A stretch of DNA of 32,000 nt. It comes from Pseudomonadota bacterium (GTDB lineage Bacteria > Pseudomonadota > Gammaproteobacteria > Burkholderiales > Burkholderiaceae_D). The position numbers were made by a program, and so were the translations under genes. The notes beneath the pieces were generated by a model. That model was not told the origin of the DNA. It was given only the letters and a program-made list of their open reading frames with translations, and did not search any database. The DNA is taken from contig JBKPEJ010000023.1 in the NCBI GenBank assembly GCA_046728335.1, forward strand, positions 208,151-240,150. The letters run 5' to 3'. This document shows positions 1 through 32,000 of the stretch, in pieces. Position 1 is the stretch's first letter. Every line of letters begins with the position of its first letter.

Positions 1-1680
1 GGCTACAAGCCATTGACCGGCGAGCTGCAGCGCATCCGCTCGCTGCGCGAAAAGAAGGCGATTCCGGCGCTGATGGCGCACCTGTCGCAGATCGGTGTGT
101 CGGTGCCGTACGGGATCTACGTGGGACAGGATGCGCGCGAGTCGACCCGCTACGCGGCGAATCTCGGCCAGAGCGGCCTGGGACTGCCTGACCGCGACTA
201 CTATTTGAAAAAAGACGACGCCAAGCTGGCCGACGCGCGCGCCAAGTACGAGCTGCACGTCGCGAAAATTCTCGGCATGGCCGGCGAGAAGGATGCCGCG
301 GCCGCCGCCAAGGCAATCGTCGCGCTGGAGACCGCGCTGGCCGAAGCGCAGTGGACCAAGGTCGAGAACCGCGACCCGGTCAAGCGCTACAACAAGATGG
401 ACTTCGCGCAGCTGTCCGCGCTCACTCCCGGCTACGACTGGAAGGGCGCGCTGGCCGCGGCCGGCGTTGCGAGCAAGACCGACTACGTGATCGTCAACCA
501 GCCGAGCTACTTCACGGGCTTTAACCAGGTGCTCGAAAAGACCGATCTGGCGGCCTGGAAGTCCTACTTCGAATGGCAGCTGCTGCGCGCCTATTCGCCT
601 TACCTCTCGAAAGACTTCTACGACGCGAACTTCGCGTTCTACGGCGCCACGATCACCGGCGTGACCGAGAACCAGCCGCGCTGGAAGAACGGCGTGGCCA
701 ACGTTGAATCGGTGCTGGGCGAAGCGGTCGGCCGCCAGTATGTGCATGAGTATTTCCCTGCCGAGCGCAAGGCGCGCATGGAAGTGCTGGTCAAGAACCT
801 GCTCGAAGCGTACAAGCAAAGCATCGACACGCTCGACTGGATGAGCCCTGAAACGAAGAAGGAAGCGCAAGCCAAGCTGGCCAAGTTCACGCCGAAGATC
901 GGCTATCCGGACAAGTGGCGCGACTACTCGGCGCTGACGATCAAGCCGGGCGACCTGGCCGGCAACATGATGCGCGCCCGTACCTTTGCGTACAACCGCG
1001 GCATCAACAAGCTTGGCAAGCCGATCGACCGCGAAGAGTGGGGCATGACGCCGCAGACCGTGAATGCGTACTACAGCTCGACCATGAACGAGATCGTGTT
1101 CCCGGCTTCGATCCTGCAACCGCCGTTCTTCGACATGCGCGCAGACGACGCAGTCAACTACGGCGCGATCGGCGCCGTGATCGGCCACGAAATCAGCCAC
1201 GGCTTCGACGACAAGGGCAGCCAATCCGATGGCGACGGCAACCTGCGCGACTGGTGGACCAAGGAAGACCGCGTCAAGTTCCAGGCCAAGGCCGACGCGC
1301 TGACCAAGCAGTACGACGGCTACAGCCCGCTGCCTGGCTACAACGTCAATGGCGCGCTGACCCTGGGCGAAAACATCGGCGACCTGTCCGGCGTGGCGAT
1401 CTCGTACAAGGCCTACAAGCTGTCGCTGGGCGGCAAGCCAGCGCCTGTGATCGACGGTTTCACCGGCGACCAGCGCTTCTTCATGGGCTTCGGCCAGATC
1501 TGGCGCAGCAAGATGCGCGAGGCGCAGCAGATCGTCCAGGTCAAGACCGACCCGCATTCGCCAGGCCAGTTCCGCACCAATGGCGTGTTGATCAACCAGC
1601 CGGGCTTCTATGAAGCGTTCGGGGTCAAGGAAGGCGACAAGATGTACGTCGCGCCGAAAGACCGCGTCACCATCTGGTAA
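1..1680 (+). CDS. M13-family zinc metallopeptidase (neprilysin/PepO-like), 5' end truncated by the window edge
   Basis: The frame is open from base 1; track ORF 13..1680 begins at an internal TTG. It has HEISHGFD (HExxH), GENIGD (ExxxD) and NAYY motifs typical of M13 peptidases. Long identical blocks are shared with the downstream paralog (LGLPDRDYYLK, KLGKPIDREEWGMTPQT, EIVFPASILQPPFFD). Confidence 0.9.
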   Translation, partial: GYKPLTGELQRIRSLREKKAIPALMAHLSQIGVSVPYGIYVGQDARESTRYAANLGQSGLGLPDRDYYLKKDDAKLADARAKYELHVAKILGMAGEKDAAAAAKAIVALETALAEAQWTKVENRDPVKRYNKMDFAQLSALTPGYDWKGALAAAGVASKTDYVIVNQPSYFTGFNQVLEKTDLAAWKSYFEWQLLRAYSPYLSKDFYDANFAFYGATITGVTENQPRWKNGVANVESVLGEAVGRQYVHEYFPAERKARMEVLVKNLLEAYKQSIDTLDWMSPETKKEAQAKLAKFTPKIGYPDKWRDYSALTIKPGDLAGNMMRARTFAYNRGINKLGKPIDREEWGMTPQTVNAYYSSTMNEIVFPASILQPPFFDMRADDAVNYGAIGAVIGHEISHGFDDKGSQSDGDGNLRDWWTKEDRVKFQAKADALTKQYDGYSPLPGYNVNGALTLGENIGDLSGVAISYKAYKLSLGGKPAPVIDGFTGDQRFFMGFGQIWRSKMREAQQIVQVKTDPHSPGQFRTNGVLINQPGFYEAFGVKEGDKMYVAPKDRVTIW

Positions 1681-1718
1681 TCGAAGCGACACCCACAACA
1701 ACAACGGAGAACATTCTA

Positions 1719-3803
1719 GTGAAACGATATTTGCTAAGCGCCTTGACCCTGAGCCTGATCGCCGGCTTTTCCCACGCCGGCGAGGCGACTGCGGTCGCCG
1801 CCAAGACCAAGGCTGCAGTTTCCGCCAAACCGGGAAAGCATGCGCTCGCATCCGGCATCGCGGTCGAATACATCGACCCGTCGGTGCGCGTGCAGGACGA
1901 CTTCTTCACGCACCTGAACGGCAAGTGGCTCAAGAACACCGAGATCCCGGCCGACAAATCGAGCTGGGGCACTTTCGCCAAGCTTGACGACGACCTGCGC
2001 CCGCAACTGCGCGCGATCATCGAAGACGCCGCCAAGAGCCCGAACCAGAAGGCTGGCACCGACGCCCAGCGCATCGGCGATTTCTACGCCAGCTTCATGG
2101 ACGAGAAAAAGCTCGAAACGCTCGGCCTGACGCCGTTGAACGCCGAACTGGCGCGCATCGCCGCCATCAAGGACAAGGCCGAACTGCCGGCCATGATAGC
2201 GCACCTGGGCCAGCTGGGCGTGCGCGTGCCTTACGATTTCGGCATCCACCAGGACGCCAAGGATTCGACCAAGTACGTGGCCGACATCTCGCAAGGCGGC
2301 CTGGGCCTGCCTGACCGCGACTACTACCTGAAAGCGGACGACGCCAAGCTGGCCGATGCCCTCGCCAAGTACCAGGTCCACGTCGAGAAGATGCTGGCGC
2401 TGGCCGGCGACAAGACCGCCGCGGCAGACGCCAAGGCGATCGTCGCGTTCGAAACCGAACTGGCGCGGGTGCAGTGGACCAAGGTGGAGAACCGCGATCC
2501 GGTCAAGACCTACAACAAGGTCGAGCTGGCGAAGATGGCCGAAGTCGCGCCTGGCTTCGACTGGAAGACCTACCTCGATGCGGCCGGCATCAGCAGCAAG
2601 GCAGGCTATGTCGTGGTCAGCCAGCCGAGCTACCTGAAGGGCTTCGCCGAGGTATCGAACAAGACTTCGCTCGATACCTGGAAAGTCTACCTGCAGATGC
2701 ACCTGATCAGCGCCTATGCCAACTTCCTGTCGAAGCCCTTCGTCGACGAGCGCTTCGCGTTCTACGGCACCACCCTGTCGGGCGTGAAGGAAATGCAGCC
2801 GCGCTGGAAGCGTGCGGTGGGTACGGTCGAAACGGCGATGGGCGAGAGCCTGGGCAAGCTGTATGTCGCGAAGCACTTCCCGGCCGAGCGCAAGGCGCGC
2901 ATGGAGGAACTGGTCAACAACCTGCTGGCCGCCTACAAGCAAAGCATCAACACGCTGGACTGGATGAGCCCTGAGACCAAGAAGGAAGCGCAGGCCAAGC
3001 TGGCCAAGTTCACCGTCAAGATCGGCTATCCGAACCGCTGGAAGGACTACTCGGCATTGGTGGTCTCGCGCGACGACCTGGTCGGCAACGTGATGCGTTC
3101 GCGGATTGTGGAATCGGACCGCGAGCTCAATAAGCTGGGTAAGCCGATCGACCGCGAAGAGTGGGGCATGACGCCGCAGACCATCAACGCGTACTACAAC
3201 CCGGAGATGAACGAGATCGTGTTCCCGGCTTCGATCCTGCAGCCACCTTTCTTCGACGCCAATGCGGACGACGCGGTCAATTACGGCGCCATCGGCGGCG
3301 CGATCGGCCACGAAATCAGCCACGGCTTCGACGACCAGGGTTCGCAGTACGACGGAGACGGCAACCTGCGCGACTGGTGGACCGCGGCTGACCACAAGGC
3401 GTTCGCGGACAAGACCAAGATGCTGGTCGCGCAGTACAACGGTTACAGCCCGCTGCCGAACTATCACGTCAACGGCGAGCTGACCCTCGGCGAGAACATC
3501 GGCGACAACTCCGGCGTGGCGATTGCGTACAAGGCCTACAAGCTGTCCTTGAAGGGAAAGAAGGCGCCGGTGATCGACGGCCTGACCGGCGACCAGCGCT
3601 TCTTCATGGGCTTCGGCCAGGTATGGCGCCAGAAGATGCGCGAGCCGCAGCAGATCGTGCAGGTCAAGACCGACCCGCACTCGCCGGGCCAGTTCCGGGC
3701 CAACGGCACGATGATGAACCAGCCTGCGTTCTACGAGGCGTTCAACGTCAAGCCGGGCGACAAGATGTATTTGGCGCCGAAGGATCGCGTGATCATCTGG
3801 TGA
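1719..3803 (+). CDS. M13-family zinc metallopeptidase (neprilysin/PepO-like), full length with signal peptide
   Basis: 694-aa ORF with an N-terminal signal-like segment (MKRYLLSALTLSLIAGFSHAGEA). HEISHGFD, GENIGD and NAYY motifs are present. It starts 38 nt after the upstream paralog. Confidence 0.93.
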   Translation: MKRYLLSALTLSLIAGFSHAGEATAVAAKTKAAVSAKPGKHALASGIAVEYIDPSVRVQDDFFTHLNGKWLKNTEIPADKSSWGTFAKLDDDLRPQLRAIIEDAAKSPNQKAGTDAQRIGDFYASFMDEKKLETLGLTPLNAELARIAAIKDKAELPAMIAHLGQLGVRVPYDFGIHQDAKDSTKYVADISQGGLGLPDRDYYLKADDAKLADALAKYQVHVEKMLALAGDKTAAADAKAIVAFETELARVQWTKVENRDPVKTYNKVELAKMAEVAPGFDWKTYLDAAGISSKAGYVVVSQPSYLKGFAEVSNKTSLDTWKVYLQMHLISAYANFLSKPFVDERFAFYGTTLSGVKEMQPRWKRAVGTVETAMGESLGKLYVAKHFPAERKARMEELVNNLLAAYKQSINTLDWMSPETKKEAQAKLAKFTVKIGYPNRWKDYSALVVSRDDLVGNVMRSRIVESDRELNKLGKPIDREEWGMTPQTINAYYNPEMNEIVFPASILQPPFFDANADDAVNYGAIGGAIGHEISHGFDDQGSQYDGDGNLRDWWTAADHKAFADKTKMLVAQYNGYSPLPNYHVNGELTLGENIGDNSGVAIAYKAYKLSLKGKKAPVIDGLTGDQRFFMGFGQVWRQKMREPQQIVQVKTDPHSPGQFRANGTMMNQPAFYEAFNVKPGDKMYLAPKDRVIIW

Positions 3804-3855
3804 TAGTCCCCTGAAGTTACCGCTGGGCGCAATCTCGCAGCACGCGTCAAAAATG

Positions 3856-3887
3856 CCGTTCAGCTAATCGCTGTGCGGTATTTTTTT
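3856..3887 (+). terminator. Probable rho-independent terminator of the peptidase pair
   Basis: Imperfect hairpin ccgttcagc-taatc-gctgtgcgg followed by ta + T7, about 50 nt after the stop at 3803. Confidence 0.5.
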
Positions 3888-4458
3888 GTTCGATCGGAAT
3901 GGCCCAGGTCGTCGAAGCTTCTGCGTTTTTGCAACATTTCCGGGCATTGAACACAATTTTCTGCCTGACCATGATGCAGATGGAAGGGGCAACGAGGAGT
4001 GCTTTCCGTCGTCGCCGCGGAAAGTCGCTTATTGATTGTTCAAGAACTATCTGGATGACACCCGCCACATCAACTATGCCATGGTCGCGCGCCGATCAGT
4101 CATCCCCGCATAGGTTTTGCTCAGCCCCTCTGGGAGCGGCCATTTGGCGGACAATTGAGTCTGCACCAAAGAAGCGTTGGCGCTCCAATTCTACCTCCCT
4201 AGCGAACGAAAAAGGTAGGGCCGGCCACGCAGGGGGTATGCGCCGAATGGCTACCCTGCTGCCGGCGTTCGGTGTTTTGGTGAGCGGCCACTACCGACTT
4301 ACGCCGCGAACACTATCCCTCTCGGGCGGGGTGAACTCCCTAACTACATTACCTCGTCGCCTGAGCACCAATTTGCACCGGCGTGAACGCCGATTGAAAT
4401 CAGCGCCCTAATTACGCTGCACGGTTCCTCTAGAGTTCGCTAGGAGGATCGCCTGGCG

Positions 4459-6222
4459 TTAGCGCGTAATGCTGGAGTAACTGCACGACTTGATAACACC
4501 AATGATCGGATCACCGAACACAGAATTCGTACATGGGGTCGATCCAGCAATGATCTTTGATGCAAATGTGCCGGATGTGCCGTAACGTACTTCACGTGTG
4601 CCTGTGAAGGAGCAAATAGAGCCCTCACTGCCGCAAGAAGTCCAAGTCTCCGTCGGCGCTGGAGGCGGCGGCGAAGTCGTAGGCGTGCCGGAGTACTGGC
4701 AAGTCTTGACCACCCCAGGACTCGGATCACCAAATACCGAATTGTTGCAGGCGATCGAAGTGGTTGCGGTGAGTGTCGCAAAACTGCTGCCAGCCCCATA
4801 TCTGACCTGACGAGTATCCGTGAAATTGCACACTCCGCCTTCATTTGCGCAGGTAGTCCAGGTGGTCGTCGTCGGCGGCTGTTCCGCCGTACCGAATTCA
4901 TATGCGCCGATGTCGAGTCCCGCACCTTGTGGGCGCGCTGCATCGTCCATATCGTAGGTCGGTGCGTTGGTCGCCGTGCCCTTGTCGATCGCCGGCGACG
5001 TGCTCTGCAGACGATAATTGCCGGTGCCGTTGGCCTGGTAGTTGACGAACTGCGGATTGGCCGTGATGGTGCCGGTCGCGCTGCCCACCTTCATGGTGAT
5101 GCCCGAGCTGCTGCCGGTCACCAGGTTGTTGGCGACGACGACGCCGCTGCCGATGCAAGCCTCGCCCGAGTTGCAATACTCGTAAATGCCTTTCGCCGGG
5201 TTGTTGAAGACGATATTGTTGATGACCTTGGTGTTGGTCAGGATCTTGCCGCCTGGGCTGTCGCCCACGCCGAGCACAATGCCGCCGCCCATGCTGCCGC
5301 CACCGTTCTGGAACGAAGTGTTATTCGCCACCATCACGTTGTCCGCGGCATGCCACAGGTGGATGCCCCACGACGAAGCACGGTACACGATGTTGTTGTA
5401 GATATGGCCACGCAGGTTCGTGTGGTAGATGCCGTGGACCGAATTGCAGGCACCCGGTACGCCGATATCGTGCACCACGTTGCCGATGATGTCGCCGTCC
5501 GAAGCGGTGTATTCAGCGTTCATGATGCCGGCGCCGCCGCCGCCGCCGCAGCCGCCCGACACGGTCAGGTTGTGCACGTGGTTGCCTTGCGCCAGGGTGT
5601 AGGACGCCAGGTTCAGGATGCCCAGGCGGCCGGGGCCAGAAATATCGAAACCGACGATGTCGGTGTAGTTGGCGCGGTTGGTCCACATGCCTTCGGTGCC
5701 GCTGCCGATGATCTTGGCGCCCCATTTGGTGTCGGACACATAGCGGATGCGTCCGCTCGAGGTGCCATGGACCCTGGTCGACACGTTTTCGCGGTAGGTA
5801 CCGGCTGCGACGTGGACTGTGGTTGACGGCTTGGCCAGGCTGGCCGCACGGTTGATCGTAAGGAATGGCGCAGCCGCGGTGCCGGCGTTGGAATCTGAAC
5901 CGGTGGGCGACACATACAGATTGTACGTGCTAGCCGCAACCGCTGTTGCGGCAGCCAACAGGCGAGTGGAGCCGTCAGGGCCGATCTCCGATGCGGTGTC
6001 CGTGGTGATCGGGCTTGTCGTGGCGGTGGATGCTTGTGCCCCTGCAATATTCGCACCGGAGTCGCTTGTCGTGCCATGGTCAGAAAGGGCGGCCGTTTTG
6101 ATGGCGCTGCTGTTGCCGGTGTCGGTAGTGCCGCCGCCGCATGCTGTCAACAATACTGCGGCGCTGCAGCACAACACCAAGCTGGCTCGAATATCCAACA
6201 CAATAGTATCTAATTTTTTCAT
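4459..6222 (-). CDS. Secreted right-handed parallel beta-helix repeat lipoprotein (pectate-lyase-fold, DUF1565-like N-terminus) with two C-terminal Cys-containing modules
   Basis: 587-aa ORF with a signal peptide and lipobox-like LLTAC. YVSPTGSDSNAGTAAAPFLTINRAA is the typical start of beta-helix proteins. There are many N/G-rich turns (NNIVY, NNIVFNN, ANNLVTG) and a PT-rich linker before the duplicated C-terminal module. Confidence 0.8.
   Translation of the reverse strand: MKKLDTIVLDIRASLVLCCSAAVLLTACGGGTTDTGNSSAIKTAALSDHGTTSDSGANIAGAQASTATTSPITTDTASEIGPDGSTRLLAAATAVAASTYNLYVSPTGSDSNAGTAAAPFLTINRAASLAKPSTTVHVAAGTYRENVSTRVHGTSSGRIRYVSDTKWGAKIIGSGTEGMWTNRANYTDIVGFDISGPGRLGILNLASYTLAQGNHVHNLTVSGGCGGGGGAGIMNAEYTASDGDIIGNVVHDIGVPGACNSVHGIYHTNLRGHIYNNIVYRASSWGIHLWHAADNVMVANNTSFQNGGGSMGGGIVLGVGDSPGGKILTNTKVINNIVFNNPAKGIYEYCNSGEACIGSGVVVANNLVTGSSSGITMKVGSATGTITANPQFVNYQANGTGNYRLQSTSPAIDKGTATNAPTYDMDDAARPQGAGLDIGAYEFGTAEQPPTTTTWTTCANEGGVCNFTDTRQVRYGAGSSFATLTATTSIACNNSVFGDPSPGVVKTCQYSGTPTTSPPPPAPTETWTSCGSEGSICSFTGTREVRYGTSGTFASKIIAGSTPCTNSVFGDPIIGVIKSCSYSSITR
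4462..4872 (-). repeat. Tandem duplication of a ~55-60-aa four-Cys module inside the beta-helix gene
   Basis: The two copies align residue by residue: WTTCANEGGVCNFTDTRQVRYGAGSSFATLTATTSIACNNSVFGDPSPGVVKTCQYS versus WTSCGSEGSICSFTGTREVRYGTSGTFASKIIAGSTPCTNSVFGDPIIGVIKSCSYS. They are separated by a PTTSPPPPAP linker. Confidence 0.85.
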
Positions 6223-6786
6223 CTGGAACTTCCGTAACTCAACAGTGAATGAGTAACTTTGAGCGTAGGAAACTTCCTTAGTTCAATGGTTTTGCGGAAA
6301 AATTTCTGCGCAGTATCGAATCCACAATCTCATTTGCTGCTCGGCAAGAGATCCAAATGTGGATGATGGAGCGCCCAAACGCGATGCGAAACTGCGAGCA
6401 GGTGGTGACACCCGAGCAGATAAAATTGCAACAAGTAAAGGGATTTGCGCGGAGGAAGGTTTGGCGCGGAGCGAAGCTCGCGCGCGTTCAACTGTTGACG
6501 CTTTTCGAGGATGAGCGCAACGCCGCCGCGTGCGCTGAAGATCAGCGCAATGACAAATTGGGCTGCGTAGTAGCTAGCGGAGTAGAGCCAGCTGGGCCGG
6601 TAATTCTGGGACCCGTGGCACAGGCGGGCGCCCCAGGCGGGCAACTTCCGACGCCAGGTGATGGCGGTGGGAGATTCGCCGCGGTGATACCGTCGCGGTC
6701 AGCAAGCTCGACCGCTTAGCAGGCGGTGCGCCAGAGTTGTCAGGCGAGTCGCGACAGGAGCCGGCACTGCTAAAGCATGTGGCGCT

Positions 6787-7662
6787 TCAGCTCAGCAGGC
6801 TTAGCAAATATTGTCCATAGCCATTCTTGGCCAGTGGTTCCGCCAGCGCAAGGACGTTTTCCCTCGTGATCCACTGCTGCGCATATGCAATTTCTTCAGG
6901 GCAGGCTACCATTAGCCCTTGGCGCTTCTGCAGTGTCGCAATGAAACTGGCGGCATCTAACAGGCTGTCGTGAGTTCCGGTATCCAGCCAGGCATAACCG
7001 CGGCCCATCATTTCGACGTTCAGTTGCCCGAGTTCGAGATAACGCCGGTTGACGTCGGTAATTTCCAGCTCGCCCCGAGCCGACGGACGAATGTCGGCGG
7101 CGAGGTCGCATACTTGCTTGTCATAGAAATACAGTCCAGTGACTGCGTAGTTGCTCTTGGGGACCTTCGGTTTTTCTTCAATGCTGATCGCGCGCTGCTT
7201 GTCGTCGAACTCGACCACCCCATAGCGCCCCGGGTCATTGACGTGGTAGGCAAAAACGCTCGCTCCGCTGGTTTGGGCGCTGGCGTGTTGCAGTTGTTTG
7301 ACGAGATCGTGACCGTAGAAAATATTGTCTCCAAGGACCAGCGCGCTTGGATCGGAGCCGACAAAGTCGCGCCCGATGATGAAGGCCTGGGCCAAGCCGT
7401 CGGGCGAGGGCTGAACCGCATACTGGATGCTGAGGCCCCATTGCGAGCCGTCGCCGAGCAGCGCGGAAAATCGCGGTGTGTCTTCCGGCGTGGAGATAAT
7501 CAGGATATCGCGAATGCCCGCCAACATGAGCGTCGTCAGCGGGTAATAGATCATCGGCTTGTCGTACACTGGCATCAGCTGCTTGGAGACCGCCTGCGTG
7601 ACGGGGTAGAGCCGTGTGCCGGAACCGCCGGCGAGGATGATGCCTTTGCGCTTAATGTCCAT
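6787..7662 (-). CDS. rfbA: Glucose-1-phosphate thymidylyltransferase (RmlA/RfbA)
   Basis: 291 aa. The N-terminal [17 protein letters not shown] nucleotidyltransferase signature and the rest of the sequence ([30 protein letters not shown]) are classical RmlA. Confidence 0.95.
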
Positions 7663-7735
7663 GTGCTATGCCTTGATCAAATTAAATGCTGAAGAATTTT
7701 GCCAGAAGGAGGCCGATGCATACCCAAGCGGCAGC

Positions 7736-8794
7736 TCAGCGGCCGTACTGCTTTCCCACCCAATTCTGATAAGCGCCGCTGGTGACATTCCCGACCCATT
7801 CCTGGTTGTCGAGATACCACTGCACCGTTTTGCGGATCCCCGTCTCGAACGTTTCGGCGGGCTTCCAATCGAGTTCTTTCGCCAGTTTGGTGGCATCGAT
7901 GGCGTAACGGCGGTCGTGCCCCGGCCGATCCTTCACGAAGGTGATTTGGGCAGCGTAGGATTTGCCATCGGCGCGCGGTTTCAGCTCGTCCAGGATATCG
8001 CACAGCGTATGCACCACTTCGAGGTTTGACTTTTCATTCCAGCCGCCGACGTTATACGTCTCGCCCGAGATGCCCGATTCCAGAACCCGCCGGATGGCGG
8101 AACAATGATCTTTTACGTACAGCCAATCGCGGATCTGCTGCCCATCGCCGTAGATCGGCAAGGGCTTGCCTGCCAGCGCATTGTGGATCACCAGCGGAAT
8201 CAGCTTTTCGGGGAAGTGATAGGGCCCGTAGTTATTCGAGCAGTTGGTGGTCAATACCGGCAAGCCGTAAGTGTGATGGTACGAGCGGACCAGGTGGTCG
8301 GACGCCGCCTTGCTTGCCGAATAGGGGCTGTTTGGTTCGTAGCTGTCGGTTTCGCTGAACGCAGGATCGTCCTTGCCTAGCGAGCCATACACTTCATCGG
8401 TCGACACGTGCAGCAGGCGGAAATCGGCCTTTTCATCGCCTTGCAGGCCGGCCCAATAGGCACGCACCGCTTCGAGCAGCCGGAACGTACCGACGATGTT
8501 AGTCTGGATGAACTCTTCCGGGCTGTCGATCGAGCGGTCGACATGCGACTCGGCCGCAAAATTGATAATCGCGCGCGGACGATGTTGCGTCAGCAGATCG
8601 GCCATCAGCTTGCGGTCGGCGATGTCGCCTTCGACAAACACGTGGCGCGGGTCGCTGGCCGCGCTGCGCAAGGTCTCGAGGTTGCCCGCATAGGTCAGTT
8701 TGTCGTAGTTAACGACGCCTTCGTCGCTGCCGGCCAACCAGTCGAGCACGAAATTTGCGCCGATGAAGCCGGCGCCGCCAGTGACAAGAATCAT
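7736..8794 (-). CDS. rfbB: dTDP-glucose 4,6-dehydratase (RmlB/RfbB)
   Basis: [15 protein letters not shown] Rossmann start plus [10 protein letters not shown] (YxxxK) of SDR dehydratases. I place the start at the ATG at 8794, which forms an ATGA overlap with the upstream stop. The 31-codon Arg/His-rich extension to 8887 in the track looks spurious. Confidence 0.93.
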
Positions 8795-9951
8795 GCGGCC
8801 ACCTCCCGGCCCGATTGGCTTGGCCACTCGATGGCGGTGACGATGTCGTCGATCATCCCCGGCAGCTGTTCTTCCAGCCCCAGCCACATCGGCAGGCGCA
8901 ATAGGCGCGCGCCAGTATCGTCGGTATTGTCCATAGTGCCGGCAGTGCGGCCAAGCTCCTTGCCATTCGGCGACGAGTGCAGCGGAATATAGTGAAACAC
9001 GGTCTGGATGTCTTTTTCCTTGAGGCGCTGGATGAGGCGGGTGCGCGTTGCAAGATCGGGCAGCAAGATGTAATACATATGGGCGTTGTGCACGCAGTCC
9101 CGCGGCACGGTAGGGCGTACGATTTTACCAGCCGCTTCCAGGGCGGCGAACCGCTGATGGTATACATTCCAGATATCGAGCCGGCGCTGATTGATCTGAT
9201 TGGCTTCCTCCAGCTGCGCCCACAGGAAGGCGGCGACGATTTCGCCCGGCAAGAAGGACGACCCGATATCTACCCAGGTGTACTTGTCGACCTGTCCCCG
9301 GAAAAACTGGCTGCGGTTGGTACCTTTTTCGCGGATGATTTCGGCGCGCGCGACAAAGCGTGGATCGTTGATCAGCAGCGCGCCACCTTCGCCGGAAATG
9401 ATGTTCTTGGTTTCATGGAACGATAAGGCCGCCATGTGGCCAAAGCTGCCTAGAGCGCGCCCTTTGTAAGTCGACATGATGCCCTGGGCGGCATCCTCGA
9501 TCACCAGAAGGTTGTGGCGTTGCGCGATAGCCATGATGGTATCCATCTCACAGCTCACGCCGGCATAGTGTACCGGCACGATCGCCTTGGTACGCGGCGT
9601 GATCGCCGCTTCGATCTTCGTTTCGTCGATGTTGAGCGTGTCCGGCCGGATGTCGACGAACACCGGCGTGGCGCCGCGCAGCACGAATGCGTTCGAAGTC
9701 GACACGAATGTATACGACGGCATGATCACTTCGTCGCCGGGCTGGATATCGGCCAGGATGGCGGCCATTTCCAGCGCGGCGGTGCAGGAGTGGGTCAGCA
9801 GTGCTTTCTGGACGCCGATGCGCTGTTCCAGCCAGGCGCTGCACTTTTTCGTGAAATTTCCATCGCCCGCCAAATGACCGCTAGCGTGCGCTTGCGAAAT
9901 GTACCAGAGCTCTTTTCCGGTCATGTACGGCCTGTTGAATGGAATGTGCAT
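8791..9951 (-). CDS. wecE: DegT/DnrJ/EryC1-family PLP aminotransferase, WecE/RffA-like (dTDP-4-keto-6-deoxyglucose 4-aminotransferase)
   Basis: Blocks that I recognise from enterobacterial WecE: [42 protein letters not shown] (PLP lysine), [20 protein letters not shown]. The start is ambiguous: ATG at 9951 (MHIPF, preferred), 9960, or 9993 in the track. Confidence 0.85.
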
Positions 9952-9964
9952 GACTTGCATGTCC

Positions 9965-10378
9965 TTATGATGATTTGCGTTGTCCGAAGGCATCCGGCGC
10001 GAATACCCAAAACTTCTGAATTAAAAACAGCATCACCGCGAGCGACGGGATCATTGCGCCCTGGACTAACTGATGCGGATATCCGAGCACATCAACAAGG
10101 ATGAACAGGACGCATATATTGATGGCATAGCCGATGCCGTAGGCGGCGCAATAGCGAAAAAAGACCTTGCTATGGGTGCCCTCATGCTCGAACGTCCACT
10201 TCTTGTTGAATACGAATGTCTGCAGCAAACCGACACTGTACAGGAGTGTCATTGCGAGCTTCGGCCCCAAGCCGAGCCGGGTCAGGCCAAGGTAGATGAC
10301 ATAGCAGAGCAGGTTGGACGCGACCCCCACGATTGCATAACGCAGCAACTGGCGTTGCACTTCAGTGAAGATCAGCAT
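9965..10378 (-). CDS. GtrA-family small membrane protein (putative polyprenyl-phosphate-sugar flippase)
   Basis: 137 aa with four predicted hydrophobic helices. LLRYAIVGVASNLLCYVIY and FNKKWTF are typical of the GtrA-like family. It overlaps the upstream GNAT stop by 7 nt. Confidence 0.8.
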   Translation of the reverse strand: MLIFTEVQRQLLRYAIVGVASNLLCYVIYLGLTRLGLGPKLAMTLLYSVGLLQTFVFNKKWTFEHEGTHSKVFFRYCAAYGIGYAINICVLFILVDVLGYPHQLVQGAMIPSLAVMLFLIQKFWVFAPDAFGQRKSS

Positions 10379-11148
10379 GGCACACCTGGCCTGACCCAGT
10401 GAAAGGTCATCTTCGGTTGTGAGAACGAAAAGCCGAGACGCGCATACAAGTTGAGCACTCGGCTGTTGCGCGCGACGATGCTCGTGCGCACTCGGGTGGC
10501 GCCACTGCGCTTGGCTTGCCCGAGCATGCAGGACCAGACGCGCCGTCCATATCCCTGACCTTGGGCCTCCGGTGCGACGGCGTTCAGGTGCCAGTAGCAG
10601 GTGCCATCGGGCAGAGATTCCGTCACAAAAAATGCAACCAGCGTGTCTCCATCCTTGATCATATACAATTCCTGCGTTGGGTGGTGCAAGGTGGTGGCGA
10701 CCCAGTTCTGGTAACGCAGGTCGCTGATCGCGGGGTCGAGCCGCGGATCCACCTTGAAGCGCTCATGCTGGAAGGATGCACCAGCAATGTCCAGTAAGGC
10801 AGGCAGATCCGCTTCAACGGCGCGCAGAATGTTCAAGGTGTCGGCGTGCCCCGCGGGCCCGAATGCGCCGAGATCGAATTCTGGTGCATAAAGCATTTCG
10901 ATGAAGCGGAAGCCGCAGTCCTCGAGTAGCATCGATTCAGCCATGAAATCGTGAGGCAGGCGACAGCTCACCAAGCGGGCTCCGATCTGATCGCGTTGTT
11001 CTGCGAACAGTTGCATGTCGGCCGTTGCATTGTTGCCGGTCACCTTGATGTCATCAATTTGCATCACTGGGAATTTGCACACGACCTCATCCCACGGGGC
11101 GCGGACCCAAGTCAGCCGCAGCGACGGCGTAATCAGTTGTTCAGACAC
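10372..11148 (-). CDS. GNAT-family N-acetyltransferase, WecD/RffC-like (dTDP-4-amino-4,6-dideoxyhexose acetyltransferase)
   Basis: 258 aa. The C-terminal GNAT core (V.PEAQGQGYGRRVW ... ARNSRVLNLYARLGF) follows an N-terminal domain with the same two-domain layout as WecD. It sits beside the WecE-like aminotransferase and overlaps the GT2 stop by 8 nt. Confidence 0.7.
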   Translation of the reverse strand: MSEQLITPSLRLTWVRAPWDEVVCKFPVMQIDDIKVTGNNATADMQLFAEQRDQIGARLVSCRLPHDFMAESMLLEDCGFRFIEMLYAPEFDLGAFGPAGHADTLNILRAVEADLPALLDIAGASFQHERFKVDPRLDPAISDLRYQNWVATTLHHPTQELYMIKDGDTLVAFFVTESLPDGTCYWHLNAVAPEAQGQGYGRRVWSCMLGQAKRSGATRVRTSIVARNSRVLNLYARLGFSFSQPKMTFHWVRPGVPC

Positions 11149-12124
11149 GATGCTTCATCTCGCCGGCGATTTGGTCGGAAGTGGCGGCCGGCAACTCGCC
11201 TGACTGCTTATGACGAATGACGTATTGAGGTTTACGATTGACGTTCAGATGCAGACGGCCAAGGTACTCGCCAATCACGCCCAACGCGAGCAATTGGGCC
11301 CCGCCCAAAATCAGCACGGTGATGATCGTCGATGCGAATCCCGGTACCGTGATATTCGAAATGAAGTACTGGAATAAATAGTAAAACCCGACCCCGAACC
11401 CACAAAGTGCGGTCGTGAGTCCAAGTGCACTGACAAGCTGGAGGGGAATCAGGGAGAAGTTGGTGTAGAGATTGAGCGCCAGCGCGAGGAGCTTGCCAAG
11501 CGAATATCCAGAATTGCCTTCGGCGCGGGAATGATGTTCTACTTCAACGCCGGCGATTCGACTAGTGCACCATGCCAGCAGGCCATCGAGGTAGGTAAAG
11601 TTTAGATCGTAGAACATCACGCTTTGCGCCAATTGGTGGGTCATGACGCGAAATGGCGTAGGCGTCACGGGGTTGCGAAACACCGTGCGATAAAAATGCC
11701 AGACGATGGTCGAGCCCAAGTTGCGCCAAGCTGCGTGCTGGCGATTACCCGGGCAACCGTAGACCAGGTCGAGGTGATTGTTTTGGATGTGGTGCAGCAG
11801 CTTCGGAATTTCCTCCGGAGGATTTTGAAGGTCGTCATCCATAGTTACAACGTAAGCCCCGCGCGCCATGCCCAAGCCACACATCAGAGTGTTGTGTTGG
11901 CCGTAGTTGCGCATTAACTGGACGGCGAGGACGTGCACCGGATCTTTTACCGCAAGGGCTTGCATCGCCGGCCATGAATCGTCGCGACTGCCATCGTCTA
12001 CCAAGATTATTTCGTAATTTTTTGACATTGGGCCGAGCGTCTTCGTGAGTCGCTCGTGCAACTGGTCCAGGGTGCGCGCCGAGTTATACACCGGTACGAC
12101 AACGGAAATGTCCAATTCAGGCAT
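11141..12124 (-). CDS. Family-2 glycosyltransferase with C-terminal TM hairpin (ArnC/GtrB-like polyprenyl-phosphate glycosyltransferase)
   Basis: ISVVVPVYNS ... ILVDDGSRD ... TMDDDLQNPPEEI (DxD) is a GT2 signature. Two C-terminal hydrophobic helices resemble those of ArnC/GtrB/DPM1-type enzymes. I prefer the ATG at 12124, preceded by GGGAG. The track start at 12235 adds 37 non-conserved residues. Confidence 0.85.
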   Translation of the reverse strand: MPELDISVVVPVYNSARTLDQLHERLTKTLGPMSKNYEIILVDDGSRDDSWPAMQALAVKDPVHVLAVQLMRNYGQHNTLMCGLGMARGAYVVTMDDDLQNPPEEIPKLLHHIQNNHLDLVYGCPGNRQHAAWRNLGSTIVWHFYRTVFRNPVTPTPFRVMTHQLAQSVMFYDLNFTYLDGLLAWCTSRIAGVEVEHHSRAEGNSGYSLGKLLALALNLYTNFSLIPLQLVSALGLTTALCGFGVGFYYLFQYFISNITVPGFASTIITVLILGGAQLLALGVIGEYLGRLHLNVNRKPQYVIRHKQSGELPAATSDQIAGEMKHRV

Positions 12125-12399
12125 CCGCTCGCTCCCGTATGCTGTGCTTTGGAAGGAGTTGCGATACGGCGCCGTTTCCGACATATGCATATCTGGTCTC
12201 AGGTTTTTGGCGGAATTTTTGACAATAGCCGCCATGGAAGGGAAATAAATAGAATAACTGTTGTTGTGAAATTATACAATAAAGCCCGGAAAAGAATTGC
12301 AACGCGAACAATATTGTTGTAAAATAGATAAATAATTGAGATGGCTTTGCTTCTTTTGTAGCATCGCTGACCGTTCCAGCCCGCGACGCCGGATATTTG
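12125..12399. promoter_or_regulatory. AT-rich divergent promoter region between the GT2 operon and the polytopic membrane protein gene
   Basis: A 275-bp, conspicuously AT-rich spacer between divergent genes. It contains a perfect 12-bp palindrome, aacaatattgtt, at 12307-12318. Confidence 0.5.
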
Positions 12400-14286
12400 A
12401 TGATAAAAAAACCACAAAATCTAAGGCCGACACTGACGTTGATATTTTCAACCACCCTGCTTGTGCAATTGGCGTTACTGCTTTTTAGCATGCCGCTCAG
12501 CCAGGTCCTCTCCGGCGCACACAGTTTCTACATCGACAACCCTTACCACGTTTACCAACTCGAGTTGGGGAAGGCATTGCTTCATCAAGGGCAGTTGCTT
12601 GGTTACGACCCGTTCCTTGGCGCCGGCCATCTTGGGGGCATGAACGATAACGTCAGCGCGCGCGTGCCGGTGTTCTTGTCAGCCTTGTTACCCGCCGGGT
12701 TGCCCTCCGGCGCTGTTTATTCTCTTTACATACTGGCGTGCGCCCTGGTGGCGCCGCTTGCCGTTGTGTGGACGGCACGCATGTTGCACTGGCCAACCTT
12801 GCATACCGCGATTGCGTCGGCCCTTGGTCTCGCCCTGTGGTGGATCGGTGCGCTGCATTGGTACCACACAGCGGGGATGGCCAGCTTCATTTGTGGTTCA
12901 TATCTGGGGCTGCCCTACGCGGTGTGGACCTGGAACCTCTGCAGCCAAGCGGAACGCAAACCGGCAAGTTTGGTAGCCGCAGGCATTTTAGGCGGCTTGG
13001 GTATGTGGCTGCACCCCTTGTTTCCCGTGCTGGCTGCTGCGCTATTCCTGGGATTTTTCCTGTGGAACACGCGAAGGGCGCTCGTTCCGGCCATCCTGTT
13101 GCGCGGCAGTGCAATTGCCGCGATTGCGCTCCTGGTAAACGCACCGTGGCTGATTGCCGTGCTCGGATCACACGATATCGGGGCGAACCCGCTAGTGGTC
13201 CATCCCTTCCAGAAAGCCGTCGGAATCATGGTCGCATTGCGGCCCGCGATGGGCCAATGGGCGTCCCAGGCGATGGGAACGTTTCTTAATCCGCTGATGT
13301 TGCTGACATGCTGCGCCGGCCTCTATTTCATGCCGCGCGATCAACGCCGCCGGATGCTGCCATTCCTGTTCGCCGGGCTGACGCTGCTACTGTTCGCCGC
13401 GTTTGGCGCGGCCAGCATCACTCTTGGGCAGTTGCAGCCGAATCGATTCATTGCGCCCGCGTTTCTGCTGGTGGGTCTCGGCGCGGCCTATTGCATTGGC
13501 GAGTACGTCGTACGGCTGCGCTTTTCTGGCCAGCGTGTTCCGAAACTGGCCTCCATCGCATTTGCGGTCCTACTCAGCGTGTATGGTGGGCGAGAAATTG
13601 TACGCGAGGCCACGGCGGGCATTCATGGGCATTACGGCAAAGCGCCGCCAGAGCTTTCCCAGCCGCCTGCGCTGGTGGCGCAACTGGAATCCTGGATCTC
13701 GGCCAACACCTCGGCAGACGGGCGCATCATTTTCGAAACCTCGCTCGCGCGGATCCACGGCGGCGGCCATGTGGCCGGCTTGATTGCCTTGAAGACAGGA
13801 CGCGAATTCGTGGGTGCAGCCTATCCGTATTCGCTGCCTGCAGTGTCCGTGTGGGATCACATGGCCTTCGGCAGGCCTGTCGGAGATTTGACCAAGGCTG
13901 ATTGGTCGCGCGCGTTCGACATGTACAACGTGGGATGGGTGATTGCGCATTCGTCGGAATTAAAGCAGGCGATGGATGCGTTGCCGGCCGCGAAAGCTGT
14001 GGCGAAGTTCGACAAGATTCAGATCTACAAGATCGATCGCCTCCTTTCTTTCATGCAGGCGAGCAGTGGTCGGATCGCCGCGCGCAGCTTCAACCGGGTC
14101 GATGTGGCGGGCGCCAGCGGATCGCAGGTGGTACTCAAGTACCATTGGCTGCCGGGCTTGGTGACCAATCCACCGAGAACAATCGAACCGGTGCAGCTGG
14201 CGCCCGATTTCCCGCCTTTCATCCGGATCCTGAATCCACCTGATCACTTCACGGTGTCGCTGTGCCCTAAATGCAAGCCGCAGTAA
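12400..14286 (+). CDS. Large polytopic inner-membrane protein with C-terminal soluble domain (candidate GT-C-fold periplasmic glycosyltransferase)
   Basis: 628 aa from the ATG at 12400 (a TTG lies at 12397). About a dozen hydrophobic segments occupy the first ~400 aa and are followed by a ~230-aa hydrophilic domain. I recognise no family signature; the functional call rests on context only. Confidence 0.55.
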   Translation: MIKKPQNLRPTLTLIFSTTLLVQLALLLFSMPLSQVLSGAHSFYIDNPYHVYQLELGKALLHQGQLLGYDPFLGAGHLGGMNDNVSARVPVFLSALLPAGLPSGAVYSLYILACALVAPLAVVWTARMLHWPTLHTAIASALGLALWWIGALHWYHTAGMASFICGSYLGLPYAVWTWNLCSQAERKPASLVAAGILGGLGMWLHPLFPVLAAALFLGFFLWNTRRALVPAILLRGSAIAAIALLVNAPWLIAVLGSHDIGANPLVVHPFQKAVGIMVALRPAMGQWASQAMGTFLNPLMLLTCCAGLYFMPRDQRRRMLPFLFAGLTLLLFAAFGAASITLGQLQPNRFIAPAFLLVGLGAAYCIGEYVVRLRFSGQRVPKLASIAFAVLLSVYGGREIVREATAGIHGHYGKAPPELSQPPALVAQLESWISANTSADGRIIFETSLARIHGGGHVAGLIALKTGREFVGAAYPYSLPAVSVWDHMAFGRPVGDLTKADWSRAFDMYNVGWVIAHSSELKQAMDALPAAKAVAKFDKIQIYKIDRLLSFMQASSGRIAARSFNRVDVAGASGSQVVLKYHWLPGLVTNPPRTIEPVQLAPDFPPFIRILNPPDHFTVSLCPKCKPQ

Positions 14287-14293
14287 GGCATAA

Positions 14294-14315
14294 ACGCCCG
14301 CCTCGCGGCGGGCGT
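14294..14315 (+). terminator. GC-rich hairpin immediately after the membrane-protein gene
   Basis: acgcccgcc-tcgc-ggcgggcgt, a 9-bp perfect stem, lies 8 nt after the stop. No T-tract follows, so its terminator function is uncertain. Confidence 0.4.
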
Positions 14316-14552
14316 GAGCGTTAGCGCGGAACGGTCGCAAACTGCGGTTCCGAACTGTAGTCCGGTGTGACCCGTGCACGACATGGACAGCGTCCAGTCG
14401 TCGCGACCTCCCTTGCCGCCGATGTTGGTGCTATACGAGGGGGCATTCGACTGCGTCGCCGTCGAACTCGTGCTTTCGAATTTCAGGTCGGTCACCGGCG
14501 CCGTGGGGTCCTTCGGCGCAACTGGCATAGCGGGCAGTGCAGGGCGTTGGCG

Positions 14553-14584
14553 AAAAAAAACCGCTCACATATCGGAGCGGTTTT
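14553..14584 (-). terminator. Rho-independent terminator of the cytochrome c gene
   Basis: On the minus strand: aaaaccgctc-cgatatgt-gagcgg followed by T8, 17 nt after the stop at 14602. The flanking A/T runs could allow bidirectional function. Confidence 0.8.
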
Positions 14585-14601
14585 CCTGAAACTGGTGCAG
14601 C

Positions 14602-15483
14602 TTATTTTGCTGCTGCCGCCATATAGTCCACGGCTGCCTTGACTTCGTCGTCCGATGCGGAAGAACCGCCCTTCGGAGGCATCATGCCTGCCTTGCCCTG
14701 GAAGCCCTTGATCGCGTGTTCGTAAAGGACCGCAGTGCCTTGCTTGACGCGTGGCGCCCAGGCTGCCTTGTCGCCGAACTTAGGCGCGCCGGCGATGCCT
14801 GCACCGTGGCAAGCCACGCACGCGGTGGTGTAGAGGTTCTTGCCGGCATCGGCGGCCAGCTTAGGCGCTGCCGCGGCGGCAGGAACTGCCTCTGCAGGAG
14901 CGCTCGCCGCGGCAGGTGCGGCCGCAGCCGGGGTGGCGACTGCTGGCGCTGCTGCCGGGGCAGCAGCAGGGGCCGCAGGAACTTCAGGCTCCTTGAATTT
15001 CGCGCCGCCTTTGTTTGCCATGTAGACCACTGCGCGTGCCACTTCGACGTCGTCGAGGTCAGGATTGCCGCCTTTTGCCGGCATCGCGCGGATGCCTTCG
15101 ATCGCGTGCTTGAGCAGGGTGTCGTAGCCTTGTGCAATGCGGGGAGCCCATGCGCCGGCATCGCCGAGCTTTGGCGCACCGGCCGCGCCGCTGGTATGGC
15201 AGGCGGAGCAGATGGCGGTGTAGACGGCCTCGGCTGCTTGCAGCACTTTCGGCGCGTTCGCGTCTTTCAGGGTGAAACCTTCATCAGCCACGGGACGCAC
15301 ACGCGCCGCAATCGCTTCCGCGCTCTGGCTTTCGGTACCGGCACCGGTCAGTTTGGTGGTGGTTACGAATGACACCAGCAAGATGATGCCGATGACGGTG
15401 ACCAGGAAGAAACCGGCCACGGCAGCGACGAGCTGCTTCGGGGTACGGATCGCGGATTCGTGTTCGTTATGTGCGTCGCTCAT
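14602..15483 (-). CDS. Membrane-anchored dihaem c-type cytochrome (tandem cytochrome c5 domains)
   Basis: Two CxxCH haem sites (CSACH, CVACH), each followed by a GAPK.GD..AW.PR ... MPPKGG c5-like core. It has an N-terminal TM helix (VAGFFLVTVIGIILLVSFV) and an Ala/Pro-rich linker. I place the start at the ATG at 15483, preceded by AAGGAA; the track start at 15546 is a GTG. Confidence 0.88.
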   Translation of the reverse strand: MSDAHNEHESAIRTPKQLVAAVAGFFLVTVIGIILLVSFVTTTKLTGAGTESQSAEAIAARVRPVADEGFTLKDANAPKVLQAAEAVYTAICSACHTSGAAGAPKLGDAGAWAPRIAQGYDTLLKHAIEGIRAMPAKGGNPDLDDVEVARAVVYMANKGGAKFKEPEVPAAPAAAPAAAPAVATPAAAAPAAASAPAEAVPAAAAAPKLAADAGKNLYTTACVACHGAGIAGAPKFGDKAAWAPRVKQGTAVLYEHAIKGFQGKAGMMPPKGGSSASDDEVKAAVDYMAAAAK

Positions 15484-15676
15484 GATTTCCTTATTACAAT
15501 TTTCAAAGCTGCCGGCGGACCTGCTTGCTGGTTGATATGCAAACACTCGCCAAACCCGCGATTATAGACCCAAAGGCCCTGTTTTGGAACGGCAATTGCC
15601 CGCGACGCGACACTTTCCATGGACGGGACGATGGAAAAACTGTATCCTTCGCATCTCTTCAGAAATTCCCCCCAGC

Positions 15677-15752
15677 GCGGCTGTAGCTCAGTGGATAGAG
15701 TATTGGCCTCCGAAGCCAAGGGTCGTGGGTTCGATCCCCGCCAGCCGCACCA
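15677..15752 (+). tRNA. tRNA-Arg (anticodon CCG), CCA encoded
   Basis: I folded the 76-nt cloverleaf by hand: acceptor gcggctg/cagccgc, D-stem gctc/gagt, anticodon stem ttggc/gccaa with loop ctCCGaa, T-stem gtggg/cccgc with loop ttcgatc, discriminator a, then cca. Confidence 0.93.
15705..15752 (+). repeat. attL core (3' 48 nt of the intact tRNA-Arg)
   Basis: ggcctccgaagccaagggtcgtgggttcgatccccgccagccgcacca is identical to 29440-29487. Confidence 0.9.
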
Positions 15753-15822
15753 CATTTCTTCAATCAAATCAGGTAGTTGGCCCTTGCGATGCATTGCGTT
15801 GTTAAGCAATTTTGAGCATTGA

Positions 15823-15895
15823 TTGGCACACTGACTGTGCCAAAATTGTGCCGAAATCCCACAGAATCAAATAGTTAGCCGATGCTGTTGGCACA
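15823..15895. promoter_or_regulatory. Cluster of TTGGCAC/GTGCCAA motifs near attL (candidate integrase arm-type sites)
   Basis: ttggcac at 15823, gtgccaa at 15837, gtgccga at 15848 and ttggcac at 15888. The 17-mer tgtgccaaaattgtgcc (15836-15852) recurs exactly at 29372-29388. Confidence 0.5.
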
Positions 15896-15959
15896 GTGCT
15901 CACCAGTGTGCGCTCGAGTGCGCAACTAGGAGAGACACTCGAGTCCATTGATGCAGAAT

Positions 15960-16565
15960 CTAAGTGTCCGCAATCAAGCCGCCCTTTACCAATTTCAGAT
16001 CCAGACCGGCAAGGATCGATGCCAGAAAATTGCCGATGATCATGTTGGCTACTTCGAAGGACAATTGAGCAGTTTCCGGAGAGACAGGCTCCCCTCTATG
16101 GACGAAGCTATTACGGGCTTTCTGAACGTAAGTAAGCTCTTCTCGAAGTGTCTTCGTGTGGCTCTCAATACGAAATACGTTGAAATCGATCTTCGCGTAT
16201 TCTGCAAGTAGTCGCGCAAGCAGAGGCGTAAAGCTTCCAAGCCCATTCTGCTTTAACGCGAGCTCCGACACGAGGTCGGCAACTGAATCGTTGTGCACAA
16301 GTCCGTAGATCACGGGCTTCAGAAGGGCTGCCTTCAGTCCCAGCTCGATTGCAGTAATAAATAGCACGGTCGCGGCCGAGGGCGAAACTGCTAAGAGTGC
16401 TTTAGCCTCTTTGTACACAGCAAGCACTGGTACAGCGATGTCGGGGTGAGACGTGTAGTAAGACCGCATTCGCTCGAAAGTGAACTGATCAATGGCTTCG
16501 TGAGACACGCGTTCAACCAAATCGATGTACCACTCATCGCGGGCGATCTCATCAGGAGTATCCAT
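15960..16565 (-). CDS. Hypothetical all-helical protein with HEPN-type Rx4H motif (putative RNase, prophage cargo)
   Basis: 201-aa ORF with an ATG start. The C-terminal third contains VQKARNSFVHRG, that is R-N-x3-H, the canonical Rx4-6H HEPN catalytic motif. No partner gene is adjacent. Confidence 0.55.
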   Translation of the reverse strand: MDTPDEIARDEWYIDLVERVSHEAIDQFTFERMRSYYTSHPDIAVPVLAVYKEAKALLAVSPSAATVLFITAIELGLKAALLKPVIYGLVHNDSVADLVSELALKQNGLGSFTPLLARLLAEYAKIDFNVFRIESHTKTLREELTYVQKARNSFVHRGEPVSPETAQLSFEVANMIIGNFLASILAGLDLKLVKGGLIADT

Positions 16566-16621
16566 TCTTATTCTTCCAGGGCGGCGCTAGAACTAGCGGT
16601 ATAGGTCAACGTACAGCCTCA

Positions 16622-17143
16622 TCACTTGGCGAACTTCTCTCGACGCGCATCTTGCTTTGCAGCCGCCTCAAGTCGTGCAAAGGTCTCTTCTTGCTCGTTC
16701 CGTATCGTGTCCAGCATCGATAAAACTCCCGAATGATGCGCGAAAGCCTTGGCGCGGTTCGTAGTGTACTGGCGCGTTTCGTCATCGTAGTAATCCTCTG
16801 GCTGCTCGTCCACGCCCCAAGAATTATCCTCTCGCCATTTTTGCACTTCGATTTGCTTTAGGAATAATGCACGAGCGGCATCTCGTGCCAGCACGACCTT
16901 GTCTGCTGTTGGCACCCGATGCCCGTGCGGCAAATCGGGGACGCCGGTCACAAGCCAAAAAGCATACTCGGGCCAAGCGGCGCCGATCCCTTCGATCATA
17001 TCTGCGGAGGCTTTTCCGCCTCGGTTCCACCAGGTGCGCCAGGTCTCAGCCTTAATCCTTGTTGCCTCTTCAAGGGCGACAAATCGCCGTGTAGGTGGCG
17101 TGACGGTTTCGATCAGATGACGAAGTCGTTCAGACAAATTCAT
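16622..17143 (-). CDS. Phage CI-type repressor-like HTH protein
   Basis: The N-terminus LSERLRHLIE...FVALEEATRIKAETWRTWWNRGGKASADMIEGIGAAWPEYAFWLVTG resembles the phage CI repressor HTH domain, which ends in WL.TG. It is divergent from the Xis gene. I place the start at the ATG at 17143, preceded by AGGAA; the track start at 17161 is a TTG. Confidence 0.65.
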   Translation of the reverse strand: MNLSERLRHLIETVTPPTRRFVALEEATRIKAETWRTWWNRGGKASADMIEGIGAAWPEYAFWLVTGVPDLPHGHRVPTADKVVLARDAARALFLKQIEVQKWREDNSWGVDEQPEDYYDDETRQYTTNRAKAFAHHSGVLSMLDTIRNEQEETFARLEAAAKQDARREKFAK

Positions 17144-17244
17144 AAAAATTCCTAGTGACAACAGTTCAATTGCGTATTATTATGTGTCAACTGACACGCT
17201 TTGCGACACATCAACAGTGTTGCGCGGCTCAAAATAAGGCAATT
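17144..17244. promoter_or_regulatory. Divergent repressor/excisionase control region with inverted repeats (candidate operators)
   Basis: A 6-2-6 inverted repeat, gtgtca-ac-tgacac, at 17184-17197. An imperfect inverted repeat, gcgacac-N7-gtgttgcgc, at 17203-17225. caacagt is repeated at 17159 and 17212. Confidence 0.5.
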
Positions 17245-17562
17245 ATGGGCGACATTTTGAAGCTTGACCATCGACAAGATGATTCCACTCCCGAAATCCT
17301 GGCCGTCGAGCATCTAGCCCAACTGATTCACAAATCGCCGTCCAGCATTCGCAGTGATGCGTCACGTAATCCCTCAGCACTTCCCCCAATTTGCCGCCTC
17401 CCGGGCAATAAGCGCTTGCTCTGGCGCCGCGAAGACGTTTTCTCGTGGATTTCACGCTTCGTCGAGCTCGTACCCCATGCACGAGCAGAGGCGATCGCCG
17501 TAATTGCAGTTCCAAAGAAACGCGGTCGCCCGCGCAAGACTGAATTGCGGAGCAACGCGTGA
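17245..17562 (+). CDS. AlpA/Xis-family excisionase or transcriptional regulator
   Basis: From the ATG at 17245 (AAGG upstream), 105 aa. ILAVEHLAQLIHKSPSSIRSDASRN...LPGNKRLLWRREDVFSWI matches the AlpA/phage excisionase HTH pattern (...rW...dv..W.). The position mirrors the repressor/xis pair of Pf-type prophages. Confidence 0.7.
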   Translation: MGDILKLDHRQDDSTPEILAVEHLAQLIHKSPSSIRSDASRNPSALPPICRLPGNKRLLWRREDVFSWISRFVELVPHARAEAIAVIAVPKKRGRPRKTELRSNA

Positions 17563-17987
17563 CCTTCTACAAAATTGTCTGCGGTGCCGGCGTGCTTGTC
17601 CAGGGGGAGTCACCTGATTTCCTTTTGTGTGTTGAACAGGCAAGAGAAGCTAAATTTGCTTGGGCGGTTCGCCTTCCTGAAAGCACTTTGCGAGTTCATT
17701 TTTTCTATCCGAATCGCAAACGAGTCCCATCCTCGGATGTCGCCGCGGCAATGCGCGCGCTTGAAAATCCATCAATTGCGGCTGCTGTAGCTCGCCGTCG
17801 TGCCGTAGCCACGCAAGTTCCGTCTGCCCGCAGCGAAGCGAGGACAGCCGGAACTTGTGCGGCTGCGGGCCGGGGTTTTGCTGTTGCAGTTGACTTTGAT
17901 TTTCGTCAGGCGGGCGTGGTAGCACCGCCTGACAGTCTCACCGGTGGGAATTCCGATGTGGATGCCTCGCTTCGCGGCGGGGATTGA
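17559..17987 (+). CDS. Hypothetical ORF (weak; the region may instead be non-coding origin/packaging DNA)
   Basis: GTG start overlapping the xis stop. The second half is Ala/Arg-rich and looks non-coding. It contains a 9-bp-stem hairpin at 17905-17933. Confidence 0.25.
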   Translation: MTFYKIVCGAGVLVQGESPDFLLCVEQAREAKFAWAVRLPESTLRVHFFYPNRKRVPSSDVAAAMRALENPSIAAAVARRRAVATQVPSARSEARTAGTCAAAGRGFAVAVDFDFRQAGVVAPPDSLTGGNSDVDASLRGGD

Positions 17988-17992
17988 TCTTT

Positions 17993-19180
17993 ATGGCATA
18001 CGACACCGTCGCAATTAGATCGCCGTACCTGGGCGAATCGGAAATTAACCATATTGAATTGCAGTGTTTTCGTCGCACAGGCGTCGAAATGACTACGGGA
18101 CACGAAAAATACGTGATTTTCACTGGTGAATTGGAGTCGTCCGCTGATGCTCGCATCGGACTTGTGGTCAAGCGAAAAGAGTATGTGCTGGATCAGAACG
18201 GACGACCGGCTGAGGTCGAGTGCGATCCATACCTACTTGTCGAAGCATCTGTTCACAAGATGCAGCTCGGGCACAACATCTACGGCGGTCCAACAAACTT
18301 TCAGAAAGCCTGCCGCGAACTGGTCACGTTAATCGAACGACTGCTCGAAGTCGAATTGCCGAGAGCCGATGTATGGACTGTGCGTCGGACGGATGTCGCC
18401 CTCGTATTCCGAGTAGCGGAAGAAGGATGTAAGGAATTTTTTGCGGGAATGAAGAATTCAAATTTTCCACGACGGGGACGCGGGAAAGCGTTCTACAACA
18501 TGGGGTTCTATTTTCCTGGGAAGACGACGACTCTCAAGGGATACCACAAAGGCACAGAGTTCGCCCTTCACGACAAGGCGCGGCTTCGGGGGTTTTACCG
18601 GAACTACTTCATGTACAAGTTTGGAAAAAATGATCTAAGAAATCATGAGCGCCTTGAAAAAAAGATTGAGGCGCTCCAACGACTTGCGAATAGTCGCTTG
18701 CGCTTGGAAGTGGAGATCCACGCGCCGAAGCTTGAATACGATTTTGGGAAATGTCCACGGGTTGATGAGGTATCGGATGCGTATTTGCAGCAAGTCTTCG
18801 ACACGGAAGTCGAGAAGCTGCTCAGGGAAGGAAAACAAGGTATGGACAGCGTAAGGACGAACAGAGCGGTGCTTCGCAGATTGAAAGAGGTGTACGGGGA
18901 TTTGAATGGCCAGAGGCTGCACGGATTTTGGTCGATGCTTTCAACAGAGGGAGATGAATTTACGCGAGGCGAGGTGCCAAGGGCGTCTTTCTATCGATAC
19001 CGAAAGCAACTGGAAGAGGCGGGCGTGTCCTGGCGAAATACAGATTTGAAGGTGATTGCAAACGATGGCGCTTTGCCGTTCGATTTCGCTCCGATTCGAT
19101 CAGATAGGCGATTGTGCTTTTTACCGGCGCGCAATCGTGAGGAGTATCAAGTAAGCCGGAAAATGTTGCAAGCAGCGTAA
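17993..19180 (+). CDS. Filamentous-phage replication initiation protein (gene II / Phage_CRI-like)
   Basis: 395 aa from the ATG at 17993. The N-terminus MAYDTVAIRSPYL is of the type seen in gene II/X-family rolling-circle initiators. It lies directly upstream of the ssDNA-binding and coat genes, as in Cf/Lf/RSS-type inoviruses. Confidence 0.65.
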   Translation: MAYDTVAIRSPYLGESEINHIELQCFRRTGVEMTTGHEKYVIFTGELESSADARIGLVVKRKEYVLDQNGRPAEVECDPYLLVEASVHKMQLGHNIYGGPTNFQKACRELVTLIERLLEVELPRADVWTVRRTDVALVFRVAEEGCKEFFAGMKNSNFPRRGRGKAFYNMGFYFPGKTTTLKGYHKGTEFALHDKARLRGFYRNYFMYKFGKNDLRNHERLEKKIEALQRLANSRLRLEVEIHAPKLEYDFGKCPRVDEVSDAYLQQVFDTEVEKLLREGKQGMDSVRTNRAVLRRLKEVYGDLNGQRLHGFWSMLSTEGDEFTRGEVPRASFYRYRKQLEEAGVSWRNTDLKVIANDGALPFDFAPIRSDRRLCFLPARNREEYQVSRKMLQAA

Positions 19181-19191
19181 GGAGATTTGTG

Positions 19192-19536
19192 ATGGCGGAA
19201 TCGAATGCAGTAGTGAAGTTGGAAGAAAAGAAGAACCACAGTGCCGTGAAGGCGATGCATGTAATGGTCACTGGACGTATCGAAGGGTCGAAATCATATG
19301 ACGGGAAGCGATACACGCAGGTGATGACGCCGGCCCCCGATGCCTACTCCCGGCCGCAGTTGGTCGAAATTCGAAGCAAATCGAAGCTTGGCGAAAAAGG
19401 CGAAGAGATTTCTTGCCAGTGTGTATTGGGAGGATTTCAGCGCAAGCCTTACGAAACGAAGGACAAACAGTCCGGCGAGATTGTCAAAGTCGTCCCGGTC
19501 GAGCACACGCTCGATCTCGCTGAGGCGAGTGACTAA
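19192..19536 (+). CDS. Putative ssDNA-binding protein (gene V-like)
   Basis: 114 aa with a strong RBS (TAAGGAG, 7 nt upstream). Its size and its position between rep and the coat genes match inovirus g5p. I recognise no motif. Confidence 0.45.
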   Translation: MAESNAVVKLEEKKNHSAVKAMHVMVTGRIEGSKSYDGKRYTQVMTPAPDAYSRPQLVEIRSKSKLGEKGEEISCQCVLGGFQRKPYETKDKQSGEIVKVVPVEHTLDLAEASD

Positions 19537-19548
19537 GGAAGATCGGAT

Positions 19549-19812
19549 ATGGCCGTGGGGCAGACGCAAACCATCTTGATATGCGCGGCATCGGATGTAG
19601 CGCAAGCGCCGTGCCCAGCAGGTATGGCCCTGACAACCGTTCAAGGATATGTACTTGACCCCAACCAAGCTGGGAACATCGAAGCGCAAAACGCCGAGTT
19701 TGACTACGCGTACGCAGCGGGAATTTGGTCGATGGCATTTACGTTTGTTGTCGGTCTCTATCTCGTTGCTAAGTCGGCCGGCACGGTGATGAACGCTATA
19801 CGCAATTTGTAG
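19549..19812 (+). CDS. Small phage membrane protein (minor coat/assembly candidate)
   Basis: 87 aa with RBS AAGGAAG and a C-terminal TM helix (IWSMAFTFVVGLYLVA). Confidence 0.55.
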   Translation: MAVGQTQTILICAASDVAQAPCPAGMALTTVQGYVLDPNQAGNIEAQNAEFDYAYAAGIWSMAFTFVVGLYLVAKSAGTVMNAIRNL

Positions 19813-19857
19813 TACTGGCCGGGCAGTTTCCCGGTATTTCAATCGTAGGGGTATCAC

Positions 19858-20076
19858 ATGAACAAAAACATTCAACGCGGTTTGGCACTGGTCGGCGCTT
19901 TGGGCTTTTCGGCGATGGCTTCGGCGCAAGCGGCTGGTCCGGACATGACCGGCCTGACCTCGGCCGTTGATTTCGGCACTGTCACCACGGCCATCATGGC
20001 AATCGCCGGTCTGCTCGCGGTCGTGTATGTGGCGATCAAGGGCGCCCGTATCGGCCTGTCAATGCTCAAGCGCTAA
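19858..20076 (+). CDS. Inovirus major coat protein (g8p/CoaB-like)
   Basis: 72 aa with a signal peptide ending ASA-QA. The mature peptide has an acidic N-terminus (D,D), a hydrophobic core (AIMAIAGLLAVVYVAI) and a basic C-terminus (KGARIGLSMLKR). A strong terminator follows, as after gene VIII in Ff phages. Confidence 0.85.
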   Translation: MNKNIQRGLALVGALGFSAMASAQAAGPDMTGLTSAVDFGTVTTAIMAIAGLLAVVYVAIKGARIGLSMLKR

Positions 20077-20096
20077 GGCGGCGGCGCTCGATGGCG

Positions 20097-20122
20097 GGGG
20101 TGCTTCGTGCACCCCTTTTTTT
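20097..20122 (+). terminator. Rho-independent terminator after the major coat gene
   Basis: ggggtgc-ttcgt-gcacccc followed by T7, 20 nt after the stop. Confidence 0.85.
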
Positions 20123-20162
20123 CGAATGAATTTCGCGGAGGGGAAATTTCTAAGGGGGCGTG

Positions 20163-20249
20163 ATGACTATCAACCAGCTTTGGTATTTCGGCGTGTTTGT
20201 TTGGGGTCTTGTGTCCGCGTGGGCGGTTATTGAGGGATTGAAGGATTGA
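20163..20249 (+). CDS. Unlisted 28-aa hydrophobic peptide (g7p/g9p-like minor coat or PfsE-like exclusion peptide candidate)
   Basis: The ATG at 20163 is preceded by AAGGGGG. It translates as MTINQLWYFGVFVWGLVSAWAVIEGLKD, a single aromatic-rich TM helix. The stop at 20247-20249 lies 2 nt before the g3p-like ATG. It is below the 60-aa cut-off of the ORF track. Confidence 0.5.
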   Translation: MTINQLWYFGVFVWGLVSAWAVIEGLKD

Positions 20250-20251
20250 AC

Positions 20252-21610
20252 ATGAGAGTTTTTTTTCTGTGGGTATTTCTCGCTATCTTCTCGGCGGGAC
20301 AGGTGCGTGCTGCGGCTGTTCCAGTATCGCGTACTCAGAATGCGCTTTCGGGCGTAATTCAAACCAAAATGGCAAATCGCGGATTTGCTGCAAACGATCC
20401 TCGCTGGGTTACAACGCTCCAGACTGTTGGATCGGGCATAGGAGGCGCTGCCGCCGCTGCTGCCGTGGTTACTCTTGCTGGTGTTACAGCTCCTGCCTGG
20501 GTGACCGCTGGCGCGGTTGTGGGATTGACAGCGCTGTTCGCGGCGGGAATTGATTTGGCAATCGACGGCGTCCGCTGGCTACTAAATCCGGATGGCACTG
20601 TGACTGTGGGCGTAACGGGCGCTGGTGGTGGCTCGCTGCTCGTGGGTGGCGCTTTTGTACGAGGTTCGGCTGGTGGCTATTACCCTGCGCCGCACACTAA
20701 GGATCAGGCTGCAGATGATTGGGCGAGACTGTGCGGGAACTCGACCGAATGCGGGTTCGAACTGAAATTAGATAAGGTCACACAAGGCACGAGTGGGTCG
20801 GATGTAATCTTTACATCTGTCTACGATGTTTGGGATCCTCGCGGGTTCATGGTGACCAACTTCGGCTTGACCGAATACCCAAGGGGCTCGCCGGTATCTT
20901 GTGGTCCGGGTCTTGTGTACTTCCAAGGCAATTGCGTAACGATGAAAACTCCGCCGACCGGCCCGACACCGAAGCCGGTCTCGGATGCTGTAGCAAGTAT
21001 TTCGGCAGCGGACAAGGGCAGGGCTGCAAATCCGATTTTGATCGCCGCGCTGGCAAACGCTGCTTGGCAAAAAGCAGCGGCTTCACCTGGCTACGCTGGG
21101 CTGCCCTACGACCCGGCAAATCCGATTACGGCAGGTGATGCGACAGTGTGGCAGGCGCAGAATCCCACCAATTGGCCCAGCGTCGGGGATCTTGTAATGC
21201 CACAGGCCGCGCCCGCGGGTGGCACCGCATCGACTCCGTTCACACTGCCCACGGACACGTCGCCCGTTTCCAGCACCGATCCCTCAACTTCCCCAAGCGC
21301 TGGAATCAATCCTTCGACGCAGCCTTTAATTAACCTGGGCGTCGATCCGGGTATTGGGGCCCCTGTGCTGGAATCGACGCCAACTGCACAAGCGATTCTT
21401 TCGCCTGTGCTTGGGTTGTTACCGTCGTTGAAGACCTTTGTGGTTCCTGCTCACCAGTCCACTTGTCCAGTTGGTTCAGCGAACCTGTTCGGTAAGCAGT
21501 TATTGCTCGACGGTCACTGTGCGCTGACCGAAGGAGCACGCCCAACGCTTTATCCGGTCATGGCGTTCGTGTGGTTGTTCGTCGCACTTTTAATCATCCT
21601 CGCCGCGTAA
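20252..21610 (+). CDS. Minor coat/adsorption protein (g3p/CoaA-like)
   Basis: Signal peptide MRVFFLWVFLAIFSAGQVRA, Gly/Ala-rich and Pro/Ser/Thr-rich linkers, and a C-terminal membrane anchor (VMAFVWLFVALLIILAA). It lies directly after the major coat gene. The ATG at 20252 is preceded by AAGGA. Confidence 0.7.
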   Translation: MRVFFLWVFLAIFSAGQVRAAAVPVSRTQNALSGVIQTKMANRGFAANDPRWVTTLQTVGSGIGGAAAAAAVVTLAGVTAPAWVTAGAVVGLTALFAAGIDLAIDGVRWLLNPDGTVTVGVTGAGGGSLLVGGAFVRGSAGGYYPAPHTKDQAADDWARLCGNSTECGFELKLDKVTQGTSGSDVIFTSVYDVWDPRGFMVTNFGLTEYPRGSPVSCGPGLVYFQGNCVTMKTPPTGPTPKPVSDAVASISAADKGRAANPILIAALANAAWQKAAASPGYAGLPYDPANPITAGDATVWQAQNPTNWPSVGDLVMPQAAPAGGTASTPFTLPTDTSPVSSTDPSTSPSAGINPSTQPLINLGVDPGIGAPVLESTPTAQAILSPVLGLLPSLKTFVVPAHQSTCPVGSANLFGKQLLLDGHCALTEGARPTLYPVMAFVWLFVALLIILAA

Positions 21611-21623
21611 TCGGAGGCATCAA

Positions 21624-21911
21624 ATGTTTGGAATTGTTCTCTCTGCACTCAACGTCCTACTCGGCTTCATCTTCCGTTCGGTTGTAATCAAGTTTGCTGT
21701 GTTTTTCGGCCTCTTCTTTGTGACCACCGAATTCATCTCGGTTCTTTCAGGGCTGCTGCCCACCAGTAGCGCGCTGACAGGCTCGCTCGGTGGCATTCCC
21801 GCTGGCGTTTGGTACTTCCTCGATCTATTCAATGTGTCTGCGGGTTTGCCGATGTTGCTGTCCGCTTGGGCCACTCGATTCATCATCCGCCGCATCCCAG
21901 TGATTGGATAA
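21624..21911 (+). CDS. g6p-like minor coat membrane protein (DUF2523-type)
   Basis: 95 aa with GGAGG RBS and three hydrophobic segments. Its position between the g3p-like and Zot genes is as in Pf and related phages. Confidence 0.7.
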   Translation: MFGIVLSALNVLLGFIFRSVVIKFAVFFGLFFVTTEFISVLSGLLPTSSALTGSLGGIPAGVWYFLDLFNVSAGLPMLLSAWATRFIIRRIPVIG

Positions 21912-21915
21912 TTTC

Positions 21916-22068
21916 ATGAGCCCCTCTATGACCTACACATGGGATTGGCTGCAAGAGCTTTCTCAGATGTGCACGTTCTCCTTCTCCGATTATTTGGTGT
22001 GTTGCTGTGTGATCGGAGTTGGGGTGCTGGCTTGGGGAACTTGGCGAAGGAGCTGCCGTGCCGATTAA
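21916..22068 (+). CDS. Possible 50-aa Cys-rich small membrane ORF overlapping the zot start
   Basis: MSPSMTYTWDWLQELSQMCTFSFSDYLVCCCVIGVGVLAWGTWRRSCRAD. No clear RBS. It fills the 146-nt gap between the g6p-like and zot genes. Confidence 0.25.
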   Translation: MSPSMTYTWDWLQELSQMCTFSFSDYLVCCCVIGVGVLAWGTWRRSCRAD

Positions 22069-23212
22069 CGTATACACCGGGCTGATGCGATCAGGAAAAA
22101 GCTACGAAGTTGTATCGGAAGTCATCGTGCCTGCAATTCGTTCAGGGCGCAGAGTCGTGACAAATGTTGACGGCATCTCCGAGGAGAAGATACACGACTA
22201 CCTACGGTCCTTGCATTCTACCGACGACGATTCGTTGTTCGGGAAAGTAATACACGTCGAGAACGCGCAGGTGTTCGATGAGGAATTCTTCCCTTACTAC
22301 GATGATGCCAAAGGTGTTCACACCGACACGACCGTGCAGCCAGGTGATCTCGTCTGCATCGACGAAGCATGGCGATTTTGGGGAGCGTCAGGCAGCAAAA
22401 TTCATAAGAATCATAAATCGTTCTTCCTGGAACACGGCCATTTCACGCACGAGAAGACGAAGGTCGCCTGTGACTTGGTGCTGATGATCCAAGATATGTC
22501 CACCTTGAATCGGTTCGTCAAGAACGTCGTCGCGTTCAACTTTAGAACCCACAAGAAGGTTGCGTTGGGGATGGGGAACACCTACAGCCTGAATATGTGG
22601 GAAGGGCACAAGCAGTCCAACGCGACACTTATTGGAAATTGGGTACGACGGTACAAAAAGGAGGTATTCCCGCTGTATTCGAGCTTCAAGGGTGGCGCGC
22701 AAGGCGTCATGGTTAATGCTGATCGGCGCCAAAATATATTCACAAATAGAAAGCTGTGGTTCCTAGTTGTTGTCCTGGTGGCTGGCGGCTGGCTTGCCGG
22801 CACGAACATATGGAAGTTTTTTCATCCTGCTCCGGTTGGCAAAGACGGCAAGCCTCTTTCCTCGACCGTCGCGAGTGTGAATAGCTCGTCTGCTCGGCAA
22901 TCAGCACTTCCAGCCGGTGCGGGGACAGCACGGGCATCCAGTGGCATCGCCGTCATCGTTCCGGTAAGCGACGACTGGCGACTCGCAGGAACGTACAGCA
23001 CGAACGGAGAAAATTGGGTAGTCCTTACAAATGCGGCCGGAGCAATCAGAGTAGCGTCGCCGTCGCAGTTCCAAAATTTCGGAATCGCGCAAATTGGTGA
23101 GGTTGACGGCGCCAGAGTTAGTCAGTGGTCCGGGCCGTCGCGCACAATTTCCGGATCGAGCACGGTTAGCGCCCCCGGTGCAGCCGCCGCGCCCGTTTTT
23201 TTTAAGAAGTGA
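22058..23212 (+). CDS. Zonula occludens toxin-like assembly ATPase (g1p)
   Basis: N-terminal P-loop INVYTGLMRSGKSYEVV, Walker B-like LVCIDEAW, and a central TM helix (LWFLVVVLVAGGWLAG), as in g1p/Zot. I place the start at the GTG at 22058, 5 nt after GAAGGAG; the track TTG at 22019 is less likely. Confidence 0.85.
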   Translation: MPINVYTGLMRSGKSYEVVSEVIVPAIRSGRRVVTNVDGISEEKIHDYLRSLHSTDDDSLFGKVIHVENAQVFDEEFFPYYDDAKGVHTDTTVQPGDLVCIDEAWRFWGASGSKIHKNHKSFFLEHGHFTHEKTKVACDLVLMIQDMSTLNRFVKNVVAFNFRTHKKVALGMGNTYSLNMWEGHKQSNATLIGNWVRRYKKEVFPLYSSFKGGAQGVMVNADRRQNIFTNRKLWFLVVVLVAGGWLAGTNIWKFFHPAPVGKDGKPLSSTVASVNSSSARQSALPAGAGTARASSGIAVIVPVSDDWRLAGTYSTNGENWVVLTNAAGAIRVASPSQFQNFGIAQIGEVDGARVSQWSGPSRTISGSSTVSAPGAAAAPVFFKK

Positions 23213-23215
23213 ACG

Positions 23216-24496
23216 ATGAATAGAATTCTGTCCCTCTGCGTGCTGCTGTTTTCGCTGTCCGGGCTCGCCACAGCCACGCCGTCCGTACCTGCGGCTTCGA
23301 GCGCTCTGTTACCAACAAAATTCGATTTTCGCGGTGTTAACGTCGCGTCTGTTGTCCAGCTGATCTATGCTGAAGCGCTACATGAATCGTATGTGATAGA
23401 TCCGGAAGTGCTCATAGATGCGCGTACGGTATCGTTTCGATTTGAGGGGAAAAAACGTGACGTCCCAGTTTTTGTAACGGCCTTTTTTGATTCGCTCGGG
23501 TTGACGGTGATCCGAAGAGGTGGCATCGATTTCATCGCAAAAAAATCTCCGTCAATCGCTGCTCCTGGCAAAGAGGCGGAAGTGTTCATCTACCGACCTC
23601 GCTTCCGCGATGGCGCATATCTAGTGGAACTCTTGTCGCCGCTTGTTTCAGGCTCGTTCACTTCTAAGCGAGCCGTGCATGGATCAATCGTTGGAGACAG
23701 CGCAGCGACTGACAAAGTTGCACCCATGGGTTCCGCCGCCGCGTCAGTAGACCGCCAAACTGACACTTTGGTTTTTACAGGTTCGTTAGAGGACGTTGTG
23801 AAGCTTAAGAAGGTCTTGCCGCAGGTGGATCTTCCAGTCGGCGATGTCCTCGTTCGCGGGGTGTTGTACGAGGTGCAGACCGACGAAAAAAGCGGGTCTG
23901 CATTTGGGTTGGCGTTAAATCTGTTGCGCGGGTCGGTCAAGTTAGGGCTGGGACCGCTGACAACTTCACCTGGTGAAGCCTTCGTCGCTTTAAGGAACAA
24001 CACCATAGAGGCGGTCGTATCTGTGCTCGCCCAAGACTCTCGCTTCAAGGCTGTTTCGAGACCGATGTTGCGCGTCACCTCCGGCGGTGCAGGGCGCTTC
24101 ACTGTCGGACAGGATGTGCCCGTCTTGGGCTCGGTTAGCTATCCCGGCTCAGGACAAGCACCAGTGCAGTCGGTGACGTATCAATCCAGCGGCGTTATCT
24201 ACGACGTTAGGCCAGTCGTACATGATGCTTCAATCGAAGTCTCGGTGATGCAGCAGACATCGAACTTTGTCCCAACAAACACGGGAGTTGCTGGGTCTCC
24301 CACCCTTATTAAGCGAGAACTCAAATCCAATCTAAGTCTGACCGATGGAGAGATAGCGGTGATGGGGGGCTTGCGGGATTTAAAGGAAGCTCGGTCGAGC
24401 GAAGGGCTTTCGTTCCTTCCGTCCTTCTTGCGCACAAAGTTGGGCGAGAAGACCAGCGTGGAAATCCTGTTGATCCTTCAAGTAACGAAACTCTGA
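23216..24496 (+). CDS. Phage-encoded secretin (g4p-like)
   Basis: 426 aa with a signal peptide. The C-terminal secretin-domain pattern is present (GQDVPVLGS ... SNLSLTDGEIAVMGGLRD ... PSFL). It starts 4 nt after the zot stop. Confidence 0.8.
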   Translation: MNRILSLCVLLFSLSGLATATPSVPAASSALLPTKFDFRGVNVASVVQLIYAEALHESYVIDPEVLIDARTVSFRFEGKKRDVPVFVTAFFDSLGLTVIRRGGIDFIAKKSPSIAAPGKEAEVFIYRPRFRDGAYLVELLSPLVSGSFTSKRAVHGSIVGDSAATDKVAPMGSAAASVDRQTDTLVFTGSLEDVVKLKKVLPQVDLPVGDVLVRGVLYEVQTDEKSGSAFGLALNLLRGSVKLGLGPLTTSPGEAFVALRNNTIEAVVSVLAQDSRFKAVSRPMLRVTSGGAGRFTVGQDVPVLGSVSYPGSGQAPVQSVTYQSSGVIYDVRPVVHDASIEVSVMQQTSNFVPTNTGVAGSPTLIKRELKSNLSLTDGEIAVMGGLRDLKEARSSEGLSFLPSFLRTKLGEKTSVEILLILQVTKL

Positions 24497-24627
24497 ACGT
24501 CGGGGCAACTCGTCGAGGTAACGTCGAGACGGCCAGATGCAATTCCTGCCGCTGTCCACACTTGGCGTGAATAGCATCGTTGCCCGCTAGTAATTTCGCG
24601 GAGGCGAAACTTTGGTCGCCGAAATAA

Positions 24628-24834
24628 TTAGCCCTTGGTCGCTTTGATTGCGGCCGCGAGTGCCAGGATTAGCTCCTGTTGCTCTGCGCTCGAGATTTCG
24701 CCGTTGATATACCGATCATTGATTGCTTGGGCTTCCGGGCCTATCGTAAATCCTTCCAGCCGCACATTAGCCGTTGCAAAAGCGACAGCGCGTGCCCGTT
24801 TGGCCTTTTCTTCGGGAGAAATTGCGCTAGTCAT
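24628..24834 (-). CDS. VbhA-like antitoxin domain protein (orphan; no Fic partner in the window)
   Basis: 68 aa from the ATG at 24834. RARAVAFATANVRLEGFTIGPEAQAINDRYINGEIS matches the VbhA-family pattern (..A.asvrLEG........l..y..GEis). The 38-codon N-terminal extension in the track looks spurious. Confidence 0.6.
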   Translation of the reverse strand: MTSAISPEEKAKRARAVAFATANVRLEGFTIGPEAQAINDRYINGEISSAEQQELILALAAAIKATKG

Positions 24835-25227
24835 ATGGGGCCTTGTAAATGGAATTTCACGGCAGCGAAAGGCCGGTTCACCTTGTCGTCCACGTAGCTT
24901 TTCGTCAGATTGCACGGATGATGCGACATTTTGCCCGATACCGTGCAAACGAGTGTGGCTAATTCATCTCACTGGGGAGGTGAGCGACAACGGTTTCGTT
25001 GACAAATTAGCTTAGTCGGTCAACACGGCAGGCGCAACTGATACGTCAGGGGGCGGGGATCATTATTTCTTCATGGCAATTGATTGCCTCTCGATAAATC
25101 TTTCCGAAAAAACCCATTTGTGAGATGATATTTGGTCATAAGCGGGAACTACAGAGTGTCACCGCTACCTAGGGGAAGTGCGCGGCCCGCGATCACGCGC
25201 AAAATTAAAGCTTTTGATGGATGTAAT

Positions 25228-26307
25228 ATGAGCCAGCTTCCTCCGGTAGTTCCAACTCTTTCGGTTGACGAACTCGTGTCTGCATTGGAACTTCGGACAT
25301 CGTGGACTTTGATCAGGAAGGCGCTGAAGTTGCAGAAGCTGCCAGTCGGTCTGGGTTGGAAGGATCTGAAAGGGCACGCGGCGGAGAACAACGCCGTAGG
25401 CGCAAAAATCCGTGTTTTTTTACAAGAGTATTTTGAAGAGTCAATCATAACTGGCGAGCGCTTCGTTCAACTATACAGCGTTGAGAAGGGTTTGGTTTCC
25501 AGCATAGTTTCGACAGCAAAGACTGTAACTGTGCCATCGTCCGCATTCTCAGCAAAGTACCCACTTCCTCTGGATGTGAATATTCTGTCTGGTGCACCAA
25601 GCGACCCGACCCTCTGTGGCGTGCGTACTCATACGAACGGCGACATATCGTTTATCTTTTGTTCTGCTGGCTACTATGACGACAAAAACTCATACGACTA
25701 TGGTCAGCTCTCAGCACTTGTGCAACAGACTTACAGCGGTATTGATAAGCTAATTACTGTCCGCAAGTCGTACTATCAAGCGTATGACGTGATAACGCTC
25801 CGGGTGGGACTGGAGCGTCTGGAAATTTCAGTCGATCAGCCGGGCAGACTCGGGTCTGCACGTCTCGAAACGAGGCCTATGGAAATTCTTAGCGCGTGCG
25901 CTTTGTCCGTCCAGCAGCTTCAAGGATTTGGAGCGCGTCCGCCGGAAAACTTGTTCGCCGCCATCTCGTCGATGTACAGCGCAGCTAACGAAGGAAAGGT
26001 TACCGCCTTGGCGTTTCGTACAACAACCGGCTCGGTGAAGCGAGAGCGAATGACCACTTCTAGTGATGATCTGCGCGACGAACGATTCCACCATGCAGGT
26101 ATGGTCGCCGTTGGACAGGACATCAAACCGTACGAACTCGAACTCGAATGGAACTTCACTTTGCCCGATGGCAGCGCTGACCTGAAACTTGCAGGGATGT
26201 TGAGTCAACTGGCATCGGCAACTCCTACACTTCATGGCTGCTACGTTTCCGCTCACCAGTCCAGTTCGTTCGAGAAGGCACTGAATCGTTTGGTTACTTA
26301 TATCTGA
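25228..26307 (+). CDS. Hypothetical protein, cargo cassette gene A (no recognisable domain)
   Basis: 359 aa from the ATG at 25228 (the track TTG at 25132 is less likely). I see no P-loop or other catalytic motif. Confidence 0.6.
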   Translation: MSQLPPVVPTLSVDELVSALELRTSWTLIRKALKLQKLPVGLGWKDLKGHAAENNAVGAKIRVFLQEYFEESIITGERFVQLYSVEKGLVSSIVSTAKTVTVPSSAFSAKYPLPLDVNILSGAPSDPTLCGVRTHTNGDISFIFCSAGYYDDKNSYDYGQLSALVQQTYSGIDKLITVRKSYYQAYDVITLRVGLERLEISVDQPGRLGSARLETRPMEILSACALSVQQLQGFGARPPENLFAAISSMYSAANEGKVTALAFRTTTGSVKRERMTTSSDDLRDERFHHAGMVAVGQDIKPYELELEWNFTLPDGSADLKLAGMLSQLASATPTLHGCYVSAHQSSSFEKALNRLVTYI

Positions 26308-26312
26308 ATATT

Positions 26313-26729
26313 GTGACACCGCAGAACAAAAATGAAGCGATTGAAGTACTGACCTCCCTGTGGAAGGGGCGGCCAGAGGAGGCGTTCGGCTGCGCGATCA
26401 TTGACTACCTCTCAGATCATCTCGACGCACGACATATTCCATTTTCTGAATTTTTTCGCATTGCGTTGGATGGCAAGCCAGCGGATCAAGAGGTCGTACT
26501 GAATATTGTGAATTATCTGAGCGGCGCTCAACTACACCTGCTTGCAAAGGGCTTCGAATACATTGAGGATGATTCCGTAACGGAGATCGATTCGCAACAA
26601 GCTCGCGCTGCCTATGATGCGAGTATCAACCCGTTAACTGGGCAGTTTGATGAGGCAGTAAAAAAGAAGATTTTTGTTTATTTCATGCCGTCCGAGGCGG
26701 CAAAGAATTTGTTGGGGATCGCAGGATGA
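26313..26729 (+). CDS. Hypothetical acidic protein, cargo cassette gene B
   Basis: 138 aa with a GTG start 5 nt after the gene A stop. No in-frame ATG is available. I recognise no domain. Confidence 0.5.
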   Translation: MTPQNKNEAIEVLTSLWKGRPEEAFGCAIIDYLSDHLDARHIPFSEFFRIALDGKPADQEVVLNIVNYLSGAQLHLLAKGFEYIEDDSVTEIDSQQARAAYDASINPLTGQFDEAVKKKIFVYFMPSEAAKNLLGIAG

Positions 26730-27442
26730 CGCGCCTCAATGGTAAAGATGTCTCGCTGGAAGAGCTCGGTGCTCTCGTCGCTAACAGTGAGTTCGCGTTT
26801 GACATGTTGCGGCACGAATTTGCGAATGACTACGACGAATTCGTGGAGACCTTGTACGACAATATCGATAAGGCCATTGGAAAACTCGAGCAAAATCCGC
26901 AGTTTTATGAAGATGCGGAGGAAGACAAGATCACGCACGAAATCGCCAACATGCTTTCAATGGCGGGCTACGACGCCCGCCAAGGGGAGACCAGCGGTGG
27001 GAACGTGGACCTCACTGTGAAAGGCTACAAGTCTGCTTGGTCTTGGGTTGGCGAAGCCAAAATCTATAAGACAATCGATAATTTGCGGGAAGGATTTCTG
27101 CAACTATCGACAAGGTACCGCAACGCCAGCCCAGTACATGCTAAGTCTGGGATCTTAGCCTACACAAAAAGGAAAGACGCAGCCGGGTGTTTGAAGGAAT
27201 GGCTAGAAGAAATTGGCAAAATGGGACTTGAGGATTTTTCGGTTACACCTTGCACCAGACGAGGCCCACTCGCTTTCTATACTACGCACAAGCACGAAGC
27301 GTCAGGGCTACCTGTCCAGGTCCGCCATTCGGCGATCTCGCTCTACCATTTGCCGAAGGACAGGAGCGGACTGACAGCGCAGAAATATCAAGATGCGCAT
27401 GCGGCCGAGGCCGCTGCCAAAGCAAAGGCTGCCGGGCCGTAG
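26726..27442 (+). CDS. Putative PD-(D/E)xK-fold nuclease, cargo cassette gene C
   Basis: 238 aa. The ATG overlaps the gene B stop (ATGA). The ordered motif helix-E (ITHEIANML) ... GGNVDLTV ... VGEAKIY fits the E / D / ExK arrangement of restriction-endonuclease-like nucleases. Confidence 0.55.
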   Translation: MTRLNGKDVSLEELGALVANSEFAFDMLRHEFANDYDEFVETLYDNIDKAIGKLEQNPQFYEDAEEDKITHEIANMLSMAGYDARQGETSGGNVDLTVKGYKSAWSWVGEAKIYKTIDNLREGFLQLSTRYRNASPVHAKSGILAYTKRKDAAGCLKEWLEEIGKMGLEDFSVTPCTRRGPLAFYTTHKHEASGLPVQVRHSAISLYHLPKDRSGLTAQKYQDAHAAEAAAKAKAAGP

Positions 27443-27512
27443 CGTGACGGCACCCAGGTGCATGTAGTCGCACGCTGGTGTTATTTGATTTGCCAACCAT
27501 ATCGGAGAAGTT

Positions 27513-28325
27513 TTGGACACCGCCACTTGTACTGAAGACGGGCATACCTACACGGCGGTGGAGTTCGCTGCGCTGGCCCCAGACACCTTGGAACGACGCC
27601 GTCGAGTACTGCGCTGTGCTGAATGTAATGGCCCAGCATTTTTCCGGAAACGTTCACGTAGCGGCCGGGGGGCATGTTTTGGAGCCAGGCCACATGCTGA
27701 GGGTTGCAATCAAGCGACAGCAGATAATGACTTGCTAATTCCTGGAGCCGGCGATGACCAAGATGAGCTTTATAACCCTGGTGATCGTATCGTTATAGAC
27801 CTTGGATATGGCGCGCAAGAACCGCAGGTCCATCTCGATCAGGATGCTAGGCAGCCGAGGAGGGCGCGGGGTGGCCGCTTCGTAGGGGACGGCAATAGGG
27901 GAAACGCAGAGATGCACCGTCGCTTAAGCACGATGCTGCGAACCCTCGTGGACGCACCAAATTTTCGATACTCTGATCAAATAATTGCCGTGGGGGATCA
28001 CCCGGAATTGCCCGCTCGCGATTTCTTCGTAAATTTTTCTGATGTCACTCCGCAGTATTCAGGTCAGTTTCGCGGGTATTGGGGGTTATTGTCCGATGCT
28101 CGTCGCGGCGCAGACAACACTCTTTGGCTGAACAGCGGAGGGCGCACAAGTATGAGTGTCTGCCTCCCTGAAGAATTTGTCGATGTCATCGCACAGCGGT
28201 ATCGGCTAACAGAAGATGAAGATTTTTCCGGGGCATATTTGCTGGTCCTGGCCACTCTGAGCGTGTCGCAGTATGGAAAAATCTTCTGTGTCGTTAACGA
28301 TCCCGCTGTGATGTCTCTTCGTTGA
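27513..28325 (+). CDS. Hypothetical protein with N-terminal Cys/His cluster (zinc-ribbon-like), cargo gene D
   Basis: 270 aa. The only possible start is the TTG at 27513, 5 nt after GGAGAAG. The N-terminus reads CAEC-x17-C-x5-H-x3-C. The rest is unrecognised. Confidence 0.5.
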   Translation: MDTATCTEDGHTYTAVEFAALAPDTLERRRRVLRCAECNGPAFFRKRSRSGRGACFGARPHAEGCNQATADNDLLIPGAGDDQDELYNPGDRIVIDLGYGAQEPQVHLDQDARQPRRARGGRFVGDGNRGNAEMHRRLSTMLRTLVDAPNFRYSDQIIAVGDHPELPARDFFVNFSDVTPQYSGQFRGYWGLLSDARRGADNTLWLNSGGRTSMSVCLPEEFVDVIAQRYRLTEDEDFSGAYLLVLATLSVSQYGKIFCVVNDPAVMSLR

Positions 28326-28357
28326 TTAGTCGCCGTAGTATTGGTTTCTGAACCGTT

Positions 28358-29338
28358 TTATTTGAGTTTCTTTGCCAAGTCTTCGGCGCGAAGATGTGTA
28401 TATCGCTTGAGCATATCGAGGGTCTTGTGGCCAGTGATGGCCGCAACCTCCATCACGTTCAGCCCTTTTTCAAATAGTCGACTTGTGGCCTCATGGCGAA
28501 GGTCATGAAACCTTACACCCACTATGTTGGCACGATGCGATTCGCACGCGCGCTCAAATGCTTGGCTCATTGATTCTGGCCTCAGCTCGAAGACGGCGCC
28601 TTCCTTCTTAATTCCAAACTCCTTGAGTGCCTTAATTGCGGCTTTCGAAAGTGGCACAGTGCGTGGTACGTCCGTCTTGGTCTTGGGAAGGTGCGCAGTC
28701 TGCTTCTTCAAATCTATTTCATCCCAGGTTAGGGATGCCAGTTCGTTTCTGCGCATGCCGGTTTCGACAGCAATCTTGATGATGGTGCGTAGCTCTGGTG
28801 ATTCCGTGGCATTGAGAATGTTCGCAATTTCTGTTTCAGGGACACGTCGGTCCCGTCCGCGAGGTTTGATCGGTTTCCGAACCTGGGCAGTTGGTAAGCC
28901 GCCTGGCAGAGCAATGCCCCAGTCCATCGAAGCTGTCTTTAGCACGCGGTTCAGCAGGTTGAGTTCATGAATGACAGATTGAGGTCCGACTACCTTCAAG
29001 CGGCGATCGCGAAACTGGGCCACCTGCGACGAAGTAAGGCTCGCCATGCGGTAATCACCGAAGGCGTCGGTCAACGTCTTGATCCGAGATTTGTCGGATT
29101 GTTCGCTGCGTTTCGTCGGCAGCACATCGCTTTCGAAACGACTCAGCACATCCTTGATGAAGGTGGCTTCGGCCTCGCTTCGTGACACGAACACCCCTCG
29201 CACCATTTCTGATTCAACGACCGTCGCCCAATCTTCCGCAGCAACAAGCGAAGTGAACGTCTTCGTCTGGGTGGGATATCCGCGTTTCCGGATTTGTACG
29301 TGGTATTGCTTGTCGCCTTTTTTTCGGATCGTTGGCAT
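28358..29338 (-). CDS. Tyrosine recombinase / phage integrase
   Basis: The N-terminus MPTIRKKGDKQYHVQIRKRGYP is typical of this integrase class. The C-terminal catalytic signature is HDLRHEATSRL ... ITGHKTLDMLKRYTHL (H-x-x-R ... H ... Y). It lies adjacent to attR. I prefer the ATG at 29338 to the TTG at 29353. Confidence 0.92.
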   Translation of the reverse strand: MPTIRKKGDKQYHVQIRKRGYPTQTKTFTSLVAAEDWATVVESEMVRGVFVSRSEAEATFIKDVLSRFESDVLPTKRSEQSDKSRIKTLTDAFGDYRMASLTSSQVAQFRDRRLKVVGPQSVIHELNLLNRVLKTASMDWGIALPGGLPTAQVRKPIKPRGRDRRVPETEIANILNATESPELRTIIKIAVETGMRRNELASLTWDEIDLKKQTAHLPKTKTDVPRTVPLSKAAIKALKEFGIKKEGAVFELRPESMSQAFERACESHRANIVGVRFHDLRHEATSRLFEKGLNVMEVAAITGHKTLDMLKRYTHLRAEDLAKKLK

Positions 29339-29371
29339 GCGAGTGTGCGGCAAATTGATAGAAAGCAGCAG

Positions 29372-29390
29372 TGTGCCAAAATTGTGCCAA
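29372..29390. promoter_or_regulatory. GTGCCAA direct repeats between int and attR (candidate arm-type sites / int promoter region)
   Basis: tgtgccaaaattgtgccaa. The first 17 nt are identical to 15836-15852 at the other prophage end. Confidence 0.5.
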
Positions 29391-29439
29391 TAAAGGTAAA
29401 TTATCTTTAGAACGCCTAGGCACTGTAGAGGCTATTTTG

Positions 29440-29487
29440 GGCCTCCGAAGCCAAGGGTCGTGGGTTCGATCCCCGCCAGCCGCACCA
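29440..29487 (+). repeat. attR core (duplicated 3' 48 nt of tRNA-Arg)
   Basis: The 48-nt match to 15705-15752 is exact. Similarity to the tRNA degenerates to the left (tagaggctattttg versus tagagtattg), so this is not a functional tRNA. Confidence 0.9.
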
Positions 29488-29682
29488 GTTTTTTCCTTTT
29501 AAATCAATAAAGTTAGCACTCCTGTACTTTCGGTGCTGGGTTACGTCTTGCCAACCTTCTGCCCGAATCGCGCTAACAGCCGCGCCGTCCCCGCTAAATC
29601 AACCGCTCTTCGGGTTCAGCCGAAACAGTGTTCGCAAGCGGTGAATTGGTCAATAGTCGCATCATTTCAGATTCCCCCCAGC

Positions 29683-29750
29683 GCGGCTGTAGCTGAGTGA
29701 ATAGAGTATTCGCCTACGAAGCCAAGGTTCGATTCCCGTCAGCCGCACAA
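29683..29750 (+). pseudogene. Decayed tRNA-Arg copy (8-nt deletion removing variable loop/T-stem, several substitutions)
   Basis: It aligns with 15677-15752, including the upstream leader (ttcagattccccccagc versus ttcagaaattccccccagc). Differences: c>g and g>a in the D-arm, g>c and c>a around the anticodon (loop ctACGaa), loss of gtcgtggg, and 3' end caa instead of cca. Confidence 0.75.
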
Positions 29751-29904
29751 TACCCCTGAAACAGTGCAAGCGGTGTGCCCCCGCTTGCGCTGGAAATTTT
29801 CTTGGGCGGGTCGCTCGTCGATGGCGACGTGTGGTGATCAAGCGAACAATCCTTGCAAAGCAGCATATAATTCGTGCAACGAAACGAGCCGCACTGAGGC
29901 CCTC

Positions 29905-31125
29905 ATGAATTTTGCTCGCTACTTCGAATTGTCACGCTCAAGCGAAGGGCAGAATGTCCGGCCGATGGAGGGATTACGGGGTTTTGCCGTCTTTCTCGTC
30001 TTTCTTGTCCACTACGTAACGCTCATCTCACCGGGGGTGAAGACAGAATCCGGTCTTGGTCATTTCCTCGGGCAGGTCCATTCCGTTGGGAATGCCGGAG
30101 TGGACCTGTTTTTCGTCTTGAGCGGTTACCTCATCTATGGCTCTTTGATTGGCCGTCCTCAAGGATTCCTGCAGTTCATGTGGCGCCGTATCGTACGTAT
30201 CTACCCCGCGTTTTGCGTGGTGTTCGTTATCTACCTCCTGCTTTCACTGTTACATCCGGCCGAAAGCAAGCTTCCCGGCGAAGCAACCAAAGCCGCTATT
30301 TATCTGGTTCAGAATCTCCTCCTCCTCCCCGGCCTATTCCCTATTCAGCCGCTGATCACGGTGGCGTGGTCCTTGAGTTATGAGATGTTTTATTACCTCG
30401 TAATCCCTGTGGTGATCAGAATGTTCGCGCTTGCCGGACGCAGCAACCAGTGGCGCATACGTTTCTTCATGGGCGCAGCCGCGGCGCTGGCATTGTATTG
30501 CATTGTCTTCGGCGGGCCCATCCGACTCGCTATGTTCATCGCCGGCGTGCTCGTGTACGAAGCGATACAAGCCAGGTCGATATCACCGCCCGCCAGCGGG
30601 CTTGCCTTGTTGGCGCTAGCGGCCGGCTTGGCCGCGACTTTACTGCCGTTGTCGGGGCAGAGCGCCCTCGTCGTGAAGATGGCGGCCCTATTCGGCGCAT
30701 TTTTCATCGTGTGCTTCGCCTGCTTTAGTGATCCGCGCGCCTGGCTGGCGCGCGCGTTCAGCTGGACGCCGATGCGCTGGCTGGGAAACATGAGTTACTC
30801 CTATTACCTTCTGCACGGGTTGGCGCTGAAAGTTGGCTTCATGTTTATTTTCGCTAGACTTGCCCACGTGGAACACCAAACCCTATTCGCGCTGGGGATG
30901 CTGGCGCCGATGTTCCTATTGAGTCTGCTGCCAGCCATTGGCCTATTTCTGTTTGTTGAGCGCCCGTTATCGCTGCTGAAGTCACGAGCGGAGACGCCAC
31001 TCGACCAAACCGGCGGCGTCGCCACCATGGCAGAGATGCGGCAACCAGTGACGGATGGCGAAGGCGATGTGGCGCCGGGACCGCCATTAGACAAGAATCT
31101 GGCGAGAATTTTGGGAAACAAATAG
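29905..31125 (+). CDS. Acyltransferase family 3 (OafA/YrhL-like) integral membrane O-acyltransferase
   Basis: RPMEGLRGFAVFLVFLVH ... GVDLFFVLSGYLI ... WSLSYEMFYY ... SYSYYLLH, with about ten hydrophobic helices. The ATG at 29905 is preceded by GAGG. The track GTG at 29764 would run through the hairpin that follows the pseudo-tRNA. Confidence 0.88.
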   Translation: MNFARYFELSRSSEGQNVRPMEGLRGFAVFLVFLVHYVTLISPGVKTESGLGHFLGQVHSVGNAGVDLFFVLSGYLIYGSLIGRPQGFLQFMWRRIVRIYPAFCVVFVIYLLLSLLHPAESKLPGEATKAAIYLVQNLLLLPGLFPIQPLITVAWSLSYEMFYYLVIPVVIRMFALAGRSNQWRIRFFMGAAAALALYCIVFGGPIRLAMFIAGVLVYEAIQARSISPPASGLALLALAAGLAATLLPLSGQSALVVKMAALFGAFFIVCFACFSDPRAWLARAFSWTPMRWLGNMSYSYYLLHGLALKVGFMFIFARLAHVEHQTLFALGMLAPMFLLSLLPAIGLFLFVERPLSLLKSRAETPLDQTGGVATMAEMRQPVTDGEGDVAPGPPLDKNLARILGNK

Positions 31126-31161
31126 CGGTAGGTCCTTCTCATTTTTGCAATTTTGCAGGCC

Positions 31162-31189
31162 GGAATGCCGCGGAAGTCGCGGCATTTCC
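31162..31189 (+). terminator. Hairpin downstream of the acyltransferase gene
   Basis: ggaatgccgcg-gaagt-cgcggcatttcc (11-12-bp stem with one bulge), 37 nt after the stop. No T-tract follows. Confidence 0.4.
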
Positions 31190-31216
31190 GAGCGCCCACC
31201 TGCTGTAAATGGACAT

Positions 31217-31241
31217 GAAAAAGCCCCGGCGATACGGGGCT
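31217..31241 (-). terminator. Rho-independent terminator for the minus-strand ORF ending at 31298
   Basis: On the minus strand: gccccg-tatcgc-cggggc followed by TTTTT. Confidence 0.6.
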
Positions 31242-31297
31242 CTGTCATGTGCTCTATTTTCATGTGCTCTATTTACTACCGCACCGGGTGGGGTCTT

Positions 31298-32000
31298 TTA
31301 GAGGGTAACAACCTGCGGTTTGACATCGTTCGCCGAGCAATACACGAACGCGCCAAGGGTACGCACATAGCGAAACTTGGAATGCACGCCGTTGGTACAT
31401 TTGCGCAACACGGTGTTGCCGGAAGGGTCGCCTGCCGACCAGTGCGCCACCGTGACCACGCTCCATGTCCATGGCGTGGTGGCCGGGTTGCTCGGTGGTG
31501 GGGTCAGCTTGACAATTTGCGGTGGCGACACAGATTCATCAAGGCCGACGATGCATCCCAGCTCAGACACCCATTGTAAGCCCATCATTACCGGGCGGTG
31601 ATAGTTTGGAGCGGGCGGCTGGGGAGACTCGTAGCCATATGTAGTCGACGGGACGGGGCCGGTGGCCGTGGTAGTCGTGTAAGCGCCAGTCGCCAGACTT
31701 CGGATCTTCAGAGTGCGGTATGCGGAACTAGCATACGGCCCAGCGTCATACCCGCCATCAATCGCCACCAGCAGGTCAAGGCTGTCGCACAACACCATTG
31801 CGCCGTCCTGCATGTTGCCATTGAGCGCAGGGTACTGGGTGATGGTGCCGTCCTTCGCACAAAACAGTAGGTAGTCTATGGTGCCGCCAATCGCATTCAG
31901 CCACCAGCCCTGGCGCACTCGGTCAATCGCAGTCGTTGGGTAGGTGCCGCCGCCGCCGCCGCCGACCCCGAACGAAATCTTTGTCGGCTGCACGTTCGCT
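31298..32000 (-). CDS. Hypothetical protein, N-terminus beyond the window edge
   Basis: The frame stays open to base 32000. It has a Gly run (GVGGGGGGTYP) and Thr/Pro-rich stretches. I recognise no domain. Confidence 0.5.
   Translation of the reverse strand, partial: ANVQPTKISFGVGGGGGGTYPTTAIDRVRQGWWLNAIGGTIDYLLFCAKDGTITQYPALNGNMQDGAMVLCDSLDLLVAIDGGYDAGPYASSAYRTLKIRSLATGAYTTTTATGPVPSTTYGYESPQPPAPNYHRPVMMGLQWVSELGCIVGLDESVSPPQIVKLTPPPSNPATTPWTWSVVTVAHWSAGDPSGNTVLRKCTNGVHSKFRYVRTLGAFVYCSANDVKPQVVTL

Follow-up and report, generated by a model that had tools for sequence, protein, structure and literature searches.

A predicted Gtr-type glycosylation module supplied by its own dTDP-sugar pathway

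The Gtr-type synthases described in two papers take UDP-sugars (PMC11127046, PMC4728340). Dolichol-phosphate-mannose synthase uses GDP-mannose as its donor (PMC5526996), and the pentofuranose systems start from PRPP (PMC11127046). In Xanthomonas, wxc region 3 governs a side branch of dTDP-derived Fuc3NAc whose synthesis requires a small membrane protein (PMC4878081, PMC8042644); the O-antigen of wxcK and wxcN mutants lacks the FucNAc branch but keeps its backbone, and this side-chain synthesis has been termed a distinct mechanism in review (PMC4878081, PMC12573098, PMC8042644). A sequence-only reading of the locus described here had held that known systems of this type use UDP-sugars, which in view of these routes is too strong a statement. 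The precedent for a dTDP-fed Gtr-type system is genetic (Xanthomonas wxc), and a GtrB-type enzyme acting with a dTDP-sugar is not known from biochemical work. WxcL is said to have been described as GtrB-like, and WxcN as GtrA-like, by Vorholter et al. in 2001.

Seven genes occupy positions 6787-14286 of the window, the whole 32,000-nucleotide stretch of DNA analysed: six on the minus strand, encoding GT2, GNAT, GtrA, WecE, RmlB and RmlA, and a divergent one encoding a 628-aa membrane protein (Table 1). We consider it probable that they form a self-contained three-component (Gtr-type) glycosylation module, supplied by its own dTDP-sugar pathway and acting on what is likely a surface polysaccharide.

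Table 1. Coordinates of the genes and the intergenic region of the module
Feature	Position	Strand	Length	Remarks
rmlA, glucose-1-phosphate thymidylyltransferase	6787-7662	-	291 aa	TIGR01207 equivalog 521.9 bits (cutoff 360.65); PF00483 266 bits; last gene of the operon
rmlB	7736-8794	-		TIGR01181 501.7 bits (cutoff 365); product dTDP-4-keto-6-deoxyglucose
wecE-type PLP aminotransferase	8791-9951	-	386 aa from ATG at 9951	NF008687 634.6 bits (cutoff 375)
GtrA-family small membrane protein	9965-10378	-	137 aa	PF04138 74 bits (cutoff 26)
Two-domain GNAT N-acyltransferase	10372-11148	-	258 aa	PF00583 48.8 bits
GT2 polyprenyl-phosphate glycosyltransferase, GtrB/ArnC type	11141-12190	-	349 aa	First gene of the operon
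Divergent intergenic region	12191-12399			Between the GT2 and GT-C genes; AT-rich
GT-C-fold membrane glycosyltransferase, unannotated family	12400-14286	+	628 aa	AlphaFold/Foldseek

All seven genes lie where the sequence-only reading had placed them, with strong family assignments, and the short overlaps and ATGA coupling it described are seen as well. Translational coupling involves five of the six minus-strand genes: GT2 and the GNAT overlap by 8 nt (GTGTCTGA), the GNAT and GtrA by 7 nt (ATGCTGA), and the WecE stop and the RmlB ATG overlap as ATGA; a 13-nt spacer between GtrA and WecE contains AAGGA. The gap between RmlB and RmlA is 73 nt. The divergent intergenic region presumably holds the promoters for both GT2 and the GT-C gene; two sigma-70-like matches, which are consensus matches only, were found on its plus strand at 12297-12325 and 12336-12364. 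The GT2 start agrees with a 100%-identical 349-aa database entry (P0083). An upstream GTG at 8887 was rejected as the start of RmlB, the true start being the ATG at 8794. As had been claimed, RmlC, RmlD, Wzx, Wzy, Wzz and an initiating transferase are absent from the operon and from the scanned ORFs of the window, and the window contains neither backbone polysaccharide genes nor a polysaccharide deacetylase gene.

The proposed pathway would begin with RmlA and RmlB, which together would provide the 4-keto sugar, and WecE would aminate it to dTDP-Fuc4N. The aminotransferase scores 515 bits against E. coli WecE (4PIW/4ZAH, 65% identity), the next PDB match reaching 186 bits. By sequence it is an orthologue of E. 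coli WecE, and this orthology favours the galacto (Fuc4N) configuration; its most likely product is dTDP-4-amino-4,6-dideoxy-D-galactose (dTDP-Fuc4N). N-acylation by the GNAT would then give, most likely, dTDP-Fuc4NAc. The earlier description of this protein as a WecD-like N-acetyltransferase holds at the level of the fold, where the AlphaFold model (pLDDT 88) has WecD 2FS5 as its top PDB match by TM-score (TMq 0.70, TMt 0.80), but not by sequence: the best NCBIfam match, wecD_rffC (TIGR02382), reaches 42.8 bits where the cutoff is 195, which rules out a WecD equivalog, and 2FS5 itself scores 21 bits. The GNAT family comprises 741 clusters with generic names throughout. We presume that the window GNAT acts as a dTDP-Fuc4N N-acetyltransferase and functional analogue of WecD, and the acyl group added by so distant a relative is most likely acetyl. 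RmlA, RmlB and WecE all score above their family cutoffs. The dTDP-4-acetamido-4,6-dideoxyhexose pathway first proposed is supported, with Fuc4NAc as the most likely sugar.

The remaining steps would take place at the membrane. A GtrB/ArnC-type GT2 would load the sugar onto undecaprenyl phosphate, and as the family is inverting, the product should be Und-P-beta-D-Fuc4NAc. Alignments over the full length of the GT2, including the C-terminal transmembrane hairpin, with GtrB 5EKP (160 bits) and ArnC (9HWJ, 153 bits; 8VXH, about 150 bits) agree with the earlier reading and indicate a complete GtrB/ArnC-type architecture; the score against the ArnC equivalog NF007986 is 184.5 bits, under the cutoff of 529. 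The best 120 matches of a database search are all at least 71% identical. GtrA, whose family membership had also been recognised correctly, would flip the sugar on its lipid carrier across to the periplasmic side; its presumed role as a flippase follows from its family. We likewise presume that the GT2 is an Und-P-Fuc4NAc synthase. Its sequence has no feature that discriminates dTDP from UDP, and dTDP specificity is not provable from it. Since the described Gtr-type synthases take UDP-sugars (PMC11127046, PMC4728340), the GT2, GtrA and GT-C proteins might handle a common UDP-sugar (glucose, GlcNAc) while RmlAB-WecE-GNAT feed dTDP-Fuc4NAc to a cytoplasmic transferase elsewhere. We regard such a separation of functions as very unlikely, because the genes for WecE and the GNAT alternate with those for GT2 and GtrA in an invariant order with overlapping codons, and this arrangement recurs in every one of 56 metagenome loci and in several MAGs.

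GT2-GNAT-GtrA-WecE is a fixed, conserved donor cassette, present in 56 independent metagenome loci, retrieved via the GNAT, and in several MAGs. GT2 is the immediate upstream neighbour of the GNAT in 41 of 41 loci, and GtrA its immediate downstream neighbour in 45 of 46; WecE follows GtrA in 22 of 23, the single miss being an ORF-calling artefact, so that the corrected count is 23 of 23. Four genomic or MAG contexts have the same gene order, with identities to the window proteins of 72-78% (GT2), 59-68% (GNAT), 55-71% (GtrA) and 81-84% (WecE, with the alignment beginning at the residue encoded at 9951). The joining of the sugar pathway to the carrier module is therefore more than an isolated fusion event. 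RmlA or RmlB occurs near the cassette in only 4 of the 56 loci, and no cytoplasmic transferase travels with it, both of which argue further against separate functions; so does a variant of the cassette that is independent of this one (GT2b, hexapeptide acyltransferase, WbqC, GtrA, WecE) and is interleaved in the same way. The cassette is common among environmental bacteria, yet it has never been studied.

In the final step of the proposed coupled pathway, the divergently transcribed GT-C enzyme would pass Fuc4NAc on from Und-P to its acceptor; as GT-C enzymes are likewise inverting, an alpha-linked Fuc4NAc is predicted. The protein has about 11 transmembrane helices, about 210 aa at its C-terminus form a periplasmic domain, and D46 and H50 in its first periplasmic loop are invariant. 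It has no match in Pfam or NCBIfam, including no PMT/PMT_2 signature, and its family comprises 2081 clusters at 50% identity; distant members have weak matches to DUF6541 and PTPS_related, which we take to be GT-C clan families. The AlphaFold model (pLDDT 91.1, pTM 0.90) retrieves exclusively GT-C enzymes among the top 26 Foldseek matches in the PDB, with E-values from 2.9e-7, including AftD, AftA, STT3/AglB, DPY19, ArnT, ALG12, AftB, ALG3 and PimE. The predicted structure thus supports a GT-C enzyme, which had been a guess from sequence.

The fold matches bear on the acceptor. ArnT 5EZM is among them at rank 19, and in steric terms Fuc4N corresponds to L-Ara4N with a 5-methyl group. Together with the full-length match of the GT2 to ArnC, this chemical similarity is consistent with an Arn-like modification in which Fuc4N(Ac) would be placed on phosphates of lipid A or on sugars of the core, the GNAT standing in for the formyltransferase domain of ArnA and the GT-C protein for ArnT. 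Polysaccharide deacetylase genes, presumably of the ArnD/NaxD type, adjoin the cassette in three loci (L062, L075, L124), where the final sugar may be a free amine, and PMT_2/PMT, the Pfam family of ArnT, occurs among the membrane partners of the cassette elsewhere. We nevertheless find such a modification unlikely here: with no deacetylase in the window the sugar stays N-acylated and neutral, which defeats the logic of charge masking; the window GT-C lacks the PMT/PMT_2 signature; and in fold it is closest to AftD, AftA and the oligosaccharyltransferases rather than to ArnT. The match to oligosaccharyltransferases would also fit protein O-glycosylation, the GT-C enzyme acting on Ser/Thr-rich disordered regions of envelope proteins in the manner of PMT enzymes or of the streptococcal GT-C enzymes that work with a GtrB-type synthase (PMC12041528). 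A candidate substrate is the lipoprotein encoded immediately downstream at 4459-6222, a 587-aa beta-helix protein with a lipobox-like LTACGG motif, an extended N-terminal region rich in Ser, Thr and Ala, and linkers rich in Thr and Pro. This protein accompanies the module in no related locus, the recurrent neighbours being polysaccharide genes instead, which makes a protein target highly improbable.

Those neighbours point to a surface polysaccharide. The seven-gene module recurs in one locus (L123, GT-C 69% identical) adjoining Wzx, a further DegT and additional polysaccharide genes, and comparable surroundings occur in L060, L061, L065 and L124. Such placement of the module within Wzx/Wzy clusters of relatives suggests that the target is O-antigen or exopolysaccharide, most probably built by genes elsewhere in the genome, and not lipid A. 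Of the targets initially proposed (LPS, lipid A or protein), lipid A is thus not the likely one; the proposal of a decoration system rather than a polymer locus holds for the window, where the module stands alone, with the qualification that close relatives lie within conventional clusters.

The membrane partner of the cassette is variable. In 16 of 21 loci the gene directly after WecE encodes a polytopic membrane protein, and these proteins belong to at least five unrelated sequence families; recognisable GT-C partners are PMT_2/PMT in five loci and YfhO in one (206 bits), so that partners overall are PMT_2/ArnT-like, YfhO-like, unclassified or of the window GT-C family. These different GT-C partners would set the acceptor specificity. 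Members of the window family were found within 8 kb of the cassette in none of the 56 metagenome loci, and its combination with the cassette is therefore a minority one. Among roughly 35 full-length GT-C homologue loci, a GtrB-type GT2 occurs within about 5 kb in 16 and GtrA in 17, and in about half neither GT2 nor GtrA lies within 10 kb. One of the latter is L008, in which the GT-C gene, rmlA and rmlB are the sole occupants of the equivalent chromosomal slot. Starting from the GT-C family nevertheless gives the connection independently: in Massilia, Chromatium and Accumulibacter its homologues stand beside GtrB-type GT2, GtrA and WecE, and in some such loci WbqC and a hexapeptide acyltransferase replace the GNAT. 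The architecture of the GT2, the fold of the GT-C protein and the recurrence of the cassette together support the three-component module joined to a sugar pathway that had been proposed from the sequence.

The module shares parts with several known systems. The pentofuranose systems (Citrobacter youngae O1/O2; mycobacterial DPA/Aft) likewise combine a non-UDP route to a lipid-phosphate sugar with side-chain addition by GT-C enzymes (PMC11127046), and AftD and AftA are from these systems; PRPP is their starting compound and their synthase is of another family, whereas the window synthase is a classical GtrB-type GT2. With enterobacterial common antigen (RmlA/RffH, RmlB/RffG, WecE, WecD) the window shares orthologous RmlA, RmlB and WecE and a GNAT of the two-domain WecD fold. 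It differs in the great distance of this GNAT from WecD, in lacking WecF, WecA, WecG, WzxE and WzyE, and in the proposed loading of a monosaccharide onto Und-P instead of an Und-PP-linked repeat unit. The Arn system (ArnB, ArnA, ArnC, ArnD, ArnE/F, ArnT), which places L-Ara4N on lipid A, has the same succession of 4-aminotransferase, N-acylation, ArnC-type GT2 to Und-P, flipping and GT-C, but its carrier is UDP and not dTDP, a formyltransferase stands in place of the GNAT and ArnE/F in place of GtrA; the window has no deformylase or deacetylase, its GT-C is not ArnT-like by sequence, and its GT2 falls under the ArnC cutoff.

Xanthomonas campestris wxc region 3 (wxcK, wxcL, wxcM, wxcN, wxcO), which adds Fuc3NAc to a rhamnan O-antigen, is described as joining a dTDP-aminodideoxyhexose pathway to a glycosyltransferase and small and large membrane proteins, an arrangement like that of the window module, and biochemistry has been published for neither. 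It makes a 3-amino sugar through a 3,4-ketoisomerase/acetyltransferase fusion and a 3-aminotransferase, whereas the window WecE would give a 4-amino sugar. The Gtr systems that glucosylate the O-antigen in Shigella and Salmonella (GtrA, GtrB, serotype-specific GtrC) use UDP-glucose, unlike the dTDP-Fuc4NAc presumed here to come from pathway genes embedded in the cassette; the window module was not found in phage and plasmid collections, and its GT-C family is unannotated. The window module has in common with Gtr the hairpin GT2, the GtrA-family protein and the GT-C transferase, and, as in the conserved gtrAB with a variable gtrC, the donor-side genes are kept while the GT-C partner varies.

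The seven genes that the sequence-only reading had placed between 6787 and 14286, and the tight coupling it had described, are confirmed by profile searches and by the junction sequences; three start codons required small corrections. Read from the sequence, the GT2 gene overlaps the GNAT gene by 8 nt and the GNAT gene overlaps GtrA by 7 nt, and the junction of WecE and RmlB is a shared ATGA. A 13-nt spacer with AAGGA precedes WecE, and RmlA alone stands apart in the operon, behind a 73-nt gap. GT2 and the divergently oriented gene of the membrane protein lie about 210 nt apart, across an AT-rich intergenic stretch. Neither the operon nor the scanned ORFs of the window contain RmlC, RmlD, Wzx, Wzy, Wzz or an initiating transferase. 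The G+C content dips inside the module (9965-12190), to 0.524 in GtrA and 0.547 in GT2 against 0.60-0.64 in the five flanking genes, which fits a horizontal origin of the four-gene cassette GT2-GNAT-GtrA-WecE. A tblastn search with GNAT matched nothing in plasmid or phage collections.

Features of the window, with the profile matches or structural traits that define them
Feature	Coordinates	Strand	Basis or remarks
M13 metallopeptidase, first of a tandem pair	13-1680	+	
M13 metallopeptidase, second of the pair	1719-3803	+	
Beta-helix protein, 587 aa	4459-6222	-	just downstream of rmlA
RmlA	6787-7662	-	TIGR01207, 522 bits
RmlB	7736-8794	-	TIGR01181, 502 bits
DegT-family aminotransferase	8791-9951	-	NF008687, 635 bits; WecE equivalog cutoff 375
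GtrA	9965-10378	-	PF04138, 74 bits; cutoff 26.1
GNAT	10372-11148	-	PF00583, 48.8 bits
GT2	11141-12190	-	ArnC and PgfS models matched end to end, below equivalog cutoffs
Membrane protein, 628 aa	12400-14286	+	no family match
Di-haem c-type cytochrome	14602-15546	-	N-terminal membrane anchor; long Ala/Pro-rich linker between haem domains
tRNA-Arg(CCG)	15677-15752		
Filamentous-phage G2P replication protein	17984-19180		
Zot	22019-23212		
Secretin	23216-24496		
Tyrosine integrase	28358-29353	-	
tRNA-Arg, degenerate second copy	29683-29747		14 kb downstream of the first; 8-nt deletion; same 5' leader; Rfam 29.3 bits
Acyl_transf_3 membrane acyltransferase	29764-31125	+	directly after the degenerate tRNA copy

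The RmlA, RmlB and WecE equivalog profiles of dTDP-Fuc4NAc biosynthesis, as it occurs for the enterobacterial common antigen (ECA), all score above cutoff in the module. The aminotransferase aligns with E. coli WecE (4PIW/4ZAH) at 515 bits and 65% identity, and its next solved relative, a perosamine synthetase, reaches 186 bits. Judged by these alignments it is a WecE orthologue, and this orthology favours the galacto product, dTDP-4-amino-4,6-dideoxygalactose (dTDP-Fuc4N), rather than gluco Qui4N; the TIGR02379 model carries the name of the gluco product. The acetyltransferase had been described as WecD-like, which holds for its fold and fails for orthology. It scores 42.8 bits against TIGR02382 (cutoff 195), 41.3 against NF008212 (cutoff 219) and 21 bits against the WecD structure 2FS5 by sequence. 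The top PDB match of its AlphaFold model (pLDDT 88) by TM-score is nevertheless WecD 2FS5 (0.70/0.80, rmsd 3.8 A), so that a function similar to that of WecD is still plausible. The GNAT family comprises 741 clusters.

The lipid-carrier side of the module corresponds to Gtr-type systems. Residues 40-341 of GT2 align with residues 25-327 of GtrB 5EKP (160 bits) over the full length, and the full-length alignments extend to the ArnC structures 9HWJ, 8VXH and 9BHC, including both C-terminal transmembrane helices. GT2 has the cytoplasmic GT-A domain followed by a C-terminal transmembrane hairpin, and the GtrA-family protein is a small multi-pass membrane protein. There are thousands of close homologues of GT2, the best 120 all at least 71% identical; far fewer matches, 82, came from the same database for the 628-aa membrane protein. 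Deducing the donor nucleotide from the GT2 sequence was judged unreliable. Complexes with dTDP have reportedly been obtained for the GT2 enzyme SpsA.

The association of sugar-modifying and lipid-carrier genes is conserved far beyond the window. Four contexts of GT2 homologues, from a Gallionella MAG, Massilia sp. TSP1-1-2 and two metagenome lineages, all have the order GT2-GNAT-GtrA-(methyltransferase)-WecE, with identities to the window of 72-78% for GT2, 59-68% for GNAT, 55-71% for GtrA and 81-84% for WecE. A metagenome scan seeded with GNAT yielded 56 loci, in which each position was counted wherever sequence was present. GT2 lies directly upstream of GNAT in 41/41 loci and GtrA directly downstream in 45/46. 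WecE follows in 22 of 23 by the distance criterion of the script; the true count is 23/23, as the missed locus (L098) does have WecE, with an ORF that was given too early a start in ORF calling and so overlaps GNAT. RmlA or RmlB occurs in the flanks of only 4 of the 56 loci. The donor side is thus a widespread, fixed four-gene cassette. That an aminotransferase and an acyltransferase are interleaved with lipid-carrier genes as a fixed unit is the strongest argument for GT2 using the product of WecE and GNAT. Literature searches on GtrA, WecE, Fuc4NAc, undecaprenyl phosphate (Und-P) and dTDP with GtrB led to papers on ECA, on Gtr and on serotyping only, in which the cassette is not described.

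Some loci elaborate on this unit. Ten of the 56 carry a class-I methyltransferase gene between GtrA and WecE (L069, L070, L073, L074, L090, L097, L101, L104, L107 and L120), and locus L061 has one likewise (12271-13047); the insertion suggests that the sugar of these loci is methylated. Divergent Polysacc_deac_1 genes adjoin the cassette in L062 (7499-9749) and L124 (7838-8785), and in L075 (11795-13786), about 4 kb downstream of WecE, the L062 deacetylases are matched only weakly by phmmer. Some variants may therefore strip the acetyl group from the lipid-linked sugar and leave a free amine, as ArnD, NaxD and LgmC do; no polysaccharide deacetylase gene is present in the window.

The 628-aa membrane protein had been guessed to be GT-C-like, and its predicted structure bears this out. 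Pfam and NCBIfam scans gave no match, including to PMT/PMT_2, YfhO, STT3, arabinosyltransferases, DUF6541 and PTPS_related, and a family profile found no solved relative among PDB sequences. With the sequence routes empty, only the predicted structure resolved the protein as a GT-C. The AlphaFold model (pLDDT 91.1, pTM 0.90) shows a membrane part of about 11 transmembrane helices and, at the C-terminus, a mixed alpha/beta domain, and the 26 best Foldseek matches in the PDB are all GT-C enzymes (AftD, AftA, STT3/AglB, DPY19, ArnT, ALG12, AftB, ALG3 and PimE). In GT-C enzymes the catalytic acidic residue sits just after the first transmembrane helix. Asp46 and His50, directly after the first transmembrane helix of the window protein, are invariant, Asp46 throughout 45 homologues. 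By its predicted structure the protein is a transferase of the GT-C fold, and its first periplasmic loop carries a conserved acidic residue. The protein belongs to a large unannotated family, for which an exhaustive search (E <= 1e-3) found 2081 clusters at 50% identity, and all of its named members are called "hypothetical protein". Weak matches to DUF6541 (31 bits) and PTPS_related (47 bits) appear only in distant members.

Many different GT-C enzymes serve as partners of the cassette. Of the 21 loci with room for one, 16 have a polytopic membrane protein of 430-790 aa as the next gene after WecE. By sequence these proteins sort into five or more families that are unrelated to one another, and none of them resembles the window GT-C; five loci have a recognisable PMT_2/PMT protein and one has a YfhO (206 bits), and the others have no family. 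They might have been divergent orthologues of the window GT-C, and this was rejected in favour of separate families on finding no similarity by BLASTP or hhalign. Conversely, homologues of the window GT-C were gathered from 58 genomic loci, and of about 35 full-length cases 16 have a GtrB-type GT2 and 17 a GtrA nearby, linking the GT2, GtrA and GT-C genes across taxa. WecE is often near them as well, in Massilia, Chromatium okenii and Accumulibacter. The same GT-C family also accompanies a second type of cassette, composed of a GT2 (26% identical to that of the window), a PglD-like hexapeptide acyltransferase, WbqC, GtrA and WecE, which occurs in L059 (= L003; 7365-9654), L015, L040, L026, L031 and L032, from Massilia, Chromatium and Accumulibacter. 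Massilia sp. TWR1-2-2 combines a GT-C that shares 68% identity with that of the window and a different set of donor genes: GT2 (26% identical), hexapeptide acyltransferase, WbqC, GtrA, WecE, RmlB and RmlA.

In the proposed pathway, RmlA and RmlB would supply dTDP-4-keto-6-deoxyglucose, WecE would convert it to dTDP-Fuc4N, and GNAT would acylate this to dTDP-Fuc4NAc, the acyl group being assumed. GT2 would then form Und-P-beta-D-Fuc4NAc, GtrA would flip the Und-P-linked sugar, and the GT-C would transfer alpha-D-Fuc4NAc to the acceptor. The GT2 and GT-C families are both inverting, and hence a beta-linked Und-P intermediate followed by an alpha-linked product is predicted. With the cassette fixed and the GT-C fold predicted, the initial reading of a dTDP-amino sugar pathway joined to a GtrB/GtrA/GT-C module is supported, as is that of a Gtr-type system with a presumed dTDP-4-amino-6-deoxyhexose donor pathway built in. 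On balance we lean, with modest confidence, towards a broader joint reading, in which GT2 is the first GtrB/ArnC-type synthase acting on a dTDP-sugar and Und-P-Fuc4NAc a new lipid-linked donor, the cassette is a widespread portable donor module for many unrelated GT-Cs, the 628-aa protein founds a new GT-C family of about 2000 clusters, and variants with adjacent deacetylases could modify the envelope charge with cationic Fuc4N, by a route other than Arn.

The module stands alone in the window, with the M13 peptidase pair and the gene of a beta-helix lipoprotein on one side and the di-haem cytochrome c gene and tRNA-Arg on the other. The content of this slot differs among relatives. In L008 (5320-9766), a related Burkholderiales MAG, the slot has only a GT-C gene, rmlA and rmlB between the M13 pair and the cytochrome c gene, and in Massilia TWR1-2-2 it is occupied by the variant module; the slot is therefore variable. 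The cytochrome is kept beside it, with 80% identity in L008. The beta-helix protein has a lipobox-like LTACGG motif and a long Ser/Thr/Ala-rich stretch at its N-terminus. Its beta-helix is of the DUF1565 type and comes with a choice-of-anchor Q domain, and at its C-terminus Thr/Pro-rich linkers connect two Cys-containing modules that resemble each other. The protein was considered as the glycosylation target and dropped as the main model because it is not kept beside the module in relatives.

A surface polysaccharide encoded elsewhere in the genome is favoured as the acceptor, since in other genomes the module sits inside conventional polysaccharide clusters. In L123 the same set of seven genes, whose GT-C shares 69% identity with that of the window, adjoins Acyl_transf_3, Wzx, another DegT and amidotransferase genes. 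In L060 the GT-C, GT2 and GtrA genes close a cluster with Wzx, GT4, GT2 and FdtA-hexapeptide genes, and Wzx, Wzy_C, GT4 and Bac_transf genes are present in L061, L065 and L124.

Two tRNA-Arg copies in the window bracket a prophage-like island carrying G2P, Zot, secretin and integrase genes. The island starts beyond the cytochrome c gene and tRNA-Arg, which places the module outside it. The Acyl_transf_3 gene beyond the degenerate tRNA copy is of a family that includes the O-antigen O-acetyltransferases OafA and Oac, and may therefore be a further gene in the window, besides the module, that modifies a surface glycan.

If the proposed scheme is right, Gtr-type periplasmic glycosylation would extend to dTDP-activated 4-amino-6-deoxyhexoses, and a large family of hypothetical membrane proteins would gain a function as a new GT-C family. 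As E. coli makes dTDP-Fuc4NAc for ECA, expression of GT2 and GtrA there should then yield Und-P-Fuc4NAc. The gene order GT2-GNAT-GtrA-WecE is conserved and readily recognised; its present labels are merely "GT2", "RimI-like" and "ArnC". The differences in acyl chemistry and gene content of the slot among Massilia relatives point to diversification of surface antigens, which bears on how soil and water bacteria are recognised by phages and predators.

As had been claimed, the architecture corresponds to that of the Gtr, Arn and CsbB/GtcA/YfhO systems. The module is not itself an Arn system: GT2 scores 184.5 bits against the ArnC equivalog NF007986 (cutoff 529), the operon and scanned window ORFs contain no ArnA (UDP-GlcA decarboxylase/formyltransferase), ArnD deformylase or ArnE/F, and the GT-C is unlike the PMT/PMT_2 enzyme ArnT in sequence, with no Pfam match and with ArnT 5EZM only at rank 19 among its fold matches. 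The generalisation that known systems use UDP-sugars is broadly correct for GtrB-type enzymes (PMC11127046), but does not extend to dolichol-phosphate-mannose synthase, which uses GDP-mannose (PMC5526996), or to pentofuranoses, for which the donor is PRPP (PMC11127046). ECA biosynthesis shares the RmlA, RmlB and WecE equivalogs with the module and differs in its acetyltransferase, as GNAT is not a WecD equivalog. The closest precedent, likened by function and literature, is wxc region 3 of Xanthomonas campestris, with the aminotransferase wxcK, the glycosyltransferase wxcL, the acetyltransferase/isomerase wxcM, and the small and large membrane proteins wxcN and wxcO (PMC12573098). Mutation of wxcK or wxcN abolishes the FucNAc side branch, which derives from a dTDP-sugar, and leaves the rhamnan backbone in place (PMC4878081), and a review treats wxc as a distinct mechanism of side-chain synthesis (PMC8042644). 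Unlike the module, wxc makes a 3-amino sugar, and it is known from genetics. In the Gtr paradigm the donor side is conserved and the GT-C is acceptor-specific (PMC7685785, PMC11127046), and the pattern seen here, of one cassette with varying GT-C partners, fits this paradigm.

Follow-up and report, generated by a model that had tools for sequence, protein, structure and literature searches.

The exclusion system of phage lambda consists of RexA and RexB, which are carried by a prophage and expressed to the benefit of the lysogen. RexA is the DNA-binding sensor of this system and has the RdgC fold (PMC11077077). It is coupled to a separate effector, RexB, a four-helix multi-pass membrane ion-channel protein. 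RdgC itself has about 300 residues (chains of 301-306) and is encoded by a stand-alone gene. Filamentous Pf prophages also carry defense cargo, for example KKP, which is made of kinases and a phosphatase and is active against lytic phages (PMC11341870). A further system, Rst_3HP, was reported as "hp + hp + hp" in a P2-like hotspot, and its protection against phage P1 was demonstrated by experiment (Rousset et al., 2022; PMC9122126). Two larger architectures also have to be compared, the Avs/bNACHT receptors of the STAND type and the Type ISP restriction-modification enzymes of the LlaGI/LlaBIII type.

The cassette analyzed here has three genes, A, B, and C, and lies in an inovirus prophage within a 32,000-nucleotide stretch of DNA from a member of Burkholderiaceae_D, which as a whole is called the window. 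It resembles RexA/RexB as prophage cargo in which, as we propose, sensing and effector functions belong to separate, coupled proteins. However, the cassette encodes a soluble adaptor candidate and a nuclease-type protein in place of a membrane channel, and a transmembrane segment is absent from A, B, and C (maximum Kyte-Doolittle value in a 19-residue window of 1.05 or less). Rst_3HP was suspected because the Klebsiella copy of the cassette sits in the P2 hotspot. The two are alike in having three genes without recognized domains and in occurring at a P2-like hotspot, but the sizes differ (about 335/355/225 aa in Rst_3HP and 359/138/238 aa in the cassette) and the proteins are unrelated. In hmmsearch, the A, B, and C profiles scored only about 0-2 bits against the published Hp1-3 sequences, taken from Table S2A of Rousset et al. 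(2022; PMC9122126), which rules out this identity.

The cassette and its carrier prophage

A preliminary description of this DNA had reported three packed open reading frames of 359, 138, and 238 aa on the same strand, with the stop of A at 26307, a GTG start of B at 26313, and an ATGA overlap of B and C at 26726-26729. We re-derived both the reading frames and the junctions as claimed. The features of the window are listed below.

15705 to 29487, strand not assigned: inovirus prophage carrying the cassette, with a 48-nt tRNA-Arg 3' repeat at both ends
17984 to 19180: G2P replication protein (Pfam)
21624 to 21911: DUF2523 (Pfam)
22019 to 23212: Zot (Pfam)
23216 to 24496: secretin (Pfam)
24628 to 24948, minus strand: VbhA-type antitoxin-like ORF between the secretin gene and gene A
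25228 to 26307, plus strand: gene A, 359 aa, predicted RdgC/RexA-fold protein, proposed DNA-binding sensor
26305 to 26315, plus strand: A-B junction, TGA stop of A and GTG start of B with 5 nt between them
26313 to 26729, plus strand: gene B, 138 aa, GTG start, proposed adaptor between sensor and nuclease
26726 to 26729, plus strand: B-C junction, ATGA stop/start overlap
26726 to 27442, plus strand: gene C, 238 aa, predicted PD-(D/E)xK-type nuclease, proposed effector
26726 to 26830, plus strand: N-terminal extension of C (residues 1-35), a beta-hairpin and two helices
26921 to 27118, plus strand: predicted catalytic-core region of C, from invariant alignment columns and the AF2 model
27513 to 28325: gene D, without a homologue in other cassette loci
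28358 to 29353, minus strand: integrase

The 48 nt of the tRNA-Arg 3' end at 15705-15752 recur at 29440-29487, and we therefore regard the two copies as the att sites of the prophage. The module genes identified by Pfam bear out the inovirus setting that had been proposed, with the cassette lying between the secretin gene, which ends at 24496, and the integrase. Toxin-antitoxin cargo such as PfiTA of Pf4 is found at this end of Pf-type prophages. The cassette and the Pf cargo thus share the same kind of slot among the accessory genes of an integrated inovirus, but their proteins are wholly different from the kinases and phosphatase of KKP or the two-gene toxin-antitoxin system PfiTA, and the cassette is not specific to inoviruses. 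The cassette had also been described as more AT-rich than the phage core and the chromosome. This is true, but the difference is small; the GC content is 0.511 in the cassette, against 0.541 in the inovirus core and 0.574-0.593 in the chromosome on either side. Gene D was considered as a fourth component and ruled out; none of the 128 related loci has a homologue, and D is therefore placed outside the system.

The reading frame of gene A opens at a TTG at 25132, and a start at the ATG at 25228 yields the 359-aa protein. A database protein of the same length (P0040) is identical to this product, and the homologues have lengths of 350-368 aa. Gene A stops with the TGA at 26305-26307 shortly before the GTG of gene B at 26313, and the ATGA overlap of B and C is consistent with translational coupling. 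A, B, and C are real genes, since homologues of each occur in over 100 loci, with E-values down to about 1e-100. Scanning the cassette for promoters and terminators gave no signal above chance.

All three products match PHROG families of unknown function, namely phrog_12777 for A (9e-47), phrog_11490 for B (5.5e-18), and phrog_9664 for C (9.7e-54), and RefSeq of September 2026 calls all three components "hypothetical protein". A, B, and C gave no significant match in Pfam (2025), NCBIfam 20.0 (2026), or PADLOC-DB v2.0.0 (2023). The locus had been proposed to be neither a known defense system nor a set of phage structural or replication proteins, and these comparisons agree on both points, with none of A, B, and C matching either. 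Weak PADLOC matches of the E. coli, Klebsiella, and Vibrio homologues (PDC-S54, CARF, and Cas9) all had E-values above 0.007 and were rejected as noise. A literature search covering RdgC in defense, NACHT and HEAT proteins of cyanobacteria, and the E. coli accessions found no description of the cassette. It appears to be undescribed as a defense system, judged against the 2023 release of PADLOC-DB.

Distribution of the cassette

The genes are colinear in the order A-B-C in 110 of the 128 related loci. The hosts are beta-, gamma-, and alphaproteobacteria, cyanobacteria, one Flavobacteriaceae MAG, and one Acidimicrobiales MAG. Across the 110 loci, a 4-nt overlap is the most frequent arrangement at both junctions; the A-B distance falls within -100 to +20 nt in 108 of them, and the B-C overlap of 4 nt occurs in 38.

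The carriers are varied and include lambdoid Stx prophages, a P2-like hotspot, an autolykivirus-like element, a Col plasmid, and bare chromosomal inserts. Inovirus genes like those of the window are absent from the other carriers, including 37 IMG/VR contigs. The cassette is present in 23 of 5426 complete E. coli genomes, where its proteins are WP_000646552, WP_001041173, and WP_000969103. In the lambdoid prophages (two E. coli genomes examined and phage Stx1_499), it directly follows the Q antiterminator gene and is encoded on the other strand. A Klebsiella copy is located in a P2-like element between the replication and portal genes, a slot which is a known P2 defense hotspot (PMC9122126). 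The cassette adjoins the integrase in the autolykivirus-like (tectivirus-like) element of Vibrio, and it is the sole cargo of a small, mobilizable Col plasmid of 6.1 kb from Klebsiella. This plasmid also has a RelE/ParE toxin gene beside a NadS-family gene, probably a toxin-antitoxin pair. The closest relative, whose C is 89% identical, is a bare insert amid housekeeping genes at a phage-free chromosomal site, and a Paraburkholderia cassette adjoins GmrSD. Integrases are the commonest immediate neighbors of the cassette loci, and known defense genes are occasional ones (2-5 of 148 flanking ORFs per family, as raw counts without a baseline). A DNA-level search of a phage collection with the cassette gave nothing useful.

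The co-occurrence of A, B, and C beyond this phage lineage, a question raised in the preliminary description, is thus seen in 110 of 128 loci and extends to unrelated phages, plasmids, and phage-free chromosomal sites. Far from being confined to inoviruses, the cassette rides on many unrelated elements. A-B-C is a self-contained, horizontally mobile unit whose genes are inherited together.

Predicted folds and domain fusions

The AF2 model of gene A (pLDDT 87, pTM 0.85) was compared with the PDB using Foldseek. The best match was E. coli RdgC (2owl; E 4e-4, prob 0.99), although the TM-scores were low (0.25-0.42) and the sequence of A gave neither a Pfam RdgC match nor a PDB profile match. CENP-N chains were also among the Foldseek matches in the PDB. 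A search of BFVD with the same model returned seven matches at E-values of 1e-3 or below, the best named one at 1.2e-5, and the named matches are recombination-associated or RdgC-type phage proteins. In PDB as well as BFVD, the RdgC match covers about 300-340 alignment columns. RexA, on the other hand, was not among the best 50 PDB structural matches of A, nor did A resemble either of the two RexA-like proteins of Rousset et al. Also unlike the shorter, stand-alone RdgC, the 359-aa A is always followed by B and C. Conserved residues of the divergent A family include D203, Y250, R283, and G291, and a second profile search brought in at least two further A proteins. The structural model suggests an RdgC/RexA-type DNA-binding fold for A. 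The preliminary description had seen no family motif in A and B. At the level of sequence families this stands, with no Pfam, NCBIfam, or PADLOC match and no P-loop or STAND NTPase domain in A, B, or C of the window. However, A is not featureless because its model shows a candidate RdgC/RexA-type fold.

Gene B encodes an acidic protein (pI 4.7), and its profile found no match in Pfam or among PDB sequences. In other genomes, Type ISP restriction-modification enzymes and one ResIII helicase protein end in the same domain (loci L068, L070, L071, and L080), and the free and fused B domains align over their full length. In these fusion loci, C is directly downstream and A is absent. The B-bearing Type ISP enzymes are from alphaproteobacteria and are complete, with Mrr_cat_2, helicase, coupler, N6-methylase, and Type_ISP_C domains. 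Where these relatives place an enzyme with a terminal B domain ahead of a free C gene, the window cassette has A, and it lacks both helicase and methylase. The arrangement implies that B may recruit C to a DNA-tracking enzyme.

For gene C, an ordered E...VDL...GEAK motif had been noted and read as a PD-(D/E)xK-like nuclease. The motif is present, and no substitution of E66, D67, D95, E110, K112, or Q126 occurs in alignments of 22 and 37 family members or in a core alignment that includes NACHT-fused and S24-fused members. The AF2 model of C (pLDDT 90, pTM 0.84) has a core in the order alpha-beta-beta-beta-alpha-beta, with a helix at residues 66-79, strands at 83-86, 95-99, and 106-113, a helix at 117-129, and a strand at 140-147. 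E66 and D67 are at the start of the first helix, D95 starts strand 95-99, E110-A-K112 is in strand 106-113, and Q126/R130/Y131 are placed in helix 117-129. C thus has the PD-(D/E)xK signature, D...(D/E)xK, which is often preceded by an E and followed by a Q, and its model has the core topology and places the predicted catalytic residues on strands two and three. As to solved structures, Foldseek with the C model against the PDB found no significant nuclease (best E 0.02, unrelated folds), and PDB profile searches with the full-length C and with its core gave nothing relevant. None of the Pfam nuclease families matches C, and aligning C in hhalign with the Mrr domain found in the Type ISP fusions gave a probability of 0.1%. 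A Pfam TCAD2 match (E 1.6e-3) was below threshold and occurred in one of 22 family members, and we took it as chance. The assignment to the PD-(D/E)xK type therefore holds for the invariant motif and the core topology of the model, but not by resemblance to a solved structure, and we regard C as a predicted nuclease of this type.

At 50% identity, the C family falls into 656 clusters. Cyanobacterial NACHT and HEAT-repeat STAND proteins of about 855-1226 aa end in a C domain, and A and B are absent. This is the characteristic receptor architecture of Avs and bNACHT, but with C at the C-terminus, whereas the Avs and bNACHT effectors characterized so far are mostly N-terminal. The STAND domain is found only in these cyanobacterial C-fusion relatives, in contrast to the window cassette without an NTPase or P-loop. 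Since the NACHT-HEAT fusions have neither A nor B, C is likely steered in cis by the STAND sensor in these proteins. Residues 1-35 of C are kept in free-standing C and absent in the NACHT-HEAT fusions, which match the C profile only from about position 31-37 and in tblastn from residue 36-38. We infer that these N-terminal 35 residues are a docking segment for B. In one variant, the fusion partner of C is a LexA-type S24 peptidase.

Proposed function and alternative explanations

We consider it fairly probable that A, B, and C are the DNA-binding sensor, adaptor, and nuclease effector of a mobile conflict module, whose role would most likely be defense against phages or other mobile elements. 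In the window, the cassette most likely rides as cargo benefiting the lysogen on the inovirus integrated at tRNA-Arg. A, as a soluble protein with the predicted RdgC/RexA fold, would detect a DNA state arising during infection, for which foreign DNA ends and replication or recombination intermediates are candidate triggers. B, as a small acidic adaptor, would couple A to C, probably via residues 1-35 of C. C, with the predicted catalytic residues D95, E110, and K112, would cut DNA once released or clustered, and this cutting would destroy the invader or kill the infected cell. The DNA sensing by A, the contact between B and C, the nuclease activity of C, and the protection against phage are what we infer. 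The idea that A and B are "sensor or regulator" partners of the nuclease, suggested early on, gains backing from the domain swaps of B with Type ISP enzymes and a helicase and of C with NACHT-HEAT and S24 proteins. Such modular swaps of B and C are typical of immune systems. Tentatively, B-C may be a portable output stage of adaptor and nuclease for exchangeable DNA or protein sensors, namely A as an RdgC/RexA-fold DNA clamp at most loci and Type ISP enzymes or a helicase in some alphaproteobacteria, with the cyanobacterial C wired directly to NACHT-HEAT.

The cassette might instead be a tripartite toxin-antitoxin or addiction module in which the DNase toxin C is checked by B, A, or both, with stabilization of the carrier element as its main role. 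The consistent location on mobile or accessory DNA, the tight coupling of the genes, the pairing of a nuclease-type effector with a small acidic partner of pI 4.7, and the precedent of Pf4 PfiTA at this end of Pf-type prophages would all fit such a module. We nevertheless judge it unlikely. The 6.1-kb Col plasmid already has its probable RelE/ParE toxin-antitoxin pair, the closest relative is at a phage-free chromosomal site, and A, with its 359 aa and predicted DNA-binding fold, exceeds the usual size of antitoxins. The attachment of B to restriction enzymes and the NACHT-HEAT-fused C without A and B, which follows the logic of an immune receptor, also argue against it. Toxin-antitoxin and defense roles are not mutually exclusive and can coexist.

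An accessory role in recombination or DNA repair, with A as an RdgC-like RecA modulator and C as a nuclease serving the DNA metabolism of the carrier or altering host recombination or SOS, would account for the best structural matches of A, which are RdgC and phage "recombination-associated" proteins, and for the variant with C fused to a LexA-type S24 peptidase. Recombination exonucleases also occur among PD-(D/E)xK enzymes. This role seems improbable, however, as the carriers differ in their replication and recombination needs (ssDNA inovirus, lambdoid, P2-like, and tectivirus-like elements and a Col plasmid) and the cassette also occupies phage-free sites. Its position in lambdoid prophages, just past Q on the strand opposite the late operon, resembles that of a moron expressed in lysogeny, the NACHT-HEAT and Type ISP fusions are unlike a housekeeping role, and the cassette occurs rarely and patchily (in 23 of 5426 E. 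coli genomes). Very improbable, in our view, is a weapon against host defenses or competing residents, for example one degrading other prophages or plasmids. Anti-defense proteins are usually small single genes, the cassette also occupies chromosomal islets and a site next to GmrSD, and its fusion partners, NACHT-HEAT and Type ISP restriction-modification proteins, are host immune-type sensors. Its encoding by phages and plasmids and its nuclease-type effector would nonetheless suit such a weapon, as would the interference of RdgC-type proteins with RecA (summarized in PMC11077077). The counter-defense reading overlaps with superinfection exclusion, which itself falls within the main explanation.

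If the defense explanation is correct, the cassette would add a defense family that is unnamed by current annotation and undescribed in the literature found. The candidate family is moderately large, with a nuclease component that forms about 650 clusters at 50% identity and is spread over several bacterial phyla. A second role as an immune sensor would be given to the RdgC fold beside that of lambda RexA, and a modular adaptor-nuclease pair would be common to stand-alone cassettes, Type ISP enzymes, and NLR-like receptors. If B-C is indeed such an output stage, the result would be a new widespread defense family with an RdgC-type infection sensor and a previously unknown route by which restriction enzymes bring in a second nuclease. 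In Shiga-toxin prophages of E. coli, the cassette is placed directly after Q, the gene controlling toxin expression. Because copies are found in these prophages and on a small Klebsiella plasmid, model hosts offer an experimentally tractable version. The cassette would also give inovirus biology one more case of filamentous prophages that repay the host with protective cargo.

Cassette genes and the carrier prophage

The three ORFs and their junctions were confirmed as first described. Pfam matches (G2P, DUF2523, Zot, and secretin) identify the element around them as an inovirus prophage. A duplicate of the final 48 nt of tRNA-Arg(ccg) (15705-15752) lies at 29440-29487, and this repeat at both ends gives the prophage an extent of ~13.8 kb.

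Features of the prophage and the cassette (window coordinates)
17984-19180, G2P replication protein (Pfam)
21624-21911, DUF2523 protein (Pfam)
22019-23212, Zot (Pfam)
23216-24496, secretin (Pfam)
25228 (ATG) to 26305-26307 (TGA), + strand, gene A, 359 aa (ORF call)
26313 (GTG start), + strand, gene B, 5 bases past the gene A stop (sequence of the junction)
26726-26729, + strand, ATGA in which the gene B stop and gene C start overlap
27513-28325, + strand, gene D, 270-aa ORF between gene C and the integrase
28358-29353, - strand, tyrosine integrase

The gene A ORF opens farther upstream, at TTG 25132. From ATG 25228, its product exactly matches the equally long database protein P0040 and falls in the length range of the homologues (350-368 aa). 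The cassette had been described as AT-rich. Its GC content (0.511) is lower than that of the inovirus core (0.541) and the flanking chromosome (0.574-0.593), but the bias is marginal.

The N-terminus of gene D is rich in Cys and His, and no match was found in Pfam, PHROG, PADLOC, or NCBIfam. Homologues of gene D occur in close relatives only (e.g., Telluria MAG protein MEJ7804784.1) and are absent from all 128 cassette loci. Gene D, considered earlier as a part of the system, is therefore placed outside it and appears to be separate cargo specific to the lineage.

The stretch from the secretin gene to gene A includes an ORF at 24628-24948 (- strand) with a Pfam match to the VbhA antitoxin domain (PF18495, 1.5e-11). 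Since no Fic/VbhT-type toxin gene adjoins it, this ORF seems to be an orphan antitoxin-like gene. A 21-nt repeat with hairpin-like symmetry, AATTTCGCGGAGGGGAAATTT, is found at 20129-20149 and at 24592-24612, the latter ~100 nt downstream of the secretin gene. The copies are 90% identical; they are possible terminators of the inovirus, or hairpins with a regulatory role. At 29671-29731, ~180 nt past attR, lies a 61-nt, 92% copy of the tRNA-Arg 5' half which ARAGORN does not call as a tRNA. It may be what is left of a second tRNA-Arg copy, or a trace of earlier integration.

Conservation and genomic sites

When GenBank phages were searched by tblastn with C as the query, homologues were spread over very different elements: seven Stx1a-converting lambdoid phages, a P2-like Klebsiella element, an autolykivirus-like Vibrio element, Moraxella phage Mcat13, and Acinetobacter prophage records. 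Each inspected phage record has genes of ~340-370, 130-150, and 210-275 aa upstream in the same order. The deposited Mcat13 genome (KR093637.1) contains the cassette (3410-5537 of locus L004) but has no annotated features at the match.

We scanned one genome per species (80 loci) and IMG/VR (37 loci), and searched six-frame ORFs iteratively with profiles. A, B, and C are colinear in 110 of the 128 loci with any match, and the modal junction is a 4-nt overlap at A-B and B-C alike (38-39 of the 110). The other 18 loci comprise four cut by contig ends, nine C fusions, four B fusions, and one without a detectable A. The hosts are beta-, gamma-, and alpha-proteobacteria, many cyanobacteria, one Flavobacteriaceae MAG, and one Acidimicrobiales MAG. 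A full-library HMM search (E<=1e-3) placed 656 clusters at 50% identity in the C family, 261 of them at E<=1e-30. None of the IMG/VR viral contigs with the cassette has homologues of the window Zot, secretin, or G2P. Thus, the three genes co-occur beyond this phage lineage, in unrelated phages, plasmids, and phage-free sites, and the supposed tie to inoviruses does not hold.

The positions of the cassette are those of accessory cargo. In E. coli, it is present in 23 of 5426 complete genomes. In the two E. coli genomes examined and in phage Stx1_499, it comes directly after the Q antiterminator gene, is encoded on the other strand, and lies upstream of stx1 or stx2e or has no toxin gene after it. 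In the E. coli prophages L086 and L087 (~4334-5392 in each), the cassette has the Q gene on one side and, on the other, a DNA methyltransferase gene, tRNA genes, and, in one of the two, the stx2e genes. By this position, the cassette in lambdoid prophages shares the variable region controlling Shiga-toxin expression. The Klebsiella P2-like element carries it between the replication and portal genes, a locus shown to be a defence hotspot (Rousset et al., PMC9122126). The '3HP' system of that hotspot was considered as a counterpart and rejected; the published Hp1-3 sequences are similar to none of the three cassette proteins.

The cassette most closely related to that of the window, with a C protein 89% identical, is a bare three-gene insert amid housekeeping genes and away from any phage genes. 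The cassette adjoins an integrase fragment after sspB in Burkholderia cenocepacia, and is near GmrSD and a WYL-type (WCX-domain) regulator in Paraburkholderia. It is also found on 14 plasmid records. In the 6.1-kb mobilisable Col-type Klebsiella pneumoniae plasmid pRGF99-1-6115bp (NZ_CP075557.1, locus L130), A-B-C occupies more than one third of the sequence and is the sole cargo besides rep, mob, and a RelE/ParE toxin-antitoxin pair. Gene A spans the record origin of this plasmid, and the gene table distributed with the record does not list it.

Of the 148 ORFs that directly flank the cassettes, 7 are phage integrases, more than belong to any other Pfam family, and the mobile context is clear. 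Known defence components are occasional (mad2 5, PDC-S03 3, PD-T4-6 2, MkoA 2); these are raw counts and establish no defence-island enrichment.

Database status, predicted folds, and domain swaps

A, B, and C showed no significant match in Pfam (2025), NCBIfam (June 2026), or PADLOC-DB v2.0.0 (2023), and thus no homology to a known system there. They belong to PHROG families of unknown function (A, phrog_12777, 9e-47; B, phrog_11490, 5.5e-18; C, phrog_9664, 9.7e-54) and have neither a P-loop nor a transmembrane segment. A Pfam scan of 22 C-family and 25 B-family members gave no recurring domain. A sub-threshold TCAD2 match of the window C, seen in one of the 22 C-family members only, was taken as chance. 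In RefSeq annotation (September 2026), all three E. coli genes are labelled 'hypothetical protein'. No description of the cassette was found in open-access full text. We consider it probable that the cassette is truly undescribed, and rate it as a system of several genes, carried by mobile elements, that has a predicted nuclease as its effector and is made of three unrecognised protein families.

Gene A had been reported to lack assignable motifs, but Foldseek matches suggest that its predicted fold is RdgC-like. The AF2 model is confident (pLDDT 87, pTM 0.85), and its best PDB matches are E. coli RdgC 2owl (E 4e-4, prob 0.99, ~300-340 aligned columns) and 2owy, at low TM-scores (0.25-0.42). 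Seven BFVD matches reached E<=1e-3; those with names are an 'exonuclease' of phage PTXU04 (1.2e-5) and a 'recombination-associated protein' of Hafnia phage Enc34, with phage RdgC lower down in the match list. Lambda RexA, RdgC, and kinetochore Iml3/Chl4 have one common DNA-binding fold, as described with the RexA crystal structure (PMC11077077). RexA is absent from the best 50 PDB matches of the A model, and Pfam, a PDB profile search, and RexA-like proteins gave no sequence-level support for A as RdgC/RexA. CENP-N chains are also among the PDB matches; if CENP-N is the human counterpart of Chl4, the hit list is internally coherent.

In C, residues E66, D67, G92, D95, W107, E110, A111, K112, G123, Q126, L127, R130, and Y131 are invariant among 22 diverse members and again among 37. 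The same holds for a core alignment with one NACHT-fused and one S24-fused member. In the confident AF2 model (pLDDT 90, pTM 0.84), these residues are placed on elements of which helix 66-79, strands 83-86, 95-99, and 106-113, helix 117-129, and strand 140-147 form a predicted alpha-beta-beta-beta-alpha-beta core of PD-(D/E)xK enzymes, in which D opens the second strand and ExK lies in the third. Foldseek gave no significant solved structure (best E 0.02, unrelated folds), profile searches of PDB sequences found nothing, and the Mrr domain of the Type ISP enzymes fused to B gave no match by profile-profile comparison. Because of these null results, C is called PD-(D/E)xK-type by motif and topology, a predicted membership that similarity does not confirm. 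The motif proposed earlier is present, but with no significantly similar solved nuclease.

The domain swaps are the strongest functional clue. In nine cyanobacterial loci, which have no A or B, the C domain without its first ~35 residues is the C-terminus of 1000-1200-aa proteins with a NACHT NTPase and HEAT repeats. Further NACHT-HEAT-C proteins (855-1226 aa) from the full-library search all match the C profile only from position ~31-37. In three alphaproteobacterial loci (L070, L071, L080), a complete Type ISP restriction-modification enzyme of ~1770 aa (Mrr_cat_2, ResIII/Helicase_C, ISP_coupler, N6_Mtase, and Type_ISP_C; 4614-9923 in L070) has the whole B domain at its C-terminus. In L068 (6855-9935), the B domain ends a 1026-aa ResIII helicase protein. 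All four B-fusion loci lack A and have a free C gene downstream with a 4-nt overlap. To our knowledge, a Type ISP enzyme extended by an adaptor and accompanied by an additional nuclease has not been reported. In a metagenomic variant (ENA contig, L129, 984-2054), a truncated A and then B precede P0227, a C protein with a C-terminal LexA-type Peptidase_S24 domain (3e-25), which may point to a connection of the nuclease with RecA/SOS-type signalling.

The simplest reading of these architectures is that C is the output, B connects C to a DNA tracker or sensor, and A is one of several interchangeable inputs. Residues 1-35 of free-standing C would be the likely B-docking segment.

Proposed mechanism and alternatives

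We propose that A would bind DNA and respond to a state of the DNA specific to infection. B would pass this response on to C, activating or concentrating it, and C would then cleave DNA. The outcome may be either direct immunity or abortive infection. The proposal is analogous to lambda RexAB, in which an RdgC-fold sensor drives a separate effector. The likeness is one of logic, not membership, and the cassette has no counterpart of the RexB-type membrane partner. Nuclease-armed STAND receptors are likewise similar in logic without common membership, and the cassette has no NTPase.

A tripartite toxin-antitoxin or addiction module seems rather unlikely. It agrees poorly with the RelE/ParE pair already present on the Col plasmid, with the copies in phage-free chromosomal sites, and with control of C in cis by NACHT-HEAT. 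An accessory role in recombination or repair would fit the RdgC-like fold of A and the fusion of C to an S24 peptidase. However, the carriers differ widely in DNA metabolism, and the antisense position after Q and the fusions with immune-type proteins also argue against this role, which we regard as quite improbable. A counter-defence or inter-element weapon has a very small chance in our estimation, and overlaps with superinfection exclusion.

Comparative genomics supports the cassette as a candidate defence/exclusion system, with corrections to gene D, the A fold, the inovirus link, and the AT bias. Candidate defence systems are often newly proposed, but the present cassette stands out as widespread, experimentally tractable in E. 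coli, and unusual in its predicted sensor fold, and the swaps of its adaptor with restriction enzymes and of its effector with NLR-like proteins are informative.
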